Made by a program: the position numbers and the translations under genes
Assembly: GCA_963816145.1 (NCBI GenBank)
Contig: CAWFJP010000001.1
Span: forward strand, 192,001 to 256,000
Direction of reading: 5' to 3'
Source: an uncultured delta proteobacterium
Lineage (GTDB): Bacteria; Desulfobacterota; Binatia; UBA9968
DNA: 64,000 bases
Shown: in pieces, positions 1 through 64,000 of the stretch
How the letters are laid out: every line of letters starts with the position of its first letter
Position numbering within the stretch: the stretch's first letter is position 1
The notes under the pieces: model-generated
What the model was told of the DNA's origin: nothing
Databases searched by the model: none
Seen by the model: only the letters and a program-made list of their open reading frames with translations

Positions 1-574
1 TTGTGAAGAACAACAGGCTTCGGTTCCCCTGGGCTTCCGCAGGAAACATCTGTTTGAAGTCCTCAAAGTGAGGAGCCGAGTTGTAGGGAAACTTTCCTCC
101 ATCGTCGAGAATCACTGTTTCTCCCCCCCAGGCAGGGTCCCAGTCTTGGCTCGTATTAAAGTAAAAAATGTGAGAGCCGAGTTTTCGCCGCGCATCGCAA
201 TGGGGAGAAACAGAGCAACCGCTCGGCGTGTAGTGCCAGTGGAAGAGCAGCTCGAACGAGCGGTTTCCGGTGAGCCGAGAGACAATACTTTGGTAGTCTC
301 CCCCTCTGAGTTCTGCAATGAACTCCTTCCACGGCGGGGCGATATCCAGACCATCATGATATTCAAGAGTGAAACGATCATGGCTCTGCTGTTGATATCG
401 ACGTTCCACTCCAAATTGGGGGCTGAACAGAGTCAGAGGGGGGAGGCTTTCGCGCAGAAGCTGAAATCCCTCTTCTGTCAATATTCCTTGAGGATTAATC
501 CAGGGGTAGGGCTTCTGCGACCGCAATGCGACCGAATCAATAGCCCGGAGCTGTTCCAAGTCAAGATACTTCAT
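1..574 (-). CDS. 2OG-Fe(II) oxygenase family protein (3' end runs off the window; absent from the ORF track)
   Basis: Manual translation from ATG 574 (AAGGA upstream): MKYLDLEQLRAID...FHWHYTPSGCSVSPHCDARRKLGSHIFYFNTSQDWDPAWGGETVILDD...NRSLLFFT, open to position 1. It has the HxD iron ligand motif and the W-x-x-x-W-G-G-E motif. Confidence 0.8.
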   Translation of the reverse strand, partial: MKYLDLEQLRAIDSVALRSQKPYPWINPQGILTEEGFQLLRESLPPLTLFSPQFGVERRYQQQSHDRFTLEYHDGLDIAPPWKEFIAELRGGDYQSIVSRLTGNRSFELLFHWHYTPSGCSVSPHCDARRKLGSHIFYFNTSQDWDPAWGGETVILDDGGKFPYNSAPHFEDFKQMFPAEAQGNRSLLFFT

Positions 575-599
575 CACCGATTCCTTCACTGTTCTACCA

Positions 600-3002
600 T
601 TATTGTGACTTCGGAGCATAGGTCACGGGCACCCCTTGGGATTTTCCCATTCCCATGAGTGTTTGTACCCGCTGAACAATTTCTTCGACTTCTTGGAGTC
701 CTGGAGACTTCGTCATGTCCAAGGGCTCACCGAAAAAACGAGCAATCCCCCGTTGTATCAAGGTTTGGTGTAACACACCGAGGTCCGGCTGCGGCAGGAC
801 GACACCACGCTCGACTAGTCGGGCACACAGATATTCCAGGCCTTGCTGCGGACGCACCGTTCCGCGCACGTTCATTCGCTGTAACGAGGAGCGGGCGACG
901 ATCCATTCTTTCAGTCGGGTCCACCGGTCGAGCTGTTGCTTGGGAAGGGGATAAATATAGACTGGTTTCCCAGTGGCTGCTGCTTCCGCCAGCATCGATT
1001 CGCTTTCTCCGGTCACAATCAGGATGTCTGCTAAAGCCAGGTAGGCGAGATAAGGATTTTCTGATCGATCCGGTTGCCACTCGTACAGATGACAAGAATC
1101 ACCGAGTCCTTTCGTCAATGCCGCCGTGGCTTGTGATCCCGTGCGGCGGCTCGTCGTGGCAAAGACCGCACCTCTCGTGGCTTCAGCGAAGGCACGGACC
1201 TCTACACCTAGACGGTACGCCGTTTCCTCATCGAAACGGCATGCGTACGAGGCCCCCCCCACCAACAGAGCAATACGCGGGCGTGGCGTATTTGCCAATA
1301 AGTCATGCCAGCGCTCGGCAGTCTGCCAGAGTTGTTCCGAAGAGACTTCAGTGAGCGGGACGACGGTTTCGATCCGCCGAGAATGAGGCGGCAAGCGAAA
1401 GTACCGGCAACTAATCGCAAGATCGTACAGATGCGCGACATGGGTGCCTTTGCGCCCCATTTGCACAAGGCGCGTATGATCGTGGCTTTGTTTTTTGATC
1501 CAACGTGCGATGTGGGCAGTACGCCACCCGGTGGTAATAACCAGGTCAGGCCAGGGCCGAGTGAGCACAGCCGACTGCGTTCGTTTGAGACCAAGCTGCG
1601 TTGCGCCGAAGTATCCGAACAGGAAGTCGTGGAGATGTATGCGCCAGGTAAAATGCAGTTCTTTGACTTCGTATGGCCAACCCAAGGCTTTGGCAAGACC
1701 GAGAGACTGTGTGGTGTTTCCCGGGTGATCGTCCGTCAGTACCCACACACTGGGATTGCCGTTAAAGCGGCGGCCTCCTGCGCATGACTGAGTGACTTGT
1801 CGTCCCCAGCGATTGCGCGTATGCACGATGAGCTGCCAGTGTCTCCCTGGGTGACGGCAACTCGCAGCTTCAAGCTGTGCCGCCCACCAGGACTCTGGGC
1901 GCGGGCAATGAGAAACCTGTATTCCGTGACCTGGCACGCTCGTCCGTCTAGCCGTTGTGACGGTTACCGCCACCTTGCGGCGAGCAGAGCGGAACAACTC
2001 ATCAAGGACCCACGGTACATCCTCGTCTGGCAAACAATCCAAGACCTCGGTGGAGACGATGTCGGCAATCGGTTTCTTGGAACGGCCTGTCTCCGACAGC
2101 AAAACAAGGTCATACCAGGAAACGTTTTGCTGCTCAGGCGCCGACAGATGCTCCTTGGCTGGGTGCTCCTCTGGCGTATGCGTGGATTCGTCGGCCTGAC
2201 GAATCTGCGTGCATAACATTTTGTACTCCTGGCTTGGGTGCGCGGCAGTGAAGACTCGATACGCGGCGGCGTCTGCAGCACGCTCCAGGGCAAACCATAC
2301 CTCGCCGGCAGGGTTGTGCTGGTAGGCATAGCGATCCGGCGTTGGCTGCCAGGGTTGCATATGGATGGCGGTGTAATGCAGGAGCTTCGAGTGATGAGGG
2401 ACATATTCTGTATCACGCGCGTGCCACACTGGGTCGAGTCGTCCATACAAGCCAGGTATTGCCCGTGCCTTCCCCTCCATGAAACCTCTGCGCTGGCTTT
2501 GGGCTTCCGCAAGAGTCCATACAGAAGCCATCCGGGCGCAATCGATCAACATGACTGCTGTATCGTGATCGGAGAGGGCCAGAAAACCGTGGTCTCCGAG
2601 ATCCGCATCAAACAATTCTCCCGGATCGCCAAGGTACACTTGATCAACATCGTTATAGATGGCTTTCCCGAATCCGCCGGCAAAATCCGGAATCGCGAGC
2701 CGATAATTGGTGAAGCCCGTGAGCCACCCTCGTCGGTCGAATCCGACTAAATCTTTCATGAGATAAATCTCATAGATCCGGCTCGGGTCGCGGACTTGTT
2801 CGATCGACCAGAAAAAGACCCGCTCGGCGCGATACTGTGCGGGTTCGGTACCGACAAAGATACGGACCGGCGGTTTTGGACTCGGGGCTACACCCTCCCG
2901 TACGCCTAAGACAACACACTCAGGCTGTGCACGTATGCCTGGTGGACGAGCCACTCTACGGGATTTCTCTAGCAAGGCCATCGTGTCTACGTTCGCGGTC
3001 AA
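600..3002 (-). CDS. Multidomain protein: N-terminal GT-A (GT8/CDI-like) glycosyltransferase, partial class I methyltransferase-like segment, C-terminal ELM1/GtrOC1-family domain
   Basis: IFVGTEP...TGFTNYR...AIYNDVDQ (DxD motif); middle STEVLDCLPDEDVPWVLDELF; C-terminal VWVLTDDHPGNTTQSLGLAKALG, PWPDLVI, TTSRRT, NPYLAYLALADILIVTGESESMLAEAAATGKPVY, typical of ELM1. Confidence 0.75.
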   Translation of the reverse strand: MTANVDTMALLEKSRRVARPPGIRAQPECVVLGVREGVAPSPKPPVRIFVGTEPAQYRAERVFFWSIEQVRDPSRIYEIYLMKDLVGFDRRGWLTGFTNYRLAIPDFAGGFGKAIYNDVDQVYLGDPGELFDADLGDHGFLALSDHDTAVMLIDCARMASVWTLAEAQSQRRGFMEGKARAIPGLYGRLDPVWHARDTEYVPHHSKLLHYTAIHMQPWQPTPDRYAYQHNPAGEVWFALERAADAAAYRVFTAAHPSQEYKMLCTQIRQADESTHTPEEHPAKEHLSAPEQQNVSWYDLVLLSETGRSKKPIADIVSTEVLDCLPDEDVPWVLDELFRSARRKVAVTVTTARRTSVPGHGIQVSHCPRPESWWAAQLEAASCRHPGRHWQLIVHTRNRWGRQVTQSCAGGRRFNGNPSVWVLTDDHPGNTTQSLGLAKALGWPYEVKELHFTWRIHLHDFLFGYFGATQLGLKRTQSAVLTRPWPDLVITTGWRTAHIARWIKKQSHDHTRLVQMGRKGTHVAHLYDLAISCRYFRLPPHSRRIETVVPLTEVSSEQLWQTAERWHDLLANTPRPRIALLVGGASYACRFDEETAYRLGVEVRAFAEATRGAVFATTSRRTGSQATAALTKGLGDSCHLYEWQPDRSENPYLAYLALADILIVTGESESMLAEAAATGKPVYIYPLPKQQLDRWTRLKEWIVARSSLQRMNVRGTVRPQQGLEYLCARLVERGVVLPQPDLGVLHQTLIQRGIARFFGEPLDMTKSPGLQEVEEIVQRVQTLMGMGKSQGVPVTYAPKSQ

Positions 3003-3011
3003 ACAGTCGCT

Positions 3012-4493
3012 TCAGGCAACTGTGGCTGGCGCGCTGGCGGGTGGGTGGCGAAATTTTAAAACGGTAAAAAAATACGACGCGCCCAGCGGCCACGCATAGG
3101 CAACCAGCATCCAGAAGAGGACCGATTTGTTGCCGAGGAAGCTTGCGAGAAAAATGTAAAACGTACGAATGTCGCCTTTCGTAAACGGCTGAATTCTCCG
3201 AAACACAGCGAACCAACGGGTCTCCGCCTGCGTTTTCAAAAAGTCGACGCCCATGGCTTGGATGCTCACGTATCCCGCTCGCCGCAAAAAACGACTGTGA
3301 TAAACGACGGCGCTCCCATACCATGCGGCGGTTGCCAACGCGACAACAAGATACCCCAGATCGCGATGCGATTCGCGATAACACGCGATGGTCAAAAATA
3401 CAAACGGAAGCGCGAAGCGCAGGTCGTCAATGAGCATATCGAACCGTGCTCCGGCTTCCGATTCATAATTGCGGATGCGTGCGACCTCACCATCACACCG
3501 GTCTAACACCCCGGCAGAAAACTGCCACACAACGGCAAACACGAGCATTGCCCAGTACTGCGGGATGAGCAGAAAAGCGGAGGCGAAGAGGAATAGGCCG
3601 AGTTCCAGGATGCTAATCGCGTTTGGGCTGAAGCCAAAACGCACAAATAAGAACGTCAAGGGTTTGGAGAGGTGGGAGTTGACCAGTTTGGAAAATTCCC
3701 CACTAATTTCTTTGAAAGCAATACGCCAAAAAAATTCAGTCCGGTCCTCTTGCGATTCTCTTCCAGTAACCGGCAGCCACCAAACATTTTCGACGAACCC
3801 CAGCCTGAGGAGTTGCTGCTTGCGCCAGTGGTGGATCAGATCAGCAACATTGCTCCATGAAAGGTGTTCCAAATGAACGCGATGACAAACAACCACGTCG
3901 GTGCTGAAGACGCCATTGGAGAGGGTGGAAGAGACTTCTACCGGATCAGCAGGTCCGACATCGAAGCTGTTGCTCTGGAAAACGGTTTTATCGAGCGCAA
4001 TCTTGGTAAAGGACTCGGGATGGGCAAAGATCACTTTGAATTTGTCCGGGAATGCACTCTCGAAAGCGACCTTCCCTTCATTTAACCACACATTTTTATA
4101 GACAGCGAGCACCGGTTTTGGTGATGCGGCAAATTGGGCCAGCTGCGCAAAAAATGTCGGATGGACAACTTTATCTGTTTCGAACAGCAAAAAAGACGTA
4201 TCCCATGGTTCGGCGAGACGGGACACTACCTCAGAAAGTGTCTCACCGGTACGGATCGGACAAATATCAAAATCCAGCGCAAGTCGGGTTCGTGCCTTCC
4301 CGATTAGCGCAACAATCGTTTCACGGTCTTCCTCATGACTAACGATCCCTACGGATCGTATCCCTGCCTTTGACAGAGCAACCAGAGCGCGGGTCAACAG
4401 GGGTTCCCCACCGTACACCGCGTCATACGTTGCCTTGGTAGGTGCCGTATTCAGAGCCAAAAGAACGACCTTTGTGATGCCTGCCACTGCCAT
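3012..4493 (-). CDS. CDP-alcohol phosphatidyltransferase with an N-terminal nucleotidyltransferase-like domain
   Basis: Signature D-G-x2-A-R-x8-G-x3-D-x3-D (DGEVARIRNYESEAGARFDMLID); N-terminal YGGEPLLTRALVALSKAGI resembles NTP-transferase folds. Confidence 0.8.
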   Translation of the reverse strand: MAVAGITKVVLLALNTAPTKATYDAVYGGEPLLTRALVALSKAGIRSVGIVSHEEDRETIVALIGKARTRLALDFDICPIRTGETLSEVVSRLAEPWDTSFLLFETDKVVHPTFFAQLAQFAASPKPVLAVYKNVWLNEGKVAFESAFPDKFKVIFAHPESFTKIALDKTVFQSNSFDVGPADPVEVSSTLSNGVFSTDVVVCHRVHLEHLSWSNVADLIHHWRKQQLLRLGFVENVWWLPVTGRESQEDRTEFFWRIAFKEISGEFSKLVNSHLSKPLTFLFVRFGFSPNAISILELGLFLFASAFLLIPQYWAMLVFAVVWQFSAGVLDRCDGEVARIRNYESEAGARFDMLIDDLRFALPFVFLTIACYRESHRDLGYLVVALATAAWYGSAVVYHSRFLRRAGYVSIQAMGVDFLKTQAETRWFAVFRRIQPFTKGDIRTFYIFLASFLGNKSVLFWMLVAYAWPLGASYFFTVLKFRHPPASAPATVA

Positions 4494-4513
4494 CCGCGAA
4501 ACGCTCCGTTATG

Positions 4514-5245
4514 TCACACTAGTTTTCTTGAAACGCCAGGTCGATAAGATTGCGGCCGCAAGGGATTCCCTTTGGGAGGATCTTGAATATTAAGTTCTCT
4601 CATCCTTAAAAAGGTAAATCCCAGGAAATAGAGAAAAAAGGCTATGGCAATACACAACACGATAGCGTCAAAAGAGAAAATGCTTACGCTACCCAGATTA
4701 ATCAACGGATTGGTGCCGAAATAGAATATGGCGTTCACGCCGAGAAGAAACACGCGAACTTCTGTGGGGCCGATTTTGCCGTAAGAAATTTTGTACACTC
4801 CGGATACGGCGGTGTTGATATTCGTTAAAACCCCAAGGTGCAAATAACCGACGAGCGCTAGAAGCGCGAAGTTGAAGTGGACAAACGGAGATAATCCCAG
4901 GCCGAGAAAAAATATGGTTTGCGTTGTGATATCAACAGTATGATCGACGAAATAACCGTATTGGAATCGTTCGATTTTGCGGTATCGTGCCAATGAGCCA
5001 TCGAGACTATCTCCGAACCAATTGATCAGAAGGCCAAGATCAACGATCCATAGAAAATTTTTATTCGCATTGCACAACCAGAACCCAATCGCCATGACTA
5101 CCCCGCCAATCAAGCCAACCCCAGTGAGTATGTCGGGAGTCATCCAGGCAGGCATGTGTTTACATAGCCACTGCAACGCAGTTCGTTCCAGCGGCGCGAG
5201 GAAAGTGTCGTTGACACGAACGTCGGCTGTCTTGGAGGTATCCAT
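4514..5245 (-). CDS. CDP-alcohol phosphatidyltransferase family protein
   Basis: TPDILT motif and GDSLDGSLARYRKIERFQYGYFVDHTVD signature; several TM segments. Confidence 0.88.
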   Translation of the reverse strand: MDTSKTADVRVNDTFLAPLERTALQWLCKHMPAWMTPDILTGVGLIGGVVMAIGFWLCNANKNFLWIVDLGLLINWFGDSLDGSLARYRKIERFQYGYFVDHTVDITTQTIFFLGLGLSPFVHFNFALLALVGYLHLGVLTNINTAVSGVYKISYGKIGPTEVRVFLLGVNAIFYFGTNPLINLGSVSIFSFDAIVLCIAIAFFLYFLGFTFLRMRELNIQDPPKGNPLRPQSYRPGVSRKLV

Positions 5246-5311
5246 CAGCGTTCTCTTTTATCACAAAATCGAGTAACTCAAGCTGTTTTTCTTGCAACCG
5301 CAGTTCGCTAC

Positions 5312-6451
5312 TCAGACTGCTTTTTCATAAATACGGTAGCGTTTATACGGGATGCCACCGATCATCGTGAGCATATTCCGCATCGGCATGTTATCTTCCA
5401 GAATCCAGGACAGTTCAACTTCCTGAACTCCGCGCCTGATTCCATAGCCGCGCACGGCATCGATAAGCAGGAACCCCAGCGCGGCTCCAAGCGGGCTTCG
5501 CTGAAAACGTTTGCGCACTCCCATCAGGACAACGCGAGCCGTTTTCGGAGATTTCACTTTCAGCCGCCACAAGAGCTTGAGCCAGCCAAATGGAAGCAAA
5601 CGTCCCTGCAGGTCTCGTATCACTTCATTTAAGTTCGGCAAGGCTACGATCATCGCGGCCGGCACGCCGTCCACTTCCGCTATTTGCACGGCATCGTCAT
5701 CGACTAGCAGTCGCAAGCTGTAGCCTAGATGCCGAACCTCGTCTTTGCTGAATGGAATGAATCCCCAGTTGGTAGACCAGGCATCCTCGAAAATGTCCTT
5801 AATAATTTCGAGGTCCTCATTTAACCGTGATCTGCGCAGTGGCCTGACCCGCGCGCGGCCAGCGGCTTTGTTCATAACGGCCTTCATGATCTCGGGGGGG
5901 GTGAATTGGGCGGAGAGACGATAGGCCAGCAAGTCTTTTACGCCCTGGTATCCCTCGGCTGTCAGCCGAGCGGCATAGTACGGGCGGGAGTGGCCCATCA
6001 TAATCATTGGGGGGGTGTCGTAACCGTCCACAAGAAGCCCGCACTCCTGGTTGATGGAAAAGTTGAACGGGCCGCGAACTCGCAACATGCCCTGGTCACG
6101 CAGCCAGCCTTCAGCCGTGCTCAACAGTTCGTGAAACGTCCCCGCCTCATTCTCGGCCTCGAGGAACCCAAAAAAACCGGTGGCATCCCGATACCTCTCT
6201 TCGTGCAATTCATCAATTTGGGCGCTGATCCGACCGACTGGCCTGCTCCCGCGGTAGGCAAGCCAAAAACAGCAGCGCGCGTGCGTGAAGTATGGGTTGC
6301 GGGGAGAAAAGTGCTCGCGTCGCTCTAGCAACAAATGCGGGACCCATGTTGGGTCGTCGGCATAGACCGACCAAGGCACGCGAATGAACCGGCGCATGTC
6401 GCGGGAGTTACGTACCGGCACGATTCTTATCGATTCGACAGCGGGACGCAC
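5312..6451 (-). CDS. GNAT-family N-acyltransferase, YghO / bacterial ceramide synthase (bCerS)-like
   Basis: 379 aa; GRISAQID, GFFGFLEA, RGPFNFSINQECGLLVDG, PPMIMMGH, AWSTNWGFIP and ELSWILEDNMPM are characteristic of the YghO/bCerS family. Confidence 0.8.
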   Translation of the reverse strand: MRPAVESIRIVPVRNSRDMRRFIRVPWSVYADDPTWVPHLLLERREHFSPRNPYFTHARCCFWLAYRGSRPVGRISAQIDELHEERYRDATGFFGFLEAENEAGTFHELLSTAEGWLRDQGMLRVRGPFNFSINQECGLLVDGYDTPPMIMMGHSRPYYAARLTAEGYQGVKDLLAYRLSAQFTPPEIMKAVMNKAAGRARVRPLRRSRLNEDLEIIKDIFEDAWSTNWGFIPFSKDEVRHLGYSLRLLVDDDAVQIAEVDGVPAAMIVALPNLNEVIRDLQGRLLPFGWLKLLWRLKVKSPKTARVVLMGVRKRFQRSPLGAALGFLLIDAVRGYGIRRGVQEVELSWILEDNMPMRNMLTMIGGIPYKRYRIYEKAV

Positions 6452-6797
6452 GGCAGGAGCTTACTCGCCGGAACCCGAGCCGGCAAGCGCTGAGACGCAA
6501 CCGGGACTACAACCCACAGCTCCTTCCGATCGGCGAAATTACAACCTCCACATCCTCTAAATTTTTTTCTTGTAACATCGTTTTCATCTTCGTTCAAGTA
6601 AACCTGGTAAACGATAAACCACGTAACGTCCCAATTTTGGGCGGCGACGCTGGAAATATTGAGACAGACGCATCCCAATTCCACTCAGTGGTCATAATAG
6701 ATTTACGTCAGATATCCTCGCGCTCATTAGGCACACAATGTCTCGCCCCATCGATAATTCGACAGTGCCCTTTGTTTAGAAATCGCGCGTCGTGCCG

Positions 6798-6815
6798 TTG
6801 ACGGACAACCGTCAA
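6798..6815. promoter_or_regulatory. Perfect palindrome TTGACGG-N4-CCGTCAA, candidate operator in a divergent promoter region
   Basis: Sequence ttgacggacaaccgtcaa, 34 nt upstream of the 6850 ORF; the left arm resembles a -35 box. Confidence 0.35.
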
Positions 6816-6849
6816 ATGTGTCAAAACTGCCGACAGGCTCACAAATAGT

Positions 6850-7845
6850 TTGTCCGAGATGAAGCATCGTTTTTCCTTCAAGAAATTTCTCTATTACCGA
6901 ACAGGGGAATATTGCCTAAGGGCAATTATCTTCCTCGTTCCGAGGATCCCGCAACGCCTGATCGTCCTCATCACGGCGGCGACCGTCCGACTAACTTTCG
7001 CTATTTTATGGTCATACCGAAAACTGATGGAAGTGAACGTCTCCATGGCCTTGAGCGACGAATCCTTACCGGTGGAGACGAGAAAGAGCGTGGCTCGTAC
7101 GACCTGGAGGAATTTTGTCCAGGGACTTTATGAGACTGCCTGCACCCTTTATACCTCCAGGGACGCGATATGTGCCAGCGTTGCTATTGAGGGCGAGGAG
7201 TATTTGAAGCGGGCTTTGGAAAAGGGCAACGGAGTGATCGCTCTCGGCCCTCATTTAGGAAATTTTACTATGATTGGTCCCCGTCTTGCCGCGGCCGAAT
7301 ACCCCGCCAGCATTTTAGTCAAGCAACCACCAGACGAAAGATTATCCCGCTTGCTTGACAGCTACAGAGCGAAGGCTGGGGTAAAAACGATATCGGCTAA
7401 GCCGCGCAGGCAGGCGGCCCGACAAATCCTTGGCGCATTAAGGCGGAACGAAGTGGTTATTATCCTCCCGGATGCGTTTAAATCTGGAAAAGTAAACACG
7501 CAGTTTTTGGGTGCCCCTGTCTATATTCGCCGTGGTCCCGTGACCCTGGCTTTACGCGCGGGCGCGGCGGTTCTTCCTATGTGTGTCACGCGCGACGCTG
7601 AGGATCGTCTGACCCTTCGTATCAGCCCTGAAATCGATCTCGTCAAGACAGGAGACCTGCAGCAGGATGTTGCTGCAAATCTCGCCCTGTTTACTCGTCA
7701 TTTGGAAGACATGGTGCGGCTGTATCCCGATCAGTGGTGTCGGCTTTCAGCGCAAGGAACGGAAAGCAATAATGTCCGGCCGATGTTTTCTGATTTTGTG
7801 CAGCCGGCAGTCGAACTGAAAGAGGTTAAAGAACGCCGCTCATGA
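6850..7845 (+). CDS. Lysophospholipid / lipid A late (LpxL-like) acyltransferase
   Basis: GEEYLKRALEKGNGVIALGPHLGNF, LRRNEVV, LEDMVRLYPDQW. Confidence 0.8.
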   Translation: MSEMKHRFSFKKFLYYRTGEYCLRAIIFLVPRIPQRLIVLITAATVRLTFAILWSYRKLMEVNVSMALSDESLPVETRKSVARTTWRNFVQGLYETACTLYTSRDAICASVAIEGEEYLKRALEKGNGVIALGPHLGNFTMIGPRLAAAEYPASILVKQPPDERLSRLLDSYRAKAGVKTISAKPRRQAARQILGALRRNEVVIILPDAFKSGKVNTQFLGAPVYIRRGPVTLALRAGAAVLPMCVTRDAEDRLTLRISPEIDLVKTGDLQQDVAANLALFTRHLEDMVRLYPDQWCRLSAQGTESNNVRPMFSDFVQPAVELKEVKERRS

Positions 7846-8054
7846 AGCGTTCCGCTTCCTAGGATTGCTTCACCATCAACGAACAGCCTGAGCAGTTTCA
7901 CACCCAAGGCCGCAAAGACATTATAAAGCGTTATCCCCAGGTGAAGGTATTGTTTGGCCCTTATCCTCTGTCAGCCCTCCTCATTGTCGGGCTGGTCGCT
8001 CTGCAATGGACAGTGGCCTGGCTGCTTTGCGATCAGCCGTGGTACGTGATTTAG
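7842..8054 (+). pseudogene. Truncated sphingolipid delta-4 desaturase (DEGS1/Lipid_DES-like) N-terminal fragment
   Basis: ATGA overlap with the upstream stop; reads MKRSAS*DCFTINEQPEQFHTQGRKDIIKRYPQVKVLFGPYPLSALLIVGLVALQWTVAWLLCDQPWYVI*, matching the H-x2-R-R-x2-I-L-x2-Y-P-E-I-K-x-L pattern followed by a TM helix. Confidence 0.65.
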
Positions 8055-8122
8055 CCCGGATTGCCACGCTGACGCCGTTTGGAACCAACCCTGGAAGCGC
8101 GGCCAAGTTTGCGTTGGTAACG

Positions 8123-9523
8123 TCAGCCCTGGGATGGCCTTGACTCTGAGGTGGCGGCGTCATAACGGCTCGGCGGTATGCACCGGCTTTCGAGAACGAG
8201 TTTAAACGCCCCGTGAGGTCCGAACGGAAAGCTTTGTTGCCGGCGGGGCCGAACCGCCGTGGCCGCATGGATGCTGAAGCGGCAATGGCGCAGCAGAGCC
8301 GCCAGGACCACTTTCATTTCGTAAAAAGCGAACGTTGCGCCCAGACAACGATGCGTCCCGCCGCCAAATGGCACGAATTCAAAAGGTGAATACTTGCGTT
8401 GGAGGAAGCGCTGGGGTTGGAACTCACCCGCCGCTGGATAGAGGTCCTCACGCATATGGACCAAGCTGGCGATCGACGCCACGCCATAGCCCGCCGGCAA
8501 CGAGTAGCCCAGAAATTGGAAGGGGCGGCGCAACAAGCGCGGCACCTCGGGCAATATCGGGCTCAATCGCAAGGTCTCGTTGCACACGGCATCCAGGTAA
8601 GGCAACGTCATAAGTTGCTTGAATTCGGCATCGTCTTCCACCGTCGCCAACTCGTCACATAAGTGCGCAAGCACTTCTGGGTGACGGTGCAACCAATAGA
8701 GCGCCCATGCCAACGCGCTTGCGAGCGTTTCGTGTCCGGCGGCCACGAGTGACACCAGCTGGTCGCGAATTTCCAAGTCGCTCAATCCGCTTCCATCTTC
8801 GTGCCGAACACTGAGCAGCAAGCCGAGAATGTCATCCTCGGAAGACGTGTGGCGAGCCTCGGCGATCAAGCTATAGACCGTGTCATCGAGCTGTTTCATG
8901 GCGCGGCAAAATTTCGCCCAAGGTCCGAATCCACCGAACTGATGCCGCAACATCGAAACAAATGTAATGGCGGGACTGGTGGTCTGTTGCACTGCGTGAA
9001 GAGAGGTTCTCAAGAGTGCCTTGCGATGTTCTTTGGCACCGAAAAAGACGCGCAAAATGATCTCGAAAGAGAGGGCTTGCATCGCTTCCTGGGCGACAAA
9101 CGGCTGCCCCATGGGCCACCCGGCCGCCGCCTCGGTGGCGATCGCCTGCATGGTCGAAGAAAACTGGACTACCTGACGGCCATGGAAACGAGGCATGAGC
9201 AGACGGCGCATGCGCAGGTGCGATACGCCGTTGGAGAGCATGAGAGACGAAGCCCCGAGAAACGGTTGCACGCTGGATTGGGCAAAAATGTCGAAAGTAT
9301 CGGGGTCGGCAGCAAAGATGGTTTCAATGCCCTCTGGCCGGCCCGTCACCACGAGAGGGCCAAACGGGGTGGGCATGAGAAACGGGTCGCCATAGAGACG
9401 CACGCAGCGGGCATAGAACCCACATGGGTCGCGCAAATAGCGAGCCACAACCAGCGGCATCCAACGCGGCCCTGGGGGAAAGCGGTCCACCACCTGCTCC
9501 CGATCACGAGATATGGCTGTCAT
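8123..9523 (-). CDS. Cytochrome P450
   Basis: AGHET (I-helix), ETLR (ExxR), FQPQRF, heme motif FGGGTHRCLG. Confidence 0.95.
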   Translation of the reverse strand: MTAISRDREQVVDRFPPGPRWMPLVVARYLRDPCGFYARCVRLYGDPFLMPTPFGPLVVTGRPEGIETIFAADPDTFDIFAQSSVQPFLGASSLMLSNGVSHLRMRRLLMPRFHGRQVVQFSSTMQAIATEAAAGWPMGQPFVAQEAMQALSFEIILRVFFGAKEHRKALLRTSLHAVQQTTSPAITFVSMLRHQFGGFGPWAKFCRAMKQLDDTVYSLIAEARHTSSEDDILGLLLSVRHEDGSGLSDLEIRDQLVSLVAAGHETLASALAWALYWLHRHPEVLAHLCDELATVEDDAEFKQLMTLPYLDAVCNETLRLSPILPEVPRLLRRPFQFLGYSLPAGYGVASIASLVHMREDLYPAAGEFQPQRFLQRKYSPFEFVPFGGGTHRCLGATFAFYEMKVVLAALLRHCRFSIHAATAVRPRRQQSFPFGPHGAFKLVLESRCIPPSRYDAATSESRPSQG

Positions 9524-9821
9524 GGAGAGCCCAGCGGTTTACCGCGAGCATGCCTATCGCCACGCACCGATACCGTGATGATGGACACTTTAGCAACGTT
9601 ACTGGATACGATCTGGACAGGGCTTGTCATCGCTTTTCTACTGCCGCTCCCAACCTTTTTTCTCAAGGGAGCAGAGCATGCACGGACCGGGTCGATACCT
9701 GCCAGACGCTACCGAAGAGATTCCCGACGTCAACGACCTTGCTGCACCGAAAGTTGTTTGCGATCCTAACCAAAAGTAGACTCCATGTCCACACGCCGTT
9801 GCCCACGGAGAAACGCCGCGC

Positions 9822-9988
9822 ATGAACTGGGCCCGGCTGCTCAAACGGGTCTTCGACATCGACATCGAACACTGCCCGAACTGCGGCCGCAGCTTGAAGA
9901 TCTTGCCGCGATCGAAGATCCGCCGGCGATCGACAAGATCCTCAGCCATCTGGGCCTACCGACCCGCGCCCCGCCGCGCTTCCCGGCT
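9822..9988 (+). pseudogene. IS91-family transposase C-terminal remnant, frameshifted
   Basis: MNWARLLKRVFDIDIEHCPNCGRSLKI, then a frameshift near 9903, then AAIEDPPAIDKILSHLGLPTRAPPR; the typical IS91-type C-terminal zinc-ribbon tail. Confidence 0.8.
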
Positions 9989-10322
9989 AACTCTTCAAAG
10001 GTTTTCCCTGCGCTCTCCATCGTCAGCTTCTCTATTATCGCATCAATAGCTCGTAACCGACCTCTCGCCATCGCTCGGCTTCCTGTGCCCGGCGCACCTG
10101 CGCTAAATGTACCACTGCTCCCAGACAGACTCTCCCATCGGTGATTTTTGGTTCGAGTCCTGAGCAGGCAGAGAATCCCTGCTTCTCCAAAGCCCCTTGC
10201 CAGCTCTTCCTCACTCCTGGGAGCTCAGGGCCTGCTAAAAACAGGTATTGTTTCCCACGATCAGCGGGGCGCTGTGTGTGTAATTCCGTATAGGCATTCC
10301 TGTTTATGCTGGTGGAATCTGT

Positions 10323-11333
10323 CTAACTCGGTTCTTTTCGGCTCGGAGACGGGACGACAATCGCCGCAGACGCACGCTCTAGACCGCACTTTGGCTCGGT
10401 CAGCCAATGGCTCAGATCGCGCTGCAGCAGATTGGAGAGCTTGGTCACGTCCTCCGCAAGCGTGTCTCGCAGCATCTGCTTGACGTCGGGAGCCAGAGGT
10501 GTTGGGCGCGTGCTAATCGTGTTCCACCGCGCCAACCGTTCCAGCCTAGATTTTTTACCGGTGGCTTTCTTCTTCTGGTCCATCTTCCAGATCAGGTCTA
10601 AGGTATCGACCACATGCGCCTTGCTCGCCAGAGGGGCGTAGAGCAACCTCTGTAGCCAATGATAGCGGTAGATACGGCTCCCGAGCTTCCGCTGAAATTT
10701 CGTTCTGCCGTCGTACTCAACCCCTATAAACTGAAGCACGTGTTTGTACACCGTCAGTGGGTCGCGCACGAGGTCGTCGAGGAGGAGAACAAGGCAGCGG
10801 TCGCGCCCGGCGAGTTGATAGAGGCGCTCGATCTGCAGTCCAAAGCTGGCGACCTCACGGTACATCAGTAGTTGGGGGGCAAAGCAGTGTTTGGGAATCC
10901 GCTCGCCTCGTGCTCTCATTTCCTGCAAACTCCAGGCGGTGGCAAAGTCCTCTACATCTTCCATGAAGGTGAAGCGCATCCGCAAATGATACGAGGCAAG
11001 CATGTCCAGCGGATTACGTAAGATGGCAATGAACCTGGCCTGTGGGTTGAGGCTCAAAATTCGCCGTAGGGCATCGGGAGAGTAGAGGTAAGAAACAGAC
11101 CCCTCTCCGATCGCCTTATGACTTTCCCGATAGTGAGAAAAGTAACGCGCCAAGTAGGCGGTCTCTAAGTCGTCGAGCGAGGCGCGCGACGCGAACAACG
11201 AGAAATAGTGTGGCTCCTTAGGCCGCGAGAAGCACACCTGCGGGTTATTTGCGAGGTAGTTGCTCAACGAAGTCGTGCCGCACCGCGGTGCCCCGATGAG
11301 GAAAAAATCCGGAAAACGCTCTGGCTTTGTCAA
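10323..11333 (-). CDS. PAPS-dependent sulfotransferase
   Basis: 5'-PSB PDFFLIGAPRCGTTSL, KEPHYF, GEGSVSY, 3'-PB ILRNPLD. Likely TTG start at 11333 with GGAGG RBS (ORF track starts at 11369). Confidence 0.9.
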   Translation of the reverse strand: MTKPERFPDFFLIGAPRCGTTSLSNYLANNPQVCFSRPKEPHYFSLFASRASLDDLETAYLARYFSHYRESHKAIGEGSVSYLYSPDALRRILSLNPQARFIAILRNPLDMLASYHLRMRFTFMEDVEDFATAWSLQEMRARGERIPKHCFAPQLLMYREVASFGLQIERLYQLAGRDRCLVLLLDDLVRDPLTVYKHVLQFIGVEYDGRTKFQRKLGSRIYRYHWLQRLLYAPLASKAHVVDTLDLIWKMDQKKKATGKKSRLERLARWNTISTRPTPLAPDVKQMLRDTLAEDVTKLSNLLQRDLSHWLTEPKCGLERASAAIVVPSPSRKEPS

Positions 11334-11775
11334 GATGTTCCCTCCGCTAGTAATGCTGTCCAAATGCATAATAGATGTAGGACGTGCGCAGCGCGCCCCC
11401 CCCGGTGGGTACTCCGCGCCCTAAAAAGCTGCCCACCGCCTCGTCGTTCACCGCCTGTTTCAATTCAGCTCGCTCGGAGGCGGCGGGCCAAAATTTTGCT
11501 TGTGGTGTAATCTACCGCACTGCGCTGTTCAGCGCTACCCCGACGAACGGGCCATGATCGTTGTGAAGTCTGCCCGGCTCTCGAACTCCGAATAAAAACT
11601 GCCGATCTTACTGTTCTTGCTCAGATGTATGAACCGTGGCGGTTGCCACGGAGATCAGCCCAATCCAAGTGGCGCCCACTATGTCTCATGTGCATGGGTT
11701 CGGGCGCTTCGGAGCGACGGGCGCCGTCGACGCGGGTGCCGGGATTCCTTGCTCCTTCCGCCGGAATCCGAGATA

Positions 11776-12570
11776 ATGCGAGGCATGCTTGACGTGGCGT
11801 CGGTGACGAGCACCGTATGTGAACTCTTCGGGATTCCCAGACCGGCCGATTGCGTCGCGCCCCCATTCAGCGAGGTCGCTGCATTCGCGGCGCGTCGAAC
11901 CGTGACGAAGGCACTCGTGTTCGCAGCCGACGCGATCGGTGCGCACATGGTCCGCTCATACGCTGAGGCCTTTGAGCCGGTCGCGCGCCACGCACCAACA
12001 TCGGTTGAAGCTTGCGCCGTGATGCCCTCGGTCACACCCGTCTGCTTCGCATCGATGTTCACGGGCGCCCCTCCGGACACCCATGGCATCCGCAAGTCCG
12101 AAAAGCCGACGCTGACCTGCGACACCCTCTTCGACGCGCTCTCGCGGGCTGGCCACCGTGTCGCCATAGTGGCCGTGAAGAACTCCTCAATCGATCTGAT
12201 CTTCCGGAATCGGAGGATTGACTACTTCACCGAGACCTACGACGAGGAGGTGGTTGAGCGGACGCTCAACCTCGTCGCAGCGAACCAGCATGACTTCATT
12301 CTGGCTTACCAGCAGGAGTACGACGACAAGATGCACGCCACGTTACCACGGAGTCCAGAGGCGCTGCGCGCGATGGCCAACCACGTACGCAACTTCGATC
12401 GGGTCGCTCGCGCGGCACGCGAAAGGTGGGCTACCATGTCACACACCGTTGCATTCGTGTCAGATCACGGCACGCACATCGATCCATCGACGGGGCGTGG
12501 GACGCACGGCAGCAACCTGGCGGACGACCTCGAGGTGCGTCTCTTCTGGGGAGTTCACTTCCCGGTCTAA
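11776..12570 (+). CDS. Alkaline phosphatase superfamily protein (nucleotide pyrophosphatase/phosphodiesterase-like)
   Basis: VFAADAIG, PSVTPVCFASMFTGAPPDTHGI, D-x3-H (DDKMH), SDHG and HG metal ligands. Confidence 0.85.
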   Translation: MRGMLDVASVTSTVCELFGIPRPADCVAPPFSEVAAFAARRTVTKALVFAADAIGAHMVRSYAEAFEPVARHAPTSVEACAVMPSVTPVCFASMFTGAPPDTHGIRKSEKPTLTCDTLFDALSRAGHRVAIVAVKNSSIDLIFRNRRIDYFTETYDEEVVERTLNLVAANQHDFILAYQQEYDDKMHATLPRSPEALRAMANHVRNFDRVARAARERWATMSHTVAFVSDHGTHIDPSTGRGTHGSNLADDLEVRLFWGVHFPV

Positions 12571-12622
12571 CGCTCGCAGAACCCGAATGGCGACGTAAAG
12601 CGCAGATAATGCGTGGCAACCT

Positions 12623-12673
12623 AACCAACAAGGATTGAGACGACTTCTGAAGTTGTCTCAATCCTTGTTGGTT
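12623..12673. repeat. Long near-perfect inverted repeat (hairpin)
   Basis: AACCAACAAGGATTGAGAC-gacttctgaagtt-GTCTCAATCCTTGTTGGTT; 19-bp perfect arms plus inner pairing. Confidence 0.85.
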
Positions 12674-12680
12674 GTGCTAG

Positions 12681-14262
12681 GAGTTTGCGCCGCAGAAAAA
12701 TATTCTTGTCTCTGATTCGCAAGGGCGTATAAGGAAAAGAAATGTTGCGCTGAGTGTGAGGTGGAGATGTCGACATCTTTTCTTCCCTACGAGCCGAATC
12801 AGACATTTTTGCTACCGCCCTCGCCGTCGGAGTGGTTGGCCGAAGATCATCTGGTGTATTTCGTCAGCGAGATCATCGATCGGTTGGAGTTGGGGAAGTT
12901 TTATGCCCGCTACGAAGGAGACGGGCGGCGAAACCAGCCGTACGATCCAGCGCTGTTGGTCAAGGTGTTGGTGTACGGGTATGCCACCCGAGTCTTCTCT
13001 TCGCGCCAGCTGGCGCGAAAGCTTTACGAGGACGTAGGGTTTCGGGTCTTGGGAGCAGGCAATTTTCCATCGCACCGAACGATCTGTGAATTTCGGATGA
13101 GGCATTTGCCAGAGCTTAAAGAGTTGTTTGTCGCGGTGGCGCGGCTGGCCAAAGAGATGGGATTGGTCAAGCTTGGGACGGTGGCGTTGGATGGGACCAA
13201 AGTCAAAGCGCAGGCGAGCAAGCACAAAGCGATGAGCTACGGGCGGATGAAGGAACAAGAACAAAAGCTTAAAGCGGAGATCGAAGCGCTGTTGGAGCGA
13301 GCGCAACAGACCGACGTTCAAGAGGACGCACAATGGGGAGCGGATCAGAGCGAAGAGCCGCTGCCCCAGGAGCTCAAAAGACGGCAAGATCGTTTGGCCA
13401 AGATTGAAGCGGCCAAGCAACGCTTGGAAGAGCGCCAAGCTCAAGCCGATCGGGAGCGGGGGCGCCATCCCGATGATGAGCAGCGCCGAGGGGATGGAGC
13501 CGGGCGGCCGTTCAAGCGGCCCTTCGGGGTACCCCAGGACAAAGCGCAGGATAACTTCACCGATCCCCAGTCGCGCATCATGAAGATGGGCGGGAGTTTT
13601 GAACAGTGCTACAACGCGCAGGTGGTGGTCGATGGTGACAGTCAGCTGATCGTGGCGATTGGGCTGGGCAACAACGCGGCGGACAACGAGCAATTGGTGC
13701 CGATGGTGGAAGCGGTTAAGGAGAATCTCGGCCTTCTGCCCAAACGAGTGTTGGGCGATGCGGGTTTTCGCTCCGAAGATGGCTTTGCGAAACTGGCAAC
13801 GCAAAATTATGAGGGGATGGAAGTGTTGGTGGCGTTGGGGCGGGAGGGAAAAGATCAAGCGGCGATTGATCCCAAGCTGTATCCCGCTACGGTGCGCATG
13901 GCCGAGCGGCTGGCCAGCAAAGAAGGTCAAGCGCACTATCGGCGGCGCAAAGCGATCGTGGAGCCGGTATTTGGTTGGATCAAGCATGCGATGGGGTTTC
14001 GTCAATTCAGTTTACGAGGGATCGACAAAGTCGCGGGCGAGTGGGGCTTGGTGTGTCTGGCGCTCAACCTGCGACGCATGTGGGCGCTCCAATTCTAAAT
14101 ATCCACGGCTTGCTGAGGTGTCATAGGCATGCGCGACGCCATTTTTGAGTTGGTTGTGGTTCGCGCTGCACCAAGCGGTTAACCGAGAGGTAAAATCTTG
14201 CTCTGCTGTTGCTGCCATCACATCCGGCCTGCTAAAAACGATCGTTTCTGCAGCGCAAACTC
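12681..14262 (+). mobile_element. IS1182-family insertion sequence with 18-bp terminal inverted repeats and flanking CTAG
   Basis: Left end GAGTTTGCGCCGCAGAAA; right end (reverse complement) GAGTTTGCGCTGCAGAAA, one mismatch. CTAG at 12677-12680 and 14263-14266. Confidence 0.9.
12767..14098 (+). CDS. IS1182-family DDE transposase
   Basis: DUF772-like N-terminus (LLPPSPSEWLAEDHL, YDPALLVKVLVYGY, SSR), ALDGTK, TDPQSRIMK, YNAQ, DAGF, RRKAIVEPVFGWIK. Confidence 0.93.
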   Translation: MSTSFLPYEPNQTFLLPPSPSEWLAEDHLVYFVSEIIDRLELGKFYARYEGDGRRNQPYDPALLVKVLVYGYATRVFSSRQLARKLYEDVGFRVLGAGNFPSHRTICEFRMRHLPELKELFVAVARLAKEMGLVKLGTVALDGTKVKAQASKHKAMSYGRMKEQEQKLKAEIEALLERAQQTDVQEDAQWGADQSEEPLPQELKRRQDRLAKIEAAKQRLEERQAQADRERGRHPDDEQRRGDGAGRPFKRPFGVPQDKAQDNFTDPQSRIMKMGGSFEQCYNAQVVVDGDSQLIVAIGLGNNAADNEQLVPMVEAVKENLGLLPKRVLGDAGFRSEDGFAKLATQNYEGMEVLVALGREGKDQAAIDPKLYPATVRMAERLASKEGQAHYRRRKAIVEPVFGWIKHAMGFRQFSLRGIDKVAGEWGLVCLALNLRRMWALQF

Positions 14263-14319
14263 CTAGGGCAAAATAACTGGGCATGTCAAGGTGAATTGCT
14301 GCACTCGCGCTATGAAGAC

Positions 14320-14448
14320 GTGGACCTCGCCACCGTCAAGGAGATATTGGGACAACGGGAAATCGAGATGACCTTCTTAAGGTATTCCCACCTAGCACCC
14401 GCGCACATAGCGAAAGCCGAGGATAAGCTTTGGGGAAACCTTGAATAA
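14320..14448 (+). pseudogene. Tyrosine integrase C-terminal remnant
   Basis: VDLATVKEILGQREIEMTFLRYSHLAPAHIAKAEDKL matches the integrase box II pattern (LGH-x5-T-x2-Y), with His changed to Gln and one extra residue; lies next to the tmRNA 3' end. Confidence 0.8.
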
Positions 14449-14605
14449 TGCGGTGCAGAACCGCAAACAGCAGGGCCAAGAACCCCGCGCTTTGGCTTTG
14501 AACCTGGCACAAAACAGGAACATTTTCCTGGTGAGAAGCGGTCGCGGACTATCTGTGGCTGAGCCGAAAGAGCCTATAAATCAAGCTCTTAGCCAATCTG
14601 CCGAT

Positions 14606-14958
14606 TGGTGGAGGCGGGGGGAATTGAACCCCCGTCCGAGAGTCTTCCATCAGCTATGACTACATGCTTAGCCGTCAATTTGATTTCGCTTTTCGAGCCC
14701 CCAACGGCAGGGTTTCTGAAGCTATCCGGCTTAGTTTTCGGCCTTAGCCCCTCCGGCAGAAGAATCGGCCTATCCCACTGAATGACATCTTATCCGGCCT
14801 CGCGGGAGAAAACCGGTAAGACGCTAACCGCGATTAAGCAGCTAGTTGATATTCAAAATCGTCTGCGTTTATATTTGCAGATCTGTTTGTTTAACGGGAT
14901 AACAGAACCCCGGCATGCCACTCTGACTTCCTACCCCCGTCGAAACCACGTCGCCCCC
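14606..14958 (-). ncRNA. ssrA: tmRNA; tag peptide (A)ADDFEYQLAA
   Basis: 5' GGGGGCGA...TTCGACGGGG, 3' GGTTCAATTCCCCCCGCCTCCACCA; tag frame 14866-14834 ends LAA-stop; adjacent to smpB. Confidence 0.95.
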
Positions 14959-15027
14959 TTATGATTGATAGAAGATAGTGTAGCGTTTTGCAGTGGGTGA
15001 TACTAGACCAGGCCTTCGAACGAAGGC

Positions 15028-15127
15028 GGTTCTAGGGTTCAAAGGTTCATGCGTTCAACGTCGGACAACGGAACGATAAATTCCACCGCAGCACCTACTT
15101 TGAACGCTTGAACTTTTGAACCTTGAA
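15028..15127. repeat. Hairpin of inverted 8-nt tandem units (GGTTCAAA-like)
   Basis: ggttctag ggttcaaa ggttcatg cgttcaac ... tttgaacg cttgaact tttgaacc ttgaa. Confidence 0.75.
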
Positions 15128-15146
15128 GCGGCGCCGAAGGCGCCGC

Positions 15147-15623
15147 TTACCGCCTGGCGCGGATGGACCGGTCCATTTCGCGGGCCGCCTCGTGGCGCTT
15201 GAGGGTTTCGCGTTTGTCGTAATTCTTTTTGCCGCGGGCAAGCCCTAGTTCGACCTTGGCCCGGCCATTTTTGAAATACAGCTTGAGGGGGATCAGCGTC
15301 AGGCCGCGTTCCTTGGTCTTGCCGGTGAGCCGTTCGATCTCGCGTTCGTGCAGGAGCAGTTTGCGCAGCCGTGTCGGCTCGTGGTTGAACTGGTTCGCTC
15401 CGGGATAGGCGCTTATATGAGAGTTGACGAGGAACGCTTCGCCCTTATGAATGCGCGCGTAGCTATCGACCAAATTGGCCTTGCCGTCGCGCAGCGATTT
15501 GACTTCGCTGCCGACCAGCACCAAGCCCGCTTCGAAAACCTCGTCGATGAAATAGTTGTGGCGCGCCTGGCGATTGACACATATGATTTGCTCGCCGGCG
15601 GACGCGGATTTTTTAGTTGCCAT
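15147..15623 (-). CDS. smpB: SsrA-binding protein
   Basis: NRQARHNY, EAGLVLVGSEVKSLR, RKLLLH, GKKNYDKRE. Confidence 0.97.
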   Translation of the reverse strand: MATKKSASAGEQIICVNRQARHNYFIDEVFEAGLVLVGSEVKSLRDGKANLVDSYARIHKGEAFLVNSHISAYPGANQFNHEPTRLRKLLLHEREIERLTGKTKERGLTLIPLKLYFKNGRAKVELGLARGKKNYDKRETLKRHEAAREMDRSIRARR

Positions 15624-16272
15624 TGATTCGGTACTTACTATCGTCCGGCGTGATCAGACCGCTCGAGGTAATCAGCTTGAGCGCCTCTTCCATCGTCATG
15701 TTGAGCACCGTCACCTCGTTGATCGGCACGAGCAAAAAAAAGCCGGCGGTCGGGTTGGGCGTCGTCGGCACAAAGACATTGACCAATTGGGCGTTCTTTT
15801 TTTCCTCGAGGGGAGCCCACGCCCGGCCCATGGCGAATCCCACTGTATACACGCCGGTGCGGGGATATTCGATCATGACGACCTGGCGGTTGGCCTGGGA
15901 CTGGCCGAGAAAGGTCTGCACGAGTTTTTGCACCGCGCTGTAGATGCCACGAAAAATCGGAATCTGCACTAGGATACTTTCCCAGGCGGCAAGGAAGCGC
16001 CGGGTGGCGACACCGCGGGTGAGAATCCCCAGGAAGAGAATCAATAGCAGCGTGACTAACGCGCCCAGCTTCGGAATGGCAAACGGCAAGTAGAAGTTGG
16101 GATGCAGGGCGTCGGGCATGACCGCCAAAACGCTGTCGAGCAAATCGATCACCCAACCGATAAACCAAAGCGTGATCGCCACCGGCAGAAATACCAGCAA
16201 GCCGGCGAGGAAATAGCGCTGCAAGCTGTCACGCCAACGGGTCTTAGGTTTTGCTGGAATTTCTTCTTCCAC
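15613..16272 (-). CDS. DUF502 membrane protein
   Basis: YFLAGLLVFLPVAIT, IEYPR, VFVPTTPNPTAGF. Confidence 0.9.
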   Translation of the reverse strand: MEEEIPAKPKTRWRDSLQRYFLAGLLVFLPVAITLWFIGWVIDLLDSVLAVMPDALHPNFYLPFAIPKLGALVTLLLILFLGILTRGVATRRFLAAWESILVQIPIFRGIYSAVQKLVQTFLGQSQANRQVVMIEYPRTGVYTVGFAMGRAWAPLEEKKNAQLVNVFVPTTPNPTAGFFLLVPINEVTVLNMTMEEALKLITSSGLITPDDSKYRINGN

Positions 16273-16274
16273 GG

Positions 16275-17129
16275 TTACTGTCCGCTAATCTTGATGATTC
16301 GATTGTCGATCAAGCGCGCCCGGCCGAAGCGCACCGCCAAGGCGAGCACCGCCGTGCCTTGGACCCGATCGACTTCCTGCAGCGAGTCGGCATCGCAGAG
16401 CTTGGCGTATTCGACTTGCGCCAGCGGCTCCCGAGCAAGGTCGGCGGCAACGACACGGAGCAATGGCGCGGCGCAAGTCTCGCCGCGCCGTGCCAGCTTT
16501 TCCGCCTTGCACAGCGCCCGCGACAAACAAACCGCAGCGCGCCTTTCTTCAGGTGTCAGATAGGCGTTGCGCGAACTCATGGCCAGACCGTCGGCTTCGC
16601 GCACGATCGGATGGCCGACGATCTCCACGTCCATGCTCAAATCGCGCACCAAACGGCGCACCACCTGGAGCTGCTGAAAGTCTTTCTCGCCAAAAACAGC
16701 AACATGCGGCTGAACAATATTAAACAGCTTGGCGACCACCGTGGCGACGCCGCGAAAATGACCGGGACGCACCGCGCCGCAGAGCGGCAAGCTCAAATTC
16801 TCCACTTCGATATGCGTCTGATAGCCATCGGGATAAATCTCCGCCACGGTCGGGTGAAACAACACATCGGCGCCCAGGCTTTCCAGCAGCGCTCGGTCGC
16901 GCTGCAGGTCGCGCGGATATTTGGCGAAATCCTCGCTCGGCCCGAACTGCATCGGGTTGACGAAGATCGACACCACCACGCGCTCGCCCCTGGTTTTGGC
17001 GTCGCGCACGAGACCGAGATGGCCCTCGTGCAACGACCCCATGGTCGGCACAAAGACGATGCGGCGCAATTGGCGCCGCTCGCCCTCGCTCCAGGCGCGC
17101 ATGTCGGCGATCTGTTCGATGATCTGCAT
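16275..17129 (-). CDS. panC: Pantoate-beta-alanine ligase
   Basis: VPTMGSLHEGH, SIFVNPMQF, RPGHFRGV, FGEKD, GLAMSSRN, RLIDN. Confidence 0.97.
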   Translation of the reverse strand: MQIIEQIADMRAWSEGERRQLRRIVFVPTMGSLHEGHLGLVRDAKTRGERVVVSIFVNPMQFGPSEDFAKYPRDLQRDRALLESLGADVLFHPTVAEIYPDGYQTHIEVENLSLPLCGAVRPGHFRGVATVVAKLFNIVQPHVAVFGEKDFQQLQVVRRLVRDLSMDVEIVGHPIVREADGLAMSSRNAYLTPEERRAAVCLSRALCKAEKLARRGETCAAPLLRVVAADLAREPLAQVEYAKLCDADSLQEVDRVQGTAVLALAVRFGRARLIDNRIIKISGQ

Positions 17130-17162
17130 GATCGTTAATTCACCCTGTTGGAGTGTTAGCTG

Positions 17163-17242
17163 GTGCTTCGCTTCGCAAGGATCCCTCTCGACGTACGGAT
17201 GACGGCTACTCTATTGGTCATTTCGAGCGAAGCGAGAAATCT
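17163..17242. repeat. Palindromic intergenic repeat (GTCATTTCGAGCGAAGCGAGAAATCT family)
   Basis: A related copy (GTCATTTCGACCGCAGGGAGAAATC) is at 55507. Confidence 0.6.
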
Positions 17243-17310
17243 ATTCGACCTCGCTGCCGCAGGGCTCGTGTGAATCCCAACCGCAACCGAGTGTTGGCAA
17301 CACTCCGATC

Positions 17311-18114
17311 TCATTTGAACGAATGTTCCGCCGCCGGAAACTTGCGCTCTTTGACCTCGCCGACGAATTCCTTCACCGCGCCGAGCATGGTTTGTTTCAC
17401 ATCGGCGTAGCGCTTGACGAATTTCGGCACGAAGTCGTCAAACAGGCCGAGCATATCATGAATCACCAGCACCTGACCGTCGCACTGCATGCCCGCGCCA
17501 ATACCGATAGTCGGGATAGTTAAGCGCTCGGTGATCTCGCCGGCCAGGTCTTGAGGGATGCCCTCCAACACGACCGCGAACGCACCGGCCTGCTCCACCG
17601 CGACAGCATCGCGCAACAGCGCGTCGCGCCGTTCGCTTTCCCGGCCTTGGACCTTGTAACCGCCGAACTGGTGAACCGACTGGGGCGTCAGCCCGATATG
17701 GCCCATCACCGGCATGCCGGCATCCACGATGGCCCGGATCGAATCTTGCACGGCCACGCCGCCTTCGAGCTTGATCGCCTCGGCGCCGGCTTCCTTGAAA
17801 AAGCGCCCGGCGTTGCGCAGCGCCTCGTCCTTGCCGGTTTGATAAGACATGAACGGCATATCGCCGATGACTAACGCGCGCTTACGCCCGCGCGCCACCA
17901 AGCGGGTATGGTAGATCATCTCGTCCATGGTGACGGCGAGAGTATTGGCGCCACCCTGGACGACACAGCCCAACGAATCGCCGACCAACAGCATCTCGAT
18001 ACCGGCCTCGTCGAGAATCCGCGCAAACGAATAGTCGTAGGCGGTCAAGCAGGTAATTCGCTCGCCGCGCTGCTTCATCTTCAAGATATGCGGTACGGTG
18101 ATCTTGTCGCCCAT
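17311..18114 (-). CDS. panB: 3-methyl-2-oxobutanoate hydroxymethyltransferase
   Basis: [45 protein letters not shown]. Confidence 0.97.
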
Positions 18115-18126
18115 GATCTACCCTCC

Positions 18127-18161
18127 AAAAATAAAAAGCCCTCCAGACAGAGCCGGAAGGC
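18127..18161 (-). terminator. Intrinsic terminator in the panB leader
   Basis: Minus strand GCCTTCCGG-ctctgt-CTGGAGGGC followed by TTTTTATTTTT, directly before the panB RBS. Confidence 0.75.
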
Positions 18162-18205
18162 CAATTCTAAAGGGAGAGCCGCCGACTCCCCCCAACCAGC
18201 GCCTT

Positions 18206-18240
18206 TTGGCATCCGTCTCGGTCCAGTTACCTGGATCCAA
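18206..18240 (-). promoter_or_regulatory. pan RNA motif-like bulged hairpin
   Basis: TTGG-ATCC-A-GGT-aactgg-ACC-GAGAC-GGAT-G-CCAA upstream of panB; resembles the Rfam pan motif as I recall it (not searched). Confidence 0.6.
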
Positions 18241-18868
18241 GCGGTATATAGTGTTGCGTCCCCGAGCCCATGCCGTTGATTTCTTTGATCAAGTCAGCCA
18301 GATCCTGGCTGCTTGAGACGAAATCGATCTCCGAAGTATTCACCACCAGTAGCGGCGTTTCGTCGTAGTGGAAAAAAAACTGATTGTACGCCTGGGCTAC
18401 TTCGGTCAGGTACTCGAAGGTGACGCTTTTTTCGTATTTTTTATCCCTCTTTTTAACCCGCTTGTAAAGCACCTCCGGCCGGGCCTGGAGATAAACGACC
18501 AAATCCGGCTTGGGGACGCGGGTATTCAAGAGAGCGTAGACTTGCTGGTAAAGATTCAGCTCCTCGGCGCTGAGCGTCAACGACGCGAAGATTTGGTCCT
18601 TGGCAAATAGGTAATCCGAGACCGTCCCCTGGCTGAACAGGTCTTGCTGCCCCAACTCCATCTGCTGATGATAGCGGCTGAGCAAAAAAAAGGTTTGGTT
18701 TTGGAACGCGTAGGTTTCCCGCGACTGGTAAAACTTGGACAAAAACGGGTTATCTTCCACCCGTTCGAAGATCCGGCGCGACTGGAACTCGTCGGCGAGA
18801 ATTTTGGCCAAACTGGTCTTGCCCACGCCGATGGGCCCTTCGACCACGATGTACTTCGCCTTGGTCAT
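18227..18868 (-). CDS. Deoxynucleoside kinase
   Basis: IVVEGPIGVGKTS P-loop, NPFLSKFY, PDLVVYLQA. Confidence 0.93.
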   Translation of the reverse strand: MTKAKYIVVEGPIGVGKTSLAKILADEFQSRRIFERVEDNPFLSKFYQSRETYAFQNQTFFLLSRYHQQMELGQQDLFSQGTVSDYLFAKDQIFASLTLSAEELNLYQQVYALLNTRVPKPDLVVYLQARPEVLYKRVKKRDKKYEKSVTFEYLTEVAQAYNQFFFHYDETPLLVVNTSEIDFVSSSQDLADLIKEINGMGSGTQHYIPLGSR

Positions 18869-18924
18869 TGGAATGAATGAATTTACACGTTGGCCGGAAG
18901 CTTGTCTAGGTTATATGATGGCGC

Positions 18925-20002
18925 ATGACCATGAAGACACTGCGGCAAAAAATCGGCCAATTGTTTCTGGTCGGTTGCCAGGGCGAAGCTCTCAGTAACG
19001 ACGAACGGTTGCTGATCGAAGAATACCAGTTCGCCGGCTTGATCCTGTTCAAAATCAACTGCGGCGACCCGGCGCAGCTGGTATCCTTGTGCCGGACCAT
19101 CTGGCAGTCGTTCGACGCCGTCCCCCCCTTCATCGCCATCGACCAAGAAGGCGGCCGGGTGCATCGGTTGCCGGCGCCGTTCAGCCACTTTCCCGCCGCC
19201 GCGCGCATCGGCGCACGCCACGACCCCGACACTAGCCTATCGCCTTGGCAACGCAAGCGCGGCCGAACTAAGCCTGACTGGAGTCAATCTCAACTTCGCA
19301 CCGGTGCTCGACGTTCAGTCGAATCCCAACAGTCCGATCATCGGCGACCGCGCGTTCGCCGGCGCGCCCGCGCGTGTGATCGAGATCGCCACAGCCTGGG
19401 CCCAAGGACTGCGCGACGGCGGAGTCATTCCTTGCGGCAAACACTTTCCCGGCCACGGCGACGCCGATAAAGATTCGCACTTCGACTTGCCGATAGTGCG
19501 GAAATCAATGGACGAGCTCCAAGCCACCGAACTCCCGCCCTTCGCCCATGCCTGCCGCAATCGCATCGAAGCTTTGATGACCGCCCATGTCGCCTACCCT
19601 GCGCTCGATCCCAAACTGCCCGCCACTCTGTCCAAAGCGATCGTCACCGGCCTCTTGCGCCACCAATTGGGTTATGACGGGGTCGTTTTTAGCGACGACA
19701 TGGAGATGAAAGCGGTCAGCGATCGCTACAGCGTCGAAGCGGCCACCGCTCTCGCCGTCCGCGCCGGCGTCGATGTCCTGCTGTACTGCCATGAAATCGA
19801 CATGGCCGCCGCGGCGTTTGAATTTCTCTGCGCTGAAGCCGAGCGCGACGCCTCAGTGCGCGCGCGCATTGAAGATAGCTACCGGCGGGTCACCGAACTC
19901 AAGCGGCGTTATTTAAAAAACTTCACCGGTTTAGCTGAGAACGAAATCACCGCGCGGCTGGAAAGCTTGAACCACCGGGAGTTACTCAATGAATTGGTTT
20001 GA
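18925..20002 (+). CDS. nagZ: Beta-N-acetylhexosaminidase (GH3); +1 frameshift near 19231
   Basis: First frame IAIDQEGGRVHR; second frame NFAPVLDV, KHFPGHG, DSH, MTAH, SDDMEM. Removing one base joins HDPD to LAYRLG. Confidence 0.88.
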
Positions 20003-20040
20003 ATTGGCTACAGAATCAATTGGCTAGAGGCAGAACCGCC

Positions 20041-20111
20041 CGTCATGCCGGTGCAAACCGGCATCCAGGGTCAAATCCATCGGATGGATTCCGGCCTGTG
20101 CCGGAATGACG
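20041..20111. repeat. REP-like palindromic element (CGTCATGCCGG...CCGGCATCCA...TGGAT...ATGACG)
   Basis: Second copy at 22919-22986; lies between convergent genes. Confidence 0.8.
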
Positions 20112-20123
20112 TCCCGGTAAAGC

Positions 20124-21467
20124 CTACGGCAGTTTGTAGGCGGTGAAGTCGATCAATTTTTGGATATTGCCGTGCAACTCGCCCTGCCATTTTTCCAGAA
20201 TGATGTCGGCGGGACATTTGCCTTTGGCCAAAAGCGTCTTGAGCGGTTCGAGATAGATCGTCTCATCGTTGCCCAATTCGTTGACGACGTTTTGCCGCCG
20301 CAATCCTTCCGCGGCGATTTCTAAAAACTCCTTGGCGAGATCGAGCAGCGTGTGGCGCCGGAAGCGCGCCGCCAGGGCATTGACATGAGAATCGAGATAG
20401 ACTTCATTGCGCTCGTCCCAAGTCCAGCCTCTGACCAGATCCCATGCCGCGTGCAAGCAATCGTTATCGTAAAACGCCCCTTTGATCAGCGCCGACAGCG
20501 CCGGCATCAGTTCCGGCGGCTGGCTGTCGACCGAGCGCACTTCGATGTAACGCTTGATACGGGTCTCGGGAAACAGCGTGGTCAGATGATCGGCCCAATC
20601 TTCAATGGTCGCCCGCTCGCCGTTGTGGCCATACTTCAAATACTCGCGGAAGGTCACACCGGTCATGTCGATGTAGTCGTGGTGGCGAATGATAAAATAC
20701 ATCGGCACGTCGAGCGCATACTCAACATAGTGAGCGAACGATGCGTCCGGCGCGAAGGCAAATTTCAGCAGCCCTTGGCGGCTCTTATCGGTGTCGGTCC
20801 AAATATGTTCGCGGAAGCTGCGGTAGCCGTTCAACTGGCCGTCGCAGATCGGCGAGTTGGCGAACAAGGCAATCAACACCGGCGCCAGCCCCATGCCGGT
20901 GCGGAACTTCATCATCGCGTCCTTCTCGTCGAGAAAGTCGATGTTGGCCTGCACCGTGGCGGTCTGCTTCATCATGCGCTGGCCAAGGGTGCCGACGGTC
21001 GGCATATACGGTCCCATGATGCGATAGCGCTTCTTCGGCACCCACTCGATCTCGTCGAGCCGGCTCACCGGCTGCATGCCGAGTCCGAGAAAAACGATTC
21101 CGAGCGGTTCGCACACTTCCAACAGCTCGCGGATATGTTGGTTGAACTCGGCATAGGTGCAGTGAATGGTCTCGCAGGGCTCGCCGCTTAGCTCGATTTG
21201 ACCGCCCGGCTCGAGAGTGATCTGCGTGCGATCGCGGCTGAGGGCAATGATGTTGCCATCTTGCTCCTCCGGCTCCCAGCCGAAACGCTCGATCATTTCC
21301 CGCAGGATGCGATCGACGCCGCGCGGACCGAAGTACGGAATCGCCTGCCCGGTGTTTCGGTCGATGCCGACCTTTTCGTATTCGGTGCCGACCCGCCAAA
21401 GGTTGCGCGGTTTGCCAGCGGTTTGAAAGTACGCTTCGAGTTCTTCGTGTTTTTCAATGACTGACAT
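20124..21467 (-). CDS. gshA: Glutamate-cysteine ligase (GCS2, plant/alphaproteobacterial type)
   Basis: VGTEYEK, ITLEPGGQIELSG, PKKRY, QANIDF, ALFANSP, DVPMYF, HLTTLFPE. Confidence 0.92.
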   Translation of the reverse strand: MSVIEKHEELEAYFQTAGKPRNLWRVGTEYEKVGIDRNTGQAIPYFGPRGVDRILREMIERFGWEPEEQDGNIIALSRDRTQITLEPGGQIELSGEPCETIHCTYAEFNQHIRELLEVCEPLGIVFLGLGMQPVSRLDEIEWVPKKRYRIMGPYMPTVGTLGQRMMKQTATVQANIDFLDEKDAMMKFRTGMGLAPVLIALFANSPICDGQLNGYRSFREHIWTDTDKSRQGLLKFAFAPDASFAHYVEYALDVPMYFIIRHHDYIDMTGVTFREYLKYGHNGERATIEDWADHLTTLFPETRIKRYIEVRSVDSQPPELMPALSALIKGAFYDNDCLHAAWDLVRGWTWDERNEVYLDSHVNALAARFRRHTLLDLAKEFLEIAAEGLRRQNVVNELGNDETIYLEPLKTLLAKGKCPADIILEKWQGELHGNIQKLIDFTAYKLP

Positions 21468-22485
21468 GGCTGCGTATGTTCTGTTGGTACGGTGGATTTA
21501 TCACTCCACGCTCGGTAATGATAGCCGTGACCAGTTCCTGTGCGGTCACGTCGAATGCCGGATTGAACACCTTCATGCCTTTAGGCGCCAGCGCTTTGCC
21601 GAAAATATGCGACACCTCTTTGGCGTCGCGCTGTTCGATCGGAATATCCTTCCCGGACGGGCAATCGATGTCAATCGACGAGGTCGGCCCGGCAACGTAG
21701 AATGGAATGGCGTGGCGTTTGGCCAACACGGCGATCGTGTAGGTGCCGATCTTATTGGCGACATCGCCGTTGGCGGCAACCCGGTCGCAGCCCACCACCA
21801 CCGCATCGACACGCCCCTGCTGCATCAAGTAGCCGACCATGTTATCGGTCACCAGCGTCGCCGGGATCTTCTCTTTTTTGAGTTCCCACGCAGTCAGTCG
21901 AGCGCCCTGGAGAAACGGCCGGGTCTCGTTAACGTAAACTTCAAACTGCTTGCCCGACTCTTTCAGCGCGCGAATCACGCCCAGGGCGGTGCCATATCCG
22001 GCGGTCGCCAGGGCGCCGGCATTGCAGTGAGTCATGATCTGTTTGGCGTCGCGCAACAGCGGCGCGCCGAATTTGCCGATCATTTTGTTCGCGGCGATAT
22101 CGTCCTTGAAGATTTGCAGCGCTGCTTGCTTAAGCGCGTGCCGCACGGCGTCGATACCCTGGCTGCGCTGGGCCGAATAGACCGCGCGCATGCGCTGCAG
22201 CGCCCAGAATAGATTCACCGCCGTCGGCCGGGTCTTGGCCAGTACGGCAACAATGCGTTCAAATTGCCGGTCAAAGCTTTTGTCCGGCGCACGAAGCGCG
22301 CCGAGCGCCACACCCATGGCGGCGGCGACGCCGATGGCCGGCGCGCCGCGGATCACCATATCGCGGATCGCGTCGGCGACCTGAACATAGTCCCGGCAAC
22401 TCCGGTAGATCTCACGATGCGGCAATAGCCGCTGATCGAGCATGATCACTCGATCGTTTTTCCATTCAATGGTTTTAACCGCCAC
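21454..22485 (-). CDS. mtnA: S-methyl-5-thioribose-1-phosphate isomerase
   Basis: LDQRLLP, IRGAPAIG, RPTAVNL, THCNAGALAT, ETRP, ANKIGTY, NPAFDVT. Confidence 0.96.
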   Translation of the reverse strand: MAVKTIEWKNDRVIMLDQRLLPHREIYRSCRDYVQVADAIRDMVIRGAPAIGVAAAMGVALGALRAPDKSFDRQFERIVAVLAKTRPTAVNLFWALQRMRAVYSAQRSQGIDAVRHALKQAALQIFKDDIAANKMIGKFGAPLLRDAKQIMTHCNAGALATAGYGTALGVIRALKESGKQFEVYVNETRPFLQGARLTAWELKKEKIPATLVTDNMVGYLMQQGRVDAVVVGCDRVAANGDVANKIGTYTIAVLAKRHAIPFYVAGPTSSIDIDCPSGKDIPIEQRDAKEVSHIFGKALAPKGMKVFNPAFDVTAQELVTAIITERGVINPPYQQNIRSHVSH

Positions 22486-22551
22486 GCCTAGTTCCTAATT
22501 CAAAGGAGACCGAGTATATTAGCCGACCGAAGGAAGCGTCAAGAGCAGCTC

Positions 22552-22794
22552 GTGGATTTATATCGTCTCATCGGCTACGGCAGCGGACTCCTGTTCCTCA
22601 AAGCGGACATGGAGCCGGCCTCCCTATGGCGCACCGTCGCGCTCATCCATATCCTCGACGCGATTCTTTGCGGCGTGGTGGCCAAATACAGCGGCAGAAA
22701 TAAGTTTCTCTGGACCGTCAGCGGACTGGTCTGCGGCATTTGGGCGCTGGGCTTGGTGTTCTTGCTGCCGGCGAAAAAATCCAGCGGAATCTGA
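22552..22794 (+). CDS. Small hypothetical membrane protein
   Basis: 80-aa ORF with 2-3 hydrophobic segments and a GRN-x2-LW motif. Confidence 0.6.
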   Translation: MDLYRLIGYGSGLLFLKADMEPASLWRTVALIHILDAILCGVVAKYSGRNKFLWTVSGLVCGIWALGLVFLLPAKKSSGI

Positions 22795-22834
22795 GCTAAC
22801 GGCTGCCGCGGTGGCCGATGAGTGAATTCGATTT

Positions 22835-23178
22835 CACCACGAAGTGTTCATGAGCATTCGCTCGTCTACAGAGTATGAAATTGCAACCATCCCACCACCC
22901 CATGGTTTTTCCTTGATTCGTCATGCCGGCGAAAGCCGGCATCCAGGGGCGGGAGGGGATGGATACCGGCTTTCGCCGGTATGACGGAAACCACGTGCCA
23001 ATTCGTCGCCCGGATCATTCCTGCACATGTATTTTCTAAGGAGGACACGAAGATCACCAAGTTCAGAATCGATTTCCCCTTTGCAGCCATAGCGCCTTTG
23101 CGCGAAACAATCCGAAACTGGCCGGCGCGCACGGCGCACCCTACGGCAACCTTCGTGTCCTTCGTGCCTTCGTGGTGA
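22835..23178. repeat. Mosaic of several palindromic intergenic repeat families
   Basis: CACCACGAAG...CTTCGTGTCCTTCGTGCCTTCGTGGTG; CGTCATGCCGGCGAAAGCCGGCATCC element at 22919-22986; GTAG-type REP (GGCGCGCACGGCGCACCCTAC) near 23124-23144. Confidence 0.7.
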
Positions 23179-23188
23179 GCCGTCCGGC

Positions 23189-23581
23189 TCAGCGATCATC
23201 CTGTGCGATCACATAAGCTAGCCCATGCTGTTTGGTGTGGGTAATCGAAAGAGCCCAACGACGAATACCCAGCTCGGCGGCGAGCTGCGCCGTCTTGTCA
23301 TGCAAAACAATCTCAGGCTTGCCGCTGCGCGCCCGCGCCACTTCGATATCGAGCCAGCGGACTTTAGCACCCCAGCCGCGGCCGAGCGCCTTCATCACCG
23401 CCTCCTTGGCGGCAAACCGCCCGGCATAACTCTCATACTTGCCACGCTGCTTCTTCTCGCAGTAAGCAATCTCGCTGACAGTGAACACCCGGTCGCGAAA
23501 ACGTTGGCCGATGCGCGGGTGCTCGATGGCCGCTTGGATACGCTCGACCTCGGCGAGATCGACGCCGGTGCTGATAATCAT
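23189..23581 (-). CDS. acpS: Holo-[acyl-carrier-protein] synthase
   Basis: GVDLAE, AGRFAAKEAVMKALG, SGKP, LSITH. Confidence 0.95.
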   Translation of the reverse strand: MIISTGVDLAEVERIQAAIEHPRIGQRFRDRVFTVSEIAYCEKKQRGKYESYAGRFAAKEAVMKALGRGWGAKVRWLDIEVARARSGKPEIVLHDKTAQLAAELGIRRWALSITHTKQHGLAYVIAQDDR

Positions 23582-23916
23582 CGACCGGCCTCGGCAACCT
23601 CGCGCTGCAGGCCGTGGGCTTCGCCCCAGCGGCACATCGCCTCCACCACGGGCTTTAGACTAGCACCCAATTCGGTGAGGGAGTATTCAACTTTCGGCGG
23701 CACCTGGGGATAGATGTTGCGGCTGACCAAACCGTTGCGCTCCATCTCGCGGAGCTGCTGGGTCAGCATTTTTTGCGTCACACCGGTCAATGCGCGCGCC
23801 AATTCAGAAAAGCGCTGGCGCCCGGCCAGGAGGTGAAAAATTATTGGAACCTTCCAACGTCCGCCGATCAGCGCAAGGGTGAACTCCGCCGGACAATTTG
23901 TCGCGTTCGCTTTCAT
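23578..23916 (-). CDS. HxlR-family winged-helix transcriptional regulator
   Basis: CPAE...IGGRWK, TQKMLTQQLREME, PPKVEYSLT. Confidence 0.93.
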   Translation of the reverse strand: MKANATNCPAEFTLALIGGRWKVPIIFHLLAGRQRFSELARALTGVTQKMLTQQLREMERNGLVSRNIYPQVPPKVEYSLTELGASLKPVVEAMCRWGEAHGLQREVAEAGR

Positions 23917-24017
23917 CGCCCTCTCCTCGGTTACTTTTTGGGTACTATACTACCGGCGGGTACGTACTTAACAAGCCGGCCGGTCGTGGTTAGCTTGGGC
24001 CGGGGAAAGGAAAGTTA

Positions 24018-25061
24018 ATGGCACAACCCGCACTTAAGCTCATTGACCATCAAAGCAACGGCGCTGCCGCCAACGGCGGTCAAACTACCGAAGACCACGA
24101 CGGCGAACTTCTCGACGCCTACTCCCAGGCGGTGGTCGCAGCCGCCGAAAGTATCAGCCCGGCGGTCACCTTCATCGAAGTCGCCAAGGATCCCCCTGCA
24201 TCGAGACACCGGCCAAGAGGAGAGTCAGGTGCAATGCGCGCTAGCGGCTCGGGTTTCATCTTCACGCCGGACGGACTGATCTTGACCAATAGTCATGTCG
24301 TCCACGGCGCGGGCAGACTCGATGTCACGCTAAACGACGGCCGGCGTTTTGACGCCAGTATCGTCGGCGACGATCCGAGCACCGATCTCGCCGTCATCCG
24401 GATTTCGGCGCAAAATCTTAACGCCGTCGCGCTCGGCGATTCGGCAAAAACTCGTGTCGGCCAGCTGGCGATCGCCATCGGCAATCCGTATGGCTTTCAA
24501 TACAGCGTCACCACCGGCGTGGTCAGCGCCCTCGGCCGCTCGCTGCGCTCGGAATCGGGACGATTGATCGACAATGTCATCCAGACCGACGCCGCCCTCA
24601 ATCCGGGCAATTCAGGCGGCCCGCTGGTCAGCTCCCGGGCGGAAGTCATCGGCGTGAATACCGCGGTGATTCTGCCGGCCCAGGGAATCTGTTTCGCGGT
24701 GGCGATCAATACTGCGAAGTTCGTCGCCGGCGAGCTGATCAAACATGGCCGCATCCGGCGCGCATACCTTGGCGTCGGCGGGCAAACCGCAGCGATTCCG
24801 CGCGCCGTCGTGCGCGCGCAGCAGTTGCGGAGCGAGACTGGCGTATTGGTTATTTCGTTGGAACCGAAAAGTCCTGCGGAACGCGGCGGACTGCGCGAAG
24901 GCGATGTGATCATCGCGTTAGATGGCTGCCCAGTGACCGGCATCGACGATCTGCACCGACTGCTCACCGCAGCGCGCATCGAGTCCCACTGTCGCGTCGA
25001 ATTGCTGCGCCGGTCAGAGAAACTTTTTCTAGACGTGCTGGCTCAAGAGGCTCAGAGCTGA
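24018..25061 (+). CDS. HtrA/DegP-like S1C serine protease with PDZ domain
   Basis: GSGF, LTNSHVV, DLAV, IQTDAALNPGNSGGPL, C-terminal PDZ. Confidence 0.93.
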   Translation: MAQPALKLIDHQSNGAAANGGQTTEDHDGELLDAYSQAVVAAAESISPAVTFIEVAKDPPASRHRPRGESGAMRASGSGFIFTPDGLILTNSHVVHGAGRLDVTLNDGRRFDASIVGDDPSTDLAVIRISAQNLNAVALGDSAKTRVGQLAIAIGNPYGFQYSVTTGVVSALGRSLRSESGRLIDNVIQTDAALNPGNSGGPLVSSRAEVIGVNTAVILPAQGICFAVAINTAKFVAGELIKHGRIRRAYLGVGGQTAAIPRAVVRAQQLRSETGVLVISLEPKSPAERGGLREGDVIIALDGCPVTGIDDLHRLLTAARIESHCRVELLRRSEKLFLDVLAQEAQS

Positions 25062-25105
25062 TTGACGGTCACTCCCTATGTTGAATCGATAAATTGGAGG
25101 TCAAG

Positions 25106-25804
25106 ATGATTCAGATTAGACGGCAGCAAGAACGAGGCAAGACTAAACTCTCCTGGCTCGACAGCCGCCATACATTCTCTTTCGGCGACTACCACGATCC
25201 CCAGCACATGGGCTTTGGCGCTCTGCGAGTGATCAACGAAGACCGCGTCACCCCTGGCGCCGGCTTCCCGACACACGGGCACCGCGACATGGAGATCGTG
25301 ACGTATGTGCTGGAGGGCGAGCTTGCCCACCGCGATAGCACGGGTACGAGCTCGGTGATTCGTGCGGGTGAAGTCCAGCGCATGAGCGCCGGCACCGGCA
25401 TCAGTCACAGCGAGTTTAACAACTCGACCGACGCCGGCGTGCACTTTCTCCAAATCTGGATTTTGCCCGAGCGTCCGGCAATCACGCCGGCCTATGAACA
25501 GCGGGCGTTTGGCGCCTATGGGAAAGCCGGCAGCTGGCAGCTCATCGCATGCCGCGACGGCGAACATGGTTCGCTAACAGTGCATCAAGACGCAAAAATC
25601 TACCTGGCTAATTTGGATCCTGGCGCTTGGCTCGAATTTGAACCCCAAACCAAGCGAAATTACTGGGCGCAGATCGTTCGCGGCGAAGCGCGGTTCAACG
25701 ATAGCGCGATGACGGCTAGCGATGGCGCGGCGATTGCGAACGAAGCCAAGCTAAAATTTATTGCTTCGGCGCCGGCCGAGATCATGCTTTTCGATCTCGC
25801 GTGA
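25106..25804 (+). CDS. Pirin family protein (YhhW-like)
   Basis: WLDSRHTFSFG, LRVINED, HGHRDMEI, MSAGTGISHSE, LQIW. Confidence 0.93.
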   Translation: MIQIRRQQERGKTKLSWLDSRHTFSFGDYHDPQHMGFGALRVINEDRVTPGAGFPTHGHRDMEIVTYVLEGELAHRDSTGTSSVIRAGEVQRMSAGTGISHSEFNNSTDAGVHFLQIWILPERPAITPAYEQRAFGAYGKAGSWQLIACRDGEHGSLTVHQDAKIYLANLDPGAWLEFEPQTKRNYWAQIVRGEARFNDSAMTASDGAAIANEAKLKFIASAPAEIMLFDLA

Positions 25805-25992
25805 AGACTCTGTCTAACCCAGCGCGCCGGCCGAGCGCGATGATAAACTCTGACGGCAATTGGCAAAATGTGAACGAAGCTAGCCAATCCATCATGCGCA
25901 TGGAATTTATCGAGTTCGTTCTAGCCGACGGTAGCGTCAATTCGGACGATTTGCTATCGTGACGCCATTCTAACTCAAGGAGACAAACCGCC

Positions 25993-27177
25993 GTGCTAAA
26001 AAGATCGTTTTTGATTTTCTTGCTGGCATTGTTTACCGCCATACCGGCTTCGGGTTGGGCGCAAAAAGGTAAAATCAAGATCGCCGTGCAGGCGCCGCTC
26101 TCGGGCGAACAGGCCGCGCTGGGCGAGCATATCAAACTAGGCGCGCAGCTCGCCGTCGAGGAATCGGTCAAGGCGTTCAAAGCGCTGGGCTACGACCTGG
26201 AACTGGTACCGCAGGACGATCAGGCGAAACCGGAAGTCGGCGTCGCCAACGCCCGTAACATGGTCGCCGATCCGGACGTCCTGGTGATCGTCGGCCATTT
26301 CAATTCCGGCGTCGCTTTGCCGGCCTCGGAAGTGTACAAAGACGCCATGCTGGCGATGATCTCGCCGGCCAATACCGCGACGGAAATCACCGACCGCGGT
26401 TACCCCAACGTCAATCGCGTCTGCGGCCGCGACGATGTCCAAGGCCCGGTCGGCGCGCGCTTTGCCGCTCAAGAGCTCAAAGCCAAGTCGGTTTACATCA
26501 TTCACGACAAGACCCTCTACGGCCAAGGTGTGGCGGACAACTTCCGCAACGAGGCGAAAAAGCTCGGCATCAATGTTTTGGGCTTCGAAGGCACAGAAGA
26601 GCGCGCCAACTTCTCGCCGATGATCAACCCGCTCAAAGCCAAGAATCCCGCGCTGGTTTATTTCGGCGGCATCTATCATCAAGGCGGGCTGCTGCTCAAG
26701 CAGCTGCGCGAGAAGGGCGTGAACGCGAAGTTCATGGGACCGGATGGTTTGGATTCGGCCGAGATGGCCAAGATCGCCGGCAGCTCGGTGGTTGGCAGTT
26801 ATTACACCAGCGTCGCCGGCCCGCCGGACGCGTATCCTGAAACCGCTGCCTTTGCGAAAAAGTTTAAGCAGCGTTTTTCGAAAGATGTCGAAGCCTTTGG
26901 CTTATACGGCTACGATGCCACGCTGGTCGGAATCAAGGCGATGGAACAATGGCTTAAAGCCAATCCAGGCAAAAAGCCCAGCCGCACCGATGTATCCACC
27001 GCGGTGCGCAAAATAAAAGGCTTCAAAGGCGTCACCGGGCCCATCGAATTCGACAGCAAGGGCGATCCGGTTAAAGCAAAGTATTTCGTCCTGCAATTCG
27101 ACAAGCAGTCCTACCCCGGCAAAGTGGTAAAAGTCATCGAACAACAGGCTCCCGCCGCAGCGGCGAAGAAATCGTAA
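25993..27177 (+). CDS. livK: Branched-chain amino acid ABC transporter substrate-binding protein
   Basis: Signal peptide, PLSG, VGHFNSG, RDDVQG, HDKTLYGQG, GVTGPIEFD. Confidence 0.9.
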   Translation: MLKRSFLIFLLALFTAIPASGWAQKGKIKIAVQAPLSGEQAALGEHIKLGAQLAVEESVKAFKALGYDLELVPQDDQAKPEVGVANARNMVADPDVLVIVGHFNSGVALPASEVYKDAMLAMISPANTATEITDRGYPNVNRVCGRDDVQGPVGARFAAQELKAKSVYIIHDKTLYGQGVADNFRNEAKKLGINVLGFEGTEERANFSPMINPLKAKNPALVYFGGIYHQGGLLLKQLREKGVNAKFMGPDGLDSAEMAKIAGSSVVGSYYTSVAGPPDAYPETAAFAKKFKQRFSKDVEAFGLYGYDATLVGIKAMEQWLKANPGKKPSRTDVSTAVRKIKGFKGVTGPIEFDSKGDPVKAKYFVLQFDKQSYPGKVVKVIEQQAPAAAAKKS

Positions 27178-27191
27178 ACTAAAGCACTAAA

Positions 27192-27253
27192 ATCGAAGAT
27201 TGAGGATGGCGGATCGAAGGTCGATTCTCCACCCTCGAGCCTCTATCTTCGAT
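27192..27253. repeat. Hairpin of inverted 7-nt tandem units (ATCGAAG-like)
   Basis: atcgaag attgagg atggcgg atcgaag ... tctccac cctcgag cctctat cttcgat. Confidence 0.7.
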
Positions 27254-27281
27254 ATCGTCGACCTTACTTGCAAGTAATTGA

Positions 27282-28370
27282 ATGAAGAAAAAACTAAGAA
27301 TCGCCCTCCTCTTCGGCGGCAAGTCCGCCGAGCATGAAATCTCGCTGATCTCCGCCCGCAACATCGTCGCGGCGATGGACAAAAACAAATACGACATCGT
27401 CGCCATCGGCATCGATAAGCAGGGCCGCTGGCATCTCGACCGGAGCGCGAGACTTTTACTGGGCGGAGAAAGGGCCAAGGTCGAATTTCGCGACGCCAGG
27501 AATGCCGCGGCGATCATGCCGGGTAATAGCGCAACACCGATGGTGCGTCGAAGCGGCGCAGCGGGACTTCCCGGTATCGACGTCGTGTTTCCGATCCTCC
27601 ATGGACCTTTTGGCGAAGATGGCACAGTTCAGGGGTTGTTAAAGCTCGCCAACTTGCCATTTGTCGGCGCCGGCGTGTTGGGCTCCGCGGTCGGCATGGA
27701 CAAAGATGTGATGAAGCGGCTGCTGCGCGACGCTGGGATTTCCATCGGCAAGTTCTTGGCCTTCGAACGCGCGGATAAAATCAGTTTTGCCAAAGTGAAG
27801 CGAACCCTCGGCATGCCGTTGTTCGTCAAACCGGCGAACTTGGGTTCATCGGTGGGTATCAACAAAGTTACCAAGCCCAGCCAGTTCAGCAGCGCGCTCA
27901 AAGAGGCGTTCCGTTACGACAACAAGATCGTTATCGAAGAGTTCATCGCGGGCCGCGAAATCGAGTGTTCCGTGCTCGGCAACGACCACCCCATCGCTTC
28001 ACTACCCGGCGAAATCGTCGTCAACCGCGATTTCTATTCCTACGATGCCAAGTATCTCGACGCGCACGGCTCGCGCCTGGAGATCCCCGCCAAGCTGCCA
28101 GCGAAGGTGATTACGGAAATCCGTCAAACCGCGATCCAAGCTTACAAGGCGCTATGCTGCCAGGGCATGGGGCGAATCGATTTTTTTGTCCAAGCGAACG
28201 GCCGGGTGGTGGTCAACGAGATCAACACCATCCCCGGCTTCACCAAGATCAGCATGTATCCGAAGATGTGGGAAGCTTCCGGGATTCCTTATGCAAAGTT
28301 GATCGACCGATTGATTAGACTGGCACTGGAAAGGTTTCGTCGCGAACAGCGCTTAAGATCGTCCAAATAG
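27282..28370 (+). CDS. ddl: D-alanine-D-alanine ligase (long DdlA type)
   Basis: [46 protein letters not shown]. Confidence 0.96.
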
Positions 28371-28754
28371 TCCCGGCCGCGCATGGAACGCGCGTGCGTT
28401 ACATGACATGATCCAAGACCGGCCCCAGGCTTTTGCGCCATCGTAACCGATCCACGCCGGTCCGTTGGCGACCAAGATTTTCTTTAAATCGAAACTCGGC
28501 AGTTGGCAACAGGCCAATCAGCGACGCTCTCTGAGGGCGAGCGATTCATTCGCACGGCGACAAATCTTGGTTCCGCGGCACCAACCAAAGCCCATCGGCG
28601 GCGCGCAAGCTTTGGCGCCGGTACCCACGCGTATCACCGCCGGAAAATTTCGATTGCTCCTCCAGTGGCTAGCCGGCAGATATCCTCGCCGTCCGTCCCT
28701 AGCGGATGCTACGGACGAACGGCACACCGGGGGAGGACCGATGTCGACAGAGGG

Positions 28755-29987
28755 CTAATCCATCTGCCTTCTTAGGAACGTCGGAATGTCGTACTTGTCG
28801 TCATCTTCCTGGTTGGCGCCCAAGGAAAAATTATTCTTGTTGAGCGTCACGGTCTCGATATCTTCGCTGCCCGGTTTCTTGCGTTGCCAGGTCGGCGCAT
28901 CGAGGTCGTCGACGATGGTACCGAGATGCACTACCTTCTTATTCTTCGGCATGGCGCCGGCGAGGTTCGCGACGGTGACCGCCGCCGGGACCTGCACTTG
29001 CACCGGCGCCGCTTTCGTTTCTTCTTTTTCCTCGCCGAAGCCGGTGGCGATGACGGTGATGCGGATCTCGTCGGCCATGCTTTCATCGATCACCGCGCCG
29101 AAAATGATATTGGCGTCGTCATGCGCTTCTTCTTGAATCATCGACGCCGCTTCGTTGACTTCGTGCAGGCAGAGATCCGGTCCGCCGGTAATATTGATCA
29201 ACACGCCGCGCGCGCCCTGAATCGAGATATCTTCGAGCAACGGGCTGGAAATCGCCTTTTGCGCCGCTTCGATGGCGCGGTTCTCACCGCTTGCCGAGGC
29301 CGCGCCCATGAGCGCCAAGCCCATCTCGGCCATCACCGTGCGCACATCAGCAAAGTCGAGGTTGATCAAGCCCGGCGTGATAATCAAATCCGAAATGCCG
29401 CGCACCGCTTGCAGCAAGACATCGTCGGCTTTGTGAAACGCTTCGATCATGGTCGTCGTCTTGGCCGCGATACTGAGCAATCGCTGGTTCGGAATCACGA
29501 TCAAGGTATCGACGCTCTGCTTCAACTCTTCGATGCCTTCTTCGGCCTGGCGCTGGCGCTTTTTGCCTTCGAAAATGAAAGGCTTGGTCACCACGCCGAC
29601 CGTCAGCGCGCCGACTTCACGGGCGATCCGCGCCACTACCGGCGCTCCGCCTGTGCCGGTGCCACCGCCCATGCCGGCAGTGATAAAGATCATGTCGGAG
29701 CCCTCTAAGTACTCCCTGATCTGTTCTTGATCCTCTAATGCCGCGCGCCGGCCGATCTCCGGGTTGGCCCCTGCGCCCAGCCCCTTGGTCACCGTGCCGC
29801 CCAGTTGCACCCGCACTGGCGCGTTGCTCGCTTCCAAGGACTGCGCATCGGTATTCGCCACCATGAAATCGACACCGGTCAGTCTGGCGCCGATCATGGT
29901 GTTGACCGCGTTGCCGCCGCCACCGCCGATACCGATAACCTTGATCCGCGCGGTCATGCTGTTCTGCCGCTCCAATATTTCAAACAT
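28755..29987 (-). CDS. ftsZ: Cell division protein FtsZ
   Basis: GGGGGNA, GGGTGTG tubulin motif, INLDFAD, C-terminal DIPTFLR. Confidence 0.98.
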
Positions 29988-30030
29988 ATTGTCTCCTCCT
30001 CCCACTAAACTTAAAAATCTTCATTCCGGT

Positions 30031-31257
30031 TTAAAAAAACTCACTGAGCCAATCCGACATGCGGTGCTTCACCTTGGCGAGCATCTTGTCGTCCCGCGGC
30101 CGCGCCATGCCGCGCTCCTGCCCCTTCATGCCATGCAACACGAGCCCAACGCCGACGGCGAAGATCGGACTAGCGATGACATCGACCAAACCGTTGACCT
30201 GCGTCGGCACGCCCAAGCGCACCGGCAAACCGAGGGTCCGCTCGGCCATTTCAACGGCGCCCGGCAGTAACATCGAACCGCCGGTGGCGACGATGCCTGA
30301 CGCCAGGGAGCCGTCAAAGCCGGACTTGGCGATTTCTTTCTGAACCAGCTCGAATATCTCTTCCAAGCGCGGCTCGATGATCTCGCAAAGGATTTGTCGC
30401 GATACGGTTCCCGCTTCCTTGCCGGCGATGCTGGGAACTTCGACCCGCTCCTCATCCATCGCCATCGCCGCTTTGGCGAAGCCATAGCGCTGCTTGATGC
30501 GCTCGGCGTCGTTGAACGGCGTGCGCAAACCGGCGGCGATATCATTGGTCACATGATTGCCGCCGATACCGAGCACCGCCGTATGCTTCACCGTGCCGTC
30601 ATGGTAGAGCGTGATATCGGTGGTGCCGCCGCCCATATCGACCAAGACCACGCCCAACTCGCGTTCTTCATCGGTGAGCACCGCTTCGGCGGCGGCCAGA
30701 GGCGCAAGCACGACTTCGGCGACATTGAGTCCGCTGCGATTGCAGCATTTGACGATGTTCTGCACCGAGGTCACCGCGCCGGTCACCACATGCACCTTGG
30801 CTTCCAGACGGACGCCGGACATGCCCAACGGTTCATTAATGCCGTCCTGCTCGTCGATAATGTAGTCCTGCGGCAAGACATGCAGCACTTCGCGGTCCAT
30901 CGGGATCGCCACGGCTTTGGCGGCGTCGATCACTCGGTCGAGATCGCGCTGCGCCACCTCTTTATTCTTCACTGCGACGATGCCGTGGCTGTTGAACGAT
31001 TTGATGTGACCGCCGGAAATACCCGCGAACACCGTATGAATCTCGCAGCCGGCCATCAACGCCGCTTCCTCCACCGCTCGTTTGATCGAACTGACGGTGC
31101 TCTCGATGTTGATGACGACGCCCTTGCGCAAGCCCGACGACGCATGGGTGCCGACACCAATGATGTCGACACCGCGCTCGGTCATCTCGCCGACGACGGC
31201 GCAAACTTTCGACGTTCCGATATCCAGGCCAACAACAATGCTATTTTTCTTCGCCAT
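30031..31257 (-). CDS. ftsA: Cell division protein FtsA
   Basis: GLDIGTSK, PLGMSGVRLE, DMGGGTTD; position in the dcw cluster. Confidence 0.97.
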   Translation of the reverse strand: MAKKNSIVVGLDIGTSKVCAVVGEMTERGVDIIGVGTHASSGLRKGVVINIESTVSSIKRAVEEAALMAGCEIHTVFAGISGGHIKSFNSHGIVAVKNKEVAQRDLDRVIDAAKAVAIPMDREVLHVLPQDYIIDEQDGINEPLGMSGVRLEAKVHVVTGAVTSVQNIVKCCNRSGLNVAEVVLAPLAAAEAVLTDEERELGVVLVDMGGGTTDITLYHDGTVKHTAVLGIGGNHVTNDIAAGLRTPFNDAERIKQRYGFAKAAMAMDEERVEVPSIAGKEAGTVSRQILCEIIEPRLEEIFELVQKEIAKSGFDGSLASGIVATGGSMLLPGAVEMAERTLGLPVRLGVPTQVNGLVDVIASPIFAVGVGLVLHGMKGQERGMARPRDDKMLAKVKHRMSDWLSEFF

Positions 31258-31298
31258 ATCCTTCTATCTGCCGGTTCGAATAATTGTTTCCGGCCCCT

Positions 31299-32114
31299 CT
31301 AATCCCTTTTTCCTCGCACACGGGCCACCACTTGATCGCGAAAACTCATATCCAAGGACGCCAACCGCTCCTCGTTGCCCTTCCACAATTCCAACAAACG
31401 ATCCAAGCGGGCGATCTTCTCCTCCCAATCGCCCCACCCCAAGCGCCACGCCACCGGAAATTTCGTCGGATACACCACCAAGCGGTCCGGCGCCTCGAAA
31501 TGAATCTCGGACAGCGTATGCGAGTGCTGCGCCATCAGATCCGTCAAACGTATGGCGTCGCGGATGCGGTTACGTGCCGCCGGATCGCCACGCAGCAGCG
31601 TTTCGGCATAGATGCCGGTGATCATCGGATATTTGATATACTCGCCGGAATCGACTTCCTTGAAGACAACGCCGTCGGCGTCGATGTAATAGAGCTTGCC
31701 GGCGCCGACGATCGCTTTCGGCGTGCGCTCTTCGACCTCGATGACGACCCGGCGCGGGAAATCGCGGCGCACCAACACCCGGCGCACCCAAGGATGTTTG
31801 GCGATTTTTTTCTCGATTGCGACCGCGTCGACGTTCCAGACATTCATGCCGCGGCGCAGTCCGGCGATGGCGACGATCTCGTCGCCGCCGACTTTCTCGC
31901 TGCCATGGACTTCGATCTGGCGCACGGCGAAGTAGCGGTTGTCGACGATAAAATCCCGCGTCGAACGCATGGCGATGGCAACCGGACCGCGGAGACGATG
32001 GAGCAACGCCACCCCAAGCAGCAACAAAACCAGCACGCCAGCGATCCACCCAACGCGCCGGCCGCGCCGCGCGTCGCGTTTGCGATTGTCTCGGCGATAG
32101 AGTTTCAATTGCAT
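31299..32114 (-). CDS. ftsQ: Cell division protein FtsQ/DivIB
   Basis: Single TM helix plus POTRA domain (HPWVRRVLVRRDFPRRVVIEVEER); upstream of ftsA. Confidence 0.9.
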   Translation of the reverse strand: MQLKLYRRDNRKRDARRGRRVGWIAGVLVLLLLGVALLHRLRGPVAIAMRSTRDFIVDNRYFAVRQIEVHGSEKVGGDEIVAIAGLRRGMNVWNVDAVAIEKKIAKHPWVRRVLVRRDFPRRVVIEVEERTPKAIVGAGKLYYIDADGVVFKEVDSGEYIKYPMITGIYAETLLRGDPAARNRIRDAIRLTDLMAQHSHTLSEIHFEAPDRLVVYPTKFPVAWRLGWGDWEEKIARLDRLLELWKGNEERLASLDMSFRDQVVARVRGKRD

Positions 32115-32124
32115 TTCGCTTCAA

Positions 32125-33075
32125 CTACTCGGTCGGCCACTCGCCGACAAACTTCACTTCAGGAACCAATTCGATATCAAAGCGCCGGCGCACCTCGCTC
32201 CGGGCCGCCTCCATCAGTTGCCGCACTTCGGCCGCTTTGGCGCCGCCGAGATTGACGATGAAGTTGGCATGGCGCGCGGCGATCTGCGCTTGGCCGATGC
32301 GATGGCCTTTCAAGCCAGCCGCTTCGATCAGTCTGCCTGCGAAATCGCCTGGTGGATTGCGAAACATCGATCCCGAGTTGGGAAACCCCGACGGCTGGCT
32401 GCTTTTCCGTTTGCCCACCAGTTCGCGTAATTTGGCATTCACCTGTGCCGGTTCCTGCCGGTGCAAACGCAATGTCACTCGGGTCACCACGGTGCCCGCG
32501 GGCAAATGCGAATCGCGATAGCTGAACGTCATCTCGGTTCGAGAGAAAACCACCGGTTGACCGTTAGGATCGATCGCCTCGACGCGCTCGATCACTTTCT
32601 CAAATTCAGTACCGTAAGCTCCTGCGTTCATCACCAATGCGCCGCCGACACTGCCGGGGATGCCTTCGGCAAACTCCAGGCCCGCGTATCCCTTGCGCGC
32701 CGCCTGGCGCACCAGCTGCGTCACCGCATAGGCCGCGCCGACTGCAACTTCGATACGGTCGCCGAGTTCGCGCCAGTCAATTTTTTTGAACTCGCCGGCC
32801 AAATGGATCACCGCGCCGCGCACGCCGCGGTCACTAATGAGCACATTGCTGCCGTTGCCTAACAGCCACAGCGGTACTTGATGGCGGCGCAGCGCGATGA
32901 GAACTGCGGCCAGCGCCGCGCCGGTGTCGACTTCGATGAAATAATCCGCCGGGCCGCCGATCTTCATCGACGTGTAACGCGCCAGCGGTTCATCGAGATT
33001 GAGTCTCACGCCGGCAATGGCGGCGAGTTCCGCCACCAGCGGCTCATGGTCAGTTATCTTTGCCATCGCAAACAT
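32125..33075 (-). CDS. murB: UDP-N-acetylenolpyruvoylglucosamine reductase
   Basis: IGGPAD, LGNGSNVL, GIPGSVGG, MNAGAYG, SGSMFRNP, HANF. Confidence 0.96.
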   Translation of the reverse strand: MFAMAKITDHEPLVAELAAIAGVRLNLDEPLARYTSMKIGGPADYFIEVDTGAALAAVLIALRRHQVPLWLLGNGSNVLISDRGVRGAVIHLAGEFKKIDWRELGDRIEVAVGAAYAVTQLVRQAARKGYAGLEFAEGIPGSVGGALVMNAGAYGTEFEKVIERVEAIDPNGQPVVFSRTEMTFSYRDSHLPAGTVVTRVTLRLHRQEPAQVNAKLRELVGKRKSSQPSGFPNSGSMFRNPPGDFAGRLIEAAGLKGHRIGQAQIAARHANFIVNLGGAKAAEVRQLMEAARSEVRRRFDIELVPEVKFVGEWPTE

Positions 33076-33086
33076 CGATCGTGAAC

Positions 33087-33168
33087 TGGCGTAATGGAGT
33101 GATGGAGTACAGGAGTAGTGTCCCCTCCCTACCCATTGCTCCATCACTCCATTGCTCCAACACTCCAT
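33087..33168. repeat. Hairpin of inverted 8-nt tandem units (TGGAGTRA-like)
   Basis: tggcgtaa tggagtga tggagtac aggagtag ... tgctccat cactccat tgctccaa cactccat. Confidence 0.8.
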
Positions 33169-33172
33169 TTTT

Positions 33173-34543
33173 TCACTGCAGCGCCTCGACCAAGGCCTCG
33201 CCGATTTTGTAAATATCGCCGGCTCCCAAGGTCAGCGCCACGTCGCCGGATTGCAGTTTACCGGCGACCTCGGCGACAATTTGATTTTTGTCGGCTATAT
33301 ACGCGACATCCAAATGGCCCTGGCGCTTGAGCGCCTGGTACAACGCCTCGCCGGTGGCGCCGGCGATCGGATCTTCGCCGGCGGCATAAATTTCGGTCAG
33401 CACCAGCCGGTCGGCGCCTTCGAAAGCGGTCAAGAACTCGTCGAAGAGATCGCGTGTGCGGGTGTAACGGTGCGGCTGGAAAATCACCGTCAATGGCCGC
33501 TTCCAACTGTCGCGAATGGCGCCGATGGTGGCGCGGATCTCGGCCGGGTGGTGCCCATAATCGTCGATCACCATCACCCCGTTCGGCTCGCCTTTGATTT
33601 CGAAGCGGCGATGAATGCCGCTGAACGCCGCGAGCGCCTGAGCCACATGGTCGAATGGGACTTCCAGTTCATGGGCCACCGCGATGGCCGCCAACGAATT
33701 GGTCGCGCTATGCTTCCCCGGCGAACGCAGGCGCACTTTGCCCAAGAACTTGCCGCGATGGCGCGCCGTGAATGCCACCCCGGCGGGGCTCATTTTCAAA
33801 TCATCGGCGGAGAACTCGGCTTCCGGCGACAGGCCATAGGTGGTGAAGCGCTTGCGCACCTTGGGCAACAAACCGCGCACATGAACGTCGTCAAGGCAGA
33901 GCACGGCAAGACCGTAGAACGGCACTTTGTTGATGAACGTCAAAAAATTCTCCGTCAGCCGTTCCATGGTGCCGTGATAATCCATGTGTTCTTTATCGAT
34001 ATTGGTCACCACCGCGATGGTCGGCGAGAGCAACAAAAAACTGCCGTCGCTTTCGTCCGCTTCAGCGACCAAGATATCGCCCTGGCCCATCTTGGCGTTG
34101 CTGCCGAGCATATGCAGCCGGCCGCCGATCACCATCGTCGGGTCCAAGCCGGCGGCGCTCAGCACCGCCGAAACCATCGAAGTGGTCGTGGTTTTGCCAT
34201 GGCTGCCGGCCACTGCGACGCCAAACTTCACGCGCATCAATTCGGCGAGCATTTCCGCCCGCGGAATCACCGGGATATGGCGCCGGCGCGCTTCCATGAC
34301 TTCCGGATTGGAATATTTAACCGCCGTCGAGATCACCAGGACGGACGGATTGGCGGCGATATTTTCTTCCTGATGGCCGATAAAAATTTGCGCGCCAAGA
34401 GCGCCCAGGCGTCGAGTAGCTTCGCTGGCCTGCAAGTCGGAGCCGCTCACGGCGTAACCGGAATTGAGCAACACTTCGGCGATACCGCTCATGCCGATTC
34501 CGCCGATACCGACGAAGTGAATTTTATGTTTCTTCTGCAACAT
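33173..34543 (-). CDS. murC: UDP-N-acetylmuramate-L-alanine ligase
   Basis: HFVGIGGIGMSG, GSHGKTTT, EADESDGSF, DDYGHHP, FQPHRY. Confidence 0.97.
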   Translation of the reverse strand: MLQKKHKIHFVGIGGIGMSGIAEVLLNSGYAVSGSDLQASEATRRLGALGAQIFIGHQEENIAANPSVLVISTAVKYSNPEVMEARRRHIPVIPRAEMLAELMRVKFGVAVAGSHGKTTTTSMVSAVLSAAGLDPTMVIGGRLHMLGSNAKMGQGDILVAEADESDGSFLLLSPTIAVVTNIDKEHMDYHGTMERLTENFLTFINKVPFYGLAVLCLDDVHVRGLLPKVRKRFTTYGLSPEAEFSADDLKMSPAGVAFTARHRGKFLGKVRLRSPGKHSATNSLAAIAVAHELEVPFDHVAQALAAFSGIHRRFEIKGEPNGVMVIDDYGHHPAEIRATIGAIRDSWKRPLTVIFQPHRYTRTRDLFDEFLTAFEGADRLVLTEIYAAGEDPIAGATGEALYQALKRQGHLDVAYIADKNQIVAEVAGKLQSGDVALTLGAGDIYKIGEALVEALQ

Positions 34544-34567
34544 TTAACTTCTACGCCCACTGCCAAG

Positions 34568-35635
34568 CTATGCCCGAGCCAAGTTGTAACAGGCATCGAC
34601 GATGCGCGCCGCCGCATCCGGCCGGCCCAAGGCGCGCGCCGCCGCCGCCATTCGTTCGAGCCCTGCCCGATCCGCGAAATAACCGCGAATCCGTTCGGCC
34701 AAAACCTCGCCGGTCAGTTCGCGATCCAAGATCATCGCCGCCGCGCCGCGCGCTTGCAGCGACTCGGCGTTACTGCGCTGATGATCGTAAATCGCATAAG
34801 GATATGGCACCAAAATCGCCGCCTTGCCGAACACCGTAAGCTCGGCGATGGTCATCGCCCCGGCGCGGCACAACACCAAATCGGCGCCGGCATAGGCTTC
34901 GTCCATCCGTACGATGAACGGCGTTACCAGCGCTTCGAACGGTAGCGAGGCGTAAACCTGTCTGATTGCGTCATAATCGAGCTGGCCGGTTTGATGCGTA
35001 ATGGCGATATCGTTTTTAAGATCGTCCAAGAGTTTTAGCGCATCGATGACGGCGTAGTTGATGCGCCGCGCCCCGGCGCTGCCGCCGAAAACCAGCAGCG
35101 TGAACTTATCGCTGCGTTTAACCTGCGGCACTACCGTCCAGCGCACCGGGTTGCCGGTTTCGAGCAGCCGCGCGCCGGGGAAATATTGCTCGCTCTCGCG
35201 GTAGGCGGTAAAGACACGATCGACCCAGCGGGCAAGCAGCTTATTGGTAAATCCCGGCCGCAGATTCTGTTCCATGATAGCGCAGCGAATTCGTTTGAGC
35301 TTTGCCGCCAATAACACCGGTCCGGATGCATAACCGCCGAGCCCGATCACGCAGTCAGGACGAAAACCGCGCAGGATCGCCAGCGAACGCATCAGCCCCG
35401 CCGGCACGCCGTAAAGCGCGTCAACTAAACCGCGCACACCACGCCCCTTCAAGCCTTTGACCGTCAACGTTTCCAGTTTGAATCCTTCTTTGGGTAACAC
35501 GCGATACTCGATGCCCTGTTCGGTGCCGATAAAAAGAATTTCCGTCTTGCCGTCGCGCCGTTGAAATTCCTGCGCCACCGCCAGCCCGGGGAACAGGTGG
35601 CCGCCCGTTCCGCCGCCGGCGAAAACGATCCGCAT
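34568..35635 (-). CDS. murG: Undecaprenyl-PP-MurNAc-pentapeptide GlcNAc transferase
   Basis: GGGTGGH, GGYAS, EQN, GNPVR, GGSAGA, RAGA. True start is MRIVF at 35635. Confidence 0.96.
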   Translation of the reverse strand: MRIVFAGGGTGGHLFPGLAVAQEFQRRDGKTEILFIGTEQGIEYRVLPKEGFKLETLTVKGLKGRGVRGLVDALYGVPAGLMRSLAILRGFRPDCVIGLGGYASGPVLLAAKLKRIRCAIMEQNLRPGFTNKLLARWVDRVFTAYRESEQYFPGARLLETGNPVRWTVVPQVKRSDKFTLLVFGGSAGARRINYAVIDALKLLDDLKNDIAITHQTGQLDYDAIRQVYASLPFEALVTPFIVRMDEAYAGADLVLCRAGAMTIAELTVFGKAAILVPYPYAIYDHQRSNAESLQARGAAAMILDRELTGEVLAERIRGYFADRAGLERMAAAARALGRPDAAARIVDACYNLARA

Positions 35636-35637
35636 CG

Positions 35638-36732
35638 TTAAACTCTCCGGCGCGATAGGCTGAGCAGTATGCCCGCCTCGGCCAGATTGATCAGCATCGC
35701 CGAGCCGCCATAACTGATAAACGGCAATACCAATCCTTTGGTCGGCATGAGCCCCATGACCACGCCCATGTGAATCAACGCTTGCAGCCCCAAAAGCACG
35801 GTCAAGCCGAACGCTAAATACTGATCGAACGGCTCTTCGATGCGCGAAGTCAGCCGCAAGCCGCGCAAGATAATGACGCCGAACAGCGCCAACACCAGCA
35901 AGGCGCCGAGCAAACCCAGCTCCTCGCCGATCACCGAGTAAACGAAATCGGTATGGGCCTCGGGCAAGTAAAATAACTTCTGCCGGCTCTCGCCCAAGCC
36001 GCGCCCCCACAACTGGCCGGAACCGAAGGCGATCAACGATTGAATGACGTGAAAGCCGCTGCCCGTCGGATCGCTCCACGGGTCCAGGAAGCTGAGCAAG
36101 CGGCGCACCCGGTAGTCCGCTTTGGTCATGATGTAAATCAGCAAGGGCAAGGCTAACAGGCCGGTGCTGAGCAAATGGTGCACGCGCACGCCGCCAATAA
36201 ACAACATCGAGTAGAGCAGCATGGTCAGGATCAAGGCGCTGCCGAAATCGGGTTCGAGCAAAAGCACTCCGGCGAAGACGCCGGTCACGATCATGTGCGG
36301 CAACACGCCGATCGAGAACGTGCCCATCACCGGCTCTTTCTTGGCGATGGAATGGGCGAGATAGACGACGATCGCCAACTTGGCCAACTCCGACGGTTGA
36401 AAGGCAAAGCCGGCCAGAGCGATCCAGCGGCGCGCGCCGCCGCGATTGGCGCCGATACCGGGTATCAGCACGAGAACCAACACTACCAGGGTCAGCGCCA
36501 ACAACGGGTAAGCGAAGCGGCGGTATTGATGTGATGGAATCAGCGAACAAACGATCAAGGCGATCACGCCGCCGCCCATGGCGAACAATTGTTTGCGGAA
36601 AAAGAACGTGCCGTCGGCGTAGCGCTCCTGGGAATAGAGATAGCTGGTGCTGAGCACCATGATCACACCCATGGCGAGCAAACCGATGACGGCCAGGAGA
36701 ATCCATTTATCGACGGCCAATGCGTCTCTCAT
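35638..36732 (-). CDS. ftsW: SEDS peptidoglycan polymerase FtsW
   Basis: GARRWI, FQPSELAK, EPDFGS, LPEAHTDF, PTKGLVLPFISYGGS. Confidence 0.96.
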   Translation of the reverse strand: MRDALAVDKWILLAVIGLLAMGVIMVLSTSYLYSQERYADGTFFFRKQLFAMGGGVIALIVCSLIPSHQYRRFAYPLLALTLVVLVLVLIPGIGANRGGARRWIALAGFAFQPSELAKLAIVVYLAHSIAKKEPVMGTFSIGVLPHMIVTGVFAGVLLLEPDFGSALILTMLLYSMLFIGGVRVHHLLSTGLLALPLLIYIMTKADYRVRRLLSFLDPWSDPTGSGFHVIQSLIAFGSGQLWGRGLGESRQKLFYLPEAHTDFVYSVIGEELGLLGALLVLALFGVIILRGLRLTSRIEEPFDQYLAFGLTVLLGLQALIHMGVVMGLMPTKGLVLPFISYGGSAMLINLAEAGILLSLSRRRV

Positions 36733-38063
36733 AGAGCGTGCACCAAATGCTTGAAAGTCTTGCCGCGCTCGGCGTAATTGCGAAATTGATCGAAACTCGA
36801 ACAAGCCGGGGACAACAGCACCACATCGCCCGGCTCGGCGTGCGCCGCAGCGTCGCGCACCGCCGCGGCGATATCGTCGACGAGCACGGTCGTCGTCAGT
36901 TGGCCCAAGGCGCCGGCGATGGTCTGTTTCGCCGCGCCGAAAAGCACCAAGCGGCGAACCTGATTTTTGATGCCATCCGCCAGCGGCCCATAATCGCCGC
37001 CCTTGTCGACGCCGCCGGCGAGTAATATGACGCGCCCGGAAAGGCTCGCCAGCGACTTCACCACCGCGCCGACATTGGTGCCCTTGGAATCGTTGTAATA
37101 GCGAACGCCGTCTTTCTCGCGCACGAATTCAAGACGGTGTTCGAGACCGGGGAACTCTTCGAGCGTGTGTTGTATTGCTCGGCGCGAAACACCGGCGCAC
37201 TTGGCCGCCGCGATGGCGGCCATGATATTTTCCACGTTATGCACGCCTTGGATCTTGGCCTTGGTTAACGAAAACCGCTGCTCATCAGCGCCGTCGCGCC
37301 AGATGACTTCCGTCGGGGTCGCGCACAAACCCTCGGCGACTTCGCTAAAGCCGAAGGAAACGATTCGCGCTGCGAGTCGACGGCGCAGCGCCCAAACCAG
37401 GGGATCGTCGCGGTTGAGGATCGCCACGTCGGTGCTTTGCTGGGCCGCGAAGATGCGCTCCTTGGCCTGGCAATAATCGGCGAAACTCGCGTAGCGGTCC
37501 AAGTGGTCTTCGGTGACATTAAGCAAAAGCGCGATGCGCGGACGAAACTGCTCAACCCATTCCAACTGAAAGCTGCTGATCTCGACCACACCCCAATCCC
37601 AAGAATCCTCCACCGCGCCGATAAAAGGCGCGCCCAAGTTGCCGCCGAGAAAAACTTTCTTGCCGTCGGCCGCAAGCATCTTGCCGATCAATGTTGTCGT
37701 CGTGCTTTTGCCGTTGGTGCCGGTGATCGCCACCAGCGGCGCGCCGAAGTGGCGGTAGGCCAGCTCGATTTCGCTGAGCACGGGAATCTTTCTCGCAACC
37801 GCTTCACGCAAAAGAAGAGTTTCCATGGGCACGCCGGGGCTCGGCACGACGTAGTCCATGCCATCGAGCCAATTTTTTTTCTCGCCGCCCAGATGGTAGG
37901 ACAACGACAAGTCGGCGAGCGCGGCCATTTCCTGGCCGAGTTCGGCGGCGCCGCGCAGGTCGCTAATCCACACCTTGGCCCCCTGCTGCGTTAGAAAGCG
38001 CGCGCATTCCCGTCCGGTGCGCGCCAGGCCGATGACTAAAGCCTTTTTTCCTTTGAGCTCCAT
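36729..38063 (-). CDS. murD: UDP-MurNAc-L-Ala-D-glutamate ligase
   Basis: SPGVP, ITGTNGKSTT, EISSFQL, DHLDR, NDSKGTN, LSPACSSFDQF. Confidence 0.97.
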   Translation of the reverse strand: MELKGKKALVIGLARTGRECARFLTQQGAKVWISDLRGAAELGQEMAALADLSLSYHLGGEKKNWLDGMDYVVPSPGVPMETLLLREAVARKIPVLSEIELAYRHFGAPLVAITGTNGKSTTTTLIGKMLAADGKKVFLGGNLGAPFIGAVEDSWDWGVVEISSFQLEWVEQFRPRIALLLNVTEDHLDRYASFADYCQAKERIFAAQQSTDVAILNRDDPLVWALRRRLAARIVSFGFSEVAEGLCATPTEVIWRDGADEQRFSLTKAKIQGVHNVENIMAAIAAAKCAGVSRRAIQHTLEEFPGLEHRLEFVREKDGVRYYNDSKGTNVGAVVKSLASLSGRVILLAGGVDKGGDYGPLADGIKNQVRRLVLFGAAKQTIAGALGQLTTTVLVDDIAAAVRDAAAHAEPGDVVLLSPACSSFDQFRNYAERGKTFKHLVHAL

Positions 38064-38078
38064 GTAACATCGTCACAG

Positions 38079-39155
38079 TTATCTGAGCTTCAACGTGCTC
38101 AAGCCGATGACCGCAAAAATGATCGACAGTATCCAGAAACGCACGATAATCTGCGGCTCTTTCCAGCCTTTGAGTTCGTAGTGATGGTGTATCGGCGCCA
38201 TCAGGAAAACCCGCTTGCGGCGAATCTTGTAGGACGCCACTTGAAAGATCACCGACAGCGCTTCCATAACGAACACGCCGCCGATGATCACCAAAAGAAT
38301 TTCGTTCTTGGTCATCACCGCGACGATGCCCAGGGCCGCGCCGAGGGACAGCGAGCCGACATCGCCCATGAACATCTGCGCCGGATAGGCGTTGTACCAG
38401 AGAAAACCCAAACCGGCGGCGACCACCGCGGCGCAAAACACCGTCAGCTCGCCGACCCCCGCGACGTAAGGAATCTGTAAATACTCGGCGAACTTGAGAT
38501 GGCCGGTGGCGTAGGCCACCACCCCATAGGCCGCCGCGGCGACCATCACCGGACCTATGGCCAATCCATCGAGCCCGTCGGTGAGATTGACGGCATTGGA
38601 GGCGCCGACGATCACCAGCATGGCAAAAGGAATATAAAAGACGTCAAGGTTGACACGCAGCGTTTTGACAAACGGAAAAGCGATCTCGGTGCTGATCTTG
38701 GGTTGATAGTAGAGCGCCACGGCGACCACGAACGCGATCGCCAACTGGCCCAGGAGTTTTGCCCGCGGCGGCAGTCCGTTGCTGTTTTTGCGCGTGAGCT
38801 TCAAATAATCGTCGGCGAAACCGACCACCCCGGTGCCCACCGTCGCGACCAAAGCCAAAAGCACATAGCGATTGGCAATGTCGGCCAGCATTACAGTCGA
38901 AATCAGCAGCGCCAAGATAATCAGCGCTCCGCCCATGGTCGGCGTCCCCGCCTTGGTGGCGTGCGACGCCGGGCCGTCGTCGCGTATCTGTTGGCCGATC
39001 TGTTTTTCGGTCAGCACCCGTATCAGCCAGGGGCCGAGCAAAAACGAAATCAACAGAGACGAGAGCGCCGCCATCGCCGCGCGAAACGTGATATAGCGAA
39101 AAACGTTGAAGCCGGAGTAGGTGGTCGAGAGCGATGTGAAGAGATAATACAGCAC
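38079..39155 (-). CDS. mraY: Phospho-N-acetylmuramoyl-pentapeptide transferase
   Basis: [38 protein letters not shown]. Confidence 0.97.
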
Positions 39156-39163
39156 GCGATATC

Positions 39164-40568
39164 CTACGCCTTCACGCTCTTGAGCTCTTGTAAGACCTTT
39201 TCCATTTTCATGCCGCGCGAACCTTTGACCAATAGCCAATCGCCGCGCCGCACCTGTTGGCGCAAGCGCCTGGCGACATCGCCGTGATCGGCACCGATGA
39301 TCACATGGTCTGATTTCATGCCGGCACGTAGCGCCCCGCTGCGAACCTGGCGCGCTTGGTCACCGAGCAAGTAAAGCTGGGCAATCTTGGCTTGCGCCGC
39401 GATCCGGCCCAGCTCGCGATGCTCTTTGCCGCTATGTTTGCCGAGTTCGAACATATCGCCCAACACGGCGATTTTTTTTCCGCGGCCGCCGATCAAGGCC
39501 AAAGTCTCCAGCGCCGCCTTCATCGAACCGGGATTGGCATTGTAGCTATCGTTGAGGATGCCGATGCCGCGCCAATTATCCCGTTGCATGCGCATGTTAA
39601 ACGGCATGGCTTGGGCCAAGCCGCGCCGCACCGCCGCCAGACTAACCCCCGCGCCCAGCGCCAAAGCCGCGGCGCCAAGCGCGTTGGTGACGTTATGCCG
39701 GCCCAGATAGTTTAAACGGATGCGCGTCCGTTGGCGTCCGAGGTGCAGATCGAAGGCCATCCCCTGGGCGTCGCGCACGCGTAAGCAGCGCGCGCGCAAC
39801 TGACCGGCGGCGCCGTAAGTCAATTTCATGCCAGAGAATTTCGCGCCAAGCCGGCGCACCCATGGAGTCGTCCAGGTTAACGGCAATCGTCCCGCCCCGG
39901 CGCACACACTGATAAAGCGCGCCCTTTTCGCGCGCCACTCCGGCTAAGTTTTTTAAACCTTCCAAATGGGCCGCCGCCACGCTGGTAATAATGCCGAGGT
40001 CCGGATCGGCAATCTCCGCCAAGCGCTGAATTTCGCCGGGTTGGTTGGTACCCAATTCGACCACTGCGACTCGGTGTTTTTTGGTCAGACGTAACAGCGT
40101 CAACGGCAAGCCAACTAAATTATTGAAGTTACCCTCGGTCTTGAGAACTCTGCCGCGCAACGGCTGGCCGTCTAACTTGCCCTGCGCCATGATCGCCGCG
40201 ACCATTTCCTTGGTCGTGGTCTTGCCATTGGAACCGGTGATCGCCAGCACCTTGGGCGCCAGCTGCTCGCGGCGGTAATGCGCCAGATCGCCCAGCGCCC
40301 GCAGGGTATCGCCAACCCGCACCGCGGTCGCCGCTCCGAGTGTCGCCGGCCGCAGTGCACGATGAACGACGACGCAAGCCGCGCCGCGGCGCACCGCATC
40401 ACCGACAAAGCGATGGGCGTCATGGCGCTCGCCTTTGAGAGCAACGAAGATTGAATTGCGTTTGACCTGCTTCGAGTCGGTCACAATCTCACCGTAGCGC
40501 TCGCTCTTTCCAGGCCTTGCGACCCTGCCGCCGGTAGCGGCGAGAATTTCTCCCAGAGTCCAACCCAT
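39164..40568 (-). CDS. murF: UDP-MurNAc-tripeptide-D-Ala-D-Ala ligase; +1 frameshift near 39867
   Basis: [17 protein letters not shown] and AHLEG in the first frame; [15 protein letters not shown] and KGSRG in the second. Removing one base joins VNLDD to PWVRR. Confidence 0.9.
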
Positions 40569-40579
40569 GCCTCGTTAAC

Positions 40580-42124
40580 TTAGCCGTTGGCCCGCGAAGC
40601 GATTTCTTCGCGCGCCACCTCCCGATCGTCGAAATGAATCTTGGTCGTGCCTAAGATCTGATAATCTTCATGCCCTTTGCCGGCGATCAGCACGACATCG
40701 CCGGCGCTGGCCAGGGACAGCGCCAAACGGATCGCCGCGCGCCGATCGGTTTCGACGTAATAACCGCGCTGTTTTCCCGTACCGGTCTTGTCGGCCACAG
40801 CGTTCGATGCAGCCAATTTCGTCATACCGACTTTGCGCACGCCGGCTTCGACGTCATCGAGTATCGCGCCAGGCGCTTCGCCGCGCGGGTTGTCGGAGGT
40901 CAGCACCGCGAAGTCGCTCAAGCGCGCGGCGATTTCACCCATCAACGGCCGTTTGCCGCGGTCGCGGTCACCGCCGCAGCCGAAAACCGCGATGAGTTTG
41001 TTGTCGGTCAACTGGCGCACCACCTGAAGGGTTTTTTCGAGAGCGTCCGGCGAATGCGCATAATCGACCAAAACGGTGACGCCGCGAGCGTTATCGATTT
41101 TTTCCAAGCGTCCCGGCACCTTGTTTAAGCCGGCGATGCCGCGAGCGATGACGTCGTCCGTCAATCCCAAGGCGCAGCCGACGCCGACCGCGCCCAAGAT
41201 ATTTTGCAAGTTGACGGAGCCGACCAGCGGTGAAGCAATTCTTAAACGTCGCTCCTTGGCTTGGATCTCGCCGCGGATACCGTCGACGCCGGTCGTAACT
41301 TGCACCGGACGGACATCCCAATCAGCGCCGTCGCCGTAACTCCACACCGCCAATCCTTGCGCCCGGCACGCGACGATCAACTGTGCGCCGCGCGGATCGT
41401 TACCGTAAATCACCGCCGCCTTGTCGGGTTTCACCGAGGCCGGTAAGTAATCGTTGAACAACCGGCTCTTGGCGGCAAAATAGTCGTCCATGTCGCGATG
41501 ATAATCGAGATGATCGCGCGACAAATTGGTAAACACGCCAACATCGAACTCGAGTCCGCGCACTCTTTCCTGCGCTAAAGCATGGGACGACACTTCCATC
41601 GCCACCGCCCGCACCCCGCTTTGAGTCATCTCCGACAGCAGCTCCTGCAAGTCGACGGACTCCGGTGTCGAATGATGCGACGGCATCTCGCGGCCGCGGT
41701 AGCGGTAATTGATCGTGCCGATCACGCCTGGCTCCAGGCCGGCGGCCTGCAACATTGACTCGACCAAGTAAGTCAATGTCGTCTTGCCGTTGGTACCGGT
41801 GACTCCGACGAGCCGAATGTTCCGGCTCGGCCGGCGGTAAAAATGCGCCGACCACAGACCCATGACACTTCTAATGTTCTTAACGCGAATCATTGCCGGC
41901 GCCTGAGGCCAGGAGCCCGAGCGTGACACAACCACCGCGGCGGCACCGCGTTTGACCGCTTCGCCGATGTAGTCGTGACCGTCGACCGTTTCTCCCTGTA
42001 CGGCGAAGAAAACGCTTCCCGCAGCCGCTTTGCGCGAGTCATACGTCAAGCCGATCACTTCCTGCTCCAGGTCACCTTTGGCCTCCTCGACCTCCTGCAG
42101 CGCTAAGAACTCGCGGACTCGCAT
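40580..42124 (-). CDS. murE: UDP-MurNAc-dipeptide-meso-diaminopimelate ligase
   Basis: VTGTNGKTT, MEVSSH, DHLDYH, DYAH, FGCGGDRD; DNPR indicates meso-DAP specificity. Confidence 0.97.
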   Translation of the reverse strand: MRVREFLALQEVEEAKGDLEQEVIGLTYDSRKAAAGSVFFAVQGETVDGHDYIGEAVKRGAAAVVVSRSGSWPQAPAMIRVKNIRSVMGLWSAHFYRRPSRNIRLVGVTGTNGKTTLTYLVESMLQAAGLEPGVIGTINYRYRGREMPSHHSTPESVDLQELLSEMTQSGVRAVAMEVSSHALAQERVRGLEFDVGVFTNLSRDHLDYHRDMDDYFAAKSRLFNDYLPASVKPDKAAVIYGNDPRGAQLIVACRAQGLAVWSYGDGADWDVRPVQVTTGVDGIRGEIQAKERRLRIASPLVGSVNLQNILGAVGVGCALGLTDDVIARGIAGLNKVPGRLEKIDNARGVTVLVDYAHSPDALEKTLQVVRQLTDNKLIAVFGCGGDRDRGKRPLMGEIAARLSDFAVLTSDNPRGEAPGAILDDVEAGVRKVGMTKLAASNAVADKTGTGKQRGYYVETDRRAAIRLALSLASAGDVVLIAGKGHEDYQILGTTKIHFDDREVAREEIASRANG

Positions 42125-42129
42125 CGGTG

Positions 42130-44079
42130 TCAGCCTTGCAGATGCACCACCACCACTTGCTCTTCTTGCCGGCGATCGCCCGGCGCCGGAGTCTGCTTCA
42201 CGACGTAGCCGCTACCCTGCATCTTCAGAGAAATTCTCATCGATTGGGCTTTCTCCAGAGCCTCGCGCATGCTGAGACCGAGGAAATCCGGCACCGCGTC
42301 TTCCGTACTTGAAGCCAACTGCACACCCGGCCGCTTGATCGGCCGCTGCGCCGACGGCTCGGCTTGCGCGGGCATGTTGGGGATGACGGCGCCGTCGCGC
42401 GGTGCCACCGCAAGCTGGCGCAATGCCCCCTGGGCGATGTTGCGGAATGCCGGCGCAGCGACTACACCGCCATAAACATTTCCCTCGGGCTCATCGACCA
42501 GCACCAATGACACCAAGCGGGGATTATCCGCCGGCACGAAGCCGATGAAGGAACTGACGCGTTTTTTCGCCGAATAAACACCGTGCTCGGCCTTCTGAGC
42601 CGTGCCGGTTTTGCCGGCAACGTCAAAGCCGTCGACTTTCGCCGCCACGCCGGTGCCGCCTTCAGTAGTGACATTTCGCAGCAGAGAGGCCAGCAACTTT
42701 GCGGTCTTTTCGGAGACGACCCGCCGAACAATCCGCGGCTGGTTTTCGACCAGGGTGTCGCCCTGCGGGCTAACAACTTTGCGAGTCACGTAGGGCCGCA
42801 TGAGAATCCCGCCGTTGGCGATCGCTGCATAAGCCATGATCATCTGCATCGGCGTGGTCGATACACCCTGGCCAAACGCATGGGTCGCCAAATCGACTGC
42901 CGACCAATGTTCCGGCTTGCGCAATAACCCCGGAACCTCGCCTGGCACATCGAGGCCGGTCACCCGCCCAAAGCCGAACTTGTCGATGTATTTGAAGTAG
43001 CGATCCTTCTTCAGTTTCTCGGCGACCTTGGTAAAGCCGATATTGCTCGACACCTGGAGAATTTTTGAAAATGGCAGCCAGCCCTGCGGATGGGTGTCGT
43101 GAATCACCCGGCCGGCATAGAGATACTTGCCCATCTCGCAATAAAAAAGATCATCCTTGCCGACCACCCCTTCTTCGAGAGCCGCAGCCGCTAGAATAGT
43201 CTTGAAGGTTGAACCCGGCTCGAAGCTGTCGGTCACGGCGCGATTGCGCCGCTGGTCGGCGCTCTGCTGCGAAGCTTTATTGGGATCGAAGGTTGGATAA
43301 TTGGCCAGCGCTAACACTTCGCCTGTCGCGGGATCGACGACGATCGCGACCCCGGCCTTGGCGCGATATTTTTGAATCGTCGCTTCCAATTCTTTTTCTG
43401 CCAGATGCTGGATCGACGAGTCGATGGTCAAGTGAACATCGCTGCCGGGCGGCACTTGCAGACGTTCCACTCCTTCCACTAAAACACGCCGCCCCAGAGC
43501 ATCGCGCTCGGACACCGACGAACCCGCCGCGCCACGAATATAATCGTTGTATTGCAGCTCGATGCCCTCGAGTCCCTCGGAATCGCGATTGACAAATCCC
43601 AACAAGTGCCCGGCCAAGCCGCCCTGCGGATAGTAGCGGGTCGGCTCAACGTACATGCCGATGCCGTCGATGCGCAGCGCTTGAATCTGTTCCGCCTCGA
43701 CAGGCGAAACCTGGCGCTTAAGCCAGACGAACGGCTTATTTGCCGCCAGTTTTTGCGCGACCTCTGCTGGTCCCACCTTGAGGATTCGGGCAAGAGTCAG
43801 ACTGGCCTCACCGGGATTCTGCAACCGGTGCGGCCGGACATAAACGGATTGCGATTCTAAACTCAGAGCCAACGGTTCGTTGCCGCGGTCGTATAGAGCG
43901 CCGCGCTTGGGCAAAACAATCCATTCTTTCAGTTGCTGGCGCTGTCCTTGGCGCATCAACCAGTCGCCTTGAAACACTTGCAGCTGAAACGCGCGCCCGC
44001 CAACGATCAAAAAAACCAGCAGGAAGACAATCTTCACGCAGCCCAGGCGCAGGCGGTTTCGTTTGGGCGAACGTCTCAT
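42130..44079 (-). CDS. ftsI: Division transpeptidase PBP3 with C-terminal PASTA domain
   Basis: EPGSTFK (SxxK), SSN, KTGT, PASTA domain (VPDFLGLSMREA). Confidence 0.95.
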   Translation of the reverse strand: MRRSPKRNRLRLGCVKIVFLLVFLIVGGRAFQLQVFQGDWLMRQGQRQQLKEWIVLPKRGALYDRGNEPLALSLESQSVYVRPHRLQNPGEASLTLARILKVGPAEVAQKLAANKPFVWLKRQVSPVEAEQIQALRIDGIGMYVEPTRYYPQGGLAGHLLGFVNRDSEGLEGIELQYNDYIRGAAGSSVSERDALGRRVLVEGVERLQVPPGSDVHLTIDSSIQHLAEKELEATIQKYRAKAGVAIVVDPATGEVLALANYPTFDPNKASQQSADQRRNRAVTDSFEPGSTFKTILAAAALEEGVVGKDDLFYCEMGKYLYAGRVIHDTHPQGWLPFSKILQVSSNIGFTKVAEKLKKDRYFKYIDKFGFGRVTGLDVPGEVPGLLRKPEHWSAVDLATHAFGQGVSTTPMQMIMAYAAIANGGILMRPYVTRKVVSPQGDTLVENQPRIVRRVVSEKTAKLLASLLRNVTTEGGTGVAAKVDGFDVAGKTGTAQKAEHGVYSAKKRVSSFIGFVPADNPRLVSLVLVDEPEGNVYGGVVAAPAFRNIAQGALRQLAVAPRDGAVIPNMPAQAEPSAQRPIKRPGVQLASSTEDAVPDFLGLSMREALEKAQSMRISLKMQGSGYVVKQTPAPGDRRQEEQVVVVHLQG

Positions 44080-44423
44080 GGCAAAACGACGACCTGGCCT
44101 TTCTGCGGCGGCGTCAAGCCCAACCGGCGGCGGGCCATTTCATCGAGCCGATCTCGCGTCGTCAAAGTCGCTAACTCAACCTTGAGCTCGCGATTCTCCT
44201 GCTCCAAACGGCTTTGCAACTTACTCGCGGTGGAGAGCACATATCCCATGCGCACGACCTGCAAACGCAACCAAACATGGCCCAGCACGACGCCGAGAAG
44301 AACGACGATCAGCAAGCCCACGCCCAAGTGACGACGGCGGCGCACCGCCTGGTCCGCGCGGCTACTGTGTGCACGCTTGGGTAGCGCGATGCGTTGATTT
44401 TCAATTTTAACCGCAGTTGCCAT
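44076..44423 (-). CDS. ftsL: Cell division protein FtsL
   Basis: TM helix, coiled coil and ARRRLGL, between rsmH and ftsI. Confidence 0.85.
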   Translation of the reverse strand: MATAVKIENQRIALPKRAHSSRADQAVRRRRHLGVGLLIVVLLGVVLGHVWLRLQVVRMGYVLSTASKLQSRLEQENRELKVELATLTTRDRLDEMARRRLGLTPPQKGQVVVLP

Positions 44424-44435
44424 GGTTATGATGAT

Positions 44436-45362
44436 TCAAACGCGCTCGGCCGCCCGTAATTTCGCCGACCGGGCGCGCGGGTTGGCCGCCGTCTCAGCTT
44501 CGCCTGGCACCACCGGCCTCTTCGTCAGAACTTTCACCTTCTGACTCCAACCGCACTGACAAACGAGCGCCCGCGGCGGACATAAACAGGCACGGCTCCA
44601 TTTACGAAAGGCGTTCTTCACTAAACGATCTTCCAATGAATGAAACGAAATAATTACCAACCGCGCGCCCGGCCGCAGCAACTCGAAACCGTCGGCAAGA
44701 AAATGTTCCAACTGGTCGAGCTCCTGGTTCACGGCGATGCGCAAGGCCTGAAACACCTGGGTGGCCGGGTGGTGATCGCGCCGGCGGCCGCCTTTGACGC
44801 CCTCGACCAAGCGCGCCAGATCATCCGTGCTCTCGATGGACCGCTGCTTTCGTTCAGCGGCAATCCTTTCGGCGATGCGGCGCGCTTGCGGCTCCTCGCC
44901 ATAGTCGCGGAATATCCGCATCAACTCCTCCACCGTCGCCGTGTTGACTAGCCGATAGGCGTCGAGAGATTGCCGGCGATCCATGCGCATATCCAATCGT
45001 CCGCCTAAGCGAAAACTAAAGCCGCGCTGCGGTGCATCGATTTGCCATGACGAAACACCTAAGTCCAAAATGATACCGTCTGCGCCGACCCAACCGATCT
45101 CCGCGAGCACCTCGCGCAACTCGGAAAAACTCGTCTGCCTCAGGATTGATCGAGCACCGAATCGCTGTAAGCGGTGGCGCGCCGCGGCAATCGCTTCATC
45201 GTCTCGATCCAACCCCAGCACTTGGCCATCAGGACTGCTCGCGGCGAGAATCGCTTCGCTGTGACCGCCGCCGCCCAATGTGCCATCGACATACTGCCCG
45301 CCTGGCGCGGGCCTGAGAAAATCAATCGCCTCTCGCACCAGAACTGAAACATGGACAAACAC
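44436..45362 (-). CDS. rsmH: 16S rRNA m4C1402 methyltransferase
   Basis: DGTLGGGGHS, DLGVSS, LDMRMD, FQALRIAVN, ISFHSLEDR, NPRARSAKLR. Confidence 0.97.
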   Translation of the reverse strand: MFVHVSVLVREAIDFLRPAPGGQYVDGTLGGGGHSEAILAASSPDGQVLGLDRDDEAIAAARHRLQRFGARSILRQTSFSELREVLAEIGWVGADGIILDLGVSSWQIDAPQRGFSFRLGGRLDMRMDRRQSLDAYRLVNTATVEELMRIFRDYGEEPQARRIAERIAAERKQRSIESTDDLARLVEGVKGGRRRDHHPATQVFQALRIAVNQELDQLEHFLADGFELLRPGARLVIISFHSLEDRLVKNAFRKWSRACLCPPRALVCQCGWSQKVKVLTKRPVVPGEAETAANPRARSAKLRAAERV

Positions 45363-45365
45363 GAT

Positions 45366-45728
45366 TCAGTGGCTCGTGCCGTCGCCCTCCCAGTCGTCTT
45401 CGAAACTCTCAATCGCGTCCTCCAACGAGTGATACTCCTCGAAGAAACGATCCATGCCGACAACCTTGAAGATATCGCGTAAGAACGGACTCATGCCGGA
45501 TAACTTCAGATCACCATTGACATTGCGCAGCGCCTTGAGGCGCTCGAGCAACACGCCGATGCTCAAGTAATTGATGTGATCGACCGACCTGAGATTGAGC
45601 ACAACTTTGATGCGATCATGTTCGATGAACGAACCGATGGTGTCTTTGATGCGGATCATTTCCCGAAAATCGATGTCGCCGCTGACATCGATCACCGAGA
45701 TATCTTGAATCGCTTTGCGCGCCAGCAT
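45366..45728 (-). CDS. STAS domain (anti-sigma-factor antagonist-like) protein
   Basis: VIDVSGDID, VVLNLRSVDHINYLSIGVL, GDLKL, IFKVVG, SLEDAI. Confidence 0.85.
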   Translation of the reverse strand: MLARKAIQDISVIDVSGDIDFREMIRIKDTIGSFIEHDRIKVVLNLRSVDHINYLSIGVLLERLKALRNVNGDLKLSGMSPFLRDIFKVVGMDRFFEEYHSLEDAIESFEDDWEGDGTSH

Positions 45729-45770
45729 CCGCTGTTCTCCTTTCGCCCCGCCCCCGTTAATCCCATGCCG

Positions 45771-46223
45771 CTAAAAACCGATGTCGCTCAAGAAATCGGG
45801 ATCCTGCATCAGCTTATTTTCAGCCGCGCCGTGAACCTTATTCCAGATCTCTTGGTCCCAAATGCGAAATTTTTCCAACGCCGAAACTAGCGCAACATCG
45901 CGTTTGAGATCGGCGTATTTACGCAGAACCGGTGGAATCAAAATGCGGCCATGGGTGTCGAGTGCGCACTCGCAGGCCCCGCCGAGATAATAGTTTTGAA
46001 ACAACACCATGCGTGAATCGAACTTGGGCCGCTTGCGCACCTCTTCTTCAAATTTGATCCACTCGTCCATCGGATAAACATCGAGACAACGCATGCCATC
46101 GACGATAAAGTTGGTGACCATGATGCGCTCGTCACCTTTACCGACTAGGACATCGCGAAACTTCGATGGGATGCTGATGCGTCCCTTGGGATCGATCGTG
46201 TGTTCGTAGCTTCCGTGAAACAT
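45771..46223 (-). CDS. mraZ: Division/cell wall cluster transcriptional repressor
   Basis: Two DxxGR repeats (DPKGRISIP, DTHGRILIP); start MFHG at 46223. Confidence 0.96.
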   Translation of the reverse strand: MFHGSYEHTIDPKGRISIPSKFRDVLVGKGDERIMVTNFIVDGMRCLDVYPMDEWIKFEEEVRKRPKFDSRMVLFQNYYLGGACECALDTHGRILIPPVLRKYADLKRDVALVSALEKFRIWDQEIWNKVHGAAENKLMQDPDFLSDIGF

Positions 46224-46236
46224 TGGCGCCCATCTT

Positions 46237-46311
46237 GTGGGAAAATGAGGGAAAATATCCCACTCTAACCCACCAGGGGCCACTTATAACTTCATAGCGA
46301 AAATCTGTCAA
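46237..46311 (-). promoter_or_regulatory. dcw promoter (TTGACA-17-TATAAG) with MraZ-binding GTGG repeats
   Basis: -35 at 46311-46306, -10 at 46288-46283; GTGG at 46283, 46273 and 46263 (10-nt period), plus inverted GTGG/GAGG at 46237 and 46247. Confidence 0.8.
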
Positions 46312-46614
46312 CAACAATTCGCTATAATTACAGTGATTCTTTGGTATTTATTGGCGCGCGAGCGACACTTTGAATCGACCGCAAGAAATCGCTGGATTTC
46401 CAAGTGAAATGTCCGTCTGAAACAGCTTGAAGTGAACCTGTTGAACGCTGATCGGACCAACCACGAAGTCAGGCAGAAATGGCAATTCGGCCGAACCCCA
46501 GTAGCGCTGGATATTGGCGGTCTGTGAGAGCGAACATTTGCGGAACCATCGACCGGGCTTCAGACGATAGGCCGAGAGTTAAACCAGGCAGCGATTCACG
46601 TCTTGGTGGCAAAA

Positions 46615-46987
46615 GTGGGCTAAAGCGGATCGGTAAGCCGGATTCTGTAATGGCCTGCAATAGCGGCCACAGCGATCATTCATCTACTCCCTTGATTGCT
46701 CAAGGGATCGAGCGTCCATACCCGAGGGCTATGGGCGGACCACCCAACCCTCCTATTTGGCCTTGCACCAGGTGGGGTTTGCCAAGCGTTCGCCATCACT
46801 GGCGAACCGGTGAGCTCTTACCTCGCCTTTTCAACCTTACCCGCCGCCGAAGCGGCTGGCGGTATGTTTTCTGTGGTACTTTCCCCCGATCACTCGGAGC
46901 CGTCGTTAACGGCCACCCTGTCCTATGGAGTCCGGACTTTCCTCCTCTGCTCGCGCGGAGGCGATCGCTTGATCCACTTTAGCCCAC
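46615..46987 (-). ncRNA. rnpB: RNase P RNA, bacterial type A
   Basis: Minus strand GAGGAAAGTCCGGACTCC ... AAACCCCACCTGGTGCAAG ... TAGATGAATGATC ... ACAGAATCCGGCTTA; the two ends pair as P1. Confidence 0.95.
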
Positions 46988-46993
46988 GCTGTC

Positions 46994-47413
46994 TTATCGT
47001 GCGGCCTCGTCAATGCCTCGATTGGCTAGCCGGTCGGCAACTTTGTTATGTTCGCGCCGCACATGAACGATACGATAGGAACCGAACCGACGCAACAAAC
47101 TGGTCGCGTGCCCAAAAAGCACCTTGAGTTTTTCATCTTTCACCTGATACTCGCCGTTGAGTTGGCGCACCAGCAGTTGCGAATCGCTCTGCACCACAAT
47201 CCGGCTGCGCTTGAGCTCGATCAACGCCTCAAGCCCCATCAGCAATGCCTCGTATTCCGCGACGTTATTGGTCGCGTGGCCGAGATACCGGCTCAGCTCT
47301 CTGACCTCGGCACCGGTTTCATCGTAGATCGCCGCGCCGCAACCAGCTGGTCCGGGATTGCCCCGCGCCGCGCCGTCGACCATCAACAACCATTCTGGCT
47401 CTAACTCTGCCAT
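46994..47413 (-). CDS. rnhA: Ribonuclease HI (archaeal/actinobacterial type)
   Basis: DGAARGNPGPAG, TNNVAEY, DSQL, HVRREHNKVADRLAN. Confidence 0.92.
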   Translation of the reverse strand: MAELEPEWLLMVDGAARGNPGPAGCGAAIYDETGAEVRELSRYLGHATNNVAEYEALLMGLEALIELKRSRIVVQSDSQLLVRQLNGEYQVKDEKLKVLFGHATSLLRRFGSYRIVHVRREHNKVADRLANRGIDEAAR

Positions 47414-47540
47414 AGAAAACACACCGCCGCGCAGCGCGACCGATCGATATAAAAACTGGGCGCGCAGCTGAGCCGAATCCGAACCGTCAGCAGCGCTCCT
47501 GATTGAGCCGGGCTGTGGTTGGGTCTAGAGCGCCAAACCT

Positions 47541-48287
47541 TTAAGCTGACTTGGCTTCTTCAAGCGGCGCAGGTTTGACGTAGACGATTCGCTGGCAGCT
47601 GGGACAGAGATGAATTTTGTCGCTGCGAATGATTTCGTTGCTCAGTTGGGGCGGAATATTCATGAAGCAGCCCTGGCAAATCCCGCCGGCGACTTCCACC
47701 ACCGCCGTGCCGCCGCGTCGGGAAAAAATCAGCTCGTAGCGCGAGATCAAATCGCGCGCCAGATTGGCCGCGATGCTTTGACGCCGCGACAAAGCTTCGG
47801 ACACCGCCTGATCGATGCCGCGGATCTGCCCTTCAAGCTCTTGCTGCTGGCTTTGCCAGGCTTCACGCAGCGCCGCCATCTCGGCCTCTTTGCCCTGAAT
47901 ACTCGTCTTAATCGCATCGATTTCCTGCATAATCTTGATCAGTTCCTCTTCCAGGTCGCCGTTGCTCTGGCGCATGAGATCGATCTCGCGTTGCAGGGCC
48001 TGGAGCTCTTTGGAATTCTTGATGCGATTCATGCGCATGCGCTTGTCCATCGCCTTCTTACCTTCGTCCTGAAACACCCGGTCCTTGTCGGCGCGCAGTT
48101 TCTCTTTCTCGGCGCAGGCAGCGGTCAGCGCATCCACTTCCTTCTGTTTGGCCTGAATTTCGCGCTCTCTGGTTTGGAGTTCGCTCAACAGGCCTTGCTT
48201 CAATCCGGTCTGCTCTTTGACCTCACGATCGACCGTTTGCAAAGAAGCTAAGATTTCAATTTGCGCGTGCAATTTCGAATCCCCCAT
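47541..48287 (-). CDS. Coiled-coil protein with C4 zinc ribbon (CT398/HP0958-like)
   Basis: Long coiled coil, then CQGC...IPPQ...CPSCQRI. Confidence 0.9.
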   Translation of the reverse strand: MGDSKLHAQIEILASLQTVDREVKEQTGLKQGLLSELQTREREIQAKQKEVDALTAACAEKEKLRADKDRVFQDEGKKAMDKRMRMNRIKNSKELQALQREIDLMRQSNGDLEEELIKIMQEIDAIKTSIQGKEAEMAALREAWQSQQQELEGQIRGIDQAVSEALSRRQSIAANLARDLISRYELIFSRRGGTAVVEVAGGICQGCFMNIPPQLSNEIIRSDKIHLCPSCQRIVYVKPAPLEEAKSA

Positions 48288-48294
48288 TCAGATA

Positions 48295-48324
48295 AAAAAA
48301 ATGCACCCAGTTGGGTGCATTTTT
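48295..48324. terminator. Intrinsic terminator hairpin, potentially bidirectional
   Basis: AAAAAAATGCACCCA-gt-TGGGTGCATTTTT. Confidence 0.75.
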
Positions 48325-48503
48325 AGACTTGGAATGCTTTTAGTAGAAATTTGTTTAAGTACGCTTTTATTCACTCCAGCAACGATCCCCTGAATAAATT
48401 TCTTATATAAAATAGTGGCCGTTGTCAAAGCGATGGGACGGCGCACGACAACCTCCGAAAAGCTCGACTGGCTCGCCGTTTCGAATGTCCAACCTAACTT
48501 TAC

Positions 48504-49730
48504 TCATCTATAGCGCGTCCCTTGCCGCAGTTGTTGGCGTTGGAGTTGTTGTCCCATGTTGTTGGTGGTGCGAATCAGGTCGCCAAACCAAACCATCAAT
48601 TCGTTTAGCCGGGTGCCGTTACTCGCCGCAATCTCCGACCAGGGCAGGCCGCGCTGATAGTCGTCGACGACCCGGTTGAGCGAGCCGCGTCCGAGATAGG
48701 CCACGCCGCGCAACCCCGCGTACTGGCCGTAGCCGGTTTGGAGCTGTTGGCGCTCCTGAACGATCGTCTGGGGACTCGTGCGCAACTCGTAGGCCAGGGC
48801 TTCGACCACAGCGCGTTCGCCGTTCTGCTGCTCCATGGCGCTGTTGATCGCCGCCATGCGCTTGAGCAGCTCGCGCTCGGACCTAGCCGCCGGGGTATCC
48901 AATGACGCCGCCGATGGTAGAGTTTCAAGGCGTGCATTGCTCGGCTGATAATACGACAGGGCTTCCGGCAAGAACGAGCGAATGTTTTGCACCCGGGTTT
49001 CATATCCTGGGTGAGTTGAGAGAAACTCCGGCGGGCGCCCCTTGGCAGCCTCCTTCTTCTCCATGGTTTCCATGCGCTGCCACAGGTCGACAGCGACGCG
49101 CGGATCATAACCCGCCTTGGCCATGAGGATTAAGCCGATTCGATCCGCTTCGGTTTCCTGCGAGCGACCAAATGGCAACGCCACACCGACACCGCCGACG
49201 ATTCCATAGGCCTGCAATACTTGGTTGGCCATCGCCGGATTTTTGCCTAGTGCAATACCTAGTCCGACGCCGCCCAACTGCAAGAGCATATCTTGGCTCA
49301 TGCGCTCCGCTGGATGACGCGCCAGCGCATGGGCTACTTCATGCCCCAATACCACCGCCAAGCCCGCCTCATCCCGCGCCGGCCCGAAAATCCCTGTGTA
49401 TGCCGCCACTTTACCGCCGGGAACAGCGAAGGCGTTGACCATCTCCGGATCGTTGATCACCGTGAACTCCCATTTGTACTCGGGCTTGTTGGCCACGGCG
49501 GCAATCCGCTCACCAACCTTGCGGACAATCCGCTCGGCGTCAGGATTATGCGTGATCACGCTATCGCGCAGGGCATGCTTATAGGCGTCGTCGCCGAGCG
49601 AGATTTCCTGTCCCTCCGAGACCAAAATGACCTGACGGCGGCCGGTAAAAGGGGCAGTGGCGCAGCTCCAAACAAACCCTCCGAGCAAGACAAACGATAC
49701 CAGCCTTTTCATAGAAGCCCTGATAGCCAT
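48504..49730 (-). CDS. M48 (Oma1/LoiP-like) metallopeptidase lipoprotein with C-terminal extension
   Basis: Lipobox-like VWSC, NAFAVPGG, HEVAH, ETEAD, FLSTHP. Confidence 0.92.
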   Translation of the reverse strand: MAIRASMKRLVSFVLLGGFVWSCATAPFTGRRQVILVSEGQEISLGDDAYKHALRDSVITHNPDAERIVRKVGERIAAVANKPEYKWEFTVINDPEMVNAFAVPGGKVAAYTGIFGPARDEAGLAVVLGHEVAHALARHPAERMSQDMLLQLGGVGLGIALGKNPAMANQVLQAYGIVGGVGVALPFGRSQETEADRIGLILMAKAGYDPRVAVDLWQRMETMEKKEAAKGRPPEFLSTHPGYETRVQNIRSFLPEALSYYQPSNARLETLPSAASLDTPAARSERELLKRMAAINSAMEQQNGERAVVEALAYELRTSPQTIVQERQQLQTGYGQYAGLRGVAYLGRGSLNRVVDDYQRGLPWSEIAASNGTRLNELMVWFGDLIRTTNNMGQQLQRQQLRQGTRYR

Positions 49731-49826
49731 GTGCGCAATTCAATAAGAAATAGCGTTTAGAAACGAGCCGCGTAACAAATCCCTGGCGCTGACAATTAGA
49801 CGTTAGCCAAGGTTGAGACCGTCAAG

Positions 49827-51206
49827 TTATAGCCCCATTTTCCCTGGATTGAGAATATTGTTGGGATCGAGAGACTGCTTGATCTGGCGCATCACTCGTA
49901 AACCGTGGCCGTGCTCCTCAGCCATCAAAGGCGCGAGTTTCACGCCAACGCCATGGGTGTACTCCATCGAACCACCCATTTGCTGCACCAAGCGCAGCAG
50001 CTCTTCGATCGCCTCTTCCAGAGCCAGCTGGGCGTTCGCAACCGAGCCATCTTCGGCGCCAAGTCGCATGGAGAAAAGTTCCGGCTGCACCCATAAGCCA
50101 CTTTCCTGTAAACGCACGCCGTGGCGTTCAGTAATCGCCTGTGCGGCGCTGCGGAAAGCCAAGATTTTCGAACTCGGCAAGGCGACATGAATCCAATCAC
50201 GATAAACCCCATCGCGGCCACGCTCGCGCCGCTGCCGGCGATTGCGCGCGAATCGGCGCGCGATCTCGTGTCGGTCGCGCCAAAACTGCTCTGCGTCACT
50301 GCTCGGCAGCTCTTTGCCCCCATGGGCCTGACATAACACCGTCGTCTGCTTCTCCTCCGCCGCGGTCAACTCTAGATTGCCCTCGAAGACTAGATAGAGA
50401 AGCGCGCCGCCATGATTCTCGGCGTCGTCACCGAAGTCGAGCAGCGCCGGCCGCAGCCGCCGTTGAAACATTTCTTGAATCGCGCCATAGCCGCGTTCGA
50501 ATGTCGCGAAAAGATAACCGCGAAACAGCCGGGTTTCGGGTTTCGGGAAAATGCGAATCGTCGCTTCGGTAACGATGCCAAAACAACCCTCGCCGCCGAT
50601 GAGCAGAGCATTAAGGTTTAGCCCCGCGGAGTGTTTTGCCACCGGCCGCGTGCGCAAGACCTCACCGGTCGGCATGACCGCTTCCAGACCCAGAACCTGC
50701 TCGCCCATGGAACCGTAAATCCCGGCGCGATAGCCGACGCTATTAGTCGAGATCGCCCCACCGATGGTCGCCACCGGCACCGTCCACGGATCATGGCCCA
50801 AGATAAAGCCGGCTGGGTTCAACGCCAGATCGACGGCTTCTAGCACCGCGCCCGCTTGGACATGGACGGATCGAGACTCGCCATCGATGTGAAGAATCCG
50901 GTTCATGCGTCGCAGGTCAATAACCAGACCAGGACGAATCGACAACGCACCGCCCATCAACCCCGATCCACCGCCGAACGGTACAATCGGCAACTTCTCC
51001 CGATTGGCGAAACGGACAATCTGCTGAACTTCTTCAGTCGAAATCGGCGCCACGGCGCACAGGGGCGCCGCCACTTCCGGCTGATGGCGGGGATGAAAAC
51101 GGCCTTCGCTCAGCGCATCCCAAGAAAGCTCGTCCAGATAATCACTGTTGGTCGAGATGCGCTCCGGCTCGACTATTCTGCCGAGTTTTTCCTGTAATAG
51201 TTCCAT
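49827..51206 (-). CDS. FAD-binding oxidoreductase (VAO/PCMH fold; GlcD or alkyl-DHAP synthase-like)
   Basis: PFGGGSG, ATIGG, GGEGCFGIVTE, HGVG, DPNNILNPGK. Confidence 0.9.
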   Translation of the reverse strand: MELLQEKLGRIVEPERISTNSDYLDELSWDALSEGRFHPRHQPEVAAPLCAVAPISTEEVQQIVRFANREKLPIVPFGGGSGLMGGALSIRPGLVIDLRRMNRILHIDGESRSVHVQAGAVLEAVDLALNPAGFILGHDPWTVPVATIGGAISTNSVGYRAGIYGSMGEQVLGLEAVMPTGEVLRTRPVAKHSAGLNLNALLIGGEGCFGIVTEATIRIFPKPETRLFRGYLFATFERGYGAIQEMFQRRLRPALLDFGDDAENHGGALLYLVFEGNLELTAAEEKQTTVLCQAHGGKELPSSDAEQFWRDRHEIARRFARNRRQRRERGRDGVYRDWIHVALPSSKILAFRSAAQAITERHGVRLQESGLWVQPELFSMRLGAEDGSVANAQLALEEAIEELLRLVQQMGGSMEYTHGVGVKLAPLMAEEHGHGLRVMRQIKQSLDPNNILNPGKMGL

Positions 51207-51301
51207 AGACTTGAGGCGATCTTCACGACAAAGACACGCCTCAAACTATACCGCAATCGTTATCGAGGATCGACAGATGAGAAAACTATCACCAGCAAAG
51301 T

Positions 51302-51715
51302 CTAATAGGCAGGGAAAACGCAGCTTCCGGCGTCTGGACACAAAGTGGTCGTAGCATCCAATGGAATCTTGTGCGTACCGGCGAGGTGATCGATCAGACC
51401 CACCCGGCTGACAAAACCTTCGTTGTGCAGCACGCAAAAATACGGCTCATTGACCACCACCGTCGGCGGTAGGATGTAGGATTGCGCATAAGGTGAGATC
51501 ACCACTACCGGTGGATAATAGGGTTGATAATAATAGGGGTAAACATCATGAAATTGGCGCTGGGCACCCACCCGATTGGGCACGCTGCCGGAAAAAAACC
51601 TTGCGCCAGAGCTGGCACGCGGCGCCACGATCACTCGCCGCGGCCCCGCGCCGACCTCAGCGACCAGGATCATCCCTAGTGCTAGTATCGTTATCGCGCT
51701 CAGTATCGGTTTCAT
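51302..51715 (-). CDS. Secreted hypothetical protein with Tyr/Pro-rich linker and Cys/His C-terminal motif
   Basis: Signal peptide, GGGAGG RBS, YPYYYQPYYPP, YFCVLH...HLAGTH...C...C. Confidence 0.7.
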   Translation of the reverse strand: MKPILSAITILALGMILVAEVGAGPRRVIVAPRASSGARFFSGSVPNRVGAQRQFHDVYPYYYQPYYPPVVVISPYAQSYILPPTVVVNEPYFCVLHNEGFVSRVGLIDHLAGTHKIPLDATTTLCPDAGSCVFPAY

Positions 51716-51873
51716 TGCTGCCCTCCCGGCAAAATCCCATGCATTTGGTCAAGCAGTACACAACATTAGACGTTTGAGACGGTAGAATCTTAACGGCATG
51801 GCGAGTAACGGTCATTCGGATTTCCCGAATTGCACCGCCATCGACCTCGGGATAAGGTCGCCGTCAACACATC

Positions 51874-52740
51874 ATGCTCGCGATTATCTTCGGCTTATTC
51901 GCCTCCTTCTGGTTCGCCCTGTCCATGGTTCTCATCAACCGGGGTGTCCTGGTTATCGATTACTTTCGCGGCCTGCTCACCAACCTGGGCGTCAACGCGC
52001 TGTTTCTCTGGCTCTACATCTGGCTGTTTGTCGACCGCATCGAACTGTGGCTTCCCGCCAATCTGATCTTCGTTCTCGTCGGCATTTTTGTCCCCGGCGT
52101 CGCGCGCTTCTTCATGTTCAAAGGCATGGAGCGGCTGGGCGCGTCGATTACCTCCTGTCTCACCAATAGCACGCCGCTGTTCGCCACCTTATTCGCTGTG
52201 TCACTTCTCGGGGAACACCCGAGCCCGACCAATCTCCTCGGCACGTTCTCCATCGTCGCCGGCATCGTTGCGCTCAACTGGAAAGGCACCAGCAAAACCT
52301 GGCACAGCCGCGATCTATTGTTCCCGCTCACCGCCGCGTTTCTCTTCGCCGCCCGCGATAACATGGTTCGCTTCGGTTTGCTGAAAATCCATTCGCCGCT
52401 GGTCGGCGCCACCATCGCAGCCACCACATCGTTCCTGACCATGTCGCTGTTGTATATGCTTTTCGAAGAAAAAAAGCCGCTGCAAGCCACCGCCCGCAAA
52501 GGCTTCCAACTGTTCGCCGCCGCTGGCTTTCTGAACTTCCTCTCCTACGCCTTCGCCTACACTGCCTTGAGCATGGAGCGTGTCTCGCTGATCTCCCCGC
52601 TGATCAACGGCTCCTCATTGTTCGTCCTACCGCTTTCGGCTTTGCTGCTAAAAGATGTCGAGGAACTTACGACAAGAAAGATCTGCGCGACGATGCTAGT
52701 GATCCTCGGGGTATTTTTGATTTCCTGGGAAAAGATGTGA
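51874..52740 (+). CDS. EamA/DMT family transporter
   Basis: About ten TM helices in two repeats; STPLF...LGE. Confidence 0.88.
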   Translation: MLAIIFGLFASFWFALSMVLINRGVLVIDYFRGLLTNLGVNALFLWLYIWLFVDRIELWLPANLIFVLVGIFVPGVARFFMFKGMERLGASITSCLTNSTPLFATLFAVSLLGEHPSPTNLLGTFSIVAGIVALNWKGTSKTWHSRDLLFPLTAAFLFAARDNMVRFGLLKIHSPLVGATIAATTSFLTMSLLYMLFEEKKPLQATARKGFQLFAAAGFLNFLSYAFAYTALSMERVSLISPLINGSSLFVLPLSALLLKDVEELTTRKICATMLVILGVFLISWEKM

Positions 52741-52781
52741 AGCTGCGAATCGAGCCGCTAGAAAATTAGGCCGCCAATTCG

Positions 52782-53501
52782 TCAATGCACCGTCGGGCCG
52801 CGATCGTCGTCTTTGCCGCCGGGGAGTACTTGGAAGCGTTTTTTTAGGCGGTTCAAGCGGCGGCGGTCACGGTGATCTTTGAACCATTCCCAGGGGTTGA
52901 AGCCGCGCAGGTAGATATAGCCGAACGCCATGCCGCCGAGATGGGCGAAGTGAGCGATGCCGCTTTCACCCGAACTTAGCGACGAGTAAAGCGCGATGGC
53001 GCCGATGATCCAGACGAAGTGCTTCATCTTGATCGGGAATAGAAAATAAAAGTAAACGATGCGGTCGGGATAAATCAGCCCATAGGCGAGCAGCAGGCCG
53101 TAGATGCCGGCCGAGGCGCCGATGCTCGGCCCCAATTGATTGGGCAAGAACACGACGTTGAGAATCGCGCCGCCGATGACCGTGACAAAGTAATATTTGA
53201 GAAAAAACGGCGCGCCCCAGCGCCGCTCCAGATCGCAGCCGAACATCCACAGGGCGAGCATGTTGAACAAAATATGAAACAGGCCGCCATGGAGAAACTG
53301 GTAGGTGAAAAGTTGCCAGAGATAAAACTCGTTGAGAACCAAATGCGGCACCAGGCCGAGATAATGGCTCAGCCGGTAGTCGAGGCCGACGCCGATGACG
53401 GTCTGCACGACAAACACCGCCACGTTGGCGATCAGCAGAAACTTCACCGCCGGCGTCACACCGCCGCCGCCGAAACTCATCCGTCGGGTTTGATATTGCA
53501 T
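52782..53501 (-). CDS. Rhomboid intramembrane serine protease
   Basis: FLHG...HILFNM, GASA catalytic Ser, AHLGG. Confidence 0.94.
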   Translation of the reverse strand: MQYQTRRMSFGGGGVTPAVKFLLIANVAVFVVQTVIGVGLDYRLSHYLGLVPHLVLNEFYLWQLFTYQFLHGGLFHILFNMLALWMFGCDLERRWGAPFFLKYYFVTVIGGAILNVVFLPNQLGPSIGASAGIYGLLLAYGLIYPDRIVYFYFLFPIKMKHFVWIIGAIALYSSLSSGESGIAHFAHLGGMAFGYIYLRGFNPWEWFKDHRDRRRLNRLKKRFQVLPGGKDDDRGPTVH

Positions 53502-53549
53502 TGCGTTTGAGTTTAGCGGTTATTCAGTCCGGTTAAAAGCAAGAGGTCT

Positions 53550-53910
53550 TGCCACAGAGACAGGGAGAACATAGAAAATAAACCTAAATCGCCTTTGCGA
53601 CCGCTGCGGTACCATCTACGAGTCCGAATCCGTCAAATTGCCTTCCTTGCGTTCTTTGCGGCCAATCCTCCGAATCCGATTTTTTTTCTCTGTGACCTTT
53701 GTATCTCGAAATTTGCGCGGATAGCGAAAATACTCGAATTCAGAAATTTATCCCGCCAAGGCGCAAAGTCGCCAAGTTTGGCGAGGAAAATAATAATTCC
53801 TAAGACCGGTTTTCACCCTTATCCTCCGAACTTTGCGGACTTGGCGCCTTTGCGGGAGATATTCCGAGTTTCGCTTGCGGCTGTGCCGCGCTAGGTTCTT
53901 TGCGGTGAAA
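53550..53910. repeat. Mosaic palindromic intergenic repeat region
   Basis: CGCCAAGGCGCAAAGTCGCCAAG...CTTTGCGGACTTGGCGCCTTTGCG arms (related to 55447-55607) and CACAGAG...CTCTGTG arms. Confidence 0.65.
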
Positions 53911-53928
53911 TCCTCTTCTACCAACCCA

Positions 53929-54630
53929 CTATCCGCCCAAGTACGCCTGCCGCACCAGATCGCTTCCCGCCAACTCGCTCGCCTGGCCTTCGAGAATCAC
54001 CGAGCCGGTTTCCAACACATAGCCGCGATGGGAAATCGCCAGCGCCATGGCGGCGTTTTGCTCAACCAGCAAGACCGTGACACCGGCCTTGTTGATCGCG
54101 CGGATGTTTTCGAGGATTTGCTCGACGATTTTCGGCGCCAGTCCCATGGACGGCTCGTCGAGCAGGAGCAGTTTCGGCTTGGTCATCAGCGCGCGGCCGA
54201 TGGCGAGCATCTGCTGCTCGCCGCCCGAAAGTGTGCCGGCGTATTGTTTCTGCCGTTCTTTCAAGCGCGGGAACATCTGATAGACGAAATCGAGCTCGGC
54301 GCCGAGACTGTTTTTTGCCCGGGTGTAAGCGCCGATTTGGAGATTTTCCAACACCGTGAAGCGGGGGAAAACTTTTCGCCCCTCCGGCACATGGGCGACG
54401 CCGCGGCGAACGATCTCATGGGGCTCGACGGCGCTGAGAGTTTCGCCTTCCAACTTCACCGCGCCGGCGCGCGGCCGGAGCAAACCGGAAACCGTTTTTA
54501 ACGTCGTGGTTTTACCGGCGCCGTTGCCGCCAAGTAGCGTCACCAACTCACCCTGGGCGACGCTAAACGACACGCCTTTGAGCGCGTGAATCGCGTCGTA
54601 GTAGACGTGGATGGCGTCAACGTTGAGCAT
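53929..54630 (-). CDS. livF: Branched-chain amino acid ABC transporter ATPase
   Basis: GGNGAGKTT, VPEGR, LSGGEQQMLA, DEPSMGLAP, VEQN. Confidence 0.95.
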   Translation of the reverse strand: MLNVDAIHVYYDAIHALKGVSFSVAQGELVTLLGGNGAGKTTTLKTVSGLLRPRAGAVKLEGETLSAVEPHEIVRRGVAHVPEGRKVFPRFTVLENLQIGAYTRAKNSLGAELDFVYQMFPRLKERQKQYAGTLSGGEQQMLAIGRALMTKPKLLLLDEPSMGLAPKIVEQILENIRAINKAGVTVLLVEQNAAMALAISHRGYVLETGSVILEGQASELAGSDLVRQAYLGG

Positions 54631-55402
54631 TTTTCAACCAATCACCGGTGCCGAGATACGCCTCTATGACCCGCGGATCTTGGCGCACTTCGTCGGGATC
54701 ACCCTCGGCGATCTTCTCGCCGTAGTCGAGCACGTGGACCCGGTGCGACACACCCATGACCACGCGCATGTTATGTTCGATGAGTAGAATCGCTTTGACG
54801 TGGCGCCCCATGAGCTCCTTGAACAGCCCCATCAACGACTGCGCTTCGCTGGCGTTCATGCCGGCGGTCGGCTCGTCGAGCAGAAGCAACTGCGGCGCCG
54901 CCGCCAACGCCCTGGCGATCTCTAGGCGGCGTTGTTCGCCATAGGAAAGCTGCTGCGCCCATTCGTTTTCCCGGCCGCCGAGCCCAGTAATCTCGATCAG
55001 CTCCTGAGCGCGCTGATGCGCCGCCTTTTCGCGTGTGTGAAAACTCTTCGTCGCCAAAAAAATATCCGCCAAACTGGTTTGCAGACGCGTATGCATGCCG
55101 ACCAAAACATTGTCGAGCACGCTCATATGTGAAAACAGCCGGATGTTTTGAAACGTTCGGCTGATCCCCGCCCTGGTAATCGCCTCTGGCTTCAGTCCGA
55201 CCAATGAACGATCCCGGAAACGAATCTCGCCCTCGTCGGGGTGATAAATCCCGGTCAATGTGTTGAACAGCGTGGTTTTGCCGGCGCCGTTGGGACCGAT
55301 GAGCGAGGCGATCATGCCCTCTTCGATCCTCATGCTGACCAGCGACAGCGCTTGCAGTCCGCCGAAGCGTTTGGAGATATCGCGCAGTTCGAGCAGTGCC
55401 AT
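54617..55402 (-). CDS. livG: Branched-chain amino acid ABC transporter ATPase
   Basis: GPNGAGKTT, RTFQN, LSYGEQRRLE, DEPTAG, IEHNM. Confidence 0.95.
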   Translation of the reverse strand: MALLELRDISKRFGGLQALSLVSMRIEEGMIASLIGPNGAGKTTLFNTLTGIYHPDEGEIRFRDRSLVGLKPEAITRAGISRTFQNIRLFSHMSVLDNVLVGMHTRLQTSLADIFLATKSFHTREKAAHQRAQELIEITGLGGRENEWAQQLSYGEQRRLEIARALAAAPQLLLLDEPTAGMNASEAQSLMGLFKELMGRHVKAILLIEHNMRVVMGVSHRVHVLDYGEKIAEGDPDEVRQDPRVIEAYLGTGDWLKNAQR

Positions 55403-55446
55403 GTTTAGACTACTTCTTGCACCAACCGAGCAGACGAAGATCTCTC

Positions 55447-55607
55447 CCGCAAAGCATGCCCTGAGCCAAGTCGAAGGGGCGCAAAGACGCAAAGGTCGGA
55501 ATCATTGTCATTTCGACCGCAGGGAGAAATCCATCTTGGATCCCTGGCATCGGCTCGGGATGACGGGCTTTGGCCCGTCACTTGGCGACTTTGCGCCTTT
55601 GCGAGAG
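55447..55607. repeat. Nested palindromic repeat element inside the liv operon
   Basis: Outer GCGCAAAG/CTTTGCGC arms, inserted CCCTGAGCCAAGTCGAAGGG, inner GTCATTTCGACC...GATGAC (55507-55564). Confidence 0.7.
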
Positions 55608-56855
55608 TCATTTCTTATTCTCCTGTTTCGGCGGCAAGATCCCCTGGGGACGAAAGATCATCATCACGATCAGGATTAGCCCGAAGACCATGCGCTCATA
55701 CTTGGCCGGCTCGAACTGGGCCGGCAGGTTCGCCAGCGCCAAATCGCCCAGTAATGGGATCGACAACACCGAGCCAGATTGGCGCAGGCCGTTCAACCAC
55801 AGCGATAACCCTTTGAGTAATTGCAAGTTGAGTATGGTCACGCCGGTGGCGCCGAGGATCGCGCCGGGCACCGAGCCCATGCCGCCGAGAATCACCATGG
55901 CGAGCACCCCGATGGATTCCATGAAGGTAAAGCTCTCGGGATTGATAAACACCTGCTTGGCGGCAAACAGCACGCCCACCGCCGAAGCGAACGACGCGCC
56001 GACGGCGAAACCGAGCAACTTCATGCGCACAACCGGAACCCCCATTGCCGCAGCGGCGATCTCGTCTTCGCGGATCGCTTTCCAGGCCCGGCCGACTCGC
56101 GAGTTCTCCAGTCTCTGAGTTACCAGGATGATAATAAACACCAGCAGCAAGACGAGAAAGTAAAAATACAGCGGGTAAAGCGCCGCGTCGGCAACCTGCA
56201 CGCCGAAGAACTCCAAGAGCGGCTTAAAAAACAGCGGCGGTTTGGAGATCGGCGTGATGCCCTTGGGTCCGTTGGTCAGATTGATCGGTTTGTCTAAGTT
56301 ATTGACCAGGGCGCGCACCACCTCGGCGAAGCCCAGGGTAACGATGGCGAGATAGTCGCCGCGCAGCCTGAGCACTGGCAAGCCTAAAAGCACGCCGGTC
56401 AGCGCGCCGACGGCGATACTGACAATCAAAAAGACAAAAAACCAGTTGGGCGACAACGGAAACCAGCCGCCGGCGATGAAATGATTCGCCTGGGGCGAGC
56501 CGAAAACCGCCCATAGGTAGGCGCCGATGGCATAGAATGCGACGAAGCCGAGATTGAGCAAGCCGACGAAGCCGACAACGATATTCAATCCGAGGGCGAG
56601 TGCGACGAAGATGCCGATCTGGATCGCGATTTCAAAATAATAAGCATTCGAGAACCCCAAGACCGGTAGCAGCACCAACAGGACCAGCGCACCGAAAAAA
56701 CTTTTCACGTGGCCGCTTACCGGCACGTAGTAGAGCAGCAACAGCGAGCCCTCGACGAGCAGAAAGGCCAGCACCGACTGGGGAAAGAAATAGGCGAGCG
56801 CGCAGCTCGCCGTGATGTAAAGAGAAAGACCCGCGACGGTCAAAGTCCGCCTCAT
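55608..56855 (-). CDS. livM: Branched-chain amino acid ABC transporter permease
   Basis: LGLNIVVG, LRLRGDYLAIVTLGF, AIREDE, LGGMGS. Confidence 0.95.
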   Translation of the reverse strand: MRRTLTVAGLSLYITASCALAYFFPQSVLAFLLVEGSLLLLYYVPVSGHVKSFFGALVLLVLLPVLGFSNAYYFEIAIQIGIFVALALGLNIVVGFVGLLNLGFVAFYAIGAYLWAVFGSPQANHFIAGGWFPLSPNWFFVFLIVSIAVGALTGVLLGLPVLRLRGDYLAIVTLGFAEVVRALVNNLDKPINLTNGPKGITPISKPPLFFKPLLEFFGVQVADAALYPLYFYFLVLLLVFIIILVTQRLENSRVGRAWKAIREDEIAAAAMGVPVVRMKLLGFAVGASFASAVGVLFAAKQVFINPESFTFMESIGVLAMVILGGMGSVPGAILGATGVTILNLQLLKGLSLWLNGLRQSGSVLSIPLLGDLALANLPAQFEPAKYERMVFGLILIVMMIFRPQGILPPKQENKK

Positions 56856-57820
56856 GCCTTGGTCTCCCGCACGGCCTCGCCGAGCAGGCCTTTGGGCCGA
56901 AAGATCAAGATGACGATCAACACGATGAACGCCACCACGTCTTTATACTCGGCGCCGAAGGCGCCGTCGGTGAGGAGCGATAGATACGACGCGGCGAACG
57001 CTTCCAACAGACCGAGCAGCATGCCGCCGACCATGGCACCGGGGATATTGCCGATACCGCCGAGCACGGCCGCGGTGAAGGCTTTCATGCCGGGAACAAA
57101 ACCGGAATAGGGGTTGACCAAGCTGTAATGAATGCCGAACAACACACCCGCCAAGCCGCCCAACGCACCGCCGACGAAAAATGTTAGCGCGATGACACGA
57201 TTGACCGGCACGCCCATGAGCGATGCCGTATCCGGATCTTGGGCAACGGCGCGAATCGCCATGCCCACGCGCGTGCGGTTGACGAAGAAGTGCAGCCCGA
57301 GCAGCGTCAAGATCGCCGTGACGATCACCAGCAGAGATTTCACCGGTATGACCAGCGACGCGCTGATCGGCAGGTTATGATCGAGGAATTCGAGGCTCGG
57401 GTAATTGAGATAAAAGGTATTGCGCCACAGGCTCTCGAACAGACGCAAGCCATCCTGCAGAAAGAACGACGCGCCGATCGCCGAGATCAACGCGACCAGT
57501 CTCGGCCCGCCCATGAGCGGCCGGTAAGCGATCCGTTCCAGCGTCATCGCCGCCAAGCCACTGATCGCCATGCCGGTCACGATAACGAGCAAAAGAATCA
57601 CCCCCGGATGGAGAGTCGCCAACAGGCCGGCGCTCTGCAGCAGCAAGAGCACCTCGACGCCGACGAAAGCGCCCAGGACGAAGATCTCGCTATGGGCAAA
57701 ATTGATAAACTCCAAGACCCCATAGACCATCGTGTAGCCCAAAGCGATGAGCGCGTACATGAAACCCAACACGATGCCGTCGAGCAATACCTGAGGGAGA
57801 ATTTCTAGTGCGATTTCCAA
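56852..57820 (-). CDS. livH: Branched-chain amino acid ABC transporter permease
   Basis: YALIALGYTMVYG, INFAH, KAFTAAVLGGIG. Confidence 0.95.
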   Translation of the reverse strand: MEIALEILPQVLLDGIVLGFMYALIALGYTMVYGVLEFINFAHSEIFVLGAFVGVEVLLLLQSAGLLATLHPGVILLLVIVTGMAISGLAAMTLERIAYRPLMGGPRLVALISAIGASFFLQDGLRLFESLWRNTFYLNYPSLEFLDHNLPISASLVIPVKSLLVIVTAILTLLGLHFFVNRTRVGMAIRAVAQDPDTASLMGVPVNRVIALTFFVGGALGGLAGVLFGIHYSLVNPYSGFVPGMKAFTAAVLGGIGNIPGAMVGGMLLGLLEAFAASYLSLLTDGAFGAEYKDVVAFIVLIVILIFRPKGLLGEAVRETKA

Positions 57821-58000
57821 GCAGTGACGAACCCTTCAGGGACCGCATGCTAACAAATAGTTGTTTGGCTCGCTAGCCGCTTTGCAGCAAAGTTTGGCGT
57901 TTGGGAGACACGCCAAAAGCAATTCATGCCTTGCCGCGCAATCTATTGATTTGGTTTAGCCGGTTATTGACGTATAATGATGATCCATAGGAACACCATC

Positions 58001-59572
58001 ATGTCAGACGCGGTAACCACACCGGCATTAGCGCTCCCCGACGGCAACAGGAAATTGAAAAAAGGCCTGCTCATCGGCAGCGGCGTATTTGCCACCCTGC
58101 TCGCCGTCCTCCTCATCGTACCCCACTTTGTCGACTTGGGGCTGTTCAAGCGAACCTATTTGCCGCTCATCGAAGACGCCCTCGGCCGGCGCGTCGATGT
58201 CGGCGAAGTGCATCTGCGCCTGGTACCGACACCATCGATCCAAATATCCAAGCTGCGCGTCTCCGAGAGCCAATCCTTCGCCGGCAACACGTTCTTCGCG
58301 GCGCAGCAGGTGCAGCTCAAACTCCGACTTTTACCTTTGTTGCGCGGCCGCTTCGAAGTCACCGAGCTAGTGCTCGACAAGCCGGTTTTCAATTTGTTGA
58401 AGCAGGCGGACGGCAGCTTCAATTATTCCGATATCGCCACCAAGAAGGCACCGTCAACGCCGCGCCGCGAGGCCAGGAAGAAGCCCGAAGGCGGCAGCAA
58501 AAGCGTCGAAGCCATACCGCTGGTGCTGCCCAGCCGCATACGCGTCCACGACGGCCATCTGAATCTCGCCACCAAAGGTCAAACACCGGTCAACATCAAA
58601 GGAATCGACCTAGCCCTACAGGAAATGTCCAGCGACTCACCATTCCCGTTCCGCGCCTCGTTTCAATATCCCGGACTCAACACCGTCGCCCTGGAAGGCC
58701 AGTTGGACTACCAGGAAGAAAAAGCCTTGCTCGAACTCAAAAACAACCGCTTGAAGATCCAAGATTTGACGTTTCCGGTCCAAGGCAGCGTCAGCAACCT
58801 GACGACAACACCGAAGGTAAATCTGGGTTTGCACCGCGACGACGTCGACGCCAAGCCGATCTTCCAGATCCTGTCGGTCTTCGGCTTGGCTCCCGGCGAC
58901 ACGGAAATCTCCGGTCCCATGGGGCTGAACATGACGGTTGCCGGTCCATCGAACGCGCTGGTCACCGAGATACGCGGCGTTTTTAAAAACGTTTACGTTA
59001 AAGGCAAACGCGCCTTGAAGGGCAACCTGACCGGCGAGGTAAGCATCCGGCTGCCTCTTGGCGGCGGCCGAGTGAGCCAACGTTTGCAGGGTAACGGCAA
59101 ACTAGTCGCCCGCGACGGCGAGCTGACCAATGTCAACCTGATCAAAAAAATTCAGCGCGTCACCGGCATGATCGGCTTGACGCCGGACCAGCAGCGCGAA
59201 GCGACGACTTTCAAGACCATGGAGGGTGACTTCACCGTCGCTGGTGGCGTCACCGATTTCTCGCGTCTCTATCTAGTCAATCCGCAGATGGAAGTCACCG
59301 GCAACGGCACCATGACTCTCGAACAACCAACGCTCAATATCTTGCTCAATACCAGCCTGTCGCCGCTCGCGTCAGCACGCACCGGGCGCGGCCGCAGCGC
59401 GAGCTTTTTAAAAGACGGCCAAGGACGCATCGTCGTCCCTCTCAAAGTCACCGGCCCGGTGGAAAACCCGACGGTGAATTTGAACGCCGAAAAGCTCGGC
59501 GAATCCGGCCTGCCGAAAACATTGGAGAAAGGTTTCACGTCGTTTTTCAAGAATCTTTTTCGCGGCCGATGA
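58001..59572 (+). CDS. AsmA family protein
   Basis: N-terminal TM anchor, ALGRRV, LRLLPLLRG, beta-rich body, VPLKVTGPVENP. TATAAT at 57973 favours the 58001 start. Confidence 0.85.
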   Translation: MSDAVTTPALALPDGNRKLKKGLLIGSGVFATLLAVLLIVPHFVDLGLFKRTYLPLIEDALGRRVDVGEVHLRLVPTPSIQISKLRVSESQSFAGNTFFAAQQVQLKLRLLPLLRGRFEVTELVLDKPVFNLLKQADGSFNYSDIATKKAPSTPRREARKKPEGGSKSVEAIPLVLPSRIRVHDGHLNLATKGQTPVNIKGIDLALQEMSSDSPFPFRASFQYPGLNTVALEGQLDYQEEKALLELKNNRLKIQDLTFPVQGSVSNLTTTPKVNLGLHRDDVDAKPIFQILSVFGLAPGDTEISGPMGLNMTVAGPSNALVTEIRGVFKNVYVKGKRALKGNLTGEVSIRLPLGGGRVSQRLQGNGKLVARDGELTNVNLIKKIQRVTGMIGLTPDQQREATTFKTMEGDFTVAGGVTDFSRLYLVNPQMEVTGNGTMTLEQPTLNILLNTSLSPLASARTGRGRSASFLKDGQGRIVVPLKVTGPVENPTVNLNAEKLGESGLPKTLEKGFTSFFKNLFRGR

Positions 59573-59630
59573 TTAGGCTGGTCAAAGGCTTTGACGTGAC
59601 GCCGCGACAGCGGAACGATCGAGATAACCG

Positions 59631-61004
59631 TCAATCCCGCGCTTCCGGCGGCGGCAGGCTCACAATTAAACTCTGCAAACTTTTCCCCTCCAAAGCTTGG
59701 GTTGTTGAAAGATCGATCTTGGCGAGCAGGTCGTCAATCTCATCCTCTTCCGGGCTGCGATCTTCCGGCACTTTGGCTTTCTTGCCGGAGTTTCTGACAC
59801 AATCGAGAATGGCTTTGATACCGATGGTTTCCGGGTCGCGGCCCAAAACATAGCTCTCGCCATCGTTCAACGGTAACACCAGCCGGGCTTCAGCGAACAT
59901 TTCCAAGATTTCTAAGACAACCCCCCCGGGTACCTTCAAATGCACCGCCAACTCAGAGACGGTCAAAGGATCGAGACCGTAGTAAAAATTGCGGCCGACG
60001 AGGTGGAGCGTGTGCAGCGCCAGCTTCTCGCGCCCCGCTGGGCTCTGGGCCAAGAATTGGCGATCGCCTTGGAAAAAATAGATATGCTGGTGCGCGTAGG
60101 CTACCTGCGCGCCGAGCAGAACGAGGACCCAACCAATGTACAGCCAAAGGAGGAACAGCAACAAGATCGCAAAGCTCGAATAGATCGCATAGTATTGCGT
60201 TGAAGACGCGACGAACTTGGCGAACCCCCAGCCCACCGATTGCCAGAGAATCGCTGCAATCAAGCCGCCGACCGCGGCGGAGCGCAGTCTTACTCGAGTG
60301 TTCGGGATAAAAACATATACAAAGGTGAACGCGCCCCAAAGCGTAAAATACGGCACCAGCCGCAACAATGTCAGCACCAGCTTGCCGAGGGCTTCGAGGG
60401 ATAACAGCGCGCGCACGATGGCAGAGTTCTGCAAGGTCGCCGTGATCGTCATCGCCACGAACACCAACACCGGCCCGACCAGTATCGCGGACAAATAATC
60501 GCTGAATTTGCGCGTCAGCGTGCGCGCCGCCCGCACCCGCCAGATATGATTGAAGCCATCTTCGATGCTATCCATCAAAGAAAGCACGGTAATGAGCAGC
60601 GCCACCAAGCCCACCGCACCGAGTGCCCCGGCGCTCATCTTGTCAACGAAACCGATCAGGTAAACGGTGATCTCCCGGCCTTTCTCGCCCAAGGGCGCCA
60701 GCGCCTGGGCCAGCACCGGCTCCATGCGATTATGCACGCCGAACGCCTTAAGGATGGAGAACAGCACCGCCAACAGCGGTGCGAGCGATAGCAACGTCTT
60801 GAACGCCAGCGCCATCGCCTGCAGGTTCACCAGGTTGTGAAAAAAATCCTGCCACACCATGACGACGATCTTGAGGGCGGAATGAAGCCAGCGCTTGACG
60901 CGCGTCAGTTCGCCGAGCTCGGTTTGCATGACCCGCTCGACCATTTGGTTCTTCATCTGCAGAATCGATCGCTTGGGTTTATGAGTTATGCGGCTGGTAG
61001 CCAT
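59631..61004 (-). CDS. YihY/BrkB family membrane protein with C-terminal winged-helix-like domain
   Basis: ALAFKTLLSLAP, FNHIW, IPNTRV, IYSSFA, LLWLYIGW, LLGAQ. Confidence 0.9.
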   Translation of the reverse strand: MATSRITHKPKRSILQMKNQMVERVMQTELGELTRVKRWLHSALKIVVMVWQDFFHNLVNLQAMALAFKTLLSLAPLLAVLFSILKAFGVHNRMEPVLAQALAPLGEKGREITVYLIGFVDKMSAGALGAVGLVALLITVLSLMDSIEDGFNHIWRVRAARTLTRKFSDYLSAILVGPVLVFVAMTITATLQNSAIVRALLSLEALGKLVLTLLRLVPYFTLWGAFTFVYVFIPNTRVRLRSAAVGGLIAAILWQSVGWGFAKFVASSTQYYAIYSSFAILLLFLLWLYIGWVLVLLGAQVAYAHQHIYFFQGDRQFLAQSPAGREKLALHTLHLVGRNFYYGLDPLTVSELAVHLKVPGGVVLEILEMFAEARLVLPLNDGESYVLGRDPETIGIKAILDCVRNSGKKAKVPEDRSPEEDEIDDLLAKIDLSTTQALEGKSLQSLIVSLPPPEARD

Positions 61005-61125
61005 AAATCTGGACTGTTCGTGAAAAAGAAATGTGAATCAGAGCTTACCAGCTTTAACTGCCACCGACAAAGGAACGGCCGGTTGATTGACAAGGCGAAA
61101 CCTCGCTCGCTATGCTGCGCACAAC

Positions 61126-62457
61126 ATGTCATCCACCGGCTCCCCACTGCTAGAAAACGCATCCCGGCGCGGTCTCAATTTCCCCGGTCTCGTCGCCCTG
61201 ACTTTTTTCTGCGTCGCCGGCGGCGCCTATGGCCTTGAAGATGGCGTCAGTGCCGCCGGGCCACTGGTCATGCTTATGGGTGTAGCGATTCTCCCCTGGC
61301 TCTGGAGCTTGCCGACAGCGCTAATGACCGCGGAACTATCGACCGCCATGCCGGAGGACGGCGGCTATGTCGTTTGGGTCGAAAGGGCCTTCGGCAGATT
61401 CTGGGGCTTTCAGGAAGGCTGGCTCAGCTGGCTGTGCAGCTTCGCCGACAACGCGCTCTATCCGGTAATGTTCGTCGACTATCTCGTTTACCTGCGCGGT
61501 GACATGTCGCCGCTCGAGCGCTGGCTGATCGCCGCGGCGCTCGTCAGCATCATCACCTGGCTCAACATTCGCGGCATTCGCTTGGTCGGCTTGAGTTCCA
61601 TCGTCTTCACCTGCCTCGTACTCGCCCCCTTCGCGGTCATGCTTGTGCTCGGCCTGCCGCAAGTGTCGCCCGCCAACTGGCTGCAACGAACCGCCGGCAC
61701 CGACTGGCCGCTGTTGCTGAGTATCTTGTTATGGAACACCTCGGGGTGGGACAACGCCGGCTGCTGCGCCGGTGAAGTCAGCGCGCCCAATCGCGCCTAT
61801 CCGCGCGCCATGATCCTCACCGTGATTTTGGTCACTGCAGCGTACTTGTTGCCGCTGGCTGTGGGCACCGGGATTGACACCGATTGGCCGCAGTGGAAAG
61901 AGGGTTATTTCCCCAAGATCGCCGCGCAGATCGGCGGCCCATGGCTGGGCACCTGGCTGACAGTCGCGGCGCTGATCAGCGCCGCGGGCATGTTCAGCGC
62001 GTTACTCTGCACCTCGGCGCGGGTCCCCTTCGCCATGGCGCAGCGCGCGATGCTACCGGGGCCGCTGGCCACGACTCATCCGCGCCATGACACGCCCTGG
62101 CGCGCGATTCTCATCAACAGCGCCGGGGTTGCCGTACTTATCCCGTTTTCATTTCAGGAACTGATCGAAGTCGACATGTTTCTCTACGCCGCGGCATTGC
62201 TTTTGGAATTCGCCGCGCTGGTGTGGTTGCGCATCAAGCGACCAGAGATGCCCCGGCCGTATAGAATTCCGTACAGCACCACCGGTGTGACCGCTCTGTG
62301 CATTGCGCCGGTGATACTGTGTCTGCTCAGCATCGCGCTATCGAACCCAGCGACAAAATACGTCGGCCTGGGCGGTATCGCGATCGGCCTGATGGTTTAT
62401 CGCTGGCAAACGCGAGCGACGCCGGCGGCGGAAATCGAAACCGCGCCGATTGCATAA
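61126..62457 (+). CDS. APC family amino acid/polyamine permease
   Basis: GGAYGLE, AELSTAMPEDGG, GWD, RPYRIP; about 12 TM helices. Confidence 0.92.
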   Translation: MSSTGSPLLENASRRGLNFPGLVALTFFCVAGGAYGLEDGVSAAGPLVMLMGVAILPWLWSLPTALMTAELSTAMPEDGGYVVWVERAFGRFWGFQEGWLSWLCSFADNALYPVMFVDYLVYLRGDMSPLERWLIAAALVSIITWLNIRGIRLVGLSSIVFTCLVLAPFAVMLVLGLPQVSPANWLQRTAGTDWPLLLSILLWNTSGWDNAGCCAGEVSAPNRAYPRAMILTVILVTAAYLLPLAVGTGIDTDWPQWKEGYFPKIAAQIGGPWLGTWLTVAALISAAGMFSALLCTSARVPFAMAQRAMLPGPLATTHPRHDTPWRAILINSAGVAVLIPFSFQELIEVDMFLYAAALLLEFAALVWLRIKRPEMPRPYRIPYSTTGVTALCIAPVILCLLSIALSNPATKYVGLGGIAIGLMVYRWQTRATPAAEIETAPIA

Positions 62458-62502
62458 ATCATTCATACTCAGAGTATTTGCGCTGCGGCATGATCGCCGA
62501 TC

Positions 62503-63099
62503 TCAATCGACCGGCCGGCTAATCCGGCAGCGCGGCGAAATATCTTCGGCAGCGCCGTAGTGGAGATGAATTAAACCCGCTTCTCCGGCAGACGGCGCGA
62601 ACAAGAACAGGTCGGAAAACACGTTGTCGCAAATCGTCGGCAGACTCGGTCCGCCGAGAGCGGCGATAACCCCGGTGACTGTGATATGCCCGACTATGAG
62701 CACCGTCTCGTCCTTGTAACGGCGCACCGCCGCCGCAACTTCTTCGACATTCTCCCGTGCCTTTCCTTCCAGCACCGGAATCACCTGCGGCGTGAGACGT
62801 AGCAATTTTGCCAGCGGTTGGGCGGTATCGCGCGTGCGCCGCCATTGGGTCGTGATAATCCTGGTAATCCCGGCATCGCGCAGCGTTTCGGCGAGCGCTT
62901 GGGCACGGGCTTCACCGGCAGCGACCAGTGGCGGATCCTCTCCCTCCGACTCGCGCTCGGTATGACGCACAAGAAAAACTTGGCGCGGCGCCGTCAGCAA
63001 ATCGCCATCATGAGGGCGCGTCACGGCGCAACTCAGATTGCTCGCGATCACCCAGAGCAGCAGCAGGCGCCGGATAAATTTGATCGGGGAAGACAGCAT
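62503..63099 (-). CDS. Histidine phosphatase family protein, probably exported
   Basis: VFLVRHTE, RTRDTA, LIVGH; N-terminal hydrophobic stretch ending in Cys. Confidence 0.85.
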   Translation of the reverse strand: MLSSPIKFIRRLLLLWVIASNLSCAVTRPHDGDLLTAPRQVFLVRHTERESEGEDPPLVAAGEARAQALAETLRDAGITRIITTQWRRTRDTAQPLAKLLRLTPQVIPVLEGKARENVEEVAAAVRRYKDETVLIVGHITVTGVIAALGGPSLPTICDNVFSDLFLFAPSAGEAGLIHLHYGAAEDISPRCRISRPVD

Positions 63100-63140
63100 C
63101 GGTCTTTGAGATCGGGGGAAAGCTGTGAGTACGCCGTATC

Positions 63141-63536
63141 TTACGCAAACTCCGTCGCCTTGCCGCAGTTGGGGCAAGCCCGCCATTCGACTTGAATCGC
63201 GTAGCCGCATTTCGAACAAAGATGGCGCGACATGATGCGCGGCGACGGCTCAGATAGCTGCGGCCCTTCCGCCCAATATACGCCGGTGAACAGACTGGTC
63301 TTGCAGGAGGTCGTTATAGACCGGCCGGAACGATCGACGTAAGTGACATCGTAGTGGCGTTCCCCTTTCTCGAAGAACCAGCCGCGCCCGAAGGGATTCC
63401 AGGTAATCGATACAACCCGGCCCAGCCTCGTCTCGACCTCGTCTTTGATGCGGCCTTTATCAAAAAAATGCATGGCGATGCGTACGCCGATCACGCCAAC
63501 GAGTATCAAGAATCCAACATAATATCTTTGATCCAT
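63141..63536 (-). CDS. Membrane-anchored hypothetical protein with C-terminal zinc ribbon
   Basis: N-terminal TM helix; CSKC...CPNCG. Confidence 0.7.
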   Translation of the reverse strand: MDQRYYVGFLILVGVIGVRIAMHFFDKGRIKDEVETRLGRVVSITWNPFGRGWFFEKGERHYDVTYVDRSGRSITTSCKTSLFTGVYWAEGPQLSEPSPRIMSRHLCSKCGYAIQVEWRACPNCGKATEFA

Positions 63537-63615
63537 AGCCCTCGGTCCGGTCAACTACTATCGCCCGCCATTTTCCTATGACAGGGACGATCTCGCAAGT
63601 TACAATTGCCCGAAT

Positions 63616-64000
63616 TCACTGCTTGTAGATCCGGCTGATGAACCCTTCTTTTTCCAACTCCAAAACCAAACTGTCGTCGACGAGATCGTCCACTTTCAGA
63701 TAACTGCCGGGTTTGCGCGAAACGGCGTCCTTCACCTGCACATCCATGCCCTCGCGATTAACCAGCGGCACCTGCTCGAACAACTTAGCGCTGCTTTGAT
63801 AGGCCGCTTCGAGGAATGCTTCGTTGCTATGACGGGTGAACTTCGCCATGATTTTCTTGCTCTCTTCCTTGCGGGTTTTGTAGAAGTGCACTCCATCGAT
63901 GAGCGCCATCAGCAACCGTTTCACCGTATCGCGGCTGCCTTTCAAAAAGGCCTTCGACGCAGTCGGGCACACATAGGGGAAGGGGAAGCCCTTGGGGAAA
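63616..64000 (-). CDS. ABC transporter substrate-binding protein, NMT1/SsuA-like (5' end outside the window)
   Basis: C-terminal pattern DTVKRLLMALIDGVHF...DLVDDSLVLELEKEGFI. Confidence 0.75.
   Translation of the reverse strand, partial: FPKGFPFPYVCPTASKAFLKGSRDTVKRLLMALIDGVHFYKTRKEESKKIMAKFTRHSNEAFLEAAYQSSAKLFEQVPLVNREGMDVQVKDAVSRKPGSYLKVDDLVDDSLVLELEKEGFISRIYKQ

Follow-up and report, generated by a model that had tools for sequence, protein, structure and literature searches.

A predicted 31-kb bacterial gene cluster for synthesis and export of a complex ceramide lipid, with an undescribed set of head-group enzymes

A sphingolipid locus of about 31 kb (G000:C1:173742-204570) was identified on contig C1 of the source genome, G000. 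The window, a stretch of 64,000 nt of this contig, holds its right-hand third. The cluster is predicted to combine a full bacterial ceramide pathway with dedicated genes for outer-membrane export and a head-group enzyme set that has not been described, a combination from which a new lipopolysaccharide-like sphingolipid is probably made. Throughout the locus, catalytic assignments beyond family level are predictions from sequence. A sequence-only reading of the window had proposed a modified ceramide; our analysis supports this interpretation, with the product deduced from the genes. Every gene named there, the delta-4-desaturase fragment included, was recovered at its place in the ORF list and by Pfam matches. 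The same reading had called the pathway incomplete, which is to be corrected: the pathway runs off the window edge, and the remaining genes lie to the left on the same contig.

Ceramide core and ceramide synthase candidate

Spt, an ACP, a fatty acyl-AMP ligase (FAAL) and a CerR-like reductase are encoded in one run 12.6-18 kb left of the window. The Spt gene (G000:C1:178240-179421), 12.6 kb from the window start, scored 633.8 bits against NF047599, above the NCBIfam cut-off of 500. The gene for the ACP, a protein of 82 aa, directly precedes and abuts spt, the FAAL matched NF006624 with 753 bits (cut-off 600), and the CerR-like SDR/epimerase gave a clear family match. Spt, ACP and a CerR-like gene, which the sequence-only reading had noted as absent from the window, are thus present in the genome. 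Clear family matches were also obtained near this run for an MsbA-like ABC exporter, LptF and LptG; G000 has two LptF/LptG pairs, one on contig C4 and one in the locus.

The CerS/bCerS candidate is a GNAT protein of the YghO family (5312..6451, minus strand) with a weak Acetyltransf_1 match, encoded by the first gene of the operon in the window. Over its full length it shares 47% identity with E. coli K-12 YghO (E 6e-128), and YghO is listed as the counterpart of Caulobacter CC_1154/CerS in PMC9386255. A quick maximum-likelihood tree of 83 sequences placed the protein inside the CerS/YghO group, as the sequence-only reading had supposed, in a clade with 99% SH-aLRT that includes E. coli YghO and members from Pseudomonas, Azorhizophilus and Nitrosomonas. 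Spt was found within 10 kb of a GNAT homologue in 33 of the 38 loci with full 10-kb flanks; the same flanks contained ACP (29/38), CerR-like (26/38), FAAL (22/38), nucleotidyltransferase (14/38) and LptG2 (13/38) genes. Fusions of the GNAT domain with a fatty-acid hydroxylase (P0137) and with an AMP-binding domain (P0221) also exist. By homology and synteny, the AasR-type ligase, AcpR-type ACP, Spt, CerR-like reductase and CerS/YghO-type N-acyltransferase are shown to make up the predicted five-gene bacterial dihydroceramide pathway. A distance of 16 kb, occupied by export and tailoring genes, separates the spt operon of G000 from the cerS operon.

Head-group enzymes and their conservation

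The minus-strand operon headed by the GNAT gene consists of six genes, with neighbour spacings of -20 to 75 nt as calculated from ORF coordinates. A membrane CDP-alcohol phosphotransferase of 243 aa (4514..5245, minus strand; CDP-OH_P_transf E 4.9e-6, 27.5 bits against a cut-off of 22) gave weak matches to archaetidylinositol-phosphate and PIP synthase models. The adjoining gene (3012..4493, minus strand) encodes a 493-aa fusion of a nucleotidyltransferase fold with a CDP-alcohol phosphotransferase, the latter in the C-terminal half (CDP-OH_P_transf E 2e-9). Both enzymes keep the predicted catalytic motif, read by eye as DSLDGSLAR...G...D...D in the 243-aa protein and invariant as D331-x2-D-G-x2-A-R-x8-G-x3-D-x3-D356 in 27 sequences of the fusion.

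The nucleotidyltransferase fold of the N-terminal half was seen in an AlphaFold model (pLDDT 83.6). The best PDB match of the fusion model in Foldseek was A. fulgidus IPCT-DIPPS (4mnd, E 6.9e-13), with RmlA-type enzymes and T. maritima inositol-1-P cytidylyltransferase (4jd0) next in rank. A profile of the fusion family matched AF2299 (4o6m, E 1.6e-13) and IPCT-DIPPS (4mnd, E 4.7e-12). As in IPCT-DIPPS, a cytoplasmic nucleotidyltransferase fold is followed by a six-helix CDP-alcohol phosphotransferase with the complete DxxDGxxAR...G...D...D motif. In contrast to IPCT-DIPPS, to which identity is about 15%, the G000 fusion is encoded in a lipid operon, not in a compatible-solute context, and its N-terminal domain is without the GxGxR loop of active nucleotidyltransferases, which suggests that this domain may be non-catalytic. 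The loop is kept in a stand-alone nucleotidyltransferase of 262 aa in the locus, which begins 'AGYGSRLRP' and matched sugar- and inositol-phosphate nucleotidyltransferase models below their cut-offs. For both CDP-OH enzymes, the closest relatives that have been characterised act on inositol phosphate, yet myo-inositol-phosphate synthase (PF07994) was not found in G000.

The fourth gene (600..3002, minus strand) encodes a three-part putative glycosyltransferase of 800 aa, with a GT8-like N-terminus (DxD 'NDVDQ'), a weak methyltransferase-like middle and an Elm1/GtrOC1-type GT-B C-terminus (Mito_fiss_Elm1, residues 427-705, E 4e-59). In an alignment of 24 members of the Elm1 fusion (A3), Elm1 was matched in all 24, GT8 in six (best E 0.0022) and methyltransferase families in five, three, two and one, the GT8 and methyltransferase assignments being sub-cut-off matches. 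Residues 25-275 were nearest to GT8 clusters in the Atlas (score 0.97). The N-terminal region has 1638 homologues, and Elm1 was present in 120 of 120 among the matches listed. The structural model has a mean pLDDT of 60.6 overall and a poor N-terminal part; its Elm1 part matched GT-B enzymes, such as MurG and UGTs. The fifth gene, for a 253-aa 2OG-Fe(II)-oxygenase-like protein (G000:C1:191858-192619, minus strand), enters the window with its 5' part (2..619) and is followed by a GT2 gene left of the window. Its 2OG-FeII_Oxy_3 match was below the cut-off (E 0.0017), as was that of a 60%-identical homologue in metagenome locus L142 (E 2.5e-5); an HxD...H pattern was recognized by eye.

A survey of metagenomes returned 65 loci with the 493-aa fusion, many of them on contigs only a few kb long. 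The 243-aa CDP-OH gene adjoins the fusion gene in 50 of these loci and the Elm1 fusion is present in 40; GNAT was found in 23, an LpxL-like gene divergent from GNAT in 14, the 2OG-like gene in 14 and LptF2 in 11. The CDP-OH, fusion and Elm1 fusion genes are thus a conserved module beside the ceramide synthase in soil metagenome contigs. In the recurring order, an LpxL-like gene is divergent from GNAT, CDP-OH 243, fusion 493 and Elm1 fusion 800, after which, depending on the contig, a 2OG gene, a second Elm1 gene or a GT2 gene follows; the order then continues with a nucleotidyltransferase gene divergent from LptF2, LptG2 and a desaturase/hydroxylase. Contigs with this order are 81-95% identical to G000, and the CDP-OH, fusion and Elm1 fusion segment also recurs at 59-65% identity. 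L142 adds Spt-like and CerR-like genes, and another locus, L133, has a 77%-identical GNAT. A Lipid_DES protein, the predicted sphingolipid desaturase, belongs to the conserved set. In this survey, homologous head-group clusters adjoin sphingolipid genes and not ordinary LPS or capsule loci, in agreement with the sequence-only reading.

Three outcomes had been set beforehand as refuting a ceramide system: a genome without Spt, a GNAT outside the bCerS clade, and homologous clusters in an LPS/capsule context. None of them occurred.

The LpxL/PatA-family acyltransferase divergent from the operon (6850..7845, plus strand; Lip_A_acyltrans E 2.5e-29) gave NCBIfam matches to lysophospholipid, lipid A lauroyl and PIM acyltransferases, all below cut-offs. 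The intergenic region at 6452..6849 presumably holds divergent promoters, judging by the gene coordinates. The lipid A/PIM type of this protein raises an alternative that we consider improbable: GNAT alone would serve ceramide, the CDP-alcohol transferases, the Elm1/GT8 fusion, the GT2 protein and the acyltransferase would modify LPS core, lipid A or another glycan, for example with phospho-alcohol substituents and extra sugars, and the neighbourhood would reflect a shared envelope regulon, not one pathway. It draws further on a WaaZ-like Kdo transferase match in the locus and on the presence in G000 of a KdsB-family gene and of LpxC, which means that lipid A is made as well. According to PMC10327509, Elm1-family GtrOC1 is the one gene common to all 22 Acinetobacter LOS outer-core loci, so a Mito_fiss_Elm1 protein (GT-B clan) occurs there too in a locus for an outer-membrane glycolipid; in G000, however, the Elm1 domain forms the C-terminal part of a fusion, preceded by a GT8-like domain and a methyltransferase-like segment, and this putative glycosyltransferase is linked to ceramide, not lipid A, genes. 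One locus, L146, carries three tandem copies of a fusion relative (45% identity) in a polysaccharide-type setting, and neither Spt nor GNAT lies within 10 kb of them; the wider fusion family is therefore not ceramide-specific. Against this alternative, a ceramide synthase gene heads the tightly spaced module, and in metagenome contigs of sufficient length GNAT, CDP-OH, fusion and Elm1 fusion follow one another in this order. The conserved set also includes the Lipid_DES desaturase, which is specific to sphingolipids, and an LptF2G2 pair of its own. Finally, in 80 GNAT-centred loci of named genomes, many of them from proteobacteria, the head-group genes are different ones, as would be expected if the ceramide core were constant and the head-group module variable.

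Divergent genes and genomic setting

The acyltransferase gene is followed by the N-terminal 63 codons of a sphingolipid delta-4-desaturase (7863..8051, plus strand; Lipid_DES PF08557, E 1.7e-6, 27.8 bits against a cut-off of 23). Two metagenome loci, L096 and L121, have intact Lipid_DES plus FA_desaturase genes (339 and 323 aa) after the LpxL-like gene, and the G000 fragment ends just before the first His box, 'HEATH', of these homologues. Next come a cytochrome P450 gene (8123..9523, minus strand; p450 E 9e-65) and a remnant of an IS91-family transposase C-terminus of about 34 codons (9780..10046, plus strand), which had no Pfam match and was recognized by tblastn against plasmids (residues 9-42, 53% identity to annotated IS91 family transposases, E 6e-5). 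The P450 gene arrived later with the IS91 remnant, truncating the desaturase. It was found in none of the 65 metagenome and none of the 80 genome loci, and the segment that holds it (G000:C1:200057-203667) has no counterpart in the 40 kb fetched from a genus relative, G043. The sequence-only reading was therefore right about the presence of the P450 gene but not in counting it among the members of the system, as it is not conserved.

The sulfotransferase (10323..11369, minus strand; Sulfotransfer_3 E 2e-14) is an accessory member of some related clusters. It occurs in two of the 65 metagenome loci, and the L096 copy, beside the intact desaturase, is 88% identical; L142 carries a different sulfotransferase-like gene. 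APS kinase genes are present in G000. An alkaline-phosphatase-superfamily phosphodiesterase-like gene (11617..12570, plus strand; Phosphodiest E 6.5e-10, Sulfatase E 6.5e-5) marks the locus edge; it is found in seven of the 65 metagenome loci, with 95% nucleotide identity in G043 and in metagenome contig L151.

Beyond this gene lies an IS1182-family insertion sequence (12677..14266, plus strand; NF033551, 373 bits against a cut-off of 270) with terminal inverted repeats of about 19 bp. The element, 1590 bp long, is present in three copies in G000 at 99.8-100% identity. Two of them, this one and an inverted twin at G000:C1:160562-162151, bracket the 42.5 kb that hold the locus. The tmRNA gene (14606..14958, minus strand; ARAGORN) is separated from the right copy by 340 bp, points its 3' end towards the locus and is followed by smpB (15147-15623; SmpB Pfam match). 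On L151 the order SmpB, tmRNA, phosphodiesterase, acyltransferase, GNAT operon is as in G000; locus genes are 90-95% identical in nucleotides, the adjoining smpB 73% and tmRNA 85.5%. Outside G000, the fusion gene was found in one of 30 genus relatives (G043) and, at E <= 1e-40, in none of 400 phylum genomes. These features suggest that the locus, at its tmRNA site, was probably acquired horizontally. The island proposed by the sequence-only reading is thus upheld in part, by the IS bracket, the tmRNA site and the patchy spread, but not by other marks: no integrase families were found among the locus and window ORFs scanned against Pfam, a search for an att-like repeat of the tmRNA end gave none, and G+C is 0.572 in the locus and 0.564 in the genome.

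Among the genus relatives, the module is confined to G043, a 93%-complete assembly whose best Spt match has 37% identity, with none close. Either the module may exist without ceramide synthesis, as the LPS or glycan alternative would have it, or this assembly is incomplete.

The truncated desaturase, the IS91 remnant, the IS1182 copies on both sides and the partial gene set of the stretch fetched from G043 would fit a decaying passenger hit by mobile elements and no longer expressed as a pathway. We give this very little credence: all other listed locus genes are full-length open frames, catalytic motifs are intact, and the proteins are 81-95% identical, at the same lengths, to many metagenome copies, as expected under purifying selection.

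Proposed pathway and known systems

In the pathway that we propose for a functional locus, the 262-aa nucleotidyltransferase would activate an alcohol phosphate to an NDP- or CDP-alcohol. Both CDP-alcohol phosphotransferases would then transfer phospho-alcohol units, in a Kennedy-type reaction, to the 1-OH of ceramide or to the growing head group. Drosophila ceramide phosphoethanolamine synthase (CPES), a eukaryotic Golgi enzyme of the CDP-alcohol phosphotransferase family, uses ceramide as acceptor and is a precedent for this key proposed step. Sugars would be added by the GT8-like/Elm1 fusion, a second Elm1 protein, the GT2 protein and the WaaZ-like transferase, here for an ulosonic acid. 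Decoration may involve the LpxL/PatA-like acyltransferase, the 2OG oxygenase, a fatty-acid desaturase/hydroxylase, two SGNH proteins and the sulfotransferase. The MsbA-like exporter would flip the product, and LptF2G2 would hand it to the Lpt bridge.

A ceramide core with LptC2/F2/G2 has been described in Caulobacter, Azotobacter, Pseudomonas and Nitrosomonas (PMC11324152). The Caulobacter crescentus cluster CC_1152-CC_1168 serves synthesis and transport of ceramide and the phosphoglycerate lipids CPG/CPG2 (Olea-Ozuna 2024, PMC11324152; Zik 2022, PMC9393093). It has in common with G000 the five-gene core (aasR, cerR, acpR, spt, cerS), a second LptF/LptG pair, a flippase-type exporter, a stand-alone nucleotidyltransferase and a head-group enzyme of the CDP-alcohol-transferase family. 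That the G000 locus makes CPG/CPG2 through diverged CpgA-C is nevertheless highly unlikely, even with a CDP-alcohol transferase domain in CpgA/CC_1159 (PMC9393093; PMC11324152) and a conserved nucleotidyltransferase gene adjoining LptF2, an arrangement shared with the Azorhizophilus and Pseudomonas clusters. The head-group enzymes are not those of Caulobacter ceramide phosphoglycerate synthesis. In pairwise comparisons with the 432-aa CDP-OH protein of the Pseudomonas cluster, similarity of the two CDP-OH proteins of G000 was confined to the surroundings of the catalytic motif (E 7e-4 and 5e-5), and no ceramide kinase (DAGK_cat) match above the cut-off was found in the 99.5%-complete G000 genome; CDP-alcohol transfer would replace the Caulobacter kinase route. 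No Metallophos (CC_1158-type) or MobA/CofC-like (CC_1153-type) gene was detected among the scanned locus ORFs, while a Pseudomonas locus (L045) has both. G000 instead has two different CDP-OH enzymes, of which one carries an IPCT-like domain as a fusion, and an ABC exporter in place of the Wzx-type CC_1166, with no LptC2 seen. It adds the LpxL-like acyltransferase, the Lipid_DES desaturase, the sulfotransferase and at least four glycosyltransferase-type genes (GT8-like/Elm1 fusion, second Elm1, GT2, WaaZ-like) that have no counterpart in the 17-gene Caulobacter cluster as described.

The E. coli yghO cluster resembles the G000 core in its neighbours. In strain 2011C_3361, yghO is beside genes annotated in RefSeq as fatty acyl-AMP ligase, epimerase, ACP, spt, lptG and lptF, and PMC9386255 gives yghO-aasR-cerR-acpR-spt-lptG-lptF for E. 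coli B and non-K-12 strains. The CDP-OH/Elm1 module, however, is absent from the annotated E. coli cluster, and the 16-kb separation of spt and cerS is a further difference. The proposed Kennedy-type logic, in which a nucleotidyltransferase supplies a CDP-alcohol to a CDP-OH transferase and a phosphosphingolipid results, recalls the putative alternative inositol-lipid cluster of Bacteroides vulgatus and Prevotella, with NTP transferase, CDP-alcohol phosphatidyltransferase and HAD genes (Heaver 2022, PMC9246714). That cluster is anchored on MIPS and proceeds via PI-DAG, whereas the G000 locus has no MIPS or HAD gene and its predicted module is joined to cerS and glycosyltransferases.

The sphingoid delta-4-desaturase is destroyed in G000, the segment with the P450 gene and IS91 remnant occupying the place of the rest of its gene, and the long-chain base of this strain is therefore expected to be saturated or otherwise unmodified. 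Taken as a whole, the locus in all likelihood codes for the enzymes that make a complex ceramide lipid and build its head group and for the proteins that export it to the outer membrane, where it would coexist with ordinary LPS.

Gene content of the locus and its ceramide core

The source genome (G000) was analyzed as an assembly of 7.82 Mb in 31 contigs, 99.5% complete. Closely spaced minus-strand ORFs are located at 5312-6451 (379 aa), 4514-5245 (243 aa), 3012-4493 (493 aa) and 600-3002 (800 aa); the next ORF, at 2-619 (-), extends leftward beyond the window as a 253-aa ORF and is followed by a GT2 gene. A Pfam/NCBIfam scan of the ORFs revealed a weak GNAT match, two CDP-alcohol phosphotransferases (CDP-OH) and an Elm1 domain in the C-terminal half of the 800-aa protein. 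The 2OG-oxygenase match of the 253-aa ORF was below cut-off. A gap of 398 bp parts the GNAT operon from the divergent acyltransferase side. There, Pfam identified a Lip_A_acyltrans gene (6850-7845, +), a 63-codon desaturase fragment with Lipid_DES above cut-off (7863-8051, +), a P450 (8123-9523, -), a sulfotransferase (10323-11369, -) and a phosphodiesterase-like gene (11617-12570, +). NCBIfam and the other genome copies identified an IS1182-family element at 12677-14266. The gene list of the sequence-only reading was thus correct, desaturase fragment included, and its interpretation, a system for ceramide synthesis and head-group tailoring, is supported in the main claim.

The whole locus covers about C1:173742-204570. 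The 20 kb left of the window (L002) start with a MarR gene, followed in order by genes for a fatty acyl-AMP ligase (NF006624, 753 bits, cut-off 600), a CerR-like SDR/epimerase, a WaaZ-like transferase (C1:176839-177807, between cerR and acpR; TIGR04437, 93.7 bits, below the cut-off of 200), an 82-aa ACP with a stop that abuts spt, serine palmitoyltransferase (Spt), an MsbA-like ABC exporter, a 410-aa Elm1 protein (PF06258, 207.5 bits, cut-off 27), a first SGNH protein, a fatty-acid desaturase/hydroxylase, LptG and LptF, a 262-aa nucleotidyltransferase whose GYGSRL loop is intact, another SGNH protein and, last, the GT2. The WaaZ-like gene may be a G000-specific addition to the spt operon, since it was found in none of the 80 genome and 65 metagenome loci analyzed. 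An additional ORF, orf188 (C1:182706-183272), has no family match, occurs in 0/145 loci and is probably not a gene.

The Spt assignment is specific: the protein scores 633.8 bits with NF047599 (cut-off 500) and stays below cut-off with the related BioF (331.5 bits, cut-off 426) and Kbl (297.6 bits, cut-off 460) models. The genes spt, acpR, aasR and cerR all lie at C1:173742-179421, on the same contig as the GNAT gene and 18-24 kb from it. The pathway, previously described as incomplete because the window held no Spt, ACP or CerR, is therefore completed by the 20 kb to the left, where both Spt and CerR were found together with ACP and the fatty acyl-AMP ligase.

Recent work has shown that, in the Caulobacter outer membrane, sphingolipids take the place of lipid A or reinforce it. 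A second LptF/G pair, on contig C4, scores higher than the pair of the locus, and LpxC is also present in G000, which argues that the locus adds to normal LPS and does not replace it. At the level of gene families and synteny, these data demonstrate ceramide synthesis with a private export line. The ceramide core with its Lpt export pair is already known biology. Excerpts of PMC11324152 describe a Caulobacter architecture comprising aasR, cerR, acpR and spt plus cerS, with LptC2/F2/G2 and a flippase, and a contiguous set of this type in Azotobacter vinelandii and Pseudomonas luteola; the G000 locus shares this published core architecture and LptF2/G2.

The GNAT as a candidate ceramide synthase

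The GNAT (5312-6451) is 47% identical to E. coli K-12 YghO over 368 aligned positions (E 6e-128), a full-length match. According to excerpts of PMC9386255, yghO (ECD_02850) is the E. coli BL21 counterpart of Caulobacter CC_1154; the proposed tie of the GNAT to CC_1154 thus runs through YghO and the literature. A PDB sequence search with the GNAT returned no match at E <= 1. The family is large, with 7000 representatives at E <= 0.001 and 1220 at E <= 1e-30. Among proteins P0137, P0221 and P0125, the CerS/YghO domain is fused to a fatty-acid hydroxylase, fused to an AMP-binding/acyl-AMP ligase and present as a tandem duplicate, respectively.

A GNAT-centred scan with one genome per species yielded 80 loci, 38 of which had full 10-kb flanks. 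When the fully flanked loci were searched by tblastn with G000 proteins, Spt was detected in 33/38, ACP in 29/38, a CerR-like protein in 26/38 and the ligase in 22/38. A phylogeny was built by a quick ML search with 83 rows, 80 of them locus rows; the long-branch G005 row is an outlier and was used nowhere else. The G000 GNAT groups with two Nitrospirota MAG sequences (support 97), within a 30-row clade (support 99) that includes E. coli YghO and members from Pseudomonas, Azorhizophilus and Nitrosomonas. This is the clade of Spt-linked members. Over the whole tree, 43/80 locus rows are Spt-linked, 31/80 come from loci too short to tell and 5/80 have full flanks without Spt. This placement agrees with the sequence-only reading, which had assigned the protein to the ceramide synthases. 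We consider the GNAT a candidate bacterial ceramide synthase of the CerS/bCerS (CC_1154/YghO) family, predicted to N-acylate a sphingoid base.

In E. coli K-12 (3129043-3131340) yghO abuts IS5, which is followed by yghQ. In E. coli 2011C_3361, by RefSeq annotation, the genes that come after yghO encode a fatty acyl-AMP ligase, an NAD-dependent epimerase and ACP, and then come spt, lptG and lptF. Given this intact gene run, the IS5 seems to mark the point where K-12 lost its ceramide genes. Sphingolipid loci can be recognised reliably by GNATs of the E. coli YghO type.

Genomic setting and remodelling of the locus

In the desaturase fragment (7863-8051) Lipid_DES alone remains, and the frame ends exactly where intact homologues enter the first His box. 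The G000 delta-4-desaturase (DEGS type) accordingly reads as a gene fragment. A search with PF00487 (FA_desaturase) gave nothing here even at E 10, and tblastn with the locus's own fatty-acid desaturase did not detect the fragment, both because it spans just the Lipid_DES part. In the metagenome contigs L096 and L121 an intact Lipid_DES and FA_desaturase gene (339 or 323 aa) follows the acyltransferase.

Among 30 other species of the genus, a single one, G043, carries an orthologue of the 493-aa fusion (89% identity). Nucleotide identity between G043 and G000 is 90-95% over C1:192891-200056 and 203668-204573 of G000. The intervening segment, C1:200057-203667, has no counterpart in the 40 kb fetched of G043; in G000 the P450 and the sulfotransferase are located there, along with 34 codons left over from an IS91-family transposase. 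Because the sulfotransferase lies beside an intact desaturase in L096, it is part of some versions of the locus. The P450, which had been counted as part of the system, was found in 0/65 metagenome and 0/80 genome loci. We take it to be a passenger brought in when a mobile-element event destroyed the desaturase, rather than part of the pathway. Retained in G043, at C1:156396-167088 of its own assembly and again at 90-95% nucleotide identity, are the Elm1 fusion, the two CDP-OH genes, the GNAT, the acyltransferase and the phosphodiesterase. The Spt operon, LptF2G2 and GT2 were not detected in the 40 kb fetched, and the best Spt-like gene of the G043 assembly is 37% identical; G043 may hold a partial copy, or its assembly may be broken.

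The locus had been called island-borne. Its flanks and its spread favor this description. Two of the three genome copies of the IS1182-family element bracket C1:162152-204676. A tmRNA gene (14606-14958, -, called by ARAGORN; tag ADDFEYQLAA) lies 340 bp past the right IS with its 3′ end towards the locus, next to smpB (15147-15623, -). Among 41 genomes of the genus and order, G000 alone has an Spt above cut-off. Of the other 40, 24 belong to the genus and 16 to the same order; two of them have a GNAT homologue, with identities of 34% and 23%. The fusion gene was found in 0/400 other genomes drawn across the phylum at E <= 1e-40. Metagenome contig L151 has the same site and order: smpB, tmRNA, phosphodiesterase, acyltransferase, GNAT operon. 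Identity to G000 is 90-95% for the locus genes of L151, 73% for its smpB and 85.5% for its tmRNA, and a locus more conserved than its flank is the pattern expected of a transferred cassette. The usual marks of an integrated island, however, were not seen: no integrase family among the ORFs scanned, no att direct repeat of the tmRNA 3′ end (just a 12-nt chance repeat), no target-site duplications at the three IS1182 copies and no compositional shift (G+C 0.572 in the locus, 0.564 in the genome). A G+C dip to 0.505 at 4001-6000 is no larger than other dips in the profile. The G043 copy is on a contig other than that of its tmRNA, and the lack of a close Spt in G043 also speaks against island status.

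In another relative of the genus, G014, the tmRNA is at C12:415360-415715, and a 39-nt copy of its 3′ end (95% identity) is found 10 kb off, at 425843-425881. This repeat resembles an att scar left by a different island that used this site, which implies that the site is used by other elements in this genus.

Beyond smpB the window contains housekeeping genes, including a dcw cluster, in which several peculiarities were observed. At 39164-40568 (-) Mur_ligase_M and Mur_ligase_C are split over overlapping ORFs in different frames (39693-40568 and 39164-39907); the split murF might reflect a frameshift, faulty assembly or the way the ORFs were picked. A 712-aa ORF at 34568-36706 (-), where FtsW is expected in a dcw cluster, has two MurG (GT28) domains at residues 360-701, and its N-terminal 359 residues have no Pfam match at E <= 1e-5. 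A 142-aa RNase H-like (RVT_3) gene (46994-47422, -) lies just past mraZ, at the end of the cluster.

The head-group module and its candidate route

To our knowledge, bacterial sphingolipid head-group chemistry is known for just a handful of organisms. A metagenome scan with the fusion family gave 65 loci, which were searched by tblastn with G000 proteins; the counts are lower bounds, since many contigs are just 1-5 kb. The small CDP-OH gene was detected in at least 50/65 loci, the Elm1 fusion in 40, the GNAT in 23, the 262-aa nucleotidyltransferase in 15, the 2OG and LpxL-like genes in 14 each, GT2 in 13, LptF2 in 11, the phosphodiesterase in 7 and the sulfotransferase in 2. The 37/65 obtained for the 410-aa Elm1 protein is too high, because this protein also matches the Elm1 domain of the fusion. 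The trio of CDP-OH, fusion and Elm1 fusion is kept at 59-65% identity, in L142 also with Spt-like and CerR-like genes, and gene order in the long contigs is that of G000. In soil metagenomes the module is common: among the clusters listed, 90%-identity protein clusters hold up to 1025 member sequences. Neither of the CDP-OH genes, nor the acyltransferase, P450 or sulfotransferase, was found in any of the 80 GNAT-centred loci of named genomes. Gene content points to a constant ceramide core with interchangeable head-group modules.

What is new in this module is the small CDP-OH with an IPCT-DIPPS-like fusion and a GT8-like/Elm1 fusion, an LpxL-like acyltransferase with a Lipid_DES desaturase, and no ceramide kinase. 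A full-text literature search, with subscription-only papers outside its reach, found no description of it, no paper joining ELM1, serine palmitoyltransferase and glycosyltransferase, and none joining Nitrospira, sphingolipid and serine palmitoyltransferase; excerpts of PMC11324152, PMC9246714 and PMC10411912 do not contain the module either. The earlier impression of an enzyme combination foreign to described pathways is borne out within that literature.

The fusion (3012-4493) has 157 relatives at E <= 1e-5, nearly all of about 490 aa, and the motif D-x2-D-G-x2-A-R-x8-G-x3-D-x3-D is invariant in 27/27 aligned members. In the 243-aa CDP-OH protein, which matches Pfam above cut-off, the spacing from R to G in the motif, read by eye, is nine residues instead of eight. 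A profile of the fusion family matched AF2299 and A. fulgidus IPCT-DIPPS in the PDB, the latter with E 4.7e-12. The AlphaFold model (pLDDT 83.6) has helices at residues 248 to 480, and Foldseek returned 4mnd as the best match, across both domains; the N-terminal domain matched RmlA-type enzymes and T. maritima inositol-1-phosphate cytidylyltransferase. The label of an NTP-transferase/CDP-alcohol transferase fusion therefore holds for the fold. It does not extend to the active loop: active nucleotidyltransferases carry a GxGxR loop, in place of which the fusion has LLALNTAP. Its N-terminal domain may serve for binding or scaffolding. The two-domain architecture is thus common to the fusion and IPCT-DIPPS, but the active loop is not kept, and the fusion scores 56.9 bits with NF041135 against a cut-off of 580.

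The closest characterised relatives act on inositol phosphate, which would suggest an inositol phosphoceramide or GIPC-like product, but no match to myo-inositol-phosphate synthase (MIPS, PF07994) was found in the G000 genome. We regard such a product as a minor possibility that would need inositol taken up from outside. The Caulobacter CPG/CPG2 route was rejected. No ceramide kinase (CpgB, LCB5/DAGK_cat) scored above cut-off in G000 (best DAGK_cat match 21.6 bits against 23.6, on contig C11), and the likeness of the G000 CDP-OH proteins to a 432-aa Pseudomonas protein, taken to be of CpgA type from its position, is confined to the surroundings of the motif. That Pseudomonas locus (L045) combines a MobA-like nucleotidyltransferase, the 432-aa CDP-OH protein and a metallophosphoesterase, a Caulobacter-type set, and additionally carries a 943-aa Elm1 fusion.

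Metagenome contig L146 (G+C 0.45) has three tandem fusion paralogues (424, 492 and 472 aa) at 8636-12903. The fusion relative there is 45% identical to that of G000, its neighbours encode flippases (Polysacc_synt), GT4 enzymes, a DegT aminotransferase and a methyltransferase, and neither Spt nor GNAT occurs within 10 kb. This polysaccharide-type setting implies that the wider family can act outside sphingolipid synthesis, and by analogy a glycan could be the acceptor of the G000 fusion instead of ceramide. The G000 fusion itself is encoded in the GNAT operon.

The 800-aa protein (600-3002) matches Elm1 above cut-off (PF06258, 200.6 bits, cut-off 27), and its Elm1 part models as a GT-B fold. 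This architecture is widespread: a search with the N-terminal region gave 1638 matches, with Elm1 in 120/120 of those listed. PF01501 (GT8) reaches 17.1 bits there, below the cut-off of 24.3, and 6/24 family members have similarly weak sub-cut-off GT8 matches; the model of the N-terminal 300 residues is poor and not usable for a structural test of GT8. A match to WbbM is weak (E 0.065). An N117-D-V-D120 motif is invariant in the family, and the Atlas neighbours of the N-terminus are GT8 clusters (score 0.97). The N-terminus is probably GT8-like. A weak methyltransferase-like segment lies in the middle of the protein. In the LpxL-like acyltransferase (6850-7845), residues 132-142 read GPHLGNFTMIG; in LpxL-type acyltransferases an acidic residue is found shortly downstream of the His, and a pattern of the G000 type was not matched in two homologues checked by string, unaligned.

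With ceramide as the acceptor, a route can be proposed. In the absence of a DAGK_cat kinase, phosphate would most simply enter as phospho-alcohol from a CDP-alcohol, which the 262-aa nucleotidyltransferase would make. One CDP-OH enzyme would perform a Kennedy-type transfer to ceramide, a step with a precedent in Drosophila CPES, and addition of a further unit would fall to the other, for which DIPPS and the second phosphoglycerate of CPG2 serve as analogies. Since MIPS was not found, de novo synthesis of inositol is discounted as the source of the alcohol, and donors of the glycerol, glycerate and ethanolamine types are all candidates. The glycosyltransferases, acyltransferase, oxygenases, SGNH proteins and sulfotransferase would build and decorate a glycan. 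APS kinase genes (PAPS supply) and a KdsB-family gene (CMP-Kdo) are present in G000.

In its fullest form, the proposal is of a ceramide-anchored LPS analogue, with a Kennedy-type CDP-alcohol:ceramide step in place of a kinase, an IPCT-DIPPS-like second phospho-alcohol, GT8/Elm1 and Kdo-type glycosylation, LpxL/PatA-like acylation and MsbA-like/LptF2G2 export, carried between soil lineages as a tmRNA-site cassette. We put this joint claim forward tentatively and think it rather unlikely to hold in every part; should it hold, the route would be one undescribed in bacteria.

In this locus a well-defined ceramide core and its dedicated Lpt pair are joined to a head-group module of which no description was found. 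It offers candidates for a kinase-independent phosphosphingolipid route, for a first function of bacterial Elm1-family proteins and for the horizontal spread of an outer-membrane lipid class.
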